Part shown: positions 1 through 64,000 of the stretch, one piece after another
Layout of the letters: each line of letters begins with the position of its first letter
Position numbering within the stretch: the stretch's first letter is position 1
Assembly: GCF_026210795.1 (NCBI RefSeq)
Contig: NC_089430.1
Location: forward strand, 4,340,001 to 4,404,000
DNA length: 64,000 nt
Source: Rhizophagus irregularis
Taxonomy: Eukaryota
Reading direction: 5' to 3'
Program-made: the position numbers and the translations under genes
The notes under the pieces: generated by a model
Database searches by the model: none
Seen by the model: only the letters and a program-made list of their open reading frames with translations
Told to the model about the DNA's origin: nothing

Positions 1-54
1 TAACTTAATGTTTCTTATTGTAATTTATTTATTTTTATTTATTTAATCTTTTAG

Positions 55-3000
55 GTTAAAAGGTATTCAGTAAGAAAAGTTCCTTATGAATTTCTTAAAA
101 TATATGGAATATCTCAGAATCCAGATACAAATGATTATATTTTAATTCAAAATAATTCCATAAACCTTGTAAACTGGATGAGTGGCAATGAACAAATTGA
201 TAATTTCATCCAAGAAATGCTATTGGAAACCAATTATTCCGATATATCATTTGAATGGATACCATATAATCAGCTCTATGCAATTAAAGAAACGGGAAAA
301 AATGATTTAATGACGCTATATTCAGCAATATGGAAAGATGGTCCATTGCATTATAATTCTAAAAATGAAAGAAATTCAAACAAAGAAGTTGTTTTAAAAT
401 GCTTGCATGACTCACATAATTTAATTGAATCTCTACTAATAAATGAGGTATGGTATTTCTATATATATATAACTTAGTGTTTCTTATTGTAATGTATTTA
501 TTTTATTATTTAATCTTCTAGGTTAAAAAGTATTTAGTGAAAAAATTTTGTTATAAGTCTCTTAAGTTATATGGGATATCTCAAAATTCGGATACAAATG
601 ATTATATTTTGATTTTTAACTGGACAAGTGGAAATGATAAAATTGATAATTTGATCCAAGAAATGCAATTGAAACCCAATCATTCTGATATAGTATTTGA
701 ATGGATACCATATAATCAGCTTTATGACATTAAAGAAACAGGAAAAGATAGCTTTATGACAGTATATTCAGCAATATGGAAAGATGGTCCATTATATTAT
801 AATTATAGAAATAAAGACCATTATATAAGAAATTCAAACATAAAAGTTGCCTTAAAATGTTTGCATAACTCATATAATCCAATTGATTCCCTAATAAATG
901 AGGTATAGTATTTTATTTGTATCCGAATGTTCCTTATCAAAATATTCATTTTATTAATGATTTAGGTTAAAACATATTCAGTAAAAATATTTGGTTATAA
1001 TAAGTTTATTGAAGTATATGGAATATCTCAAAATCCAAGCACAAATAATTATATTTTGGTTCAAAATAACTTCATAAATCTTGTAAATTGTATGAGTGGG
1101 AATGAAAAAATTGATGATTTAATTCAAACAATACAATTGAAATCAAATAATTCTGATATAATATTTGAATGGATACCATATGATCAGTTTTATGAAGTTA
1201 AAGAAAATGGCAAAAATGATTTAATGACAATAATTTCAGCAATATGGAAAGATGGTCCATTTCATTATGATTATAAAAATGATTATTATACAAGAAGTTC
1301 AAATGAAAAGGTTGCTTTAAAATGCATGCATAGCTTGCAAAGTCCAATTGAATGCCTAATAAATGAGGTATAATATTTCTATATATATTTTAATTTTCTT
1401 ATTGTAAAATTTATTTTATTTATTAATATTTTAGGTTAAAAAATACTCAGCAAAAATATTTGGTTATGAATTTATTAAAATATATGGAATATCCCAGAAT
1501 CCAGATACAAATGATTATGTTTTAGTTCAAAATAATTTCATAAACCTTGTAAATTGGATGAGTGGTAATGAAAAAATTGATAATTTCATTCAAGAATTGC
1601 AATTAGAAACCAATAATAACTTTGATATGATAGTATTTGAATGGATACCATATAATCGGATTTATAAAATTGAAGAAACAGGTAGAAATGATTTTATGAC
1701 AGTATATTCAGCAATATGGAAAGAGGGCCCACTATGTAGGAATTTGCGGAGCAGTAAATGTACAAGAAATTCAAATAAAAAAGTTGCTTTAAAATGCTTG
1801 CATAACTCACATAATTAAATTGAATCTCTAATAAATGAGGTATAGTATTTTGTATATATTTTAATGCTTCTTATTGTAATTTATTTATTTTTATTTATTT
1901 AATTTTTTAGGTTAAAAAGTATTCAGTAAAAAAATTTGGTTGTGAGTTTCTTAAGTTATATGGAATAACTCAGAATTCAGACACAAATGATTATATTTTG
2001 GTTTTTAACTGGACAAGTGGAAATGATAAAATTGATAGTTTCATCCAAGAAATGCAATCAAAATTCAATTATTCTGATGTATTTGAATGGATACCATATA
2101 ACCAGCTTTATGAAATTAAAGAAACGGGAAAAAATGATTTTATGACAGTATATTCAGCAATATGGAAAGATGGCCCATTACATTATAGTTTTAGAAATAA
2201 TGACTATTATATAAGAAATTCAAATGAAGAAGTCGCCTTAAAATGTTTACATAACTCACATAATCCGATTGAATCTCTAATAAATGAGGTATAGCATTTT
2301 ATATATAACTTAATGTAAGTTTCTTATTGTAATTTATTTTATTTTATTTATTAAACTTTTAGGTTAAAAGGTATTTATTAAAAAAAATTGGTTATGAATT
2401 TATTAAAATATATGGAATATCTCAGAATCCAGATACAAATGATTATATTTTAGTTCAAAATAATACAATAAACCTTATAGATTGGACAAGTGGAAATGAA
2501 AAAATTGATGATTTCATTAAAGAAATGCAATTTAAAACCAATAATCCTGACATAGTAATTAAATGGATATCATATAGTCAGTTTGATGAAATTAAGGAAA
2601 TAGGTAAAGGTGGTTTTGCTACAATATATTCTGCAATATTGAATGATTTCAAAGTTGCTTTAAAATGCTTGGACAACTCACAAAATCTCATTGATGAATT
2701 ACTAAATGAGGTAAGAATAATTACACAAATTTTCAATTATTTTTCAATATATTTTATTTATGTATGGATGTTTTATAGGTTAAGGCATATAAAGTAGTAC
2801 TTAACAATAGTAGATTAAGTAGAATTCTGAAAGTATACGGAATATCTCAGGATCCAGATACAAGAAATTATATTATTGTTCTTTATTATGCAGAGGGTGG
2901 AAATTTTAATAATTGGATAAATATAAATGAAAATTATAAATGCTTTAATTGGCAAAATAAAATACGAATATTATATAGTATTTCAAATGGTCTTAAAGAA

Positions 3001-3606
3001 ATTCATGAAAAACAGATGGTTCATCGCGATTTTCATACAGGAAATATATTATTTAATACTCCTTTTAGAGAAGAATATGCTAATAGGATTTATATTTCAG
3101 ACATGGGATTATGTGGAAATGTTAATGATATCAATCGAAATAATAAAAATAATATTTATGGAGTTATGCCTTATATTGCTCCTGAAGTATTAAGAGGAAA
3201 ACCTTATACTCAAGCAGCAGATATCTATAGTTTGGGTATGATAATGCATTTTGTAGCAACTGGAAGTCAACCTTTTGGCAATCGTGCACATGATCATAAT
3301 TTAGTATTAGATATTTATAATGAAATTAGGCCTGAAATAAACGAGCCAGAAGCACCAAAAAGTTACATTGACTTAATGAAAAAGTGCTGGGATTCAAATC
3401 CAGAAAATAGACCCAATATAACTGAATTTATAGAGTCACTTCGCTATATTAGTGTATCTGAAATTGAAGAAGCAGAAAATTATAGAAATTTACATCTCTC
3501 TACTTTAAAAGGAGATAGAAAGATAACTACTCATTCTCAAGCTGTTTATACATCTCGATTACTTAATCCTTTTACGGAATGTTTAGATTGTGCAATTACT
3601 GATTAA
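55..3606 (+). CDS. Multi-exon tyrosine-kinase-like protein kinase with tandem N-lobe-like repeat exons (5' end outside window; one in-frame TAA at 1816-1818, so possibly a pseudogene)
   Basis: Phase-0 GT-AG exons 55-447, 522-902, 966-1367, 1435-1839, 1911-2288, 2363-2710, 2779-3606. The last two exons carry GKGGF, VALK, HRDFHTGN, DMG, YIAPE and DIYSLG kinase motifs. Confidence 0.85.
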
Positions 3607-6600
3607 TCAAATTAGATAAAAAAGAAAGAGGTAAAATTTACTTTGTTATTTTTGAACATTTATAGAATCTCATTTATAATGAAATATAATTTTCGTTCGA
3701 CTTTTTTAGATATTATAAGTAGTAAACGTAAATTTTTATTTTAAACGAGAGCTCACTAATTCTAAATCTCTATTTTGTTTTTTTATAAGTAAATAAATGC
3801 TTTTAAAACCCTGTATTGTATCCAAATTTTGTATTGTTACCTTTTTGTATATTGTTCGGGTAACGTAACTAATTAATATGCAAATTACAGAAATAAAATT
3901 ATTAATGAATAACATAGTAAAACTCTGAGAATATCATCTATAGTATATCTATAATCATCTTCGGGCCTTAATATTTTTACTACTTTTCATTACTTAAAAT
4001 TATTATTGCGGATTACAATTAATAATAACAAAAATTATTTTTGTTATTTTTCCTTTTTAGTTCAGTCACTGATTAAAATAATCAAAATAATCATAATAAA
4101 CTTATTTTTTAGTCAATTATAGAATTCATCAAATCCTATAATACCGCAATAAATAATATTTCCCTGTTAAAAAACAAATCAAATTAAAGAGATGATGCGA
4201 ATGAAATAATAAGTAATACTTTTTAGGATGCTATTTTGAACGAACGGCTTTTAGAATATACGACAATAATAATCATGCTATTTAAAAAATGGCCACTTCA
4301 TACAACTTATAATTATCTAATACTTTTAATTCAAAGTCTGTTAATAAATATATGTTTTATTAAAAAATTGATGTTAGAACGATTTAATGTGTAATATCAT
4401 AATAATATTTAATGGACATAATTTTATCACTTTTAGGAAGAATTAGAGAGAAGATGGCAATTGGGGAATATGGTTAACATTTTTATTTGTTAAATAAATG
4501 ATTTAATTGAAGATAATTTATTTTCGTTTGATTCATTTACCAAGTCATGAGAAAACAATGGATGCCCGATTAAATTCGTTACTTACTATATTTTATCGAC
4601 GTGCTAGTTAGGAACTCAGTTTATCTTTTTTTATTTTGTAATTTGTTTTATTGGCATAAATTGCTGCGTGTTTAAATTAATAAAATTGATGATTTGATGA
4701 TCAACCAAGCAGAATTAATACGTATAAGTCGTATAACATATAAACCAATCCAAGCTAAAAGAAAAAGATCAATATAAAAATGAACTTTTAGATTCTAGTA
4801 ACATTTAAAATCGAAAATGATACAACTTCAGTTGAAAAGTCAAGTTTCTTGTTTATAATAGTCACGTGATTATTATTATTATTTTTCGGAAAAAATTGTC
4901 TTTTAATCTTTTAATTAAAGTCTATTTAAAGATAACTTTTTATTCATGTATAAACAAAAGCATTCCACAACAAATAAACATCTGTTGGCTAAACTTTGCC
5001 ACGTCAGTGGTAAAATTTATAGCCGATCACCTATTACTTTATTAATCTATGTGACAATGTGACATGTGATATTGCCCACGTACTACTATAATATTTATAA
5101 TATTTGTAGCAAAGGACTATTTATTGTACGGAACTAGATAAATTTGTAGTACCGGTTTAACCCATTCATTTTTCCTTCCTTTCACCTACGTCACTATAAT
5201 TTAGCCCCTGCTTATTTCCTTTTATGTTTTGTAGTAACGCATTATTTTTAGCAACAAATTTTGTCACATTTTTGTACCATTTATATATATATACAGTATA
5301 TATAAATTATTGTTACTATTAAGCGTTTAAGCGACGGACTCTCCGTTTTCCTATTAAATAATAAATAATGTACAGTATATAGTTTATACATATACTGTAT
5401 CTGACGCTATATAGTATAAATAAATTTTATTAGAAAAAATTTAATTATTATTTTTTTTTAAATTTAATAATGTGACTGTAAACTCAGCTAATGACTTGGA
5501 ACATAGTTAAATAATATATATACATTTTTGTTATATATTGTCCAAATTTGTACAACAAAAAAAAAAATAGTATTTGAGATACTCATTTTTTTTCGTAGCA
5601 CACAATGCCACACATTTCTTTCGCATAATTTTTTTACTGATAAATTAATTTTCTTTACTATTTTTTCGGAGTACCTATATCAGTTTCAGATCAAATAGCT
5701 TATGAATCAATTGATTGACAAATATGACTCATAAGAATTTTCTATCTACTCAACCATTATTTTTTTTAATATAGCGTGACTATCAAAAAATGTTACAATC
5801 ATCCTCAACCTATTGAAACCATTAAATATTTACCATTACTTACCATGTTATTTTATCATTCTTCTCATATTCTCACAAACATAATTGTCCTAATTTTTAT
5901 TTCATTGAAATTCATAATTAATCAAGAGAAATTTAGCAAATTTTGCAGTAATATGTCAAAAAGGTTATTTGGTACAATTAAAAAAAATAATATTTTATTA
6001 GCTTTTTAATAAAAATGAATAATGAATTATTACAAATAGAGGATAAACGTTTTTAATTAATATATTTCACAAACTAGTATTGATTCTAGGAATATAGTAA
6101 AATTATTATAATTTAATTTACAATTTTTTTTTTTTAATAGTAAAAGTATAAATACTATAGCGAATAACTTTCGACAATTATTAAGGTGTTATTACGTCGT
6201 TCTAATGTACTGTTTGAAATTAATGACGAAAACACTTTCTCTAAATATTTCTATAATTTTTATTTGATTGGATAAGTAAATTTGAAAAGATAATCTTATT
6301 AAGATAGAGAACTGATTTACAGATAGATAATAGCATAAATAAAACTGATTTGTAAATTTCCATCCTCCATCTTCGCAATGAGCGAAGTATTTTCAGAGTG
6401 TGATCTGTTTAAATAAAGAACATTTACCTAAGTACGTCAAATTTAGAGATTACTTATGAATTTTAGGGATAAAAACATATAGTATCTTAGAATTGGATTA
6501 TGCTGAAATAAACGAATATACCGTATTCCCCAAAATTAAGCACTGCCTTTTTACACATAATTCCAAAAATATTTATAATCTTAATTTCGGAAGAATATGG

Positions 6601-6898
6601 AAATAATATAATATAATATAATATAATATTTATTTACCACGTTTCCTAGTTAAAATTTGTGATTTTTTTTCTTGATATTCTCACGGGTGGTGTTTATTTA
6701 AAAGATAGGTAAAAAGTCTGAATAAAGTTTATCATTATTAGGGCTTTATGGTATGAGATAAATCAGTTATTTCAGGAATAACGGCTGCGCCGTGAAAATC
6801 ATTGATATTCCACAGTTCCCCGTTATTACATATTGTTTATATCAAAAATTACTGTCATATATTAATAATGGTTTTATTTAATATACTGTATATGAAAC

Positions 6899-7356
6899 AC
6901 TATCCATCTACAATAAAAGTTTCGATTTCCTCAATGTTATAAACTGAATCAGTATGTCAGCATTAAAATTTTTTTCATAATTTTTACTACGATTGTTAAT
7001 ATATAAACGATTACCGATCAAACACAATATATTGAACCAAATTTAAATCCAATATAATATGACATGAGTTTCTTTTATTACTCAGCTTATTTTCTTATTT
7101 TGAATATCTTCATTATGATCATATGAGAAAATAAAATTATCTGATGAATAATACTGTATAATCAAAACTCATATTCAAAGATATAATCACCCCCTAATGA
7201 ACGAAACCCGATAGAACTGTATCAACCAAAAAATTTTATGTGTATTTTCAACTTTAATCATGACTAAACTTGCGACCATTACACTTATTCCTAAATGATA
7301 AACTACTAATTTCATCACGACTATCACGATAAATAGGTTCAAACTTATATAATGGA
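6899..7356 (-). pseudogene. Degenerate duplicate TLDc-domain fragment directly downstream of the BTB-TLDc gene
   Basis: Recognisable remnants (IYRDSRD, SLVMIKVENTHKIF, YSSIGF, SDNFIFS, VYNIEEIETFIVDG*) broken by frameshifts; parallels 7381-7860. Confidence 0.7.
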
Positions 7357-7380
7357 TTACGAGACAGCAACAAATAAACA

Positions 7381-8912
7381 TCATAATATTAAATCCTCGC
7401 ATTTTCTATTTACGGTAAAGACTTCAATTTCCTCAATGGTATAAACTGTCGCAGTTTTTAACTTATTTTCATAACTTTGGCTACTATTATTAGCATATAA
7501 ACCATTACCGCTCATAACCAATGAACCCCAACCAAAACTAAATGCATTTTCTTTATGAACCATTATGGCTTGAGTTTCTTTTACTACCCGACTTATTTTC
7601 ATATTTTGAGTATCATCGCCATCTTCAAATGAGAAAATAAAATTATTTGATGAATTGTAAAATCGATAACCATACTCAACAATATAACCACATCCTAATG
7701 AACTGAATCCGATAGAACTGTATCCACCAAAAATCTTATTTGTATTTTTAACTTTGATTAAGACTAAACTTTCTACTCGTCCATTACATCTTATTCTAAA
7801 TGATCTATTATTAATTCCGTCACGACTACCACGATAAATAATATTAAGCTTATAAAATGGGCCATTTCTATTATTAATATACATGGCATCTTTATTATTA
7901 ATCCAATTAATTATTATTTTTGCAAGTTTTTGGTTGATAATATTTGATTTGAATATTAAACCAATTCTAGGAGGTAACATTGTAGTTATTGGTAAGGCGT
8001 CTTTATGAAATTCTTCAATTTCTTCATAAATATTATCAGTAATAATATTTCTATAAGGACGGACTTTATCAAAAAAATCGGCGTGAGAAATTCCTGCAAA
8101 TCGAATGAGAGGAATAAATTGATTTAAAGTATTTTTCAACGCTTCGTAATCTTCATAATTCCAGTTCTCTCTATCACAATTCTCATTTCCAAGACCTGGA
8201 GTTTGTTCAATACCCCATTTAATTAAATAATCCCAAATGATAATTTCTTCAATCTGTAAGTCGTCTCTTTTAAGTACGCCAAGAAGTATTTGTTTATTTA
8301 TTGAGGGAAAAGATTTTGAAGAAAAAAATGGTAGTAGATCTTCACGGATAGATTCAAGACAATAATCTTGTAATCTTTTGCAATTATCGAGTCTAAACAC
8401 GGTATTAAGAACAAATATGAAATTTTCCCGTACCCAATTTGTTTGTTTTTCAATTAAATAATCTTGAACATGTTCAAATAATTCTTCAAGTAGTAGTTCA
8501 TCGGATGCAACTAGTAGATCAAGAATATTCTCACCCGATTGTTCAGTTAAATCAAGTTCACCAGTATAAATGTATCTAATAAAAAGTTATATATATAATT
8601 TCGAATAAATTAATAATTTGAAATTTTGTAAAAAAAAAAAAAATTAAATGATTCTCACCTCAAAACCATATCAAAAATAGTTGGTGTTAAATTCGGTTTA
8701 CTAAATATAATCATATTATCTTTTTTTGTAATCCAATTAGAGGAAAGGGCACTTTTAAAATAAAGTGAACGAGCACGTAAGATAACTGAATGTGCACGAA
8801 ATTCTTTTATATTTTGATTTTCACCAACTTGAATAATAACATTATAATCATCTGCATCATCTAATATTAAGGAAAGGTCTTTTGAAAGACCATGATGAAA
8901 AGTTAAAGCCAT
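7381..8912 (-). CDS. BTB/POZ-BACK-TLDc domain protein (paralog 1)
   Basis: Exon 8912-8659 (DYNVIIQVGE..FRAHSVILRARS, BTB), intron 8658-8576, exon 8575-7381 (BACK-like IEEIIIWDYLIKWG; TLDc IYRGSRDG..IFGGYS..FIFSF..IEEIEVF). Confidence 0.9.
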
Positions 8913-10499
8913 ATATATTTTTTTTTTAAAAAAAAAAAAATTAAAAAAAAATTCTTCACACATTTAGGTTCAATTAAATATGGAAATCATTATGCTTAAA
9001 AATTTTGTAACATTACACCAAATTATTTCATATTTCTATATTAAGTTAGTTTATAATGAACCAAAGTAATGCGATGATCCGTTCTGTATTACGTAATTCT
9101 GGCCCTAGAACTAATAGTAAATGAGTGCCCTTGTTATATTGCCGCAACCGGTGTAACATAGTGATATATAGTGTCACCCATACCACCTCGGAAAGGAGTA
9201 ATGTCTAACCGTCACCGTTCACGTGACTTCCACGTTCGCCGAGGTTGGTTTGGTAAATGATCCCTTACACTTATCAATTGATAATCCGCATAACGTCAAG
9301 AATTGAAGTTCCTTTAATTTTTCTTACTGTTTGTATTTTTTTTAACAATCCATTATTTTTTCTTGCCATCAAGCATTTCTTTATTAAATATTATGCCAAA
9401 TAACATGGCAAATACTGTACAACAAATAGTACAAATACGTATATTTGCTTTTATCAATACTACATATATGATATATTATTTAAATGTGTATAATACATTG
9501 AGATATATTTTTTTTTGCACGAAAATGTGATAATTTATAGATAAAATTCGATATTTGTGTGGCGAGCATATTTTTTATATAACATTCTCTGAATTAATAA
9601 TATTTATTGATAATAGTACTATTAATGAAATGTATACTTTACTCTACGAATAAAAAAATATATAAGTACTAATTAAAAACAATATTAATAAAGTAGTTGA
9701 ATTTTTCTAAAACATTTTACACCCACAAAATTTAATCTAAATTATTCAAAATTAATTACATTTTAATAACATTTAGGATTAAACCAACTATTCATTTCAG
9801 AAATTAAACTTTTTTATTTCTAGTAAAAAGCATTGCCACTTACGTATTTTCATACAATTACTAATTCCCTAAAAGTATAGTGAAAAAAATGTTTCATTAT
9901 TTACAACGTCTCCTCCTTTTAAACAAAATAGTCGCCCTTAGAAATAGAATAAATATACAGTATGTGAATAGTATTAAAAAATAGAAAAACCAAAACTTGT
10001 ATTAAATTTTCATATAAGTCTTACGTCATAATTACAACTGTCCAGTCCCTGTGGCCAAGGCACCATGAAAGTATTTTAGGTTGAGTCTTCCCATAAAAGA
10101 TAGTTCTGTTATCCTGAGAGAAAAACATTTTTACAAAAATCTCTATATAGACTAAATAGAGAACATACTGTAGATGAAGAAAAATGTATTCACAGCAACA
10201 GACTGGATGTCACAATCAGAAAAGTTAGAATTTGAAAGTTTACCAAGGATACATCCTCAGATGCTGAAGTCGAATCCCAGCGACTGTAATATGATTTACT
10301 ACAAAGAGTGCAAACGCTTGAATTAAACCAAAAACAAGTAGGAGATGGAATTATTTATAAAGTGGATGTAGTATAACGAGATGATAAAAATGTTTTCAAC
10401 CTATTTTTACGTCCAAACGACTATACTACGTCAGAAGATAACATAATACTAAAGACAATCCAACATGTACAACAAGTTCAAAAACCTTTATACTCCTTC

Positions 10500-11300
10500 A
10501 TCTCCAAATAACGAAAGGAAAAACAACGTCAGAAAAACCAATGGTATCATGAAAAATAAGTGTCTTAGAAAACTTTACGAACGCAATTACAATGAAATTA
10601 TTAATTCAACCAGTGATATGGACAGTTTCCAATGATGCTTGGCCTCCATACAACGTAGGAGGTCTTTGCGTGATTCAAAGTGAACTATCAACATTTTTTT
10701 CACTTTATCTAACAAGGTTTTAAAAGATTTTTCTTCAATGTCATACTCAAATAATCTTGAAAGGATTGGGTTTCATGATAACTAAACATAATCGGATTGT
10801 TATCATAATCATCCAGAATGGGAAATTTTACTTGAAACCGTTCACATATCTTACAATCTTTTAAGTCTTAACTTCCAATGTTCAGGGAACCAACGGACAA
10901 ATGTATCACCAAAGTGACCCAACATTTGTCATAACAAAGTTCGAGCCAATGATAGGTTTTAATACCATCTTGGTCCAAACGAACTGATATTGTGTTGCGT
11001 TTTAAACGACGTTATTGTTCATAGTTAATTTGGTGATCTTGCCCTTTTTAGTTTGTATCTCCATTGGTATTACGGCCTTTGGATCTGGAGTACCAATGGG
11101 CTGTGAAGTAGATTGCAAATTTTGATTAACATGGGAATTGCCTTCCTGATTTGGTTGAACTATGGTAATATCCAGATCATCAATGCTATCTATATTCATA
11201 GATTTGTCTCCGTAGAAACATGCACTTTTGAATTATTATACTTCTTCTGCTGTTTCTTCAGCTGCGTCTTAGCAGCCTTTTGGATGAGAGAAGGTAAAGC
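10500..11300 (-). mobile_element. Degenerate non-LTR retrotransposon ORF1 (gag-like) remnant
   Basis: Minus-strand DTFVRWFPEHWKLR motif near 10870-10910 resembles FIRWYDAKLDLK in the ORF at 54587-56653; low-complexity N-terminal ORF 11002-11199; boundaries approximate. Confidence 0.4.
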
Positions 11301-11955
11301 GTTCTGGTACTGAGAGCTCGGACTATCCAGATGCTGATGAGCTTTACAGCGAGCTGATCAATATAATTGGTATATACCGCCGTGTTATATACCGGTATAT
11401 GCCCTGCGATATATATAACATGTTATCTACCCATGTGGCATTTCTTACGCCACGCAGCCGTCTTCAAAGGTCAAAAATTACTCAGACTTTTTCATATGCC
11501 CACCTCCTTACTTCATAACAAAATTTGCAAAGAGTACTATTGTACTGGTGCTTGATACTCTCAAAAGAGATGTGAAAGTGAAAAAAAAAGACAAGTAAAT
11601 ATTAGTTTCAACTCTTTTATAGCTAATGATCGACAAGTTAAGTTGTTATTTTTATAATTTAGTGATGCCATCAAACTTTTCGGACGCTCTACCGGTTCTT
11701 TCTGCCTAATTAAATCTGGCTGAAAATTGGTATCTGCATTTTGCATAGATAATATTACACAAATATCTATATAGTATATATACTCGAATAAAGGCGTTTA
11801 ATTGTATTTACCCTATTTTTTAGGAAGAATTCCAATAAAATTATTTAGTAATGGCTCAAAGTAACGATGAAGGTAAAAGCATATAATATGAATATAGATA
11901 TCTAATACAAATTGAAATTGCTCTAAAATTTTTTTCAAACCAAATTTGCAACATA

Positions 11956-14900
11956 ATGAAACTAGTTTCAAAAATTGATAAGGATAAAGGTAAGAAAATT
12001 ATGTAACAATTTGTATATTTCTATTATTTTATATAATTAAATAATTTATTTTATTATTATAGTTGGTGAGTTAATAGCTATTTTTTTTTATTGAATTTTA
12101 CATGATATTTTAAATAACTAAATTTTCTATTAATATAATTGTTTAATAATTACGGTACTAATATCATAGAAAGTAAGTATTTAATTTTATATTAATTTAT
12201 AAGTATTTATAAATAATTTAAACTAATAATAATGTTTATTTAAATAATTAGATTGTAAGTTACTGTATATACTTAATTTTTATATACAATTATAATATTT
12301 TATCTAATTGATTATAATTACTTTACTTTATAATTATTATTAATTAATAATGCTACAGGGTGTAAGTTATTTATTTAATTCTATTATATTTACATAATAT
12401 TTACATATAATTTAAACTAACTAAATTCCTTATTTAAAAAATTATTCAAATATTTTAGACTGTAAGTAATTCTATTATATTTGTATAATACTTAAATATA
12501 ATTTAAACTAACTAAATTCTTTATTTAAAAATTATTTTGTAAATTCTTTTAGTTGGTAAGCTATAAGTTATTTATTTAATCCTATTATATTTATAACATT
12601 TACATATAATTTAAACTAACTAAATTCTTTATTAGATCGTAAGTAATTCTATTATATTTATATAATATTTACATATAATTTAAACTAACTAAATTCTTTA
12701 TTTAAAAAATTATTTTGTAATTTCTTTTAGTTGGTAAGCTATAAGTTATTTATTTAATCCTATTATATATATAATGTTTACATATAATTTAAACTAACTA
12801 AATTCTTTATTTAAAAAATTATTCAAATATTTTAGAATGTAAGTAATTCTATTATATTTATAATATTTACATATTAATTTAAACTAACTAAATTCTTTAT
12901 TTAAAAAATTATTTTGTAATTTCTTTTAGTTGGTAAGCTATAAGTTATTTATTTAATTATATTTATATAATATTTACATATTAATTTAAACTAACTAAAT
13001 TCTTTATTTAAAAATTATTTTGTAATTTCTCTTAGTTTGTGAGTTATAAGTTATTTATTTAATTCTATAATATTTATATAATATTTACATATAATTTAAA
13101 CTAACTAAATTCTTTATTGAAAAAATTATTCAAATATTTCAGATCGTAAGTAATTCTATTATATTTATATAAATTTACATATAATTTAAACTAACTAAAT
13201 TCTTTATTTAAAAAATTATTTATTAGGGTGTATGTTATTTATTTAATTATATTGTATTTACATAATATTTACATATAATTTAAACTAACTAAATTCTTTA
13301 TTTAAAAAATTATTCAAATATTTTAGATTGTAAGTAATTATATTATATTTATATAATATTTACATATAATATAATTTAAACTAACTAAATTCTTTATTTA
13401 AAAAATTATTCAAATATTTTAGATCGTAAGTAATTCTATTATATTTATATAATATTTACATATAATTTAAACTAACTAAATTCTTTATTTAAAAAATTAT
13501 TTATTAGGGTGTATGTTATTTATTTAATTATATTGTATTTAAATAATATTTATATATAATTTAAGCTAACTAAATTCTTTATTTAAAAAATTATTTTGTA
13601 ATTTCTTTTAGTTGGTAAGTTATAAGTTATTTATTTAATTCTATTATATTTATATATATTTACATATAATTTAAGCTAACTAAATTCTTTATTTAAAAAA
13701 TTGTTCAAATATTTTAGAACGTAAGTAATTCTATTGTATTTATATAATATTTACATATAATTTAAATTAACTAAATTCTTTATTTAAAAAATTATTCAAA
13801 TATTTTAGATTGTAAGTAATTCTATTATATTTATATAATATTTACATATAATTTAAGCTAACTAAATTCTTTATTTAAAAAATTATTTTGTAATTTTTTT
13901 TAGTTGGTAAGTTATAAGTTATTTATTTAATTCTATTATATTTATATAATATTTACATATAATTTAAACTAACTAAATTCTTTATTTAAAAAATTATTTA
14001 TTTAATAATATAGGGAGTATGTTATTTATTTAGTAATTCTATTATATTTATATAATATTTACATATAATTTAAACTAACTAAATTATTTAAAAAATCATT
14101 TAAAATATTTTAGCCTGTAAGTATTGCATTTTTTTAATTATAAAAATCTTATATTTTTATATTTAATTTATTATAATTATATAATATTTTACTCATAATA
14201 ATTAAATTTTTTTAAAAAATTTTGATAATTTATTTAGTTGGTAAGCTATAAGTTATATACTACTTATTTAAAATTTAAATCAATTAAATTAATTAATTAT
14301 TTATTATATTAAAATCTTACAATTTTATTTAGAGTAAGTATAATTAATATTATTTAATATTTAAATTTTTAATTGTAAATTTTATTTTAAATTTTAATTT
14401 TTCATTTTTGTATTTAAAGACTTGGTACTAGTGGAAGTGAAGTTGTGAATCAATTTATTCATAAAAATAAATTAAAATGGTTTCCTTATGATAGATTTGA
14501 AAATATTGAATATCTTGATAAAGGAGGATTTGGTACTATATATAAAGCTAAATATAATAGTATTGAAGTAATTTTTAAATATTTTGATCATCTTAATCAT
14601 TCAGATGAAAGTTTAAATGAATTTTTAAATGAAGTATGATTAAACATTATTATTTTTTTTTGATATTATAATTTATTTATATTAATTAATTAAATATTAT
14701 TTTTTTTATAGTGGAAAATTATTAATTCACATGGAATTATTAAAATATATGGATTCACAAAAGATCCAGATACATTGAATTATGTATTAGTGATGGAGTA
14801 TACAAATAAGTATAGTTTAAAAAGATGTTTAACAGAAATAACAAAAAATTGGAAACAAAAATTATTATATTTATATCAAATTATTAGAGGTCTTAATGAT

Positions 14901-16965
14901 ATTCATGAAAAAGATCTAATTCATTATAACTTTCATAATGGTAATATTTTATGTAACAAATATAAAGAAGAACTATATGGAATTTTTATTAGTGATTATT
15001 TAGGATTATATCAACTTGCAAAATCTTTTTTAAAAGAAAATGATATCTATGGAGTTTTACCATTTATAGCACCTGAAATTTTAAAAGGTCAACCCTATAC
15101 TCAAGCTAGTAATATATATAGTTTTTCTATAATTATGTGGGAATTTACATCTAAAATTCTACCATTTAATGATAAAGCACATGATCTTCAGCTTGCTTTA
15201 AGTATTTGTAAAGGTGAACGTCCTGAAATTATTGAAAATACTCCACAATGTTATATAGATTTAATGAAAAAATGCTGGGATGAAGATCCATTAAAAAGGC
15301 CATCTTCTAAAGAAGTTTTAAATATTATTGAAAATTGGATTTTTCTTTCACAGAATAAGGAGATTGAAGATATTAGTGAAGAATTAAAAAGCGATATTAT
15401 GGAATTTATAAATGCACCAATTGAGCATAATAAACTTATTGTAAAATCTCATCCAAAAGCATGCTATACAAGTCATTTACTTGATCTTACCAGTGAAGAA
15501 TTAAATGAAATTCTAGAAGATTCTCAAGGATTTCTTAAATCTTTGAAACAAAAATATCAAAGTTCTCAAAATGAGTTTGATTATCACTCTACAAAACCGA
15601 AAATAAAATGGATTTCATATTCACAAATTAAAAGTTTAAAAAAAATAGCAGAAGGAGGGTTTGGTATTATTTATAAAGCTTTAATTAATGGAGACGTTGT
15701 TGCTATAAAAAAAGTTTTAAATTCTCAAGAACCAAATAAATATTTTTTAAATGAGGTAATTAATTTTCAAAATTTTTTTTTTAAAGATATTTAATATACT
15801 AATTTGAACTATAAAATTTTAGTTAAAATCACTTTATCAATGTTATGATAGTAAATTTGAATATATTATTAAATGTCATGGTATCACAAAAGATCCTATA
15901 ACAAAAGAATATATGTTTATAATGAAATATGCAAATGGAGGAGATTTACATAATTATTTACAAGAGAATTTTGCAGAGATTACATGGAAGAAAAAATTGC
16001 ACATTTTGTGGCGAATTTCAGATGGGTATCTATAACTTAACGTTAATTAATAATGATTTTAAAATTATTTAAACAAAATTTTATTAATAACCAATTTTTT
16101 ATTTTAGACTTCAAACTATTCATAAAAAAAATTTCGTACATCGAGATTTTCATAGTGGAAATATATTGGTTGAAATAATTGAAAATGATTCATGTAAAAT
16201 AGATCAATATCTAATTGGAGATTTAGGATTATCACAGCCCGCAAATGACATACATGATAGCAGTATATATGGAGTAATACCTTATATTGCACCAGAAATA
16301 TTTAAAGGCGGCAAATTTTCCAAATCATCTGATATTTATTGTATGGGCATGATTATGTGGGAATTAACATCTGGTCGTAAACCTTTTGCTAATGTTGAAC
16401 ATGATGTTGATTTAATTTATAAAATTATTGATGGAAAACGGCCTAATATTACTGACGATACTCCCGAAGATTTTGCTAATTTAATGAAAAAATGTTGGAA
16501 TCCTGATCCTAAAAAAAGACCTTCAGCAACGCATGTTTGTGAAATTTTTAATTCTTGGTCAAATATGGAAATGGTTGCCGAATATTTTAATCAAGCTGAA
16601 GAAATAAGATTAGAATTAATAAAATCAAAAATGATTGGACCAGATTTCAATGAGAAATCTCATTCAAAAGCAATTTATACTAGTAGATCATTAAGCTCTT
16701 TAACTGGTTCACCTTCAATTATAACGTTTAATACGAAACCAAGTATGTAAACATTATTTTTTATATAAATTTGGACAATATTTACAACATTTTAACATTT
16801 AATAAATATTATCATCTTAGATAATAAACTTATTGAAGAATCAATCAACAATAAAGGTATTAAGTTATCTTTTAATCAGTACGTAAAGGAATTTATTAAT
16901 TACTTGATTTTTTTTCTTTAGAATATATTACAAAAGAATACGAGCATGATATAAATAAAATTTAA
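11956..16965 (+). CDS. Tandem pseudokinase-kinase (TKL-like) with an N-terminal region encoded by micro-exons
   Basis: First exon ends 11989 (ATG at 11956; upstream in-frame ATG 11851 is cut by TAA 11884-11886). Then 23 three-nt exons plus one 1-nt exon, followed by exons 14420-14633, 14712-15755, 15823-16025, 16108-16742, 16821-16856, 16922-16965. Domain 1 has HYNFHNGN; domain 2 has HRDFHSGN, DLG and APE. Confidence 0.8.
12063..14333 (+). repeat. Tandem array of ~80-125 bp intron plus micro-exon units
   Basis: Recurring unit gt(a/g)(a/t)g...TTTAAACTAACTAAATTCTTTATT...(t/c)ag-NNN; 24 AG-[1 or 3 nt]-GT junctions counted. Confidence 0.9.
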
Positions 16966-19552
16966 AGGTACAATTAAAAGTTTTCTATTATTGCATTTAA
17001 TAATTGTTTTGGCCAATTCAGTATCTAATAAGATTTCAGAAGTAATCCAATAAATCCAAGAAAACAAGATGCAACTGAAGATTTTACTAAATAAATTTAT
17101 TATTTTATTTTATTTTATATTTTTTCTTTTAAAAAAAAGAAATGCATATTAAGTTAGTAACAATGTTAACACAGAATCTTATGAATAGAAACTTTTGTAA
17201 TCATGTTCTGCTTTTATTAAGTTATTTATTTATTATTACAATTACTATTTGTTGAAATAAAGATTATAATTACGTCTAAATTGTAAATCACTACTAGTTG
17301 CTATAATTATAACATCATATTATTTATTTACATTTACTACATAAAAAATGCATATTGTTACGCGAAATCTTGCTCACATGATTTCCGACGTCATATGATG
17401 ATCCGATATGAATACAGTACATTTGTGTATCTGTCGATTTTTGACGATATGTGTCGGTTTATATCGATATACAACTGCGGATTTGTGTACATTAGATTAA
17501 CTTAATAGAAGATATTGATTTTAATTTATTATATTTATAATTATCTGTTATAGTATTATTATGTTTATTCATTTTATTATTGTTTATATTATTTATTTTC
17601 TTTATTTGTATTGTTTATATGTATAAGATTTTATTAGAAGTTAAATTAGTTCAATAGTAATTAACCGTCCAAAATTGTCATTTGTATTTTATTAAAAAGT
17701 GGCTTACAAATGTATTGATATATTACGATGAAACCTAGACAATAAGATATCAATAGAATATCAATAGATATTTATCGATTAGATTTCGCCTTGATGACAG
17801 AAAAAGAGATGATAGATAGATAAAATAGTCAGATATAAATACCTTCTGCCAACTCTTTGATAGCAGTAGTTACGAGATAGTTATCTTCATAGTTACCTTA
17901 ATATATATATATTCTCTTAGTTAATTGTCTTTAAGATATATTCCCTATCACTTTTTATCACTTTCTATCACTTTGTTGTAAAGACCCGAAATTATATATA
18001 TTAATAAAATCGTTATACTTGTTGTTTACCTTGACGATTCTTAACGAACAATACCGGAATACCAGGATAGGTAGTATTGAGTAAGAATCTTGTTGGTAAT
18101 CGAGTAATTATACGAAATAATACTGCTAGTTATACGACTCTTAATTACCGATATAACCGGTAACAATATGTAGCTATAGAAATAATGCTAAGTAACTTTT
18201 CGGATAAAGCTATTTATATACCAAACCTGTACACGTTAATGTACATAGTTTTTCTCTAATGTGAACTGCCAATTTTTTTTCTGACTATATTAGAATAAAT
18301 ATTATGATTTTATAAGACTTTGAAACTAATTAGTTACGAAACAATAGCAATTTGAGACGGTTTCGCTAATATAACATGCAGTTACGAATTTATGGCCAAT
18401 TTATGACGACCACTTAACAATCATAGGAATAATTATAGGAACAAAAAAAGATGAATTCAAGGTATTTGTATAGTATGATATTTAAGTTCGGCAATGTGAA
18501 AGTTATTGAATACAGTTGAGAATATCACATCTGATCTCGCGTGATATCATATTGTGGAATTTTCAGGTGTCCTAGTCAGGTCTCAAAAGGTTGCCACCTC
18601 GAGGAAGAAAAACAAGATTTACATGCCAACAATCGATACTCGCGTAAAACAAGTAGCGACACACTCCTCCGGCACCACATCCCAATTATTATTAACTCAA
18701 ATAATCAAAATTTTATACAAATACGAAAGTTTTCTTATGGTTATATCATTTCAGACCTGACAGTATTAATGTATGACACTTTAGTAAAAGAAAAATACAG
18801 AATTTAGTAGATTATCCCTTTCTTAGTTTGTGTTTATATCCTTACCCACTTTTTTGTCCTGACAAATGGGTTAGTATTGCACTAAGCGGTATTGATGCTC
18901 AATTTCTATAATGCACATTATTCACACAGTTTAGTTTGCTTGTTTACTTATGTATATTACCAAATTGGCTGCTCTCCATTCAATAAAGTAAAATGAAATA
19001 AAATATCTAGATATAAATTTATTATATCCATTAAGCTAGCAAAATTTGCACAATATGTTGAAGTTATTTAATACAATTAAATAAATTATTCACAATGTAT
19101 CCAATATTTTTGTGTCTAGATAAAAAAATTATCATCATACTTTTTTGAAACGAAGAATTGATTCCATTTTCAATCTATCAAAATCTTTCCTTAATAATAA
19201 ATGATGATCAAAAAATTCATATTCAGTTTATTTGGCGAAAACTATTTCAAAGGTTCTTATACTGCTAATTTGATTACGAAAAAAAATCATATTATAAATT
19301 TACTGCCACAATTTAATAAACTATTATACAATAATGAAGATAATAAAGTATACAATACTCGATATAATCATCTCATTTAATCGAAATTCTTTTTATTATT
19401 CATATTTTAAGTACCTTCATTTGTTTATTACAGTATCATCAAATGACAAAGAATATAGAAGGAGTTTCGAAATTTGGATTTCAATAATATGATTTTCGGA
19501 ATCTTGTCACTTTTGGTTCAAATTAGAAAGTATCGAATCCCATCAACTAAGC

Positions 19553-20950
19553 TTTTTTTTTTTTTCATGTAACGCATTTCTTTATTCAGGATAGATATCC
19601 AACATCAAAAAATCTAGAACAATACGTGCAACACGATATGGCTATATAACGAAATTTAATCTATCCTAATACAAACAAAACAACAAAATAAAAAAAAAAA
19701 CCTATCAAAACATACACTTTCTACACACTGAACAAAAACCTCTATTTCTAACTAAACTACACAAAGACTAACGTTTACAGGAAACACTGACTAATCTAGA
19801 GAAAAATAATTACAATCCTCCCGGCCTTTTCCCCCGTCCCTGTAAAAAATCTGATCCGTGTTTTATCTTTCCATGTTTTTTCCATGAATGTTATCATTTT
19901 CATGGAATTTATGGCCTTAAATCATGGAAATTTTCATCTCGCTAACACGGATATCCATGAATGTATCATTTTCACGGAATTTTTACGGAAGACACGGAAA
20001 TATTCGGATAAAAATTTTTTTTTCAAACATTTTATTGATGCAAAGCATGAGACTTGAGAACAAGGTTCCTTTCACTTTCCCTCTTTGACCAAAATCCTAA
20101 AAACCAAAAAATATTTTTGCCTGGCGGTCAGTCCCTCAAAGAAAACCTTGTATTTGTTTCTCAAAAATTTTGTTCATGTAACCACATGACAGTTTCTTTC
20201 GCTACTTGCTTTCCAAAATGTGTCGAAACCTACAAAAAAAAGTTAATACGTCCCTCCAAGAAATTAGACTAGTCGGTTTTAGCTCCTAAAGATAATTCTA
20301 GAATCGACAGTCGCGATTGGTTCGCCAGTCCATATTCCTGAAAATCCGTATCAAAATCCAAATCGTCATCGTCTTCTCTCACGTGATTACCGCGGTCTTG
20401 GCTGATCCCTCCTCGGATAAAATTGTAATTTGCCTCACACCTCATTTCTCTTTAATCCTCAGCGAGTTTTCCATTACTTCTTTTGTATTCCGTCCGCGTG
20501 CTAAATTTTGCTGCGCCGTTCAGAAAATTTTTGCGACGAAAATTCCCAAGAAACACTGAAGTCCAAAGAAGCCCACATATGCCCGGAGTCGTCAAAAAGC
20601 ATGCTTCTTTTATTTTTCCCCGCATCTTTGTATAACGTCCCATCAACTTTATAGGAGCAAATACTTCGCCCTACTTGGTCTCTTTTGGGGGTCGCTACCG
20701 ATGGCTGACAGAAGGAAATAGCATTTTTGAGCGAGAAAATTAGAAAACACTAAGTGAACCCCAGCACAACTCATATCAAAATGTTCCTTAAGGAGTGAAT
20801 AAGCAGTTGGTCATGGTGGAATGCGTCTAAAGTAAGCTAGTAAGCTTTTCCTAAGCAATTTTTGAACTCTTCCGCCTTTTGTTCCGTCCTGAAATTTGTG
20901 TACATGATGATCGGTGGGAAGAGTTCCTGAGAGAATTTTTTCTCAAATAA
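19553..20950 (-). mobile_element. Degraded retroposed (LINE-related) element with poly(A) tail; contains a truncated CCCTG-type MITE end at 19838
   Basis: Poly(T) on + at 19553-19565; minus-strand 3' end AATAAAGAAATGCGTTACATG(A)n resembles AATAAAGATGCATTACAG..(A)n of the element at 54468-57176; GC-richer body; 5' boundary uncertain. Confidence 0.4.
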
Positions 20951-21283
20951 GCGTTTCACAAACCGATCAAAATCAATATTTTTATTTTTCGATACACTTT
21001 CAATTAACATAATTTAATTTATTATGTTTTGCATGATGTGTAGACTGTAGACATTATCATTTAGTTCTTTTATGATAGTCCTTTAACAATATTACAGGAA
21101 TTCATACTATTGACTATTCTATTTACTTTAAATTTGTTTTCCAAATTGTCTGTTATGAAAATATTACTCATTTAAAAGGTTAAATTTAAGAGATGAATAA
21201 TAATTAATTATTTGTACTGTATACTACTAAATACTTTTTCATTTTACTCAATTATTTATTATTAAATTAACTTTAACGATTTT

Positions 21284-21655
21284 ATTATCGCTTTTTTCGA
21301 ATTACTGTGAACAGTATAAACAAGAAAAATAAATAAAATAAAAAAAGTGAATTTTATTAAAAGCTCACGAAAGCAGTAAATTTTTATTGCATTTTTGGAT
21401 GTAGAAGGTGCGATTATAACATGAAAACCTTGATTTTAGGACAGAAAATCCAAGTTTACTTACAGAGAACTTTTGGGTCACATGAAATCTCAAAAAAGTC
21501 GCTTATATGCAAACTTGACAAAGAATTAAGTTTTCTGCTTTGAAATTAACGTTTTCGGGTTACAATCATGCACTTTCTCTATCCAAAAATGCAAATAAAA
21601 TTTACTGTTTTCGCGGGTTTTAAACTGTTTACAGTAATTCAAAAATGGTGATAAT
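21284..21655. mobile_element. Fold-back MITE
   Basis: Imperfect inverted repeats TTTTCGAATTACTGTGAACAGTATAAA / TTTAAACTGTTTACAGTAATTCAAAAA, plus inner inverted segments at 21367-21430 and 21550-21615. Confidence 0.55.
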
Positions 21656-21973
21656 TTATAACAATAAATTTTATACATTATCTTACTTCTTAATAATTCA
21701 AAATAAATTTTTATAAAAAAAAATTTACTAAATTTTCCTATGATTTATATTTAATTTTTAATTAAATTTGAGAAGATAACTTCTTAGATATTTGATTACA
21801 ATGATAATAACTGCGAAGTGATTTCAGAATGTGATCCGTTTAACTTAAGAACATTTGCTTATGTACTAATCCACTAATCGCACCAAATATAAATCTTAAA
21901 ATTAGATTATGCAGCTATAATAAATAAATGTAATGATAATAATAAATTTTCTTTATAGCATTAAAGCCTCGTG

Positions 21974-23470
21974 TTATCTATCTTCAATAAAGGTTTCAAT
22001 TTCCTTAATAGTATAAGTTGCCGCCTCAATATTTAAATTATTTTCATAATTTTGGCAAGCATTATAATTAACAAATAATTTTTCATTGTCCATGACCAAT
22101 GAACCTTGACCAAAATTAAATCCACTATAACAATCTAATATGGCACGAGATTTATTTACTACCCGACTTATTTTCATATTTTGAGTATCTTCACTATCTT
22201 CAAACGAGAAAATAAAATTATCTGATGAATCATAAAATTTAAGACTATGAACATTATTAAAATTATATCCTAATGAACTAAATCCGATAGAACTGTATCC
22301 ACCAAAAATTTTACTTGTATTTTCAACTTTAACCAAAACTAAACTTGCTACTCGACCATTACATTTATTTCTAAATGAATAATCACTAATTCCGTCACGA
22401 ATACTACGATAAATAGGTTTAAACCTATATAATAGATCATTACCAGTACGAGGATTTTTAGAATTTTTTTTAACAATCCAATTTTCTATAATTGGATTTA
22501 CAAGTTCTAAGTTAATAATATTTGATTTAATTTTTCTTATTCTAATTGGTAAAGATGGTGAAATACTATTATAATAAAATTCTTCAATTTCTTTAAAAAT
22601 GTGACTAGGGATAATGGCCTTATATGGATAGACTTTATTAAATAAGTCTTTATGAGAAATTCCCACAAATCGAATAAGAGGAATAAATTGATTTAAAATT
22701 TGTTTCAATGAATCATAATTATCATTATCCCAATTTGTTCTATCACTATTACTACTACTTCCTAAACCAGCAGAAGTTTGTTCAATACCCCATTTAATTA
22801 AATAATCCCAAACTTTAACTTCTTCAATTTGTAAGTTATCACTTTCAAGCAAATTAAAAAGAGAGTCTTTATCCAATGAAAGAAAAGATTTTGAAGTAAT
22901 AAATGGCAAAGGATCTTCACAGATAGATTCAAAACAATAGTCTTGCAAGTTCTTACAACTGACAAGTCTAAAAACTGTATTAAGAACGAGAACAAAATTT
23001 TGACGAACCCATATGTTTTGTTTCTTAATTAAATAATCTTGAACATGTTCAAATAACTCTTCAAGTAGTAATTCATCAGATGCAACTAATAGACCAAGAA
23101 TATTTTCACCCGATTGTTTAGTTAAATCAAGTTCACCAGTGTAAATATATCTAATAATATTTATTCCGGATAAGTTTAGAATTTAAAAAATTGTAAAAAA
23201 ATTAAATGATTCTCACCTCAAAATCATATCAAAAATAGTTGGTGTTAAATTCGGTTTACTAAATATAATCATATTATCTTTCTTTGTAACCCAATTAGAA
23301 GAAAGAGCTCCTTTGAAATAAGAAGAACGAGCACGTAAAATAACTGAATGTGCACGAAATTCTTTCATATTTTGATTTTCACCAACTTGTATAATAACAT
23401 TGTAATCATCTGCATCATCTAATATTAAGGAGAAGTCTTTTGAAAGACCAAGATGAAAAATTGAAGCCAT
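21974..23470 (-). CDS. BTB/POZ-BACK-TLDc domain protein (paralog 2)
   Basis: Exon 23470-23217, intron 23216-23151, exon 23150-21974; same motifs and intron position as paralog 1. Confidence 0.9.
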
Positions 23471-23600
23471 TTTTTTTAAAATATTTTTTTAAAAAAAAAC
23501 ACCTTATTTTTATAAAAATAATCACATGCATTTGGTGACTAAAAATATGTAACGATGACACGATGTACAATAAACTAATGCATTTTTAGTGAGATTTGCA

Positions 23601-24052
23601 TAAAGTTGCGTCGTTTCGGCTATAGCAGATGCCGAAACGCTTTGCTGAAATCCCAAACTAAATTCAATGGGTTGAGATTTTGACAATAGTTAGGAACCAA
23701 ATTGCTGAAACATCAAACTATTATCAAATCCCGGATGGTTGCCAAAATCCCAAACTGTTTCCAAAATCGGACCATTGCTGAAATTTCAAACCATGATTGT
23801 TGAAACTTAAAATTGGGTGTCAAAATCCCAAACCTATCAACTGTATAACAAAAATATTTCAGTTCTTGGAATATAATAATTGTTGAAATCCCAAATCCCA
23901 AACTTGCCAAAAGCCCAAACTGTTGCTGAAAATCCAAAACTGATGTCAAAATTCCAAATTATTACCGAAATTCAACTCTAAAATTTGATTTGGGATTTCA
24001 GTAAAGATTTTCGGCATTTGCTATAGCCGAAACGTTTCGGCGCCCAACTCTA
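23601..24052. mobile_element. MITE (hAT-like termini) with internal AAATCCCAAA repeats
   Basis: Inverted ends CGTTTCGGCTATAGCAGATGCCGAAA / TTTCGGCATTTGCTATAGCCGAAACG; absent from the paralogous upstream region at ~26290-26310; no clean TSD. Confidence 0.6.
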
Positions 24053-24620
24053 ACATAAAGCCATATTGGTGTTAATTTACTTTCAAAAACGGATGACAAA
24101 AATGAAAAAAGTCAAATATGTCAAAAATGGTATTCGAAACCCCATGCTGTGCACTAAGTAAACTTGCACAGCAGGTTAAAATACACATATCATGTGTAAC
24201 TTGAAAGTTTTATATGTTGGTGAGGGCAATTTATTTCACAAAAAATGAAGTTACACAAGTTTCAAAAAAAGAGAAGTGACCAGATGATCACTAAATCCGA
24301 AAAAAAATTGTGATTTATATTTATTTGTAATCAAATTTGAGAAGATAACTTCTTAAATATTTGCTTAAATAACAATAAATTCTAGTTATAAATTCTCTGC
24401 AAATTGCCTTTTGCAATGATAATAACAGCGAAGTAATTTCAGAATGTGATCTGTTTAATATAAACTTGAGAACATTTGCTTGTGTATTAATCTACTAATA
24501 GATTTATTAATCGCACCAAATTTAAATATATTTTGACATGGAGGGAAAAACATAAATCTTAAAATAGCTATAAATAAATGTAATAAAATAATAAATTTTC
24601 TTAATGGTATTAACCCCGTA

Positions 24621-26133
24621 TTACCTATTTACAGTAAAGGTTTCAATTTCTTCAATAGTATAAACTGTTAAAGTATTTAAATTATTTTCATAATTTGAGC
24701 AAGTATTATTAACATGTAATCCTTCATAGCTCATGCTCAATGAACCTTGACCAAAATTGAATCCATTATGGTAATAATCCAATATGGCATGAGAACTGTT
24801 TATTACCCGACTTATTTTCATATTTTGAGTATCATCGCCATCTTCAAATGAGAAAATAAAATTATCTGATGAATTATAAAATTTAAAACCATTATCATTA
24901 ATAAAATCATCTCCTGATGAATTAAATCCTATAGAACTATATCCACCGAAAATCTTACTTATATTTTTAACTTTGATTAAGACTAAACTTGCTACTCGTC
25001 CATTACACTTTTTTTTAAATGATTTGCTACCAATTCCGTCACGACTACTACGATAAATAAGATTAAACTTATAAAATGGATCATTTCTATTATTACGAAT
25101 ATACATAGTATCTTTATTGTCAATCCAATTAATTATTATTTTTGCAAGTTTTGGTTTGATAATATTTGATTTGAATATTAAACCAGCTCTGGTCGGTAAA
25201 ATGGTAGTTTTTGGTAAGGAGTCTTTATAATGAAATTCTTCAATTTCTTTGTAAATATGAGTAGGAATAATGGTTCTATAAGGATGAACCTTATCAAAAA
25301 AATCTGCACGAGAAATTCCTGCCAATTGAATGAGAGGAATAAATTGATTTAAAGTTATATTCAATGTTTCGTAATCCTTATAATTCCATTTCGCTCTATC
25401 ACTATTCTCATACCCAAGACCAGGAGTTTGTTCAATACCCCATTTAATTAAATAATCCCAAATGACAACTTCTTCAATTTGTAAGTCGTCTCTTTTAAGC
25501 AAGCCAAGAAGTATTTCCTTATTTATTGAGAGGAAAGATTTTGAAGAAAAAAATTGTAGTGGATCTTCGCAGATAGATTCAAGACAATAATCTTGTAATC
25601 TCTTGCAATTATCAAGTCTAAACACGGTATTAAGAACAAATACAAAATTTTCTCGAACCCAATTTGTTTGTTTTATAATTAAATAATTTTGAACATGTAT
25701 AAATAATTCTTCAAGTAATAATTCATCGGACGCAACTAATAGATTAAGAATATTTTCACCCGATTGTTCAGTTAAATCAAGTTCACCAGTATAAATGTAT
25801 CTAATAAAAAGTTATATATATAATTTGAATAAAATCAATAATTTGAAATTTTGTAAAAAAAAAATTAAATAATTCTCACCTCAAAACCATATCAAAGATA
25901 ATTGGTGTTAAATTCGGTTTACTAAATATAATCATATTATCCTTTTTTGTAACCCAATTAGAAGAAAGGGCACTTTTAAAATAAAGAGAACGAGCACGTA
26001 AAATAACTGAATGTGCACGAAATTCTTTTATATTTTGATTTTCACCAACTTGAATAATAACATTATAATCATCTGCATCATCTAATATTAAGGTAAAGTC
26101 TTTTAAAAGACCATGATGAAAAATTAAAGCCAT
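24621..26133 (-). CDS. BTB/POZ-BACK-TLDc domain protein (paralog 3)
   Basis: Exon 26133-25880, intron 25879-25801, exon 25800-24621; BTB, BACK-like and TLDc motifs. Confidence 0.9.
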
Positions 26134-26616
26134 TTTTTAGAATTTTTTTTTTTATTTTTAAAAAAAAATAAATGAATAATTTTATTTTTATAGAAAATAA
26201 TCACATGCATTGCGGCTAAAAATATGTAACGATGTACAATAACACTGCATTTTTAGCAAATGATAAATAAAAATATTGCATTTTTAGCGAGATCTGCATG
26301 AAGCTATGTTGCTTTTTTTTTTGTTAGTAACATGTCTTTCTTTATTCGTATGATATTTATCAGTGGATAAATATATACATTAGAAAAGCTCAGGATTAAA
26401 ACATATACATGTCTTATATCAACACCGACCGTATTTAAAATATATGGTTATAGTTATCAAATAAAAAACTACTATTATATGCTTGGGATTTCTATGCTAA
26501 AATCTATCTAACTATCTAAATTTATCCACCTATTTAATTATCTATTGTGTTGAAATTTCTCTATCTTCTTTATCTAACGAATCATTAACGCATTTTTTAT
26601 CATTCTTATCCATGTC

Positions 26617-26945
26617 TAGGGATGGGGACGACTCTATCGGTTCGGTTCCACACCGAATTTGTGGAACAAACCACTCCAAAAACCAGCTCGGAATAGAGTT
26701 CCGACAGAATTGGTTCTGATATTCATAATTCCGGCTAGAATTGTATGATTTGCACAAAATTTATACTTTATGGAAATCTCGTGTGTCCAAATTCCGGGAG
26801 ACAAAATTTCCTTTTTGGAATTTTGTGTAATTTCACGTGATCCAGTTTAGACTTTCAGACTTTCGGAGTCGACTCTCATGAAACCGTTCGTTTCACTTGA
26901 TGAGCTGCTCAGTTCGGCTCGAAAATGGAACTTTTTTCATCCTTA
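26617..26945. mobile_element. hAT-type MITE
   Basis: Termini TAGGGATG...CATCCTTA; 8-bp TSD TCCATGTC (26609-26616) / CCCATGTC (26946-26953). Confidence 0.75.
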
Positions 26946-27463
26946 CCCATGTCGTGTAGCGGAACTTAAGAGATCAACAATATTTTACAATTCCATTTAT
27001 CCTAGATTGATTAAATTAAATTAAATTACTTTTATATTTTTTTTTCCCACTTGACAGAGAATAAATAGTACCACTAACTTATACGATCAGCAACAACCTG
27101 GTAAATAATCCACAAAATCTTTGATTCGCTGTATCAAAATAAAATTTTTATATCATACAAAATATAATAAATTAGAATAGAAAATTTTATAATATTTGAT
27201 TCAAAAATATAAGATGGAAAGTCGCTTTATTAACAAATTTATTTGGTATTAATGAGTGACACAGAATATTTATTAACAATAAAATTTCATAAGGATATAC
27301 AGTATTTTGATAAATATCAAATATGAATTTTATAAATAAAAAATGTATAATTTTTAATAAATTCTATACAATATTTAAAAAAAAAAGCAATAACAATAAT
27401 ATAAATAGATATAAAATAATTAATAAAAAAGGTGAAAATCCATTTTAAATTAATCCAATCGAT

Positions 27464-29050
27464 TCAAATCTTCTCTTCTGTAATATAAAAATAATAAGTA
27501 AATTCACTTTAATTATAATAAAACAAATTCAACAATATAAAAAAATGATTCATAATACCTGAATAATCACTAATATTTAATTGTGGAACATCAATCTGCA
27601 GAGATTCTATAAAAGATTCATTATTAATTATTATATTATATATATTTTTTTTAAAAAATAACAAAATTTAATTTAAATTTTTTACCTGAAAATTCCTCAC
27701 TTATTATATTATCATGTTGTTTATAATAATCATCAGAATTTATTGGTTCAGGAAGGTTATTAAAACTTAGTAATCTACTTGTATAAATAGCTTCAGAATG
27801 AGTTTTATAAGATAAACCTAAATTAGTTGGAGGTATACGACAATTTGAAGGTATAAGACCAGTTGAAAAATTATAATTAAATTCTTCAGCTTCTTTAATT
27901 TGATTTTCTAAATCAGATTCTGGTTGATTAACCCATTTATCTAAAATTCTTCTAATTTCTTCCGCATTTGGACGATTTAATGGATTTGCATCCAAACATC
28001 TTTTAATTAAATGTACAATTAATTTAGGAACTTTAATATTAAATCTTGGTCTAAGACCATGACAAATTTTGATTGCTAAATCTTTATCATGACTTATATC
28101 ATGATAAGGAGGTAAACCAGAAATCACTTCATACATAATTATACCAAAACTATAAATATCAGCAGCTTTAGTATAATTTTGACCTCTTAAAACTTCAGGA
28201 GCAATATAAGGTAAAACACCATATATACTATTTTTTATAGATTGAGATTCATCAAAATCAGCAGGTTTACATAAACCCATATCAGTTATACTTGAATGAA
28301 AAGGGAATCTTATAACGTTACCAATATGTAAATCACGATGAACCAATTCTTTTATATGAATTTTTTCAATACCAAAAGCAACAAAATATAAATCATTAAG
28401 CTTAATATACCAGCTTAATTTATTATAATTTTTATCCAAATAATTACGTAAACTTCCATAATCTGCATAATCCAAAACCATCATAAAATTTTTTGATATT
28501 GGATCTTGAGTTATTCCATAAATTCTAACGATAAAAGAAAAAAAATTATTATCAACAATTTTATGATGTAAAGTAATCTAAATAGAGAAAAAAAAAAATG
28601 TTAAAATAATATTAAATAAATAATTAAAATACAATAATAAAATTTCATACCTACCTCATTTATAAATTCTGATGTAATATTTTTTGAATTATTTAAACTT
28701 TTTATAGCTACACACATATTAGATCTAACACGTTTCCAATTTTTATTTTTACAATCCCAACTTTGAATATAACCATCAACCCATTTTGCTTTATATACTT
28801 TTCCGAAACCTCCTTTCGCAATATATTCAATATCTTGAAGTTTATCATAAGGTATCCACTCTAATATTTTATGATAACCTTTTGCTAATAATTGAATATT
28901 TTGAATACATTTATCAATATCAATATTACCACTGGTCCAATTTTCAAAATCTTGTTGAAAATGTTTTGCGTTACACGTATTACACCATTCATATCCAGTA
29001 TTCATCTGTTTACATTCTTTACAATAAGTAATATGAGTAAGTACTAACTC
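27464..29050 (-). CDS. TKL-like Ser/Thr protein kinase with N-terminal CxxC..WCxxC motif (start codon uncertain)
   Basis: Exon ~29050-28655 (CKEC..WCNTC, WTSGNIDID, AKGGFG, VAIK), intron 28654-28578, exon 28577-~27687 (HRDLHIGN, DMG, APE), then two small exons ESLQIDVPQLNISDYS and EEKI* with TGA at 27464-27466. Confidence 0.85.
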
Positions 29051-31035
29051 AGTGATACGTTTTATATAGAAATATACGAAAAATAAATAATAAAACATAA
29101 TTAAGAAATTTCTAATTCAATATCAGAAAGAAAAGAAATATTATTGTTTATTATAAAGCGTGGGTAATTGAACAGTTTCATCGCAAAGTTTTAACGTCCC
29201 TAAATAATACAACAATAAATATAACGTGAAAATATTTGTCGTACAAATATAATATAAAAGTAGTTAATTTTTCTCAATTCGAATTTGGAAGCAAAACTGC
29301 ATCGGACCTTTTTTACCGATTTATACAATAAGTTATGTGAAATTAAAAATTTACTCTAAACTTATATTAGCTAATCCAAGTACAGTTAGTCGATGATCGG
29401 TAGCACATCATGACAAAAATGTATCACAAGATCAAAATATCATTGATTCAATGAAGATCTACATTTGAAACTTGATATTTTTGTTGAATCAGCATAAAAC
29501 CTCAATTAGTTGGTAAAGTATCCTAATCTAGTTAATCTTTTGGTTATATTCCGATTAGTGAAAAATTCTTGATTTCCGTATTTAAACTACAATTACTGGA
29601 ATAATAATATTTTTTAGATGATATCAATTAAACGGAATCATTGATTAGAATATTTAATCATATTAATCATATTTAATCATACGTACATTAAAATAATTTA
29701 ACTTTGCTGTTACAAAATAAACTTTTAATAAAATAAATATAATATTTAAATAAATAACCGTAGACCGAAATTAGTTAATATAGTTAATGTACAGTATATT
29801 ATTCCATATAATTTTACTACATTTAGTCTTCGTAAAAGAAAATGACGTAAATCTCTAGAATGTAAGTACCGTATTATAAGAGTCGATAAAATTATTGACG
29901 TAATCTTTATCGAAAACAAATAAAAATAGTGCGATAATTATTATACGATACTTTTTCGTTTTTTCTCATAAAGTTAATTCTTGATCTCTAATTGAAAAAT
30001 CTTATTAAGTAATAGTCATTTAATCCCAACTTTATGTAACAAATTTACCACATTTACTATATTTATACTTCTTGAAATTAAAAAGTATATTTCGTTATTA
30101 CACAAAAGTATTAAAATAATGTAACTTTCCAAAAACTACAAGAAAAGTACCGAATTCTTTTATATTATGAAAACAATTCATAAATAAAAATCTTTTTTGG
30201 AGAGAATATAAAGTGAATGGTTATATCGATATAAGTTTTCTTCCATAAAAGTGAAAATTTCATTTAAAAAATTTAAAAAAGTACGTCTTTCTTTTTCAAA
30301 TAATTTAATTGCCGATCCACATGTGATTGATAGCTAATTTAAAATCTGCGTTCCCCCACCATAGATAAGTCGATCAATTTTTTAACCAAATTACTTAAAA
30401 AAAACCTTGAGATTATTTCTTTTTTATTCAAGTATTTAATATTAACACTATAAAACAAAAATTTTACAAAAAATTCTCAAACATTGCCAATTAGTCAAAA
30501 TATAAATTTGCCCACTTTTTTTTTGCCTTATAAAAGTACCGGCTAGAAGCCTCAAATTTTATATTTACATACTTTTACAAATGTATTAATATATCCTTTA
30601 AAAAAATTAATTGAAAAAATACGATTTTTTTTTATATTTGATTTAATAATTTTAAGCAATTATTGATTTTTTGCGATTTTTTCAAATTTTTCAGAAATTT
30701 GATACTTTAAAGTTTAAAATGATCTGCGCCGCCCGCAGTGTTTATTTTTAGATTTATTAAGTAAAAATCAGGTTTTCAATTAGTCTATCGTTCACATGCG
30801 GACTACCAATTAATTATTACACAATATGCTTTATCCGGGCTAGTGTATTTTGGCCGCAGGAGCAAACGCAGCAATATTTGTGGCTAATCTGTACCCGTGG
30901 TCAATTTTACGTCTAAATTAATATCGCCATTTAGTAAGCAATACAAACAATGATACTCCCCAAATTTAGCTTGTGCAACCTTATTTAACTTAAAATATAA
31001 CCCAAAAAAAAATACTTGTAACTTATTTAAATAAA

Positions 31036-32518
31036 ATGACTTCAATTTTTTATTCCAATCTTTCAAAGGACTTTTCCTCAATATTAGATAATGCAGATGA
31101 TTATAATGTTCTTATTAAAGTTGGTGAAAACCAAAATATAAAAGAATTTCGTGCACATTCAGTTATTTTACGTGCTCGTTCTTCTTATTTCAAAGGAGCT
31201 CTTTCTTCTAATTGGATTACGAAGCAAAATAATATGATTATGTTTAATAAACCAAATGTTACTCCAACTGTATTTGAAATGATTTTGAAGTAAGAATAAT
31301 TTTATTTTATTAATTATATCATACAGTATTACTGTTATTTATTTGTTTTAAAATATTATTAGATATATTTATTCTGGTGAGCTCGATTTGACTAATCAAA
31401 CAAGCGAAGACATTCTCGGATTGTTAATTGCATCTGATGAATTACTTCTTGAAGAATTATTTACGTATGTTCAAAATTATTTAATTAAGAATCAATTTAG
31501 TTGGGTTCGTCAAAATTTTGTTCTCGTTCTTCATACAGTTTTTAGACTTGTCAGTTGTAAGAAATTACAAGATTATTGTTTTGAATCTATCTGTGAAGAT
31601 CCTTTGCCATTTATTACTTCAAAATCTTTTCTTTCATTAGATAAAGACATTCTTTTTAATTTGCTTGAAAGTGATAACTTACAAATTGAAGAAGTTACAG
31701 TTTGGGATTATTTAATTAAATGGGGTATTGAACAAACTTCTGCTGGTTTAGGAAGTAGTAGTAATAGTGATATAACAAATTGGGATAATGATAATTATGA
31801 TTCATTGAAACAAATTTTAAATCAATTTATTCCTCTTATTCGATTTGTGGGAATTTCTCATAAAGACTTATTTAATAAAGTCTATCCATATAAGGTTATT
31901 ATCCCTAGTCATATTTTTAAAGAAATTGAAGAATTTTATTATGATGGTATTTCACCATCTTTACCACTTAGAATAAGACAAATTGAATCAAATATTATTA
32001 ACTTAGAGCTTATAAATCCAATTATAGTTAATTGGATTGATAAAAAAAATCCTAAAATTCCTCGTACTGGTAATGATCCATTATATAAATTTAAACTTAT
32101 TTATCGTGGTAGTAGGAATGGAATTAATAGTGAATCATTTAAAAATAAATGTAATGGTAAATTAGCAAGTTTAGTTTTAATTAAAATTAAAGGATCAAAT
32201 AAAATTTTTGGTGGTTATAGTTCTATAGGTTTTAATTCATTAGGAGGTATTAAAAGTGAATTATTATATTATAATTCATCAAATAACTTTATTTTTTCTT
32301 TTGAAAATAATAAAGATATTAAAAATATGAAATTAGGTCGTGTAAAAAATTATTCTAAAGCTATAATAGATTATAATGATCATGGTTTTAATTTTGGTTG
32401 GGCTATGTGTATGGTTAATCAAAATTTATGTCTTAATGATTATGGTTATTATGAAAAGATTTTACCTACAGATGAAATTTTTAATATTGAAGAAATTGAA
32501 ACTTTTATTGTAACTTAA
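31036..32518 (+). CDS. BTB/POZ-BACK-TLDc domain protein (paralog 4, inverted orientation)
   Basis: Exon 31036-31289, intron 31290-31362, exon 31363-32518; same domain motifs. Confidence 0.9.
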
Positions 32519-33604
32519 TAAAAATTTAATCATTTATTTTAGAATATCAAAAAATAGTCTTAAACATAAAATATCTTGTATAGTTACTATATAATAGATT
32601 AAATATTTAAAACATTTATTAAATGAAAATAATTTTATTATGTGAATATATGATTTTATTAAGTTTTTTGTAACTCGTCCGCATGATTTATACGGGAAAT
32701 TCTTATTTATAACTGTTATAAATTGTTTCATATCAAATTATTTTATGATAATTCCATAACAATCTTAAATAATCAGCAATAATAAGTAATGAGAATGATC
32801 ATATGATATTTGGGCTCTTTTATAAAAAAATCGTTGATAGGGATTATAACCGAAAAAAATTTAACTTTAGATGCTCATAATTTTCTTCGCCTTACTCATT
32901 GAGCGGCAAGACGCGCACGAACTATAAAAAATTTTATAGTAACTTTAACACAGCAGCAAGATATGAGAATTATCAACAAACATTTTAAATTAATTAAGGA
33001 AATAAAGTGTTATTTTCCATCAAGCAGAGATTAGTGATAATGAAATAAGATTTTATTTATTAAAATAACATATCTTTTATATTAAATAAAGTATCAACTT
33101 CGTTGCGTTAATATCGTTAATATCGTTATTCAATTTAGGTCATTGTATTCGTGGATATATTGATGTCTCAAGCGTTATTCAAATGCAACAAACTATGACT
33201 CTACTTTAGAAAAGTTCGCCACAAGAATTCCTATAAATTTATTCAGAAAATTGATTGCACGTCATATTAAAAACCATCGTTTATTCAAAAATTTTTATAG
33301 GGAATATTCGATAGAATTTTAAATTTTCTATCAGGATATAGGATAATAAATTTTAAATTTCGTCTATATAGTAAATGGCTTGAATATCATATTTCAATTA
33401 CTAAATTTCAACATACAGCGTGATATGCATTATATACATACATATTTAAATTTTAGTTGATTAATTCATAATGCATAAAAAATTCCAAATAAATTTTTAT
33501 TAAATTTTAAAGATCATAAAATTTAAACTATTTTTATTGGTTAATAAAATTCACATGACCGGAATTGTGTAACAAATTTATACAGTATCAACAATTGTAT
33601 TCCT

Positions 33605-35468
33605 CTAAAACCTTCCGAACCAGGAAGAACATTTTCTGTTGACATTACGCGTATTGCTAATAAGTTGATTGAAACTTGATGTAGATAAGGTCTCACATTT
33701 AAATGATAATTTTTTTGCTTGTTCTTTTGGGCTGCGTAATTTATTAAAAAAATTATCAAATGATTCTTGTAAAAGACTACGTACTGTCAGAAAAATATCT
33801 ATTTCATCAACAAAATGTGACATTGTCTTTACCGAAGTGGGAATCGATGCTTGACCAATATGATGCATAATATATAGCCCTGGAGCATTAAGTTCCATTG
33901 CATAAAAATCAATTGTATATTCTAGAAAGCAATGATGAAATTTTAGGATTACATGAAGGAGCAAAGCAACAATTATTTAATTTATCTTACCTATACATTG
34001 AAAACCTAGAACTTTAATATCTGCACCTTTGTCTAAGGCCGAATCAATGCATTCTTTCATAAAAACTCCAATTCGGATTAAATCATTACAGTTCTTATGC
34101 ACGTTTTCTTTCTCTGCAGGCGAGGTTACTTCACCTACAAATAATGATCCCCTCTTTTCTAATTGGTGGATTGCTGATACTAAGAAATCAGGCTGCCTCA
34201 CTCTGCCTTCTACTTTACTAGCTTTAGTTTCCTGGCCCGTGTTAGGCCATTCAATTATATACTTATCAGGGTGATGAAATAGTCCTTTCATGATGTAATC
34301 TAGATAATTAGTAATGAGTGTAATCTCACTTGGTTTACATTTTAATTTATGACTGGGCAAAGACTTTAATCCATCTAAAATAACAAATCCCAGGTTTTCT
34401 TTAAGATTAATACTTTCAGGTTTTGCTGAGTTTCCTAGTAATGAATTAATAGCATTATCTCGTGAGATATTGATTGACTGTTTTATGATACTTTTAAATT
34501 TAGCTTCATATTCCACATTAAATTCTTGTTTATTTGGTTTGAGCTTGTCACTTATTTTGTCTAATAAGTCTAAACCAAAGATATTTATCATCATTTCAGA
34601 ATGGGAATTTGGTGAAAGCATGAAAATTGAAGTCAAAGATAAAATTTCGTGGACATCTGCCTCCACATATAAACCACCAGAATTAGCGAGATTAAATGAT
34701 TCATCTCGATACTGTCGAAATAATTTTGATATATTAAATCTATCTATAATAAGTTCATTTTCATTATTACTATTATCTAAAAATGATCGAGGAACATCTC
34801 TTATAATTGTAATTTCATCATGTTCATTATTGTCATCTGAATCAATTGTTAGCGAAGGTAATTTTTTCATTTCAGATGAGGGTGGAGAGTACATTGATTC
34901 ATAATCTGTCCTGGACTGAATTAAAAAAGTGATATATGTAAGTTTTTTTCAACCAATGTAAGTGTAGAAAACACTGCTAAAGTTATACCATTACCTTTTT
35001 TGTTGGTGTTATGTCATCCTCATCTCTTCGCTTTTTCTGTGTGAAAACCTCCAATAATTCTTCGTCTTGTTGCACTCTAGTGACATCAGAACCATCAATT
35101 GAGACATTGCTTTGAACTTGTTGTTTCTCAGAGGTGGAACATTTTTCATATTCTGCTATTGAATCCCAAAATGCAGCAACTTCCTTGGACTGACATGACA
35201 TATTGAGTTAATTTACATTTTGCAAAAGGGACACTAAATAAATTAGAAAATTATTACTTACAGATATCTCTTCCATCAACCCTTTTGCATGATTCTGAAC
35301 GAATTGTGGTAGTTCTTGGTCTTCACTCAATGAATACAGGAGTTTTATGTACTTTTCATCGATTGATTTCTGTTCAGTACTCTTTAGTTTCTGTTTTGAA
35401 CCAAGCTGGTGCAGAAACTCGATAAAAGTGCAAGTTATGAAAGGAGCTGATGAAAAGTATTTATGCAT
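33605..35468 (-). CDS. Four-exon protein with C-terminal PD-(D/E)xK restriction-endonuclease-like fold (Crinkler/CR-REase-like), copy 1
   Basis: ORF segments 35468-35208, 35201-34983, 34894-33977 and 33964-33605 are joinable by GT-AG introns; motif RQPDF...FVGEVT...DLIRIG.FMK..ID...GFQ..G...FY...L...GLYIM. Confidence 0.7.
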
Positions 35469-35919
35469 AGTTTCTCTATGAGGGATTACGAACTAGAAAG
35501 CAGCAAGTATAGGGTTAACTTCCTCCAGAAAATAGAGTTAATCATAACAATATTAAATACTTACGGTTTCAGGATCAATAGTAGTATTACTAACACCCAT
35601 ATTAATTTGTTATTGCTGAAGTGTTTACCGGTTGACCTTACTTTAAATTTGGTATTATAGAAATAAAGAAAATTCAAAGAATATTTTCGCGTATTGATAA
35701 AAAGTGTGTATCAAATTCAAAAAATTATGTTTTATTGAACGGGTAGAAAAAGTCTTACTGATTAAAATCAAAAAAATAAGAGCAGGACTTAAATATGTAA
35801 AAAATCAACTAAATTTCGTAGGGATGGCACGTGATTTACAACAAGATATTTTAAAATTTATTGTTTTACTAGAACTTATGATTATGATTATTATTATTAT
35901 TATTATTATTATTATTTGA

Positions 35920-38520
35920 GCTAAAATTGTAAATTAATTTACTAAAATATAGAAGTAAACAATATCAAAACCATTGATAAAAAAATACAACTTAAAAAGA
36001 ACTATTGGCTCCCTATCTACTATAATAAACTACCCAGACAGACGAGCCCAACCTTTCCATATTGCATAATTATATTTTTGACACATTAAGATATTAATTC
36101 TATAATATATTTGGAAGAAAATTTTGATTGTTTGAGAGTTGGATCTACTTACACTATTGTATGCAACTAATGTCGTATTGTTGTTATTTCGGTCAGAGAA
36201 ATTCCTTACCATGTGCCCTGGCTGCTAAAATTATAAGTCAATTTATTAAATTATAAAGTTAAACAGTATAAAAACTATTGATACAATACAACTTAAAAAA
36301 AACTATTGGCTCCCTATATACTATAGTAAACTACCCAGACAGACAAACCCAACTTTTCTATATTATGTAATTATATTTTTTGACACATTAAGATATTAAT
36401 TCCATAATATATTTGGAAGAAAATTTTGATTGTTTGAGGGTTATTCGGTCAGAGAAATTCCTTACCATGTGCCCTGGCTGCTAAAATTGTAAGTCAATTT
36501 ATTAAATTATAAAAGTAAAAAGTATTAAAACCATTGATACAAAAAATAATACTTAAAAAGAACTACTGGCTCCCCTATCTATTGTTGTAAACTACCCAGA
36601 CAGACGAACCCAACCTTTCCATATTGCGTAATTATATTTTTTGACACATTAAGATATTAATTCCATAATATATTTGGAAGAAAATTTTGATTATTTAAGA
36701 GTTGGATCTACCTTCACTATTGTATGTAACTGATATCGTATTGTTGTTATTTTGGTCAGAACAATTCCTTACTATGTGCCCTGGCTGCTAAAATTATAAG
36801 TCAATTTATTAAAATATAAAAGTAAACAGTATAAAAACCATTGATACAAAAAATACAACTTAAAAAAAAACTATTGGCTCCCTATATACTATAGTAAACT
36901 ACCCAGACAGACGAACCCAACTTTTCTATATTGCGTAATTATATTTTTTGACACTAAGATATTAATTCTATAATATATTTGGAAGAAAATTTTGATTATT
37001 TAAGAGTTGGATCTACCTTCGCTATTGTATGTAACTGATATCATATTGTTGTTATTTTGGTCAGAACAATTCCTTACTATGTGCCCTGGCTGCTAAAATT
37101 ATAAGTCAATTTATTAAAATATAAAGTTAAACAGTATAAAAACCATTGATACAAAAAATACAACTTAAAAAAAACTATTGTCTCCCTATATACTATAGTA
37201 AACTACCCAGACAGACGAACCCAACTTTTCTATATTGCGTAATTATATTTTTTGACACATTAAGATATTAATTCCATAATATATTTGGAAGAAAATTTTG
37301 ATTGTTTGAGGGTTATTCGGTCAGAGAAATTCCTTACCATGTGCCCTGGCTGCTAAAATTGTAAGTCAATTTATTAAATTATAAAAGTAAAAAGTATTAA
37401 AACCATTGATACAAAAAATAATACTTAAAAAGAACTACTGGCTCCCCTATCTATTGTTGTAAACTACCCAGACAGACGAACCCAACCTTTCCATATTGCG
37501 TAATTATATTTTTTGACACATTAAGATATTAATTCCATAATATATTTGGAAGAAAATTTTGATTATTTAAGAGTTGGATCTACCTTCACTATTGTATGTA
37601 ACTGATATCGTATTGTTGTTATTTTGGTCAGAACAATTCCTTACTATGTGCCCTGGCTGCTAAAATTATAAGTCAATTTATTAAAATATAAAAGTAAACA
37701 GTATAAAAACCATTGATACAAAAAATACAACTTAAAAAAAAACTATTGGCTCCCTATATACTATAGTAAACTACCCAGACAGACGAACCCAACTTTTCTA
37801 TATTGCGTAATTATATTTTTTGACACTAAGATATTAATTCCATAATATATTTGGAAGAAAATTTTGATTATTTAAGAGTTGGATCTACCTTCGCTATTGT
37901 ATGTAAGTAATGTAACTGATATCATATTGTTGTTATTTTAGTCAGAACAATTCCTTACTATGTGCCCTGGCTGCTAAATTATTAGTCAATTTATTAAAAT
38001 ATAAAAGTAAACAGTATAAAAACCATTGATACAAAAAATACAACTTAAAAAAAACTATTGGCTCCCTATATACTATAGTAAACTACCCAGACAGACGAAC
38101 CCAACTTTTCTATATTGCGTAATTATATTTTTTGACACATTAAGATATTAATTCCATAATAGTATATTTGGAAGAAAATTTTGATTATTTAAGAGTTGGA
38201 TCTACCTTCGCTATTGTATGTAAGTAATGTAACTGATATCGTATTGTTGTTATTTTAGTCAGAACAATTCCTTACTATGTGCCCTGGCTGCTAAAATTAT
38301 AAGTCAATTTATTAAAATATGAAAGTAAACAGTATAAAAACCATTGATACAAAAAATACAACTTAAAAAAAACTATTGGCTCCCTATATACTATAGTAAA
38401 CTACCCGGACAGACAAACCCAACTTTTCTATATTGCGCAATTATATTTTTTGACACATTAAGATATTAATTCCATAATATATTTGGAAGAAAATTTTGAT
38501 TGTTTGAGAGTTGAATAAAA
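35920..38520. repeat. Tandem array of 9 units of ~260-320 bp
   Basis: Marker AACTACCC(A/G)GACAGAC at ~36028, 36329, 36590, 36897, 37201, 37461, 37769, 38080, 38399; diverged reverse-complement copies at ~59450-60580. Confidence 0.9.
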
Positions 38521-39276
38521 AGATCGGCAGAGGTTACCCTCTCATTATCCAATTTTGGGTATATATATTAATAATAATAAAATAAAAATAAAATATATTA
38601 AAAAAATAAAAAATTATATATTTTTATGGGTTTTGTTTTTCACTCGCGAAATATCGCATCCCAATATAAAAGTCAAAAACAGTATTCTAAACCCTTTGAT
38701 ATACTAAATAAAATTGAAATGCAGGCAAAAATACGCATACTTATGGTTCAGTTTTTAAAAGTGTTACAATAGGTACATAAAGGTTCGCGCCAAAAATGTA
38801 AAAAAATGAGAATTAGAAATTTGGCAAAGATCGGCAAGTAAATTGGGGTCATTTGCGAAAAAATATTAAATCCTATTTTTATATATAGAGGGTTAACAGT
38901 ATATCTATATCCTATCCAGCCATATCATATCCATACTACATATCCATATATATATTGTAAAAAAAAAATATCCGATGGATTTATTTGTATCATTAGAGTA
39001 AAATTTTGAAAAAAATTTCCTGTGCCACTTATAATGCACTTTAAATTAGAGCATCAGGATTAAAATTTTGAAAAAATTTAACGAAATCCGTGATTGTCAT
39101 ATCGTACCTGGTACCAAATTCTTTAACAAAAAAAAAACTCTCATGAATTTTTTGATACATTACCATCCTGCTATTTTGAGATTTAATCATAAGAAACTAA
39201 ATAAACTTTTTAAAATGATAAAATATAATAAAATAAAATTTGCATATCTTCATATGTCAAACTACATTTTGGTTTA

Positions 39277-39542
39277 CCCTATAAAAAAAGAATGTCCGGA
39301 AATTGTAGCTGAAAACGTCCGGAAAATGTTTATTTGTCTGGAATATGTCCGGAATATTGCAATATTCCGGACGTTGGAAAATTTCCATTTTCCGGAAAAT
39401 GTCCAGAAAATGTCTAGGAGGGTTCAGACCCAGAGTCCAGAAAGTGTCCAGAATATTGCAATTTTCTGGACGTTTTCCGGACACACGGACATTTTCCGGA
39501 TGTTTTTAGCTACAATTTCCGGACATTTTTTTTTTTACAGGG
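39277..39542. mobile_element. MITE with CCCT(A/G)TAAAAAA termini and 3-bp TSD (CMC/CACTA-like)
   Basis: CCCTATAAAAAAAGAATGTCCGGAAATTGTAGCT...AGCTACAATTTCCGGACATTTTTTTTTTACAGGG; TTA duplicated; empty site GGTTTAGTTATA visible at ~40024. Confidence 0.8.
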
Positions 39543-41464
39543 TTAGTTATAAAAATATTACAAATAAAATCTGTGCAACTTCACATGTTAAAATTATGGT
39601 TTAATTTTTATTATTTATGAATAAATAATAATAATAAATAATAATATATACTGTAAAAAAATATTTCCATAATAAATAAATTACCTTTATATATATATAT
39701 TACATTCTTAAAAAAATTTTGATATTTTTGAAATAAAATGACCACCTCTATAACAGTAGTTTGTTTAATTAAAATTAAGCAAGACACATCGGAATATTTT
39801 TTTTTTTATTTACATTGAAAATTTTAACGAAATCTGTGATCGTCATGTCGTACCAAATTCTTAAACATTAATTAAAATTATTTTTATTGATACATTACCC
39901 ATCCTGCTAATATTTTGAGATTTAATCATAAGAAACTAAGATAAAAAAAAAATGTAAAGCTTTTAAAATGATGAAATGCAATAAAATAAAATTTGCATAA
40001 CTTTATATGTCAAACTACGTTTTGGTTTAGTTATAAAATATAACAAATAAAATCTGTGCAATGTATTTTCTGTTTGCGCCTAATCTATTCCATGTTAGCG
40101 TAAGTTTTTTTTGCTTTATTTTCTAGATTATTAAGGTTAATATCAGTAAGTTCAATTATCCCGAAAGGTCCAATTTTTTTACGTAATTTTTTTATATTTT
40201 TTCCCATTATAACTATTTTTTTATTTAATTTTTTTGTTTTTTTTTTGAATTATTTTTTATTTAATTTTTTGTTATACCACTTTTTTGACTTTTTTTGATT
40301 ATAACGGTTTTTTTGATAACCGTGATTATTTTTTTAAAAAAATCAATATAACATACTATAGGAAAATTGACCGACATTGATAGAAAGATGATTAAAAATT
40401 TTACAATTAAATTGAACGCTGGATAAATAGTTTGATTTTGATTTTCAAATTCATAAAAATCAAAAAAAAATTAAAGAAATTGTTGATTTAATAATAGATA
40501 ATTATAACTGAATCTATATCCGAAATTCTCTAAATAATCACCAGACTTTTGAATAAAGATTTTAATTCAAATGGTTTAGTTAAATTAATAATTATCAAGT
40601 AAAATGAGTATCAAAAGAATAATAATAAATGAAATGAACAATTTGATTATTCAAATATTTTTCCGAAGTTGGTTATAAAGTTTAAGATTGATGTAAAATG
40701 AAATAAGAAACAACTAATTTCAGAGAAGAACCAAAAGACCTAAAAAACAAAATAAAGTTAGTAGGATACAAAATGCAAGAAGCAAAAAAGAAAACGTACA
40801 TTGAGTGCTGTGCAAAAGAGTGAAAGGACCTAAAGAAAAAAAGATTATCTGAGTACGCATGTACAAATTTAATAATGAGGTGATATCACCGGGTAAATTA
40901 TATAAGTTAAATCATCCTAGGTGAAAAATTGTTAAATCGCCTGGAGTGAAAATTAGTTATAATCTTCCTTAATTAATCCAAATTTCATTCTACACTCAAA
41001 CGTCAAATCATTAATATAAGCTACATTATTCTAAATATAATTTATATCATTATAATATTATAATAGGCCAGTTCATAATTGTTCAATCAGCTTTTTTGGT
41101 TGGGTTACACTAGGGATGATCACGGTTCACTAACCGATGACTCGAACCTGAGCCGGTTCATAGGCGGTTCAGTTCAGTTCAGTTCGCGAGTGAACCGGGT
41201 GAACCATCGACTCAATTGATTTTTTATAGTATTTAGATCATCTAATTAATGATAGTCAAAATCTAATATTGCTTACCAAAGCTAATTTTAGATTTCCAAA
41301 ACTAAAACACTTGGCTGAAACTCTGGTCGAAACTTTCTAAACTGGCCGAAATTACCAAAACTTAGCCGAAACTTCCAAAATTTGGCAAAAGCTACCAAAA
41401 TTATCTGTAAATCACGTGGCATACCATTTTTGGAATGTTTGTGTAACACATTTTCGGTTTTTAT

Positions 41465-44148
41465 TTTTTTATTTTTATTTTTATTTTTATGATATAGACT
41501 CGACTGGGGTCGAACGCTAAATAGGAATAGACATGGTCTAAAAGATCAATAAATTCAAAGCTAGTGTTTTACCCAACCTCTCAGGAGGAGCCTGAAGGGG
41601 TCGTCTTGCCTATTATTCAATAGAACAATCAAGCATAACCTGGAGTCTAAAACGGACTATCAAATGAAACAACCAAAACATAAAAAGTAACGGCCCGTAT
41701 TTTTCTTTTCACCCACATGGGTGACCACCTGTAAATACTGTCAGAGGTGGAATGATTCACACTATTCTAAATTGTTCTAAATTCATTAAACTTCAATTCA
41801 CGCTAATAAGGGGTAAGGTTGATCAGAGTGAAACTGAAGGAACGGAGCTGTTAAAATTTTGAACTCATTACAAATGTAAATATAAAGTAAATTAAAATTA
41901 ACAAAATCTAAGATTTGTTCAAACTAGAAACAGGGGAGTCAATAGGGTAACCCGTATCCAGTCGTATATGTTTAATTCGGTCTCTGTGGAGATAACGATC
42001 ACAGAGGTTAGTAAGAGTGTCCCGTTTCTTGGGACGAACTTCGAGGCATTTAGTATCGTCGGAGGTGTCATTATAGGCGATATCCTCGAGGTGCGGGAGC
42101 ATGTAATTTTTTGGAGGGGCATCCAGATAATATTGGAAACGTTTAAGTTCATGTTGATAGATGCGTTCTGAGCAATCGCTGGTCGCATAGGACATGTACC
42201 GGTGATATGTTGTCTGTAATGTGGTAAGATGGGTCGTAGTAGCAAGAAGACGTTTAACGTGTTTGGCACTAGTGCCGTGATAAATGTGTAGAGTTGATTG
42301 GCGTATGGCCTCATCTAGCCGACATTGATATTCTTTAGGCTTGAGCCGATTTTTCTTTTTTTTACTTGCTTGCCATTGTTGCAGCTCGACCACCGGGTCG
42401 GGTTTGTTTCTTGATGCGTAGGATTTCTTAACAACTTGTAACCATCCGTCAGATTCAGGCGGTAAATAATGACCGAAATGATCATAAATGGGAGATCTAG
42501 GGACGAAGGGTTTAAATCGGTCACCTAAGGACTTGCGAAACGGATTGTAGTTTTCTACTGTAGGGACCATGGTATGTGCAGGATGTGGTGAAAAAGTGAA
42601 AATATCCTTAGACGTCAAATTGTCTATAGAATTGTTAAAGTTGAAATTGTTCATCGAGGTTCCTGATGAATTTAAGTTCAGTGAAGGTGTATTGGCAGGT
42701 AAATCAACTTTGAATACCCCGGAGAACACCAAAGCGGGTTCATCTAGGAGGAGGTCTTCTTTAGGGGCCGAAGGTCCAATTATCAGTTCGTAAAAAGGAA
42801 TGTTAAATGGGTAACTATTAGCATCGGAAATTGCCGATTTCTTCGAATAGGTGAGGTGCGAGAGATTTTTGTGAATAGTTTGATGTTTGTGAAAAATAAA
42901 ATGATTTGCTTGAGCAGCTTTAAGTTTCTCTTCAAAACTAATACACGAGGAATCGTAACGGGTATTAAAAACTCTATTGCAAGATCGATTGAAACGCTTC
43001 TGTTGTTTCTTTTTTATGTTCGGATTAGGTGAGTGTATAAATTTGAAATTAAACAACCGTTTCATATACATATAACGGTGATTGTAGCGTATGATGTTTT
43101 TATTACTGGCGGCCAAGTATTTCATAGAGAATTCAATGCCAAGGCGTCGCGAAAAAATTTCCTTTTCTGTGCCTTCTTTCCATCTATTGTAGAGCTGTGT
43201 AGCGTGAGAAGTCTTGTTATTAGACAAGACTTGATCTCGTGGACTATCGTGTTTGATAAAATGAAAGAGTCGATTTCGAAAGAATTCTTTCTGATGATCG
43301 ACACAAGCGTGACGATCATTAGTCATTACAAAAGGACTGGGGACATGGCAAAAAGATATATCTTTGGACTTATTTAAAGTCATCAAGCATCGGCAAGGTA
43401 TGTAACAGCCGAAGCGAAAACGATATCTCTTGTACGAGAAGTTGAAGAAAGTTTTGGAAGATTTGTTATGTTGACTTCCGAGGTGAGGGTGATCTTCATT
43501 ATCAGGTAAGAGAGTACTGCCTACGCGGGATCGGATAATATTAAACCGATCCAATAGCTTGTGGCGGATAAGGTTAAAATATCTTTGTTGTATTCTTCGT
43601 GGTATGACTCGTTGTAAGGAAAAGAAGTGCGTGAGCATTTTACTAATTTGGAATTTCTTGTTGGGAAATGGACTCGTTGAAATATACTGGGTCGGTTTAG
43701 TCTGCATGTTGTAATCATTTGTATGTATGATAAGGTGAATATCATTGGTGCCTGAAAATTGATTGGCAAGCTCAAAAAAGTAACTTTTTGAGCGTCTAAA
43801 TTCGTAAATCTTGTTATAACCGGTACGAGTGTTGTTATTCACGTGAAATTTTTTCACCGAAATAAGAAAACTATATTCGTTATGAAAAGTGGATTTTGTA
43901 GAAATTTTTTGTAAAGAAGGGAAAGAAATAGCCTCTAGTGGCATATTATCTATAGAGATAGTGTTATTTCCCATCTCAGACTCTTTCAAAGAACAGATGA
44001 AATAAGAGGAAGCCTTTCTGTGGAGGCCACCCCGTGGTCCTCTCCTCTTGAAAAAAATTTATTCGTGAGAAAAAATAGGTTACTGCGGAATATTAACAAA
44101 AAAAACAGAAAGGGGAAAGAGTTTTTTTTTTTTGTAGCTTCCGTTTTT
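41465..44148 (-). mobile_element. Retroposed non-LTR-like element without reverse transcriptase
   Basis: 16-bp TSD CATTTTCGGTTTTTAT at 41449-41464 and 44149-44164; (TAAAAA)n tail on the minus strand at ~41465-41490; single intronless ORF. Confidence 0.8.
41908..43974 (-). CDS. Uncharacterised basic ~690-aa protein carried by the retroposed element
   Basis: Uninterrupted ORF (first ATG 43974); K/R/H-rich; Cys/His cluster CYIPCRC...CHVPSPF...HACVDHQ; no RT, endonuclease or RNase H motif recognised. Confidence 0.7.
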   Translation of the reverse strand: MGNNTISIDNMPLEAISFPSLQKISTKSTFHNEYSFLISVKKFHVNNNTRTGYNKIYEFRRSKSYFFELANQFSGTNDIHLIIHTNDYNMQTKPTQYISTSPFPNKKFQISKMLTHFFSLQRVIPRRIQQRYFNLIRHKLLDRFNIIRSRVGSTLLPDNEDHPHLGSQHNKSSKTFFNFSYKRYRFRFGCYIPCRCLMTLNKSKDISFCHVPSPFVMTNDRHACVDHQKEFFRNRLFHFIKHDSPRDQVLSNNKTSHATQLYNRWKEGTEKEIFSRRLGIEFSMKYLAASNKNIIRYNHRYMYMKRLFNFKFIHSPNPNIKKKQQKRFNRSCNRVFNTRYDSSCISFEEKLKAAQANHFIFHKHQTIHKNLSHLTYSKKSAISDANSYPFNIPFYELIIGPSAPKEDLLLDEPALVFSGVFKVDLPANTPSLNLNSSGTSMNNFNFNNSIDNLTSKDIFTFSPHPAHTMVPTVENYNPFRKSLGDRFKPFVPRSPIYDHFGHYLPPESDGWLQVVKKSYASRNKPDPVVELQQWQASKKKKNRLKPKEYQCRLDEAIRQSTLHIYHGTSAKHVKRLLATTTHLTTLQTTYHRYMSYATSDCSERIYQHELKRFQYYLDAPPKNYMLPHLEDIAYNDTSDDTKCLEVRPKKRDTLTNLCDRYLHRDRIKHIRLDTGYPIDSPVSSLNKS

Positions 44149-44356
44149 CATTTTCGGTTTTTATAAGAAACAAGATTTTCTTTTTGGAAATCAGTGTAAT
44201 ATCACATGACATTAGTTAACTCCGGCCAGAATTACAGAATTTAGCCGTGAGTCGATGGTTTACCTGGTTCACTCACGAACTGAACCAAGCCGAACCGCCT
44301 ATGAACCGAACTGGCTCGGTTCGAACCATGAGCATCCCTAGGTTACACTGATCTCA

Positions 44357-44771
44357 CTTTACAGAAACTTACCATTTTTAATCAATATAGAATCGATATC
44401 GTTAAGTTTATCTTAACGATATCATTTCAATATCATTTCAATATCATTTCAATATCGATTTAATATCGATACGATATCAAAATAAAGTATTATCACTTCG
44501 ATATTATTTCGATATTAAAACGATATCGAAATGATATCAAAATGATAATTAAAATGATATCGAAATGATATCTTTAAATTAAACTTAAAGATGTTATTTC
44601 GATATTATTTCTATTATCATTTTGATATCATTTCGATATCGATTTAATATCGAAATGATATCGAAGTGATAATACTTTATTTCGATATCGTATTGATATT
44701 AAATCGATATTGAAATGATATTGAAATGATATCGAAATGATATCATTTGAAAACTTAAAGTTTCTGTAAAG
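44357..44771. mobile_element. Fold-back MITE with GATATC/ATATCATTTC internal repeats
   Basis: Termini CTTTACAGAAACTT...AAGTTTCTGTAAAG; near-palindromic interior. Confidence 0.7.
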
Positions 44772-46235
44772 GCATGATCAAATTTCAATTTTGAGTTGAT
44801 TGATTGTCCGTAGCATTAGCGAAGGACTATTTACTGTACTGAATTAACAAAATTTGTTTTAACCCCCATTTTTGTCCCTGTCACAATCGTCAAATTTTTT
44901 TCTTTTTTTATAATTTGTATCACGATTCACGATTTTATGTAACTATACTTACTATATGCCCCTGTAGTATACCAAATAAATATATAATCATGTAACACTT
45001 GCATATATTATACCATTTGTATGATTGTAACAATTATAATACTATTACGCGTACAAAAAAAAACTTTTTTTTTTTGTTACTAACGCACATTTTCCTAAAA
45101 TCTGAACAAAAAAAAAACTTTTATTTTATCAACTTTTATTTTTGCACCGTGGCTTCCATTTCAGCTAGCCTTTTTTCTTCCGCTATACGTTCTTTTAGCC
45201 TTTTACAGTTTTTATACGCTCAAGTCTGTTAAAACCAAATTGCTTGAAAATAATATCATTGAGAGAACGAATGTGGGAGATTGTTACAAATGGTAAACCA
45301 GTGGCAAATTCCTTCTTGCCAAGATCTATGCAAGAGAAAGTGGAAATTGTAGGTGGGAGAAAACACCAGACTTGCTTTCCAACATACGTCGTATAAGAAC
45401 AATAGGTACAACCGCACTTCCATCCAAGTTTGTAAGAGTTGGGCCACAATACTGGTCAAAGGAAACTAGAATGGCATTAGGTAATGATGTGTGCTCAGGT
45501 TTTTCTTATATAATATATCTGTTATTATTCCCATGATACCATTTACAATTCCAGTGGCAACCCAAAGATTTGCAGTGAGCATAATACGTGCGTTTCTTGC
45601 TAATAATATTCCAGAATCAAGATTTTTTGCTGTATTTGAATCAGCCTTCGAAGCTTCAAAGCCACCCGTATGAACTGCTCCAATCTTAGCGACAGGTTGG
45701 TTTAGTGACCGAAGTTTATCAGCATTAATTCTATCAACTTCTTCCCGTGTTGTGAGAATACTGATGAAATTTGAAAATTTGTTTCTCTAATTCTGGCAAT
45801 TTTTCTGGGATTCGCATCATTAATAATTCCCAATCAGCTAATGTAGATTCTTCATTATGTAAGCGATACAGAAGGTTCCTAAATTGGCATTGTTTATCTG
45901 AGTTACCAAGTTGTCGTTGTACAGCTTCAAGTTTATAAACTTCTTGAAATTGCTGATAGATATTACGTCCATCCTCAAATAAGGAATCTGATGGTCGATG
46001 ATCTTGAGAATACATGGGAATATCACACACTGGAGGTAGCTGTCCAAAGTCACTGACAAGGATTATAGACCGCCCACTAAAATTATGATTGGAATGTTTT
46101 GGAAATGCTTTACGCAATCTCATATCAACTATAGCAAGAAAGTGACGACCTACCATGCTCATTTCATCAATGATAAGATATTTAATATCCTTCATTCTAT
46201 TTTGTAATTTTTTCAGAGATTCGCCTTCAAGCTTA

Positions 46236-46598
46236 CTTTACTAAAAATGACCAATTTTTTGAAATATTTTTATAGACCTAGATACAATGGCTTTCAAAAC
46301 AATTGTGCAATTATTTTGTAAAATTTTTAAAATATATCAAGATATATTTAAGGTATTTTTGAGATTAAAATATTAAAATAATATCAAAGTTAATTATATT
46401 ATAATAATAAAATAATAACAAAAACATTAAAAAATTATTGTGATATTATTTTGAGTTATTTTTATAGACCTAGATACAATATAATTACAAAATAATAGCA
46501 AACATATAATAAAAACATTTTGATGTATTAAATGTATTTTTGTAGTATTTTAAAATTATTCCAAAATCATTTCAAAAAATTGGCCATTTTTAGTAAAG
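46236..46598. mobile_element. MITE with TA TSD inserted in the helicase relic
   Basis: TIR CTTTACTAAAAATGACCAATTTTTTGAAAT / ATTTCAAAAAATTGGCCATTTTTAGTAAAG; removing it restores the minus-strand frame STDYKLEGESLKK. Confidence 0.8.
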
Positions 46599-46626
46599 TA
46601 TAATCTGTGCTGCATATTATAGGAAT

Positions 46627-48091
46627 CCCTATAAAAAAATTGGATACGTTTTTTATAAAGTTTTATACGATTTTTACTCCTTAGAAATAACGTATCATAA
46701 TAGGATACGGAAAAATGCACAATTCCATATCACTAAAAATATGGTTTGGATACAGAATTTGCATGGGATTTATATGGAATTTACATGATTTGATCACTGA
46801 TTTTATCACAAAATTTATACGATTTGGTCACTGAATTTACTATTTGTATTACAGTTTACTATAATTGTATTTACATAAATCTAATTTCACTTTATTAAAT
46901 TAAATAAAAAATAAAAAATAAACAAAGTACAAATACATTATGAAAATTCCCTCCTTATTAAAACCACCTATTGCAACCAAAATTATCTATAAGTTCAGGT
47001 TCATTTGGAGTCAAACAACCTAAAAGAACAAAAAAAAAGATTGAAATAAAAACCCCCCTCATATAGTATCTGCAATTGTCCAAGTCACCAAAGGTCAGCA
47101 TTCCTACAAAAAAAGAAAGAGAACTCCAGAATGTCTGACCTACATAAAAGAAAAAAATTATGAGGCGTCTAATGAAAAAGAAACCAAAACAACAAAATAA
47201 ATCCAAAACTGACCTACAAAAAAAGAAGACTCTGAAGCAACAAAACTGAAACAACCTACAAAAGGAAAAGAATCTGAACCCAACTTACAAAAAAACAAGA
47301 AAATTTGAACTGACCTAAAAAAAGAAAAAAATTCTGAATCATCCTACAAAAAGAAAAGGACTCCCAAACTGATCTACAAAAAAGAAGAAAGAAACTGAAT
47401 ATTCTCACAAAAAAAATCTGCTGGCCTATGAAATTAAATATAAATAAAGAAGAAAGGGGAATAAAGAATAAACCAAAAAAAATATTTTTTTAAAAAGAGG
47501 GGTAACAAAGTTAGGAAAGTTAAAAAAAATTTTTTTTTAAAGGGAGGACGTCAAAGTTAGAAAAATAAAATTTTTTTTATAAAGAGGAAATAGAAATAGA
47601 AAGAAGAAATTTTTTTTTAAAGGAGTGACGAAAAAAAATTTTTTTTCAAAGGAAAGTGATGAAAAAAAAATTTTTTTAAAGTGAGATACGAAAAAAAAAA
47701 ATATTTTTAAAAGGGGGTGACGAAGAAAGAAGAAAATTTTAGAAAAAATAACAAAAATAAGACAAGAGAAAGAGAAAGGAAAGGAAAGACAGAAAGGAAG
47801 ATTGGAGGTTTATATAAAAAACAAAAAACGTATCATAACAAAACAATAAACAATCATGTGATCTCGTGTTATGATACGGAATTTTTGTAAGATTATCTTC
47901 TAAAAATATTAAGTTTAAAAATTCCGTATACATTCCGCATGATTAATTTTTTCCGTATACATTTCTTATACATTAGTTTTTTTAAAAAATGTTCAAAAAT
48001 GAATTGCTTATTAAATATATGGAATTTGTATACAGAATCTATAGAAACGTACATAAAATGTATACAAAATGTATCCTTTCCGTATACATAT
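46627..48091. mobile_element. Non-autonomous CCCTATAAAAAA-type insertion in the helicase relic
   Basis: Begins CCCTATAAAAAAATTGGATACG, AAT on both flanks, helicase frame HSALSI|PIIC continues across it; left part has an inverted copy at ~52555-52950; right terminus not a clean TIR. Confidence 0.6.
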
Positions 48092-49799
48092 AATGGAAAG
48101 CGCTGAATGTATAGTACTACCCTGAATATTAAAGGCTGCAACGCCTGTTGAAGCAAGTACAATGCTACTTTCTTGCAACCTTTCCCGAATGATATTTATT
48201 AGGTAAGATTTGCTGGTTCCAGCAGTACCCATAATAATAATTCGCAAAGGTTCTACATTTTCATTTGAAGTTGAAGCAATGTAATGTTTTTCGATTCTTT
48301 CAAATATTATCCTTTGTTTATCATTTAGAGTTTTACTGCTAAATTATTCCTGACTTGAATTGCATCACTGTCACCAATTACCACTGAATGAAACTTTCTG
48401 CTTCTTCAAATTCAGGAAATCGTGACCAACTTTCACCAACCCAGTCATGATTTATGTCAATATCACGGTTACCTAAAGAATCGGTAAAATTGTTGTTTCG
48501 TCTCTTTGGCATCATTTCGGACAGTACCATCCAATCAGCTTGAGGTTCATTCTCTTCTTGTGCAATGTTATCGGTATCATCATCTAAATCATTACTATCC
48601 ATTTCCTCAAGATTATCCACTGCAGATCCAATTTAGTCACTAGGATCACTGTTGATTTTTGAAAGATGCCGGTTATATAAGTCTATTCACGAAAGTGTAT
48701 CATTCTCTGTAAGGCTAAGGATACCTCTATAGCGAACATATAAGAGAACTTTTATACGACAAAAGTCTTCCAACTGAGGACCATTTTTGATTGGAGATTG
48801 TCACGGCCAGACACGTATTACGTTTTCTTTACTGCATTTTACCTATTTTCCTTTCACTACCTTGTATTCCAGGTATAACCTAAACAATGACAAGTCACTT
48901 AGTTCAGTAGGTTGACTACAATATCTTTGCAGAGGTGAGGGATCTGTTTTTTTAGTTTCATTGTTCTCATTATTTATATTACATTCGTAACTGCTAGTAT
49001 ATACTGTAAAAAAATCTTCTCATATAAATAAATTACCTTTTTATACTGTATATTAATTAAAGAGACAGTATTCTTTTTATTCTTTATTACTAGTTTTTAC
49101 ATCTTAAAAAAATCAAGTTTGATATTTTTGAAATAAAATACTTATAACATGGCCACCTCTATGACAGTAGTCTGTTTAATTAAGCAAGACACATCAGGAT
49201 ATGTTTTTTTTTGATTTACATAAAATTAAAAACTTTTGCGAAATCTGTGATCGTTATATTGTACCAAATTCTTGGATAAACTAGTAGTATTTTTACATTA
49301 CCATCCTGCTATTTTAAGATTTAACCATAAAAAACTAAAATAAAATTTTTAAAATGATAAAATACAATAAAATTACATATCTTCATATGTCAAATAAAAT
49401 ATAATATGAAAATACAAATAATTAAATCTGTGTAACTTAGTTCACATGATGTTAAACTAATAAATAATAATACATACTGCAAAAAAATTTTTCCCATATA
49501 CTGTAAATAAACAAGTAAATATTAAATATAGCAGTGAGCTTGGTTTTTTGCAATTTTTCTTAAAAATAATACATTTAATCTATATAGGAATATGGGAAAA
49601 TGCACAATTCCATATCACAAAATGCATTATTTTCATGATTTGACCATAATTTACACTGAATTTATATTGATTTGATCATAGAACTTGCATAATTTGAGCA
49701 TAAAATTGGTCAATGAATTTACTACTTAAATTACAATCATTAATATTAGTTAATAGCCAATAATAAATTAATTTTTATCATCTAAAATAACCAATAAGT

Positions 49800-52430
49800 A
49801 CAACATGCGTTATCGCCATTCGAACTCAACGTTTACTTATTAAAATTTATCAAAAATCTTCACATTCTTATAAATCTTTGGTTAATTTTTATAATAATAC
49901 TCCTTTTTATGTAGTTACTAAACCTTTGCATTCTCTTAGGCATATAGCTTATGAATATTTTTTAAATTTAGAAAAAATACCTTTAAATATTATTACCCCT
50001 GATTCTATTGATTCGTCATCTTTTATTAAAGAAAAAGGAAAAAATTTTTTATCACAAATTTACGCACACATTGATTCAGCTTTACTCTGTCATAAGAATA
50101 TCAAAAAAGAGTTAAAGTCCATCGCTTTAAAATTAGATAATGAAACATTATTGACTTTTTATACAGATGGTTCAGTCAAACATATAGGAACCTCCAGATG
50201 CTCCAGTGGATATGGCTGGATTCAGTGTCAACCTAATACACCAAAACTTTCTTTCCATGGCTCTACGATTTTTTTCCCATCGTCTACAAAAAGTGAAGCG
50301 ATGGCCATACTTGCGGCTATAATTGTCGTACCTTTCAATAGTCATTTGAACATTTATACCGATTCCGCTAATTGTATTACAACTTTCAACAAATTTTTAT
50401 TATCTCCTATTTTAAATTCACGACAAAAATTGAAACAAAAGAATTTTTTGATCTGGGATTTAATTTTTTATTTAATTAATATCAAAAATTTATTGGTCAC
50501 TCTACATAAACTGAAGTCAAAGGACATAGTGACAACTTGTTGAATAACAAAGCTAACGAACTAGCAAATGCTGGCGCTCATATCAAAGATCCCATTATTG
50601 TTAATCACAAATTTTTTCATCAAAATAGTCTAGGTCTGATTACCTGGAATAATATATTTGTAATAGATAGAAATGTACAAAAATGGTCAGATACGGTTAT
50701 CCAACCTACAATTTTTAATTCAATGATTAACAATTCCAAACTCAAACTAATTGAACAATCGTTAACAGATGATGATATAGATTGGAACTTCACCCATGAA
50801 TGGATCAACAGTAACCCTCTAGGCACACCTTGTAGTGCTAAATTATCAAAAATACAAGGTAATAAAATGAAAAAATGCAATTTTACACACCCTACCAATG
50901 ACATACAACAAAGAAATTACCTTCGCTTATATCCCCGAGTTATAATCCCTTGTGTGAAATGCAACGCTGTAAAAGACAATAATGAACATATAGGCCTTTG
51001 TACAGCTCATACTACAACTATACAACAAATTATTTCTAATGCATCTGACACATTATATGAACTATTGATGAATGACGATGCTGAACGCAATTTGACTTTA
51101 AAAATCACTATTAATAACTCAAAAATTTTCAACACAAATTTGGATCCTTTTTTATTAAAGAGTCACCCTTTTTATTTACTTATTCAGAGACCTCACTGAT
51201 ATATTTCATAATTATATATCAAAAAAGAAAATTCGTTTTGATTTATTCATTAAATTTATGAATATCATTATGGAGAATATTGATACAAATATTTGGAATC
51301 ACCGTAACGCTGCGGGATCGCAGCCTCACACAGGTCGAAAAGTGAAAAATCAGGCATCAATCAGGCACCAATCGGTCACCAATCAGATACCTGATTGGTG
51401 ACCGATTGGTGCCTGATTGGCATTTTTGCCAAATACCGTCACCAATCAGGCAGTTTGCTAACTTTTGATCTAGTAATCAGAAAAAAATGAAATATAGCTC
51501 ATTGGAATCGTCTCAACAAGACGAATCTAATGGTAGTAAAATCGCATCTCTAGGATTAATAGTTAATAAAAAATTAAATAAAATATAAATGATACATTTT
51601 TATTTTATATTTTACTAAATTTCTCATCAAGTATTAATCCTAGAAATGCGATTTTATTACCATTAGATTCGTCTTGCTGAGGCGATTCCAATGAGCTATA
51701 TTTCATTCTTTTCTGATCACTGGATCAAAAGTTAGCAAACTGCCTGATTGGTGACGGTATTTGGCGAAAATGCCAATCAGGCACCAATCGGTCACCAATC
51801 AGTCACCAATCAGCTACCTGATTGGTGACCGATTGGTGCCTGATTTTTCACTTTTTGACCTGTGTCAATATTAACAAACAAAAAAAGAAATATTACAGAC
51901 AACATCACAATCTACATTATAACCGTCTGAATTTGAATAAGGACGATAATTGACATAGGAACATTCATTGTGTTTATTTTAATCAAAATCACTCCACCCC
52001 TTATAGCCATAGCGGTGGGTTCTCTGATAATGACGCACACATTATTAGGTGGACGTCGAGTAATTTTTTACATTCAGGTTCTTGGGAATCTCATAGAGAT
52101 CGAATTTGGTTTGATAAAATAGATTTATTTGAAAATTTTTATTATAATGTTATAAAATATAATATAGATATATACTAGATAGTATTTTTATGTTTTTCTT
52201 AGTTTTTTTATTTCTTTCCATGTTGGCGGGGGAGTTCTGGGGTTGATCTTGGATCAGGTCCGTTTCTCTCCTCTTCAAGGTCAGGAGTCATCATCTGTCT
52301 GGTTTACTAGCTTGCGGTTTGGTTCGTAGTGTTCGAATTATTTTCACGGCAGTATTATTTGTATATTTATTGTTGTTCTGATAATTTGTACTACGACTTA
52401 GCATATTCTGAAACATAAAAATAAAAAAAT
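49800..52430 (+). mobile_element. 5'-truncated non-LTR retrotransposon 3' portion with RNase H domain (frameshifted)
   Basis: FYTDGS, SEAMAILAA, IYTDS, NNKANELA RNase H motifs; downstream CVKC..H..C zinc motif; frameshift near 50510-50540; A-rich end ~52410-52430. Confidence 0.8.
51329..51864. mobile_element. CMC/CACTA-like fold-back MITE inserted in the LINE relic
   Basis: Termini CACAGGTCGAAAAGTGAAAAATCAGGCA / TGCCTGATTTTTCACTTTTTGACCTGTG; 3-bp TSD TCA; almost fully palindromic with CACCAATC subrepeats. Confidence 0.85.
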
Positions 52431-54467
52431 TACCACATAAGTAATACCAAAGTTAATTTTCATAAGATTTTGTTTTTTTGTAGCTGTCTTAATAGAAACT
52501 TCATTTATATGTTATTTACATGTTCCAATTAAATTAACATTCTTATATTTCTTTTTTTTGTTTTTTTAGGTCGTTTGACTCTGAATGAACCTGGACTTAT
52601 AGATATATTTGGTTGTAATAGGTGGTTTTGATAAGGAAGGGAATTTTCATCATATATTTGTATTTTGTTTATTTTTTATTTAATTTAATAAGTAATTTAT
52701 GTAAATACAACTATAATAAACTTTAGTATAAATAGTAAATTCAGTTGCCAAATCGTATAAATTTCATGATAAAATAAGTGATTAAATCATGTAAATTCCA
52801 TACGAATCCCATGCAAATTCCGTATCCAAACCATATTTTTAGTGATACAGAATTGTGCATTTTTCCGTATCCTTTCAACGGACTATCATGATTCGTTATT
52901 TCTAAGGAAAAAAATCGTATAAGAACTTTATAAAAAACGTATCCAATTTATACCGGTCAGTGTCTTGCTTAATTAGAAAACTACTTTCATAGAGGTGGTC
53001 ATGTTATTAAGTATTTTATTTCAAAAATAGTATCAAACTTGATTTTTTTTAAGAATGTCAAACTAGTGATAAAGAATAAAAAGAATACTTCCCATATAAA
53101 TAAATTACCTTTATATGTATATATTAAATAAAGAGGAAGATTTTTTACAGTATATATATTATTTATTATTATTTTTATAACTAACCAAAACGTAGTTTAA
53201 CATATGAAGTTATGCAAATTTTATTTTATTGTATTTTATCATTTTAAAAATTTTACATTTTTTTTTATCTTAGTTTCTTATGATTAGTAAATCTCAAAAT
53301 AGTAGGATCATGGTAATAATGTATCAATAAAAATAATTTTAATTAATGATAGTATTTTTATAAAATAAAAACTCAATTTTAAAAAAAAAATAACAATTAA
53401 ATAAAAATTTGGTACAACGATCACAGATTTCAAAAATTTTATGTAAAATCAAAAAAAATATCCCGATGTGTCTTGCTTAATGTTAATAAAACAAACTACT
53501 GTCAAAGAGGTGGTCATGTTATAAGTATTTTATTTGAAAAATATCAAACTTAATTTTTTTAAGAATGTAAAAACTAGCGATAAAGAATAAAAAGAACACT
53601 TCTTTATTTAATATATATATAAAGGTAATTTATTTATATGAGAAGATTTTTTATAGTATATATTATTATTCATTATCAGTTATTATTATATATTTGTAAA
53701 TAATAAAAATTAAACCATAATTTTGACATGTGAAGTTGCACAGATTTTATTTGTAATTTCATATTATATTTTTATAACTAAACCAAAATGCAGTTTGGCA
53801 TATGAAGTTATGCAACTTTTATTTTATTATATTTATCATTTTAAAAAGTTTATTTAGTTTTTTATGATTAAATCTCAAAATAGCAGGATGGTAATGTATC
53901 AAAAAATTTATGAGTTTTTTTTTGTTAAATAAAAAAATTATTAATTCGAGATCTGATTATAAATCAGTAAAAATTACTATCAAAAAATGGGGCGAGGTTT
54001 TGTATGAAATTATTTAATTGGCATTTTTATGGGTAAGGTAGTATCATTTCCCTTCCGATAAAAATTAAAAAATGACTTGTCTTTTGTGTTCTTATTATTT
54101 ACGAATTTTTACATCCGGATCACGAATTAATTTAAAAAAAAAAATATCCAAAATTTGGTATGATATCACGGATTTCGTATGTAAATAAAGAAAAAAACAT
54201 ATCCTGATGCTCTAATTTAAAGTGCATTATAAGTGGCACAGGTCAAAATTTTACTCTTGTTGATAAAGGCACATGATTCCCTATAATGATACAAATAAAA
54301 TCCATTGGATATTTTTTTTTTTACAATATATCATCAGGAAATTTTTTTATATGTAAAAAATATGCAATATTTTGTACATGAAAAACTTGATTTGCATACC
54401 CTGAAAATGCACATTAATTGCAAATTTAATATATATAATGTATTTTTCATACAATATATTGTAAAAA

Positions 54468-57176
54468 GAAGGGGATGATGAGGGGGAACTCTTTCTGACG
54501 ATCATTCTGCCCAAAATTTTTAGCAGAAGGAAAAACGTCTTTTACGAGTCTTTTTATTAATAAAACCCAAATAAAAAACCTCAAAAATGGAGTCAGCATA
54601 CAAATTTACAGAATATAGATATAGGTTTCTAAAAGAAACAAAAAATTTTTCTAGTGCGAACTCACGAACTACGGTAAAAGGCCAAGAAAGAGCACGAAGA
54701 GATTTTAGTTTCAGTAAAACAGAACAAAACCTCCTGGAGTCAATACAGAACGACGCTGTACGCAGAAAAGAGACTATACAAGAAATAGTTTTAAAGTGTT
54801 CAGCAACTTCTTTCGATATCTATACAGATGAAATAAAAAGACTCTCATGGGAAAATTCAAAGTTGTGAGAAGAACTGCGGAGGAAAGATCACATGATGGA
54901 CAAGAAAGAGAAGTTGGAGAAAACACAAGAATGAATAATATCGCAGAAAAATGAACAAATAAGGAAATTTTCGCAAAAAGTAGAGAAAACGAGATCAGAA
55001 CTAAAAAAGGTTAAAACTGGCGTCAACAAAGAATTTGATCAGCCGAACAAATCTAAAAAAGGAAGATCGACATCAAACAGGAGAAAACGGGAAGAAATTT
55101 TAGAGATACCAGTTTTACCTGAAAATACCAGTAATGATCAGCAGGCAAAGGAGGCACGTGACATATTTTTCTACGATATACCAAAATATTGGAACGAAGA
55201 TGACGTAAGAACAAATCTAATGAAGATAGGAATGGTTTATAGACTGCAAATCCGAGGATAATACAAATACAAAACCATTAAGGCAAAAATCGCGCTGAAT
55301 AAAAATTTTGAAAAAACGTTCGTGGATGGACATTTCGGTATTTGTATTAGCAAAAACTTTATCAGATGGTACGACGCAAAATTAGATTTGAAAGGACGAC
55401 AAGAGCGGGATCAATGGCAGACTGTGAGAGACCTAACTAATGAGGAAATGGAATCCATAAAAAAGGGAAATACATACGACTTCACGAAAAAACTGCAACA
55501 AACTTCCAAAATGGCGTTCATTAAAATTATCAAAATCACACAAAACTGGAAAGTGATTGGGTATTTCAAGAACCTCAAAGAAATGGAAGAAGCAGTGGAG
55601 GATTCGTGTACACAAGGAGATATCAATAGAGTTTGGCTTGTGAGAAACAAGAAGACGATATATAAAGACGGTGATGCAAAGACAAAGGCGACGACGAAAG
55701 CACAAGAGAAGAAGTTCAAAGAAAAGGTTACTGCTACGGAAAATAGGATGAGTTCTCCTATACGGCTGGCAAGTGAACCGAAGACACCTATTACACCACC
55801 GGAGAGAATTTATAGAGAATTAGGGAACTTTGCCTCATGAAAAGAAAGCTTACAACATCCATCAAAAGCGGAACAGCCCTCAAGGACTAGTAAGACGCCA
55901 GACGAAAATGAAGTTGTCGAGATGATCAAAAACTGGAGAGTAGGAGAAGAGAACACTCTAGATCAAAAGGACACTTCAGAAAATAAGGGGCAACAACTGA
56001 AGAAAGATAACGTAGTGCCTGAAGAAGTGGTTGAAATCATAAAAGATTACAGAACAACCAATAAAATCAAATATGTTCAGTATCAAGAATCAACCCACGA
56101 TGGAAGCTTGGTGGATAAGCTGAAGGAAGTGAAGGAAATCTTCAATCAAACGTCCAATAAAATGGAATGGGAAAAAATTAATGTTGAGGCCGTAGACGAA
56201 TTACGCAAGGAGCACGGGATAAGGAATTGGAACGAAGCAAAGAATTGGGCCTTGGAAAAAAACAATTTTTTCCGTTTAGGACAAAAGATTATAAGTTTAG
56301 CAAAAAAATCAAAAATATTCGAAGAATATACCACCCTAAACGATAATTTCAAACAAAGATTGGAGAACAAAAATCGCTACTGAGATGAAAAGAAGATTGG
56401 CGAAAAAAGTCCAATATTAGAATCGCTGAGTAAATGGAGTGACATAGAGGATGAAGAGGAGAGGAATAAGGCTTTCAAGGCATTTTATTTAGAAAAAAGG
56501 CAAAGAGAGCTGATCCAATCCCCTTCCGTGAAAGAAGACAATGAAGAAAATGAAGAAGCAGAAGAAGAAGAAGAAGAATTAGAACCCGAGACATCACCAT
56601 CAAAGAAGAACGGTGGAAAGAAAAAGAAGAAGAAGAAGAACAACAAGAAGTGAAGAGTGAAGAGCGAAGGAAGAACTTTTTTAATCGAAGTCACGTGATA
56701 CATGTCGAAAATTTTCCAATAACAAAAATAACAAAAGTTCTTTCCTTTTTACTTTAGTTTTAGTTTAGTCTTAGTTTAGAATACTAACTTTTATTTTTTG
56801 TAGGTATAAGGGGGATTTGGTGGAATAAAATGTTTGGGTGTGAGACCGTTGGGGATCATCTTTTTGAAGCTGCACAAGGCAGACCTGGACACTATTACGC
56901 ATTTCACTTTTAATCCTACACTTTAAAAATTAGAATTCAAATAGTTAGGTTTCAAAAATTAAATAGTCTGTTTAGTTTTTAGTATATTTTATTATGACAG
57001 GTATTGTATTTATTTTATTATTTTTCTGTAATGTATTTTGTAATTTGTTCTGAACACTCTGTTATAGGGTTGACATGATGTATAAGCATGTTGGCTCTAC
57101 GTGTCTTGTAATTTAGGGTAGTTAATAGACCTTAATAAAGATGCATTACAGTTTAAAAAAAAAAAAAAAAAAAAAA
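54468..57176 (+). mobile_element. ORF1-only non-autonomous non-LTR retroelement
   Basis: 17-bp TSD ACAATATATTGTAAAAA at 54451-54467 and 57177-57193; AATAAA then a poly(A) tail at ~57155-57176; no RT ORF. Confidence 0.85.
54587..56653 (+). pseudogene. ORF1/gag-like reading frame (~690 codons) with five in-frame stops
   Basis: ORF-track pieces 54587, 55322 and 55922 share one frame; stops at 54866, 54932, 55259, 55838, 56381; coiled-coil-like N-terminus, RRM-like DIFFYDIPKYW..., acidic then basic tail. Confidence 0.75.
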
Positions 57177-57331
57177 ACAATATATTGTAAAAAAATGGGT
57201 TAATTTTTATATAAATTTGTACAAAGAATTATACGTATAATATTGTTAATTATATTGTATAAATTTTGAGAAATTTAACTATTTGTGCAATATTGAATAC
57301 CCTGAAAATTTTGGGATGATATATATATATA

Positions 57332-58651
57332 CAGTCCCCTCCCAAAAGTATCCGCCCAATAAAAAAAATGTATTTTTATTTATTATTTATTTAATATTTA
57401 ATACTTTGTAGGCCATCCTTGGCTTTCGATACATGCATTAATTCGTTTAGGCATACTTTCAATTAAATTAATATAAACTTCAGATGGAATTCTCCTCCAC
57501 TCTTCTTGTAAAGCCATTTCAAGTTCTCTAAGATTTTTTGGCCGTGTATGGCGTTTTCGTATTTTTTGTTCAAGTTCATTCCATAAATGTTCTATCGGAT
57601 TGAGATCTGGAGATTGAGAAGGCCAATTCGATAGAACTTTAATATTTTTTTCAGCAATCCAATTCTCTACATCTTTAGCACGATGCATGGGTGCATTATC
57701 GTCTTGAAATGCATACGGCCTTCTGTGAAATTGAGAATGAACCAATGGCAGCAAATGGTCATTTAAAATTTGAATATAATCAAAACGGTTCATTTTTCCA
57801 TCCACCTTAACCAATGGTCCTAGCCCTCTTCCTGAAAAACAGCCCCATACCATTATTCCACCACCCCCATGTTTAATTGAAGGAAACAAATTTTCAATAT
57901 TGAAACGTGCACCAGCTTCTCTCCAAACTCGGCAAGGTCCGTTACTTTGATAAAGAGTAAATCTTGATTCATCACTCCATATGACCGTTTTCCATTTTTG
58001 AACTGACCAATCTTGATGATTAATACACCATTGTAATCGTTTCACACGTTGTGATTCGTTTAAAAAAGGTTTGGATGCTGCAATGCGTGAATGAAGTCCC
58101 AATTGATGAAGGTTTTTTCTAATAGTTTTTTCAGAAACAATTTTATTTTGAGAATCTTGAAATTTTTGTTGAGTCTCGGCAAGAGTAAGACGATTATTCT
58201 CCTTTAAAATATTTCGTAATTGTTGCTGATCATTATCATTAAGTGCACGTGGGCGACCACTCCGCTTTTCACTAGTCCCATTTTGAGAAATTGCATAATG
58301 GTTTATCATATCGCGAACTGTAGATTTCGGAATTTTAAGAACATTACTAATTGTCAAACGATTTTTTCCAGCTTTACACATTCCAATAACTTGACCACGC
58401 TCAAAAGGTGTGAGTTCTCTTTCTCTTGGCATGAGTAAACTGTGTGAAAAAAAGCATGTGAAAATCGTTAAAAAGGGTAAATATTTATGTTTTATAGTTT
58501 CATCGCATGTTTATATAATAAATGATCTGCAATCACATGCAACGTAGCTATAATCAAATACTTTCGTTTAAAAAAAAATTGGATAAATTTATTATGCACA
58601 ATTTTGGAAAAATTACAAAAATCGAGGGCGAATACTTTTGAGAGGGGACTG
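57332..58651 (-). mobile_element. Complete Tc1/mariner DNA transposon
   Basis: 26-bp TIRs CAGTCCCCTCCCAAAAGTATCCGCCC / GGGCGAATACTTTTGAGAGGGGACTG (2 mismatches); TA on both sides. Confidence 0.95.
57398..58432 (-). CDS. Tc1-like transposase (344 aa, DD35E)
   Basis: Paired-like HTH, GRPR linker, WSDES, FQDDNAP, WPSQSPDLNPIEHLW, GWPTKY; no stops. Confidence 0.95.
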   Translation of the reverse strand: MPRERELTPFERGQVIGMCKAGKNRLTISNVLKIPKSTVRDMINHYAISQNGTSEKRSGRPRALNDNDQQQLRNILKENNRLTLAETQQKFQDSQNKIVSEKTIRKNLHQLGLHSRIAASKPFLNESQRVKRLQWCINHQDWSVQKWKTVIWSDESRFTLYQSNGPCRVWREAGARFNIENLFPSIKHGGGGIMVWGCFSGRGLGPLVKVDGKMNRFDYIQILNDHLLPLVHSQFHRRPYAFQDDNAPMHRAKDVENWIAEKNIKVLSNWPSQSPDLNPIEHLWNELEQKIRKRHTRPKNLRELEMALQEEWRRIPSEVYINLIESMPKRINACIESQGWPTKY

Positions 58652-59006
58652 TATATGGATATGTATGGGTATGATATGGATAGGATATAGATATACTGTT
58701 AACCCTCTATATATAAAAATAGGATTTAATATTATTTTTTCGCATATGCCCTCAATTTTTATATAATAACTTGCCGATCTTTGCCAAATTTTCTAATTCT
58801 CGATTTGTGTACCTATTGTAACACTTTTAAAAACCATATAGCATGCCGTATTTTTGCCTGCTTTTCAATTTTATTTAGTATACCAAAAGGGTTTAGAATA
58901 TTGTTTTTGACTTTATATGGGGATGCGATATTTCGCAAGTGAAAAACAAACCCCATAAAAATATATAATTTTTTGTTTTTTTTTAATATATTTTATTTTA
59001 TTATTA

Positions 59007-59305
59007 TAGGACCCCGGATATCTCCAAAACAGGTTATAAGTCACACTTTCGGCAGATTGGCCAATTTTTCAGGGGCTCAAAAAATCGTTTTTTGTAAATA
59101 TCTCGGCATCCAGTGGTCCAATTTTGATGTACATTTTTTTAAATTGTAGAGCTAAATGAGGGCTACAAAATAAAAAAAAGTTCATTAAAATTGAATTACT
59201 AGATGCTGAGATATTTACAAAAAACGATTTTTTGAGTTTCAGCAAAAAGGGGTGTTTTTGGCCAAAAGTCCATTATGACCTTTATATTAGATATCCGGGG
59301 TCCTA
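59007..59305. mobile_element. PIF/Harbinger-type MITE
   Basis: TIR TAGGACCCCGGATATCT / AGATATCCGGGGTCCTA; TTA on both sides; absent from the homologous arm at ~38570. Confidence 0.75.
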
Positions 59306-59540
59306 TTATTATTATATATACCCAAAATTGAGGGTAACCTCTGCTGATCTTTTTATATGAAAAATTAAGAAACCCGCTCAAAAATTCAGGGCAAAATTTG
59401 ATAATCAGAAAATAATTAGATCAGCAAGCGACATTGCAGCAGTAATAATCGTTTTATTTATGCGGACAGCCAGGGCAAATAGTAAGGAATTGCGCTGACC
59501 AAAATAACAACAATACGACATCAGTTGCGTACAATAACGA

Positions 59541-59836
59541 CCCTATAAAAAAAGAAAATTCAGAATTTGTCCTAAAAAGTATGAAAAATGTCTGGAAAAT
59601 TTCCGTGCATCCAGAAAACATTCGGAAACGGTCACGTTTTGGAATATTTTCCGGATGCTCGATTCTGGACAAATTCTGGACAAATTCTGGAGTGTCAAGA
59701 AAATGTCTGGAATTTGTGTGTCCGGAAAGTGTTCCAAAACGTGATCGTTTCCGAATGTTTTCTGGACGCACGGAAATTTTCTGGACATTTTTCCATACTT
59801 TTCAGGACAGATTCCGAATTTTCTTTTTTTATAGGG
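59541..59836. mobile_element. CCCTATAAAAAA-type MITE related to the one at 39277
   Basis: CCCTATAAAAAAAGAAAATTC...GAATTTTCTTTTTTTATAGGG; 3-bp TSD CGA; TCCGGA/TCTGGA subrepeats. Confidence 0.8.
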
Positions 59837-60989
59837 CGAAGGTAGATCAAACCCTCAAAAAATCAAAATTTTCTTCAAAATATATTATGAATTAATATCT
59901 TAATGTGTCAAAAAATATAATTGCGTAATATGGAAAGGTTGGGTTCGTCTGTAAGGTAGTAGATAGGGGAGCCAGTAGTTCTTTTTAAATATTAATTTTT
60001 GTATCAATGGTTTTTACACTATTTACTTTTATATTTTAATAAATTGAAATAACAAGCGAAGGTAGATCCAACCCTTAAACAATCAAAATTTTCTTTCAAA
60101 TATATTATAGAATTAATATCTTAATGTATCAAAAAATATATTGCGCAATATGGAAAGGTTGGGTTCGTCTGTCTGGACCAGTAGTTCTTAAGTTCTATTT
60201 TTGTATCAGTGGTTTTTTAACTGTTTACATTTATATTTTAATAATTGACTTACAATTTTAGCAGCCAGGACACATAGTAAGGAATTGCTCTGACCGAAAT
60301 AACAACAATACGACATCAGTTACATACAGTATAATAGCGAAGGTAGATCCAACCCTCAAACAATCAAAATTTTCTTCCAAATATAATGTGGAATTAATAT
60401 CTTAATGTGTCAAAAAATATAATTCCGCAATATGGAAAGGTTGGGTTTGTCTGTCTGGGTACTAGTTTACTATAGTAGATAGGGAGCCAGTAGTTCTTTT
60501 TAAGTATTATTTTTAGTATTATTGGTTTTATACTGTTTACTTTTATATTTTAGTAAATTGACTTACAATTTTAGCTCAAAAAAAAAAAATAATAATAATT
60601 ATACAATAATCATGTTTTGAAATGAAAAAAAAAATGTTCTAGTAAAACAATAAATTTTAAAATATCTTGTTTTAAATCACATGCCATCCCTACGAAATTT
60701 AGTTGATTTTTTACATATTTAAGTGCTCTTATTTTTTTGATTTTAATCAGTAAAACTTTTTCTACCCATTCAATAAAACATAATTTTTTGAATTTGATAC
60801 ACACTTTTTATCAATACACAAAAATATTCTCTGAATTTTTTTTGACACCAGTAATAACAAAGTAATATGTATGAAAACGATCAAAACGAAGTAAGTATTT
60901 AGTACTATTGTTGTGATCAACTCTATTTTCTGGAGGAAGTTAACCCTATACTTGCTGCTTTCTAGTTCGTAATCCCTCATAAAGAACCT

Positions 60990-62816
60990 ATGCATAAATA
61001 CTTTTCATCAGCTCCTTTCATGACCTGCACGTACATTGAGTTTCTGCACCAGCTCAATTTAGAACAGAAACTAAAGAGTATTCAACAGAGATCAATCGAT
61101 AGGTTTTACATGAAACTCCTGAATCCAATGAGTGAAGACCAAGAACTACCACAATTCGCTCAAGATCATGCAAAAAAGTTGTTGAAGGAAATGACTGTAA
61201 GTTATAATTTTCTCATTTATTTAGTATCCCTTTTGCGAAATGTAAATTAACTCAATATATCATGTCAGTCCAATGAAGTCATTGCATTTTGGGATTCAAT
61301 GGCAGAACATGAAAAATGTTCCACCTCTAAGGAACAACAAGTTCGAAGTAATGTCTCATTTGATGGTTCTGATGTCACTAGAGTGCAATGAGATGAAGAA
61401 TTATTGGATGTAACACCAACAAATAAGGTAATTGCACAACTTTAGCAGTGTTTTCCGCGCTTATTTGGTTAAAAAAAACTGACATATATTGCTTTTTTAA
61501 TTCAGTCCAGGTTAGATCATGAATCATCATACTCGCCACCTTTATCTGAAATGAAAAAATTACTTTCGCTAACAATTGATTTGGATGACAACAATGAAGA
61601 TGATGAAATTACAATTATAAGAAATGTTCCTCAATTATCTTTAAATAATAGTAATGACGGAAATGAGTTTGTTATAGAAGATTATAATGTATCAAAATTA
61701 TTTCAACAGTATCAAAATGAATCATATAAACTTGCTAATTCTGATGGTTTATATGTGGAGACAAATGTCCACAAAATTTTATCTTTGACTTCAATTCTTA
61801 TGCTTTCGCCAAATTCTCATTCTGAAATGATGATGAATATCTTTGGTTTAGACTTATTAGACAAAATAAGTGAAAATCTCAAACCAAATAAACAAGAATT
61901 TAATGCGGAATATGAAGCTAAATTTAGAAACATCATAAGACAGTCAAGTAATATCTCACGAGATAATGCTATTAACTCATTGCTAGGTCACTTAGCAGAA
62001 TCTGAAAGTAGACTTAAAGAAAACCTAGGATTTGTTATTTTAGATGGCTTAAAGTCTTTACCTAATCACAAATTAAAAAGTAAACCAAGTGAGATTACTC
62101 TCATTACTAATTATCTAGATTACATCATGAAAGGACTATTTCACCTTCCTGATAAGTATATAGTGGAATGGCCTAACACAGGTCTTAAGGAAACTAAAGC
62201 TAGAAAAATAGAAGGCAGAGCGAGGCAGCCTGATTTCTTAGTATCAGCAATCCACCAATTAGAAACGAGTGGAACGTTATTTATAGGTGAAGTAACCTCT
62301 CCTGCAGAGAAAGAAAACGTGCATAAGAACTGTAATGATTTAATCCGAATTGGAGTTTTTATGAAAGAATGCATTGATTCGGCCTTAGACAAAGGTGCAG
62401 ATATTAAAGTTCTAGGTTTTCAATGTATAGGTAAGATAAATTAAATAATTGTTGCTTTGCTCCTTCATGTAATCCTAAAATTTCATCATTGCTTTCTAGA
62501 ATATACAATTGATTTTTATGCAATAAAACTTAATGCTCCAGGGCTATATATTATGCATCATATTGGTCAAGCATCGATTCCTACTTCAGTAAAGACATTG
62601 TCACATTTTGTTGATGAAATAGATACTTTTCTGACAGTACGTAGTCTTTTACAAGAATCATTTGGTAATTTTAATAATAGATTACGCAACCCAAAAGAAC
62701 AAGCAAAAAAATTATCTTTTAAATGCGAGACCTTATCTACACCAAGTTTCAATCAACTTGTTAGTAAAACGCGTAATGTCAAAAGAAAATGTTCCTTCTG
62801 GTTCGGAAGGTTTTAG
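60990..62816 (+). pseudogene. PD-(D/E)xK/CR-REase-like gene, copy 2, with an in-frame TGA
   Basis: Exons 60990-61196, 61269-61427, 61506-62430, 62500-62816; close paralog of 33605-35468; TGA at 61389-61391 where copy 1 has CAA. Confidence 0.7.
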
Positions 62817-64000
62817 GAAATTACAATTGCTGTCACTGTATGTATCTTCATTTTATTTTTATATTTTTGGGAGGTGAATATGTGAATTTCATGAATTTTT
62901 ATTAAAGAAATAATTTTTGAAAGTGGGTTTTTGGTGAATTTGGTGAATTTTCATTGGAAATAATTTTATTTTATGAAATCGGAAGAGGAAATTATTGTAT
63001 TTTGATAAAATATTTTCAAATATAATAAAAAAATCAGTATATTTCTTAAAACTTAAAAGATTTTATACATTTACGAAGTTGTAAAATGCTATTAAATAGG
63101 TGGTGAATAAGTGGTGAATAGGTGGTGAATAGGTGGTATTGTCATCAAAATTTAGCCGAAAAAATCAAATTAAGATATTTTTTTATGCATTAAATAATTA
63201 TTTGACGATGAATCTCAATTTTAATTTAATTTTATTTCTTTTTTTAAATCAATTTAACCTTAGTAAAAACTAATTACTAATTAAAAATATCATTTTGTAA
63301 AAATTAATAAGAAAACTAGATTTTACCCTATAAAAATCTGTATATGGAAATGTTATGTTTTATTCACATGTGACATACATTTTTATAAATTCCGTAACAA
63401 GTACAAATAAAATCTGTGCAACTTCACATGTCAAAACTATGTTTTAACTTGCGATACTGTGAAATTTTTGATTTATTTATATATTTACAAATTCATTACA
63501 AAATTAATTTGTATAAGTAGTTTATTGTTACATAGTCACAAAAAAAATCATCTTTTTTTATCTTAAAAGTTTTAAAAAAATTACATCCTCTGTTGAAAAA
63601 ATACATATATTGTTACCATATCTCAAAGAACTGAAATTCATTATAACAATCTATAGAAATAGAAAAAAAATATATTACTATAAATTAATATGAAAAAAAA
63701 ATTACCCAGAAAAATTAATTATAACGATCTATTGTTACAATAAATAAATAAGTAAATTATGTCAGTCTATTATTGAGCTTGATACAACCTAAAAAATATT
63801 ATTATTATTAATAGGAAAAAAGGCAGCATCGCAGCATCGATCCGATCACCGATTTAAACCTAAATGGTGAAAGAATGTATTTGGGAAAAAAAATTTGGTT
63901 TGAAAAAAAAGAAAAAAAAGCCAACCGGAAAAAAACCGAAAACAAAAAATAAAAATAAAAAAATTCAAAAAATAAAAACGAAAAAAAAAATTTGGGGGAG

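What the first reader, a model, noticed from the sequence alone, without database searches (positions are those of the whole stretch)
11956..14444. Hidden chain of 23 three-nucleotide micro-exons encoding the N-terminus of a tandem kinase
Seen in sequence: each repeat unit ends in AG, followed by exactly 3 nt and a donor (GTAAG/GTGAG/GTATG); most introns contain AACTAAC, matching the fungal branch-point consensus. Exon starts: TTG 12063, AAA 12170, ATT 12252, GGT 12359, ACT 12459, TTG 12553, ATC 12636, TTG 12731, AAT 12836, TTG 12930, TTT 13036, ATC 13143, GGT 13227, ATT 13327, ATC 13423, GGT 13508, TTG 13612, AAC 13718, ATT 13809, TTG 13904, GGA 14014, CCT 14114, TTG 14238. Joined to the upstream exon ending in a phase-1 G (11989), the 1-nt exon (14333) and the exon at 14420, they read MKLVSKIDKDK-VENWYFDLEFVYRYYRFEHFGTFE-LGTSGSEVVNQF, stop-free and in frame with the kinase. 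Every residue is split by an intron. Inference: a one-residue-per-exon system that could diversify a receptor-like kinase by exon skipping or copy-number change. It is conceptually like the schistosome micro-exon genes but at minimal exon size, and it is invisible to ORF finders and most aligners.
Basis: partly seen in the sequence, partly recalled or inferred. Interest (0 to 1): 0.97.

Follow-up and report, generated by a model that had tools for sequence, protein, structure and literature searches.

The report
One-codon exon chains in mycorrhizal kinases
A kinase gene of a root-symbiotic fungus has 23 three-letter pieces, each between full splice signals; related kinases carry similar chains, which likely encode a fast-changing front end one amino acid at a time.

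Summary
All 23 acceptor-3 nt-donor units and the 1-nt exon lie at the stated places. The gene is a Rhizophagus irregularis tandem kinase. My computed spliced model has 763 aa, and its last 626 equal the public annotation, which misses the front end.

The layout is not a local accident. Of 80 related metagenome loci, 44 reach the first kinase exon: 29 have micro-exons upstream, 8 zinc-finger relatives have none, and 7 have little upstream DNA. Two subfamilies keep the same phase-1 frame by different joins. Neighbouring triplets never make a stop (0 of 80; 3.8–5.0 expected), but skip-one pairs do (6 of 59). Triplets differ about six times faster than flanking intron positions. All 26 array kinase domains in my tree are non-RD.

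No read was seen that crosses the micro-exons, so splicing is inferred. The closest known case is the 3-bp mini-exons of Tuber melanosporum NLR genes. The scan has noted similar arrays in other genomes. I found no paper on this in AM fungi. A sensor role is likely but untested.

The parts
11851..11872 (+). Likely start exon (coding part; ATG 11851, phase-1 donor GTAAAA at 11873)
   Evidence: Its translation (MAQSNDE) resembles the N-termini of annotated paralogs P0275 (MALSNDK), P0274 and P0264. Inferred.
11966..11989 (+).
   Evidence: tag|...|gtaaga; in frame in the computed model
12063..14240 (+). Array of 23 three-nucleotide exons, each flanked by phase-1 introns built from a few ~90-nt repeat types (starts 12063, 12170, 12252, 12359, 12459, 12553, 12636, 12731, 12836, 12930, 13036, 13143, 13227, 13327, 13423, 13508, 13612, 13718, 13809, 13904, 14014, 14114, 14238)
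   Evidence: Tandem periods 91, 178 and 482. Splicing inferred.
14333..14333 (+). 1-nt adaptor exon converting phase 1 to the phase-2 start of the kinase exon
   Evidence: The same 1-nt exon is in L004, L005, L006, L008; a 4-nt version is in L011, L013, L015.
14420..14633 (+). First large exon: N-lobe of kinase domain 1 (Gly-rich loop)
   Evidence: RNA depth (mostly paralog reads) drops in the bin holding 14420, and reads join 14633 to 14712.
14712..15755 (+). Rest of kinase domain 1 (catalytic loop HYN, predicted pseudokinase) and start of domain 2
   Evidence: Identical to P0001; Pfam PF07714/PF00069, two stretches
15823..16965 (+). Exons 15823-16025, 16108-16742, 16821-16856 and 16922-16965: kinase domain 2 (VAIK, HRD, DLG, APE intact) and C-terminal tail
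   Evidence: The computed model reproduces P0001 exactly

Best explanation
The array is likely a real chain of 3-nt exons, predicted to be spliced in order so that each intron junction builds one codon of a short, variable N-terminal peptide on a Rhizophagus pseudokinase-kinase. Each exon gives the last two bases of one codon and the first base of the next. Tandem duplication of an intron-plus-triplet unit adds one residue, and loss of a splice site removes one, both without shifting the frame. Point changes build up in the triplets faster than in the introns. So the peptide would diversify mainly in the genome (between paralogs and alleles), not by free skipping. The peptide sits where related kinases carry a CxxC zinc finger or SEL1 repeats, and the kinase domains behind it are non-RD. 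Its most likely job is therefore a variable binding or decoy module of a cytoplasmic non-self-sensing kinase. Shown: layout, conservation, frame, stop avoidance, divergence, non-RD motif. Inferred: splicing (about 0.8) and sensor role (about 0.4).
For: (1) In 80 related loci, 3-nt cores occur 91 times on the kinase strand and 3 times on the other. 29 of the 44 loci that reach the first kinase exon have micro-exons upstream; 0 of 8 zinc-finger-type loci do. (2) Upstream core lengths in 28 array loci: 81 of 3 nt, 4 of 1 nt, 4 of 4 nt, 1 of 6 nt. Intron lengths vary in all three classes mod 3. (3) Frame compensation: subfamily B has no adaptor and an acceptor 32 nt before the Trp of WTS (phase 1). 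Subfamily A has a 1-nt exon with offset 4 or a 4-nt exon with offset 1 (phase 2), the same total. (4) Phase-1 stops between neighbours: 0 of 80, against 3.8 (within-chain shuffle, P = 0.006) or 5.0 (pooled, P = 0.0014). Without the window: 0 of 58, P = 0.037 and 0.012. Phase 2 has 16 of 80, as expected by chance. (5) Between near-identical units, triplets differ at 16 of 51 sites and held-out intron triplets at 37 of 744 (Fisher P = 2e-8). A pair-free count in the window gives 4 changes in 9 columns against 10 in 114 (P = 0.016). (6) A shared intron motif is in 17 of 25 window introns, 4 of 5 other A introns and 27 of 53 B introns, and a close variant occurs 0 times in the other 61.4 kb. (7) 26 of 26 array kinase domains are non-RD (HCD 23, HCN 2, HYN 1); 5 of 8 zinc-finger-type are HRD. 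(8) The model restores the N-lobe that the annotated P0001 lacks. In L033 the phase-1 frame is the only one of three open before the donor.
Against: No read or contig was seen that contains the joined triplets. RNA was laid only on 14395-15300, and the loose ends at 14420 were not among the rows shown (197 hidden). Only 8 of 1378 and 9 of 1725 laid reads were 99%+ alike, so expression of this copy is not shown. None of the database proteins I inspected carries this N-terminal peptide; those whose sources were shown are genome or metagenome gene calls. Repeat units are related, so the P values overstate independence. Faster triplet change could partly reflect constraint on the introns. L005 has an in-frame stop just after its array, L020 and L050 look interrupted upstream, and decayed units are visible in L006, L023 and L078. 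My first start model for L033 failed, and the open one was found afterwards. SEL1-type relatives are also non-RD, so non-RD marks the wider clade and not the array. Tuber nank mini-exons are reported as alternatively spliced, so skipping may occur here too.
Confidence: 0.72

Rival explanations
1. Combinatorial skipping: the exons are real but each transcript includes a subset, giving a large isoform repertoire from one gene, as reported for Tuber nank genes.
For: Any skip keeps the frame. All 23 single skips give distinct peptides and only 2 create a stop. There is precedent in Tuber.
Against: Skip-one pairs are not depleted of stops (6 of 59, against 2.9-3.7 expected), while adjacent pairs are. 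Random skipping at 20% per exon would put a stop in 28% of transcripts. Low-level skipping is not excluded.
Confidence: 0.15
2. Tolerated expansion: an intron-triplet minisatellite spreads by unequal crossing-over because it is frame-neutral. It is spliced, but the peptide is a free linker under no selection except against stops.
For: Recent tandem duplications, no peptide conservation between loci, decayed units and interrupted arrays
Against: Triplets change about six times faster than adjacent intron positions. Arrays persist in two diverged subfamilies despite the cost of many introns.
Confidence: 0.25
3. Non-coding or unspliced repeat: the array is a satellite inside one long intron or 5' UTR, and the splice-like motifs are inherited from a single copied unit.
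For: No RNA across the array. Many paralog annotations start at a Met inside the first kinase exon.
Against: Strand bias 91 to 3, near-fixed 3-nt size while introns diverge, frame-compensating adaptors and phase-specific stop avoidance. This gene has no Met in that exon: the first in-frame Met after 14420 lies inside the kinase domain.
Confidence: 0.07
4. The triplets are read in phase 0, from ATG 11867, as a 42-residue hydrophobic peptide unrelated to the kinase.
For: Phase 0 is stop-free and hydrophobic in the window, and no triplet among 101 is itself a stop
Against: It is out of frame with the kinase in both subfamilies. T at triplet position 2 (59 of 101) is the wobble base in phase 1 and makes phase 0 look hydrophobic. 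TAx/TGx triplets would place a competing donor right at the acceptor, which explains their absence (inference).
Confidence: 0.03

Closest known systems
3-bp (codon-sized) mini-exons of the expanded nank (NACHT-ANK) NLR family of Tuber melanosporum (Iotti et al. 2012, PMID 22289772; paper not held, seen only through passages of PMC4986451, PMC10197012, PMC9815663, PMC13449251)
   Same: Fungal symbiont, expanded gene family, tens of 3-nt exons in a row, proposed diversification of a recognition region
   Different: Here: Glomeromycotina Tyr/Ser-Thr-type kinases, with no NACHT or ankyrin domain found, and an N-terminal position where the Tuber exons are said to vary the C-terminal recognition domain. 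Evidence points to ordered inclusion with genomic divergence, while alternative splicing is reported for Tuber. The intron phase in Tuber is unknown to me.
Scattered 1-3 nt micro-exons of fungi (Coprinopsis cinerea, PMC12230235, passages: 13 exons of 1 nt, 27 exons of 3 nt in 26 genes)
   Same: Shows that fungal spliceosomes include 1-nt and 3-nt exons
   Different: About one per gene there, against 23 consecutive here, built by tandem duplication
Schistosoma micro-exon genes (MEGs; recalled, no paper read)
   Same: Runs of frame-keeping micro-exons
   Different: MEGs are secreted proteins made almost wholly of 6-36-nt exons and varied by skipping (recalled). Here 3-nt exons precede a cytoplasmic kinase.
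Plant non-RD receptor kinases (PMC3411088, passages) and tandem kinase-pseudokinase resistance proteins with integrated domains (PMC8761531, PMC13478195; search listing and abstract start only)
   Same: Cys or another residue in place of Arg before the catalytic Asp; pseudokinase plus kinase in one chain; variable added domain as candidate sensor
   Different: Analogy only: no homology or immune function was tested, and there is no LRR or apparent membrane span here
Expanded tyrosine-kinase-like family of Rhizophagus irregularis (PMC4219462, passage)
   Same: The gene is a member: PF07714/PF00069, identical to POG81705.1 / XP_025188571.1 over 626 aa
   Different: The annotation omits the start exons, the array and the first kinase exon

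Membership tests
Rhizophagus/Glomeromycotina PK_Tyr_Ser-Thr kinase expansion | PF07714/PF00069 domain above the curated cut-off | tested here: met
   236 and 219 bits, two stretches, on P0001
Tandem pseudokinase-kinase | Two kinase domains, one lacking the catalytic Asp | tested here: met
   Domain 1 HYN/DYL, domain 2 VAIK/HRD/DLG. Activity not assayed.
Codon-sized micro-exon array | Consecutive 3-nt segments each with canonical acceptor and donor | tested here: met
   23 of 23
Codon-sized micro-exon array | Triplets joined in mature RNA | tested here: inconclusive
   RNA laid only on the kinase exons; upstream loose ends not displayed. Indirect support.
Tuber nank mini-exon NLRs | NACHT and ankyrin domains | tested here: not met
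   Only kinase families hit P0001
Tuber nank mini-exon NLRs | Extensive alternative splicing of the mini-exons | tested here: inconclusive
   Stop pattern argues against free skipping; no isoform data
Schistosome MEGs | Short secreted protein made mostly of micro-exons | tested here: not met
   23 of 763 residues come from the triplets, followed by two kinase domains. Family definition recalled.
Non-RD immune kinases | No Arg before the catalytic Asp | tested here: met
   26 of 26 array domains. In this gene domain 1 is HYN and domain 2 is RD.
Non-RD immune kinases | Signalling upon recognition of a microbial molecule | not testable with these tools
   Needs experiments

The most novel reading that the evidence does not exclude
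Arbuscular mycorrhizal fungi have a family of cytoplasmic non-RD kinase receptors whose recognition peptide is written one codon per splice junction. The zinc-finger or SEL1 front end of related kinases is replaced by an expandable intron-triplet cassette, so length and sequence of the binding peptide evolve residue by residue under diversifying selection. This would be a hidden receptor repertoire that the annotations I saw all miss.
Probability: 0.35. Interest if true: 0.9.

Novelty: new variant of a known kind. Interest (0 to 1): 0.74.

Why it matters
The kinase expansion of AM fungi is a known but unexplained trait. If these chains are spliced, a set of those kinases is annotated without its most variable part, and that part becomes a concrete candidate for how the fungus tells self, host, endobacteria or rivals apart. 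The gene also needs 24 consecutive exons of 1-3 nt to be spliced correctly, a clean natural test of how spliceosomes handle exons too short to be defined on their own. One RT-PCR amplicon would test both points. Codon-sized exon arrays themselves are already known from truffle NLR genes, which limits the novelty.

Tried and rejected
No whole genome was held, so paralogs in this strain could not be counted. The run search listed no holder on record as RNA; this is no evidence either way. Two raw RNA runs and two contig sets laid on 14395-15300 gave mostly paralog reads and did not show the sequence upstream of 14420; the array itself has no RNA laid on it. Three homolog searches and one profile search gave no protein that I could recognise as transcript-derived. 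None of the 80 loci was a spliced transcript by my test. The first start model for L033 had stops, and my first downstream exon borders were off (fixed). The careful tree did not finish, so the quick tree was used; L036, L037 and L075 were left out as near-copies, and only loci with a classifiable front end were included (crashed). The first divergence test chose pairs by flank similarity and was replaced by the held-out test. A frameshift at 14420 relative to the W-T-S type was rejected, because paralogs share this phase-2 start. An assembly artefact was rejected as the origin of the layout, because independent contigs show it; the copy number 23 was not checked. Literature: searches for microexon + Rhizophagus, micro-exon + arbuscular mycorrhizal and searches listed no paper on such arrays in Glomeromycotina. 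Subscription papers and supplements were not seen. Iotti 2012 and two other papers were not held.

Full report
Observation. The 3-nt pattern occurs only twice more on + and twice on - in 64 kb. The 25 introns are 73-121 nt, with consensus donors and TAG/CAG/AAG acceptors. They are built from a few ~90-nt repeat types with higher-order periods of 178 and 482 nt, a sign of tandem duplication. AACTAAC is in 14 of 25 introns, mostly 38-48 nt from the 3' end. Its role as branch point is an inference.

The gene. The large kinase exon is 100% identical to a Rhizophagus irregularis DAOM 181602/197198 protein (P0001; POG81705.1), whose annotation starts at a Met inside the kinase domain. A computed model from ATG 11851 through the 24-nt exon 11966-11989, the triplets, the 1-nt exon and six larger exons gives 763 aa without a stop. 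Residues 138-763 equal P0001. Domain 1 has HYN in the catalytic loop (predicted pseudokinase) and domain 2 has intact motifs.

Relatives. One scan of metagenome contigs kept the best 80 of 253 loci; the search patterns favour this clade. In them, 3-nt cores occur 91 times on the kinase strand and 3 times on the other. Of the 80 loci, 36 do not reach the first kinase exon, 29 have micro-exons upstream, 8 carry a CxxC zinc finger and no micro-exon, and 7 have only 24-209 nt upstream and no hit. Introns differ in length and sequence between loci but share a motif that is absent from the rest of the window. Their species are not given; I take them for Glomeromycotina from protein likeness.

Frame. 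Subfamily B has no adaptor, and its kinase exon starts 32 nt before the Trp of the WTS motif (35 in L022), which is phase 1. Subfamily A, with the window, has a 1-nt exon plus an acceptor at offset 4, or a 4-nt exon plus an acceptor at offset 1: phase 2, with the same total. Both put the triplets between phase-1 introns. In L033, the only locus with an apparently intact upstream region, the phase-1 frame is the only one open before the donor; my first start guess there failed. In a quick tree of 50 domains, A (support 88) and B (97) each form one side of a branch, and SEL1-repeat kinases lie next to A with weak support (82).

Order matters. Over 21 chains (101 triplets; L036 and L037 dropped as near-copies), neighbours give 0 stops in 80 phase-1 junction codons. 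Shuffles expect 3.8 or 5.0 (P = 0.006, 0.0014). Without the window it is 0 of 58 (P = 0.037, 0.012). Phase 2 shows 16 of 80, as expected by chance. Pairs two apart show 6 of 59 and pairs three apart 2 of 45, with no depletion. Sense codons with the same two-letter endings are not depleted after A or G; after C there are 0 against 1.1 expected. This is the pattern expected if the exons are normally joined in order. It argues against free skipping, though the units are related and the numbers are small.

Diversification. Among near-identical units, triplets differ at 16 of 51 sites and held-out intron triplets at 37 of 744. A pair-free count in the window gives 4 of 9 against 10 of 114 columns (P = 0.016). 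Either the triplets are under diversifying selection or the introns are constrained, or both. Junction residues are rich in Tyr, Glu, Asp, Phe and Arg, largely because of triplet composition. Decayed units (L006, L023, L078), interrupted arrays (L020, L050) and a stop after the array in L005 show birth and death. All 26 array domains in the tree are non-RD, against 3 of 8 zinc-finger types; SEL1 types are non-RD too. In plants, non-RD receptor kinases, often with Cys, serve microbial recognition (PMC3411088, passage). That is an analogy, not a test.

RNA. No listed holder is on record as RNA. Two raw polyA runs with the same species label, and two contig sets, were laid on 14395-15300. Reads are mostly 88-95% alike, so they come from paralogs or another strain; 8 of 1378 and 9 of 1725 are 99%+ alike. 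They join 14633 to 14712 at GT..AG, depth in that intron is near zero, and depth falls from about 19 and 26 to 1.3 and 2.3 in the bin that holds 14420. So the family is transcribed and spliced. The letters upstream of 14420 were not displayed, and splicing of the triplets remains unshown.

Mechanism. Most likely, 24 tiny exons are spliced in order and give a short hydrophilic, aromatic-rich N-terminal peptide (GRAVY -0.59). Unequal crossing-over adds residues, splice-site loss removes them, and point changes in a triplet alter one or two residues. The peptide occupies the place of the zinc finger or SEL1 repeats of related kinases and would act as a variable binding or decoy module. Odds: about 0.8 for splicing in phase 1 and about 0.4 for the sensor role.

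Known systems. The nearest is the Tuber melanosporum nank family, with dozens of alternatively spliced 3-bp mini-exons (Iotti 2012, seen only through passages of four papers). Isolated 1-3-nt exons are documented in Coprinopsis (passages). Eight searches on micro-exons or on this kinase family listed nothing on such arrays in AM fungi; subscription papers and supplements were not seen. Earlier notes of this scan describe one-codon arrays at kinase-HET, kinase-tail and LRR genes of other genomes; they are unchecked and not used as support.

Verdict. Real, conserved in a kinase clade, probably spliced in order; a new variant of a known kind. Interest 0.74.

Noticed in passing
window 36183-38513, minus strand: A second tandem array (periods about 260-318 nt, 8 copies). 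Each copy has a branch-point-like TGACT[TA]A, tandem YAG acceptors and a GTAAGG donor, enclosing a near-identical 8-, 12- or 15-nt candidate exon. It may be another short-exon array; no flanking gene was sought.
   Followed up: partly
window 5-3606: About six tandem ~446-nt units, each an ORF resembling a kinase N-lobe, in front of an HRD kinase: another way of expanding a kinase front end by exon repeats.
   Followed up: no
proteins P0274, P0275 (R. irregularis annotations): Close paralogs have the same kind of start, followed by acidic 8-residue repeats in the place of the micro-exon peptide. Their exon structure is unknown; the window's 24-nt exon also spans 8 codons.
   Followed up: no
L011, L013, L015 versus window 14333: The adaptor exon is 4 nt where the kinase exon starts 3 nt later, and 1 nt where it starts earlier: an apparent one-codon shift across an intron.
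   Followed up: partly
proteins P0002, P0004, P0009, P0011: Nearest paralogs share the first, pseudokinase-type domain but end in a long coiled-coil-like tail instead of a second kinase. P0009 is annotated with SEL1 repeats in front.
   Followed up: no
window 7381-8963, 21974-23488, 24621-25811, 30994-32518: Four paralogous genes that look like BTB/BACK-TLDc proteins (label recalled, not scanned).
   Followed up: no
window 33605-34948 and 61473-62816: Two diverged copies of the same unknown gene on opposite strands. Retroelement-, helitron- and Tc1-like ORFs lie between them (labels recalled).
   Followed up: no
L016, L019, L021 and others: 18 hits of a 6-nt core on + (mostly GATTAT) lie inside kinase coding sequence and are not micro-exons as far as I can tell.
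   Followed up: no
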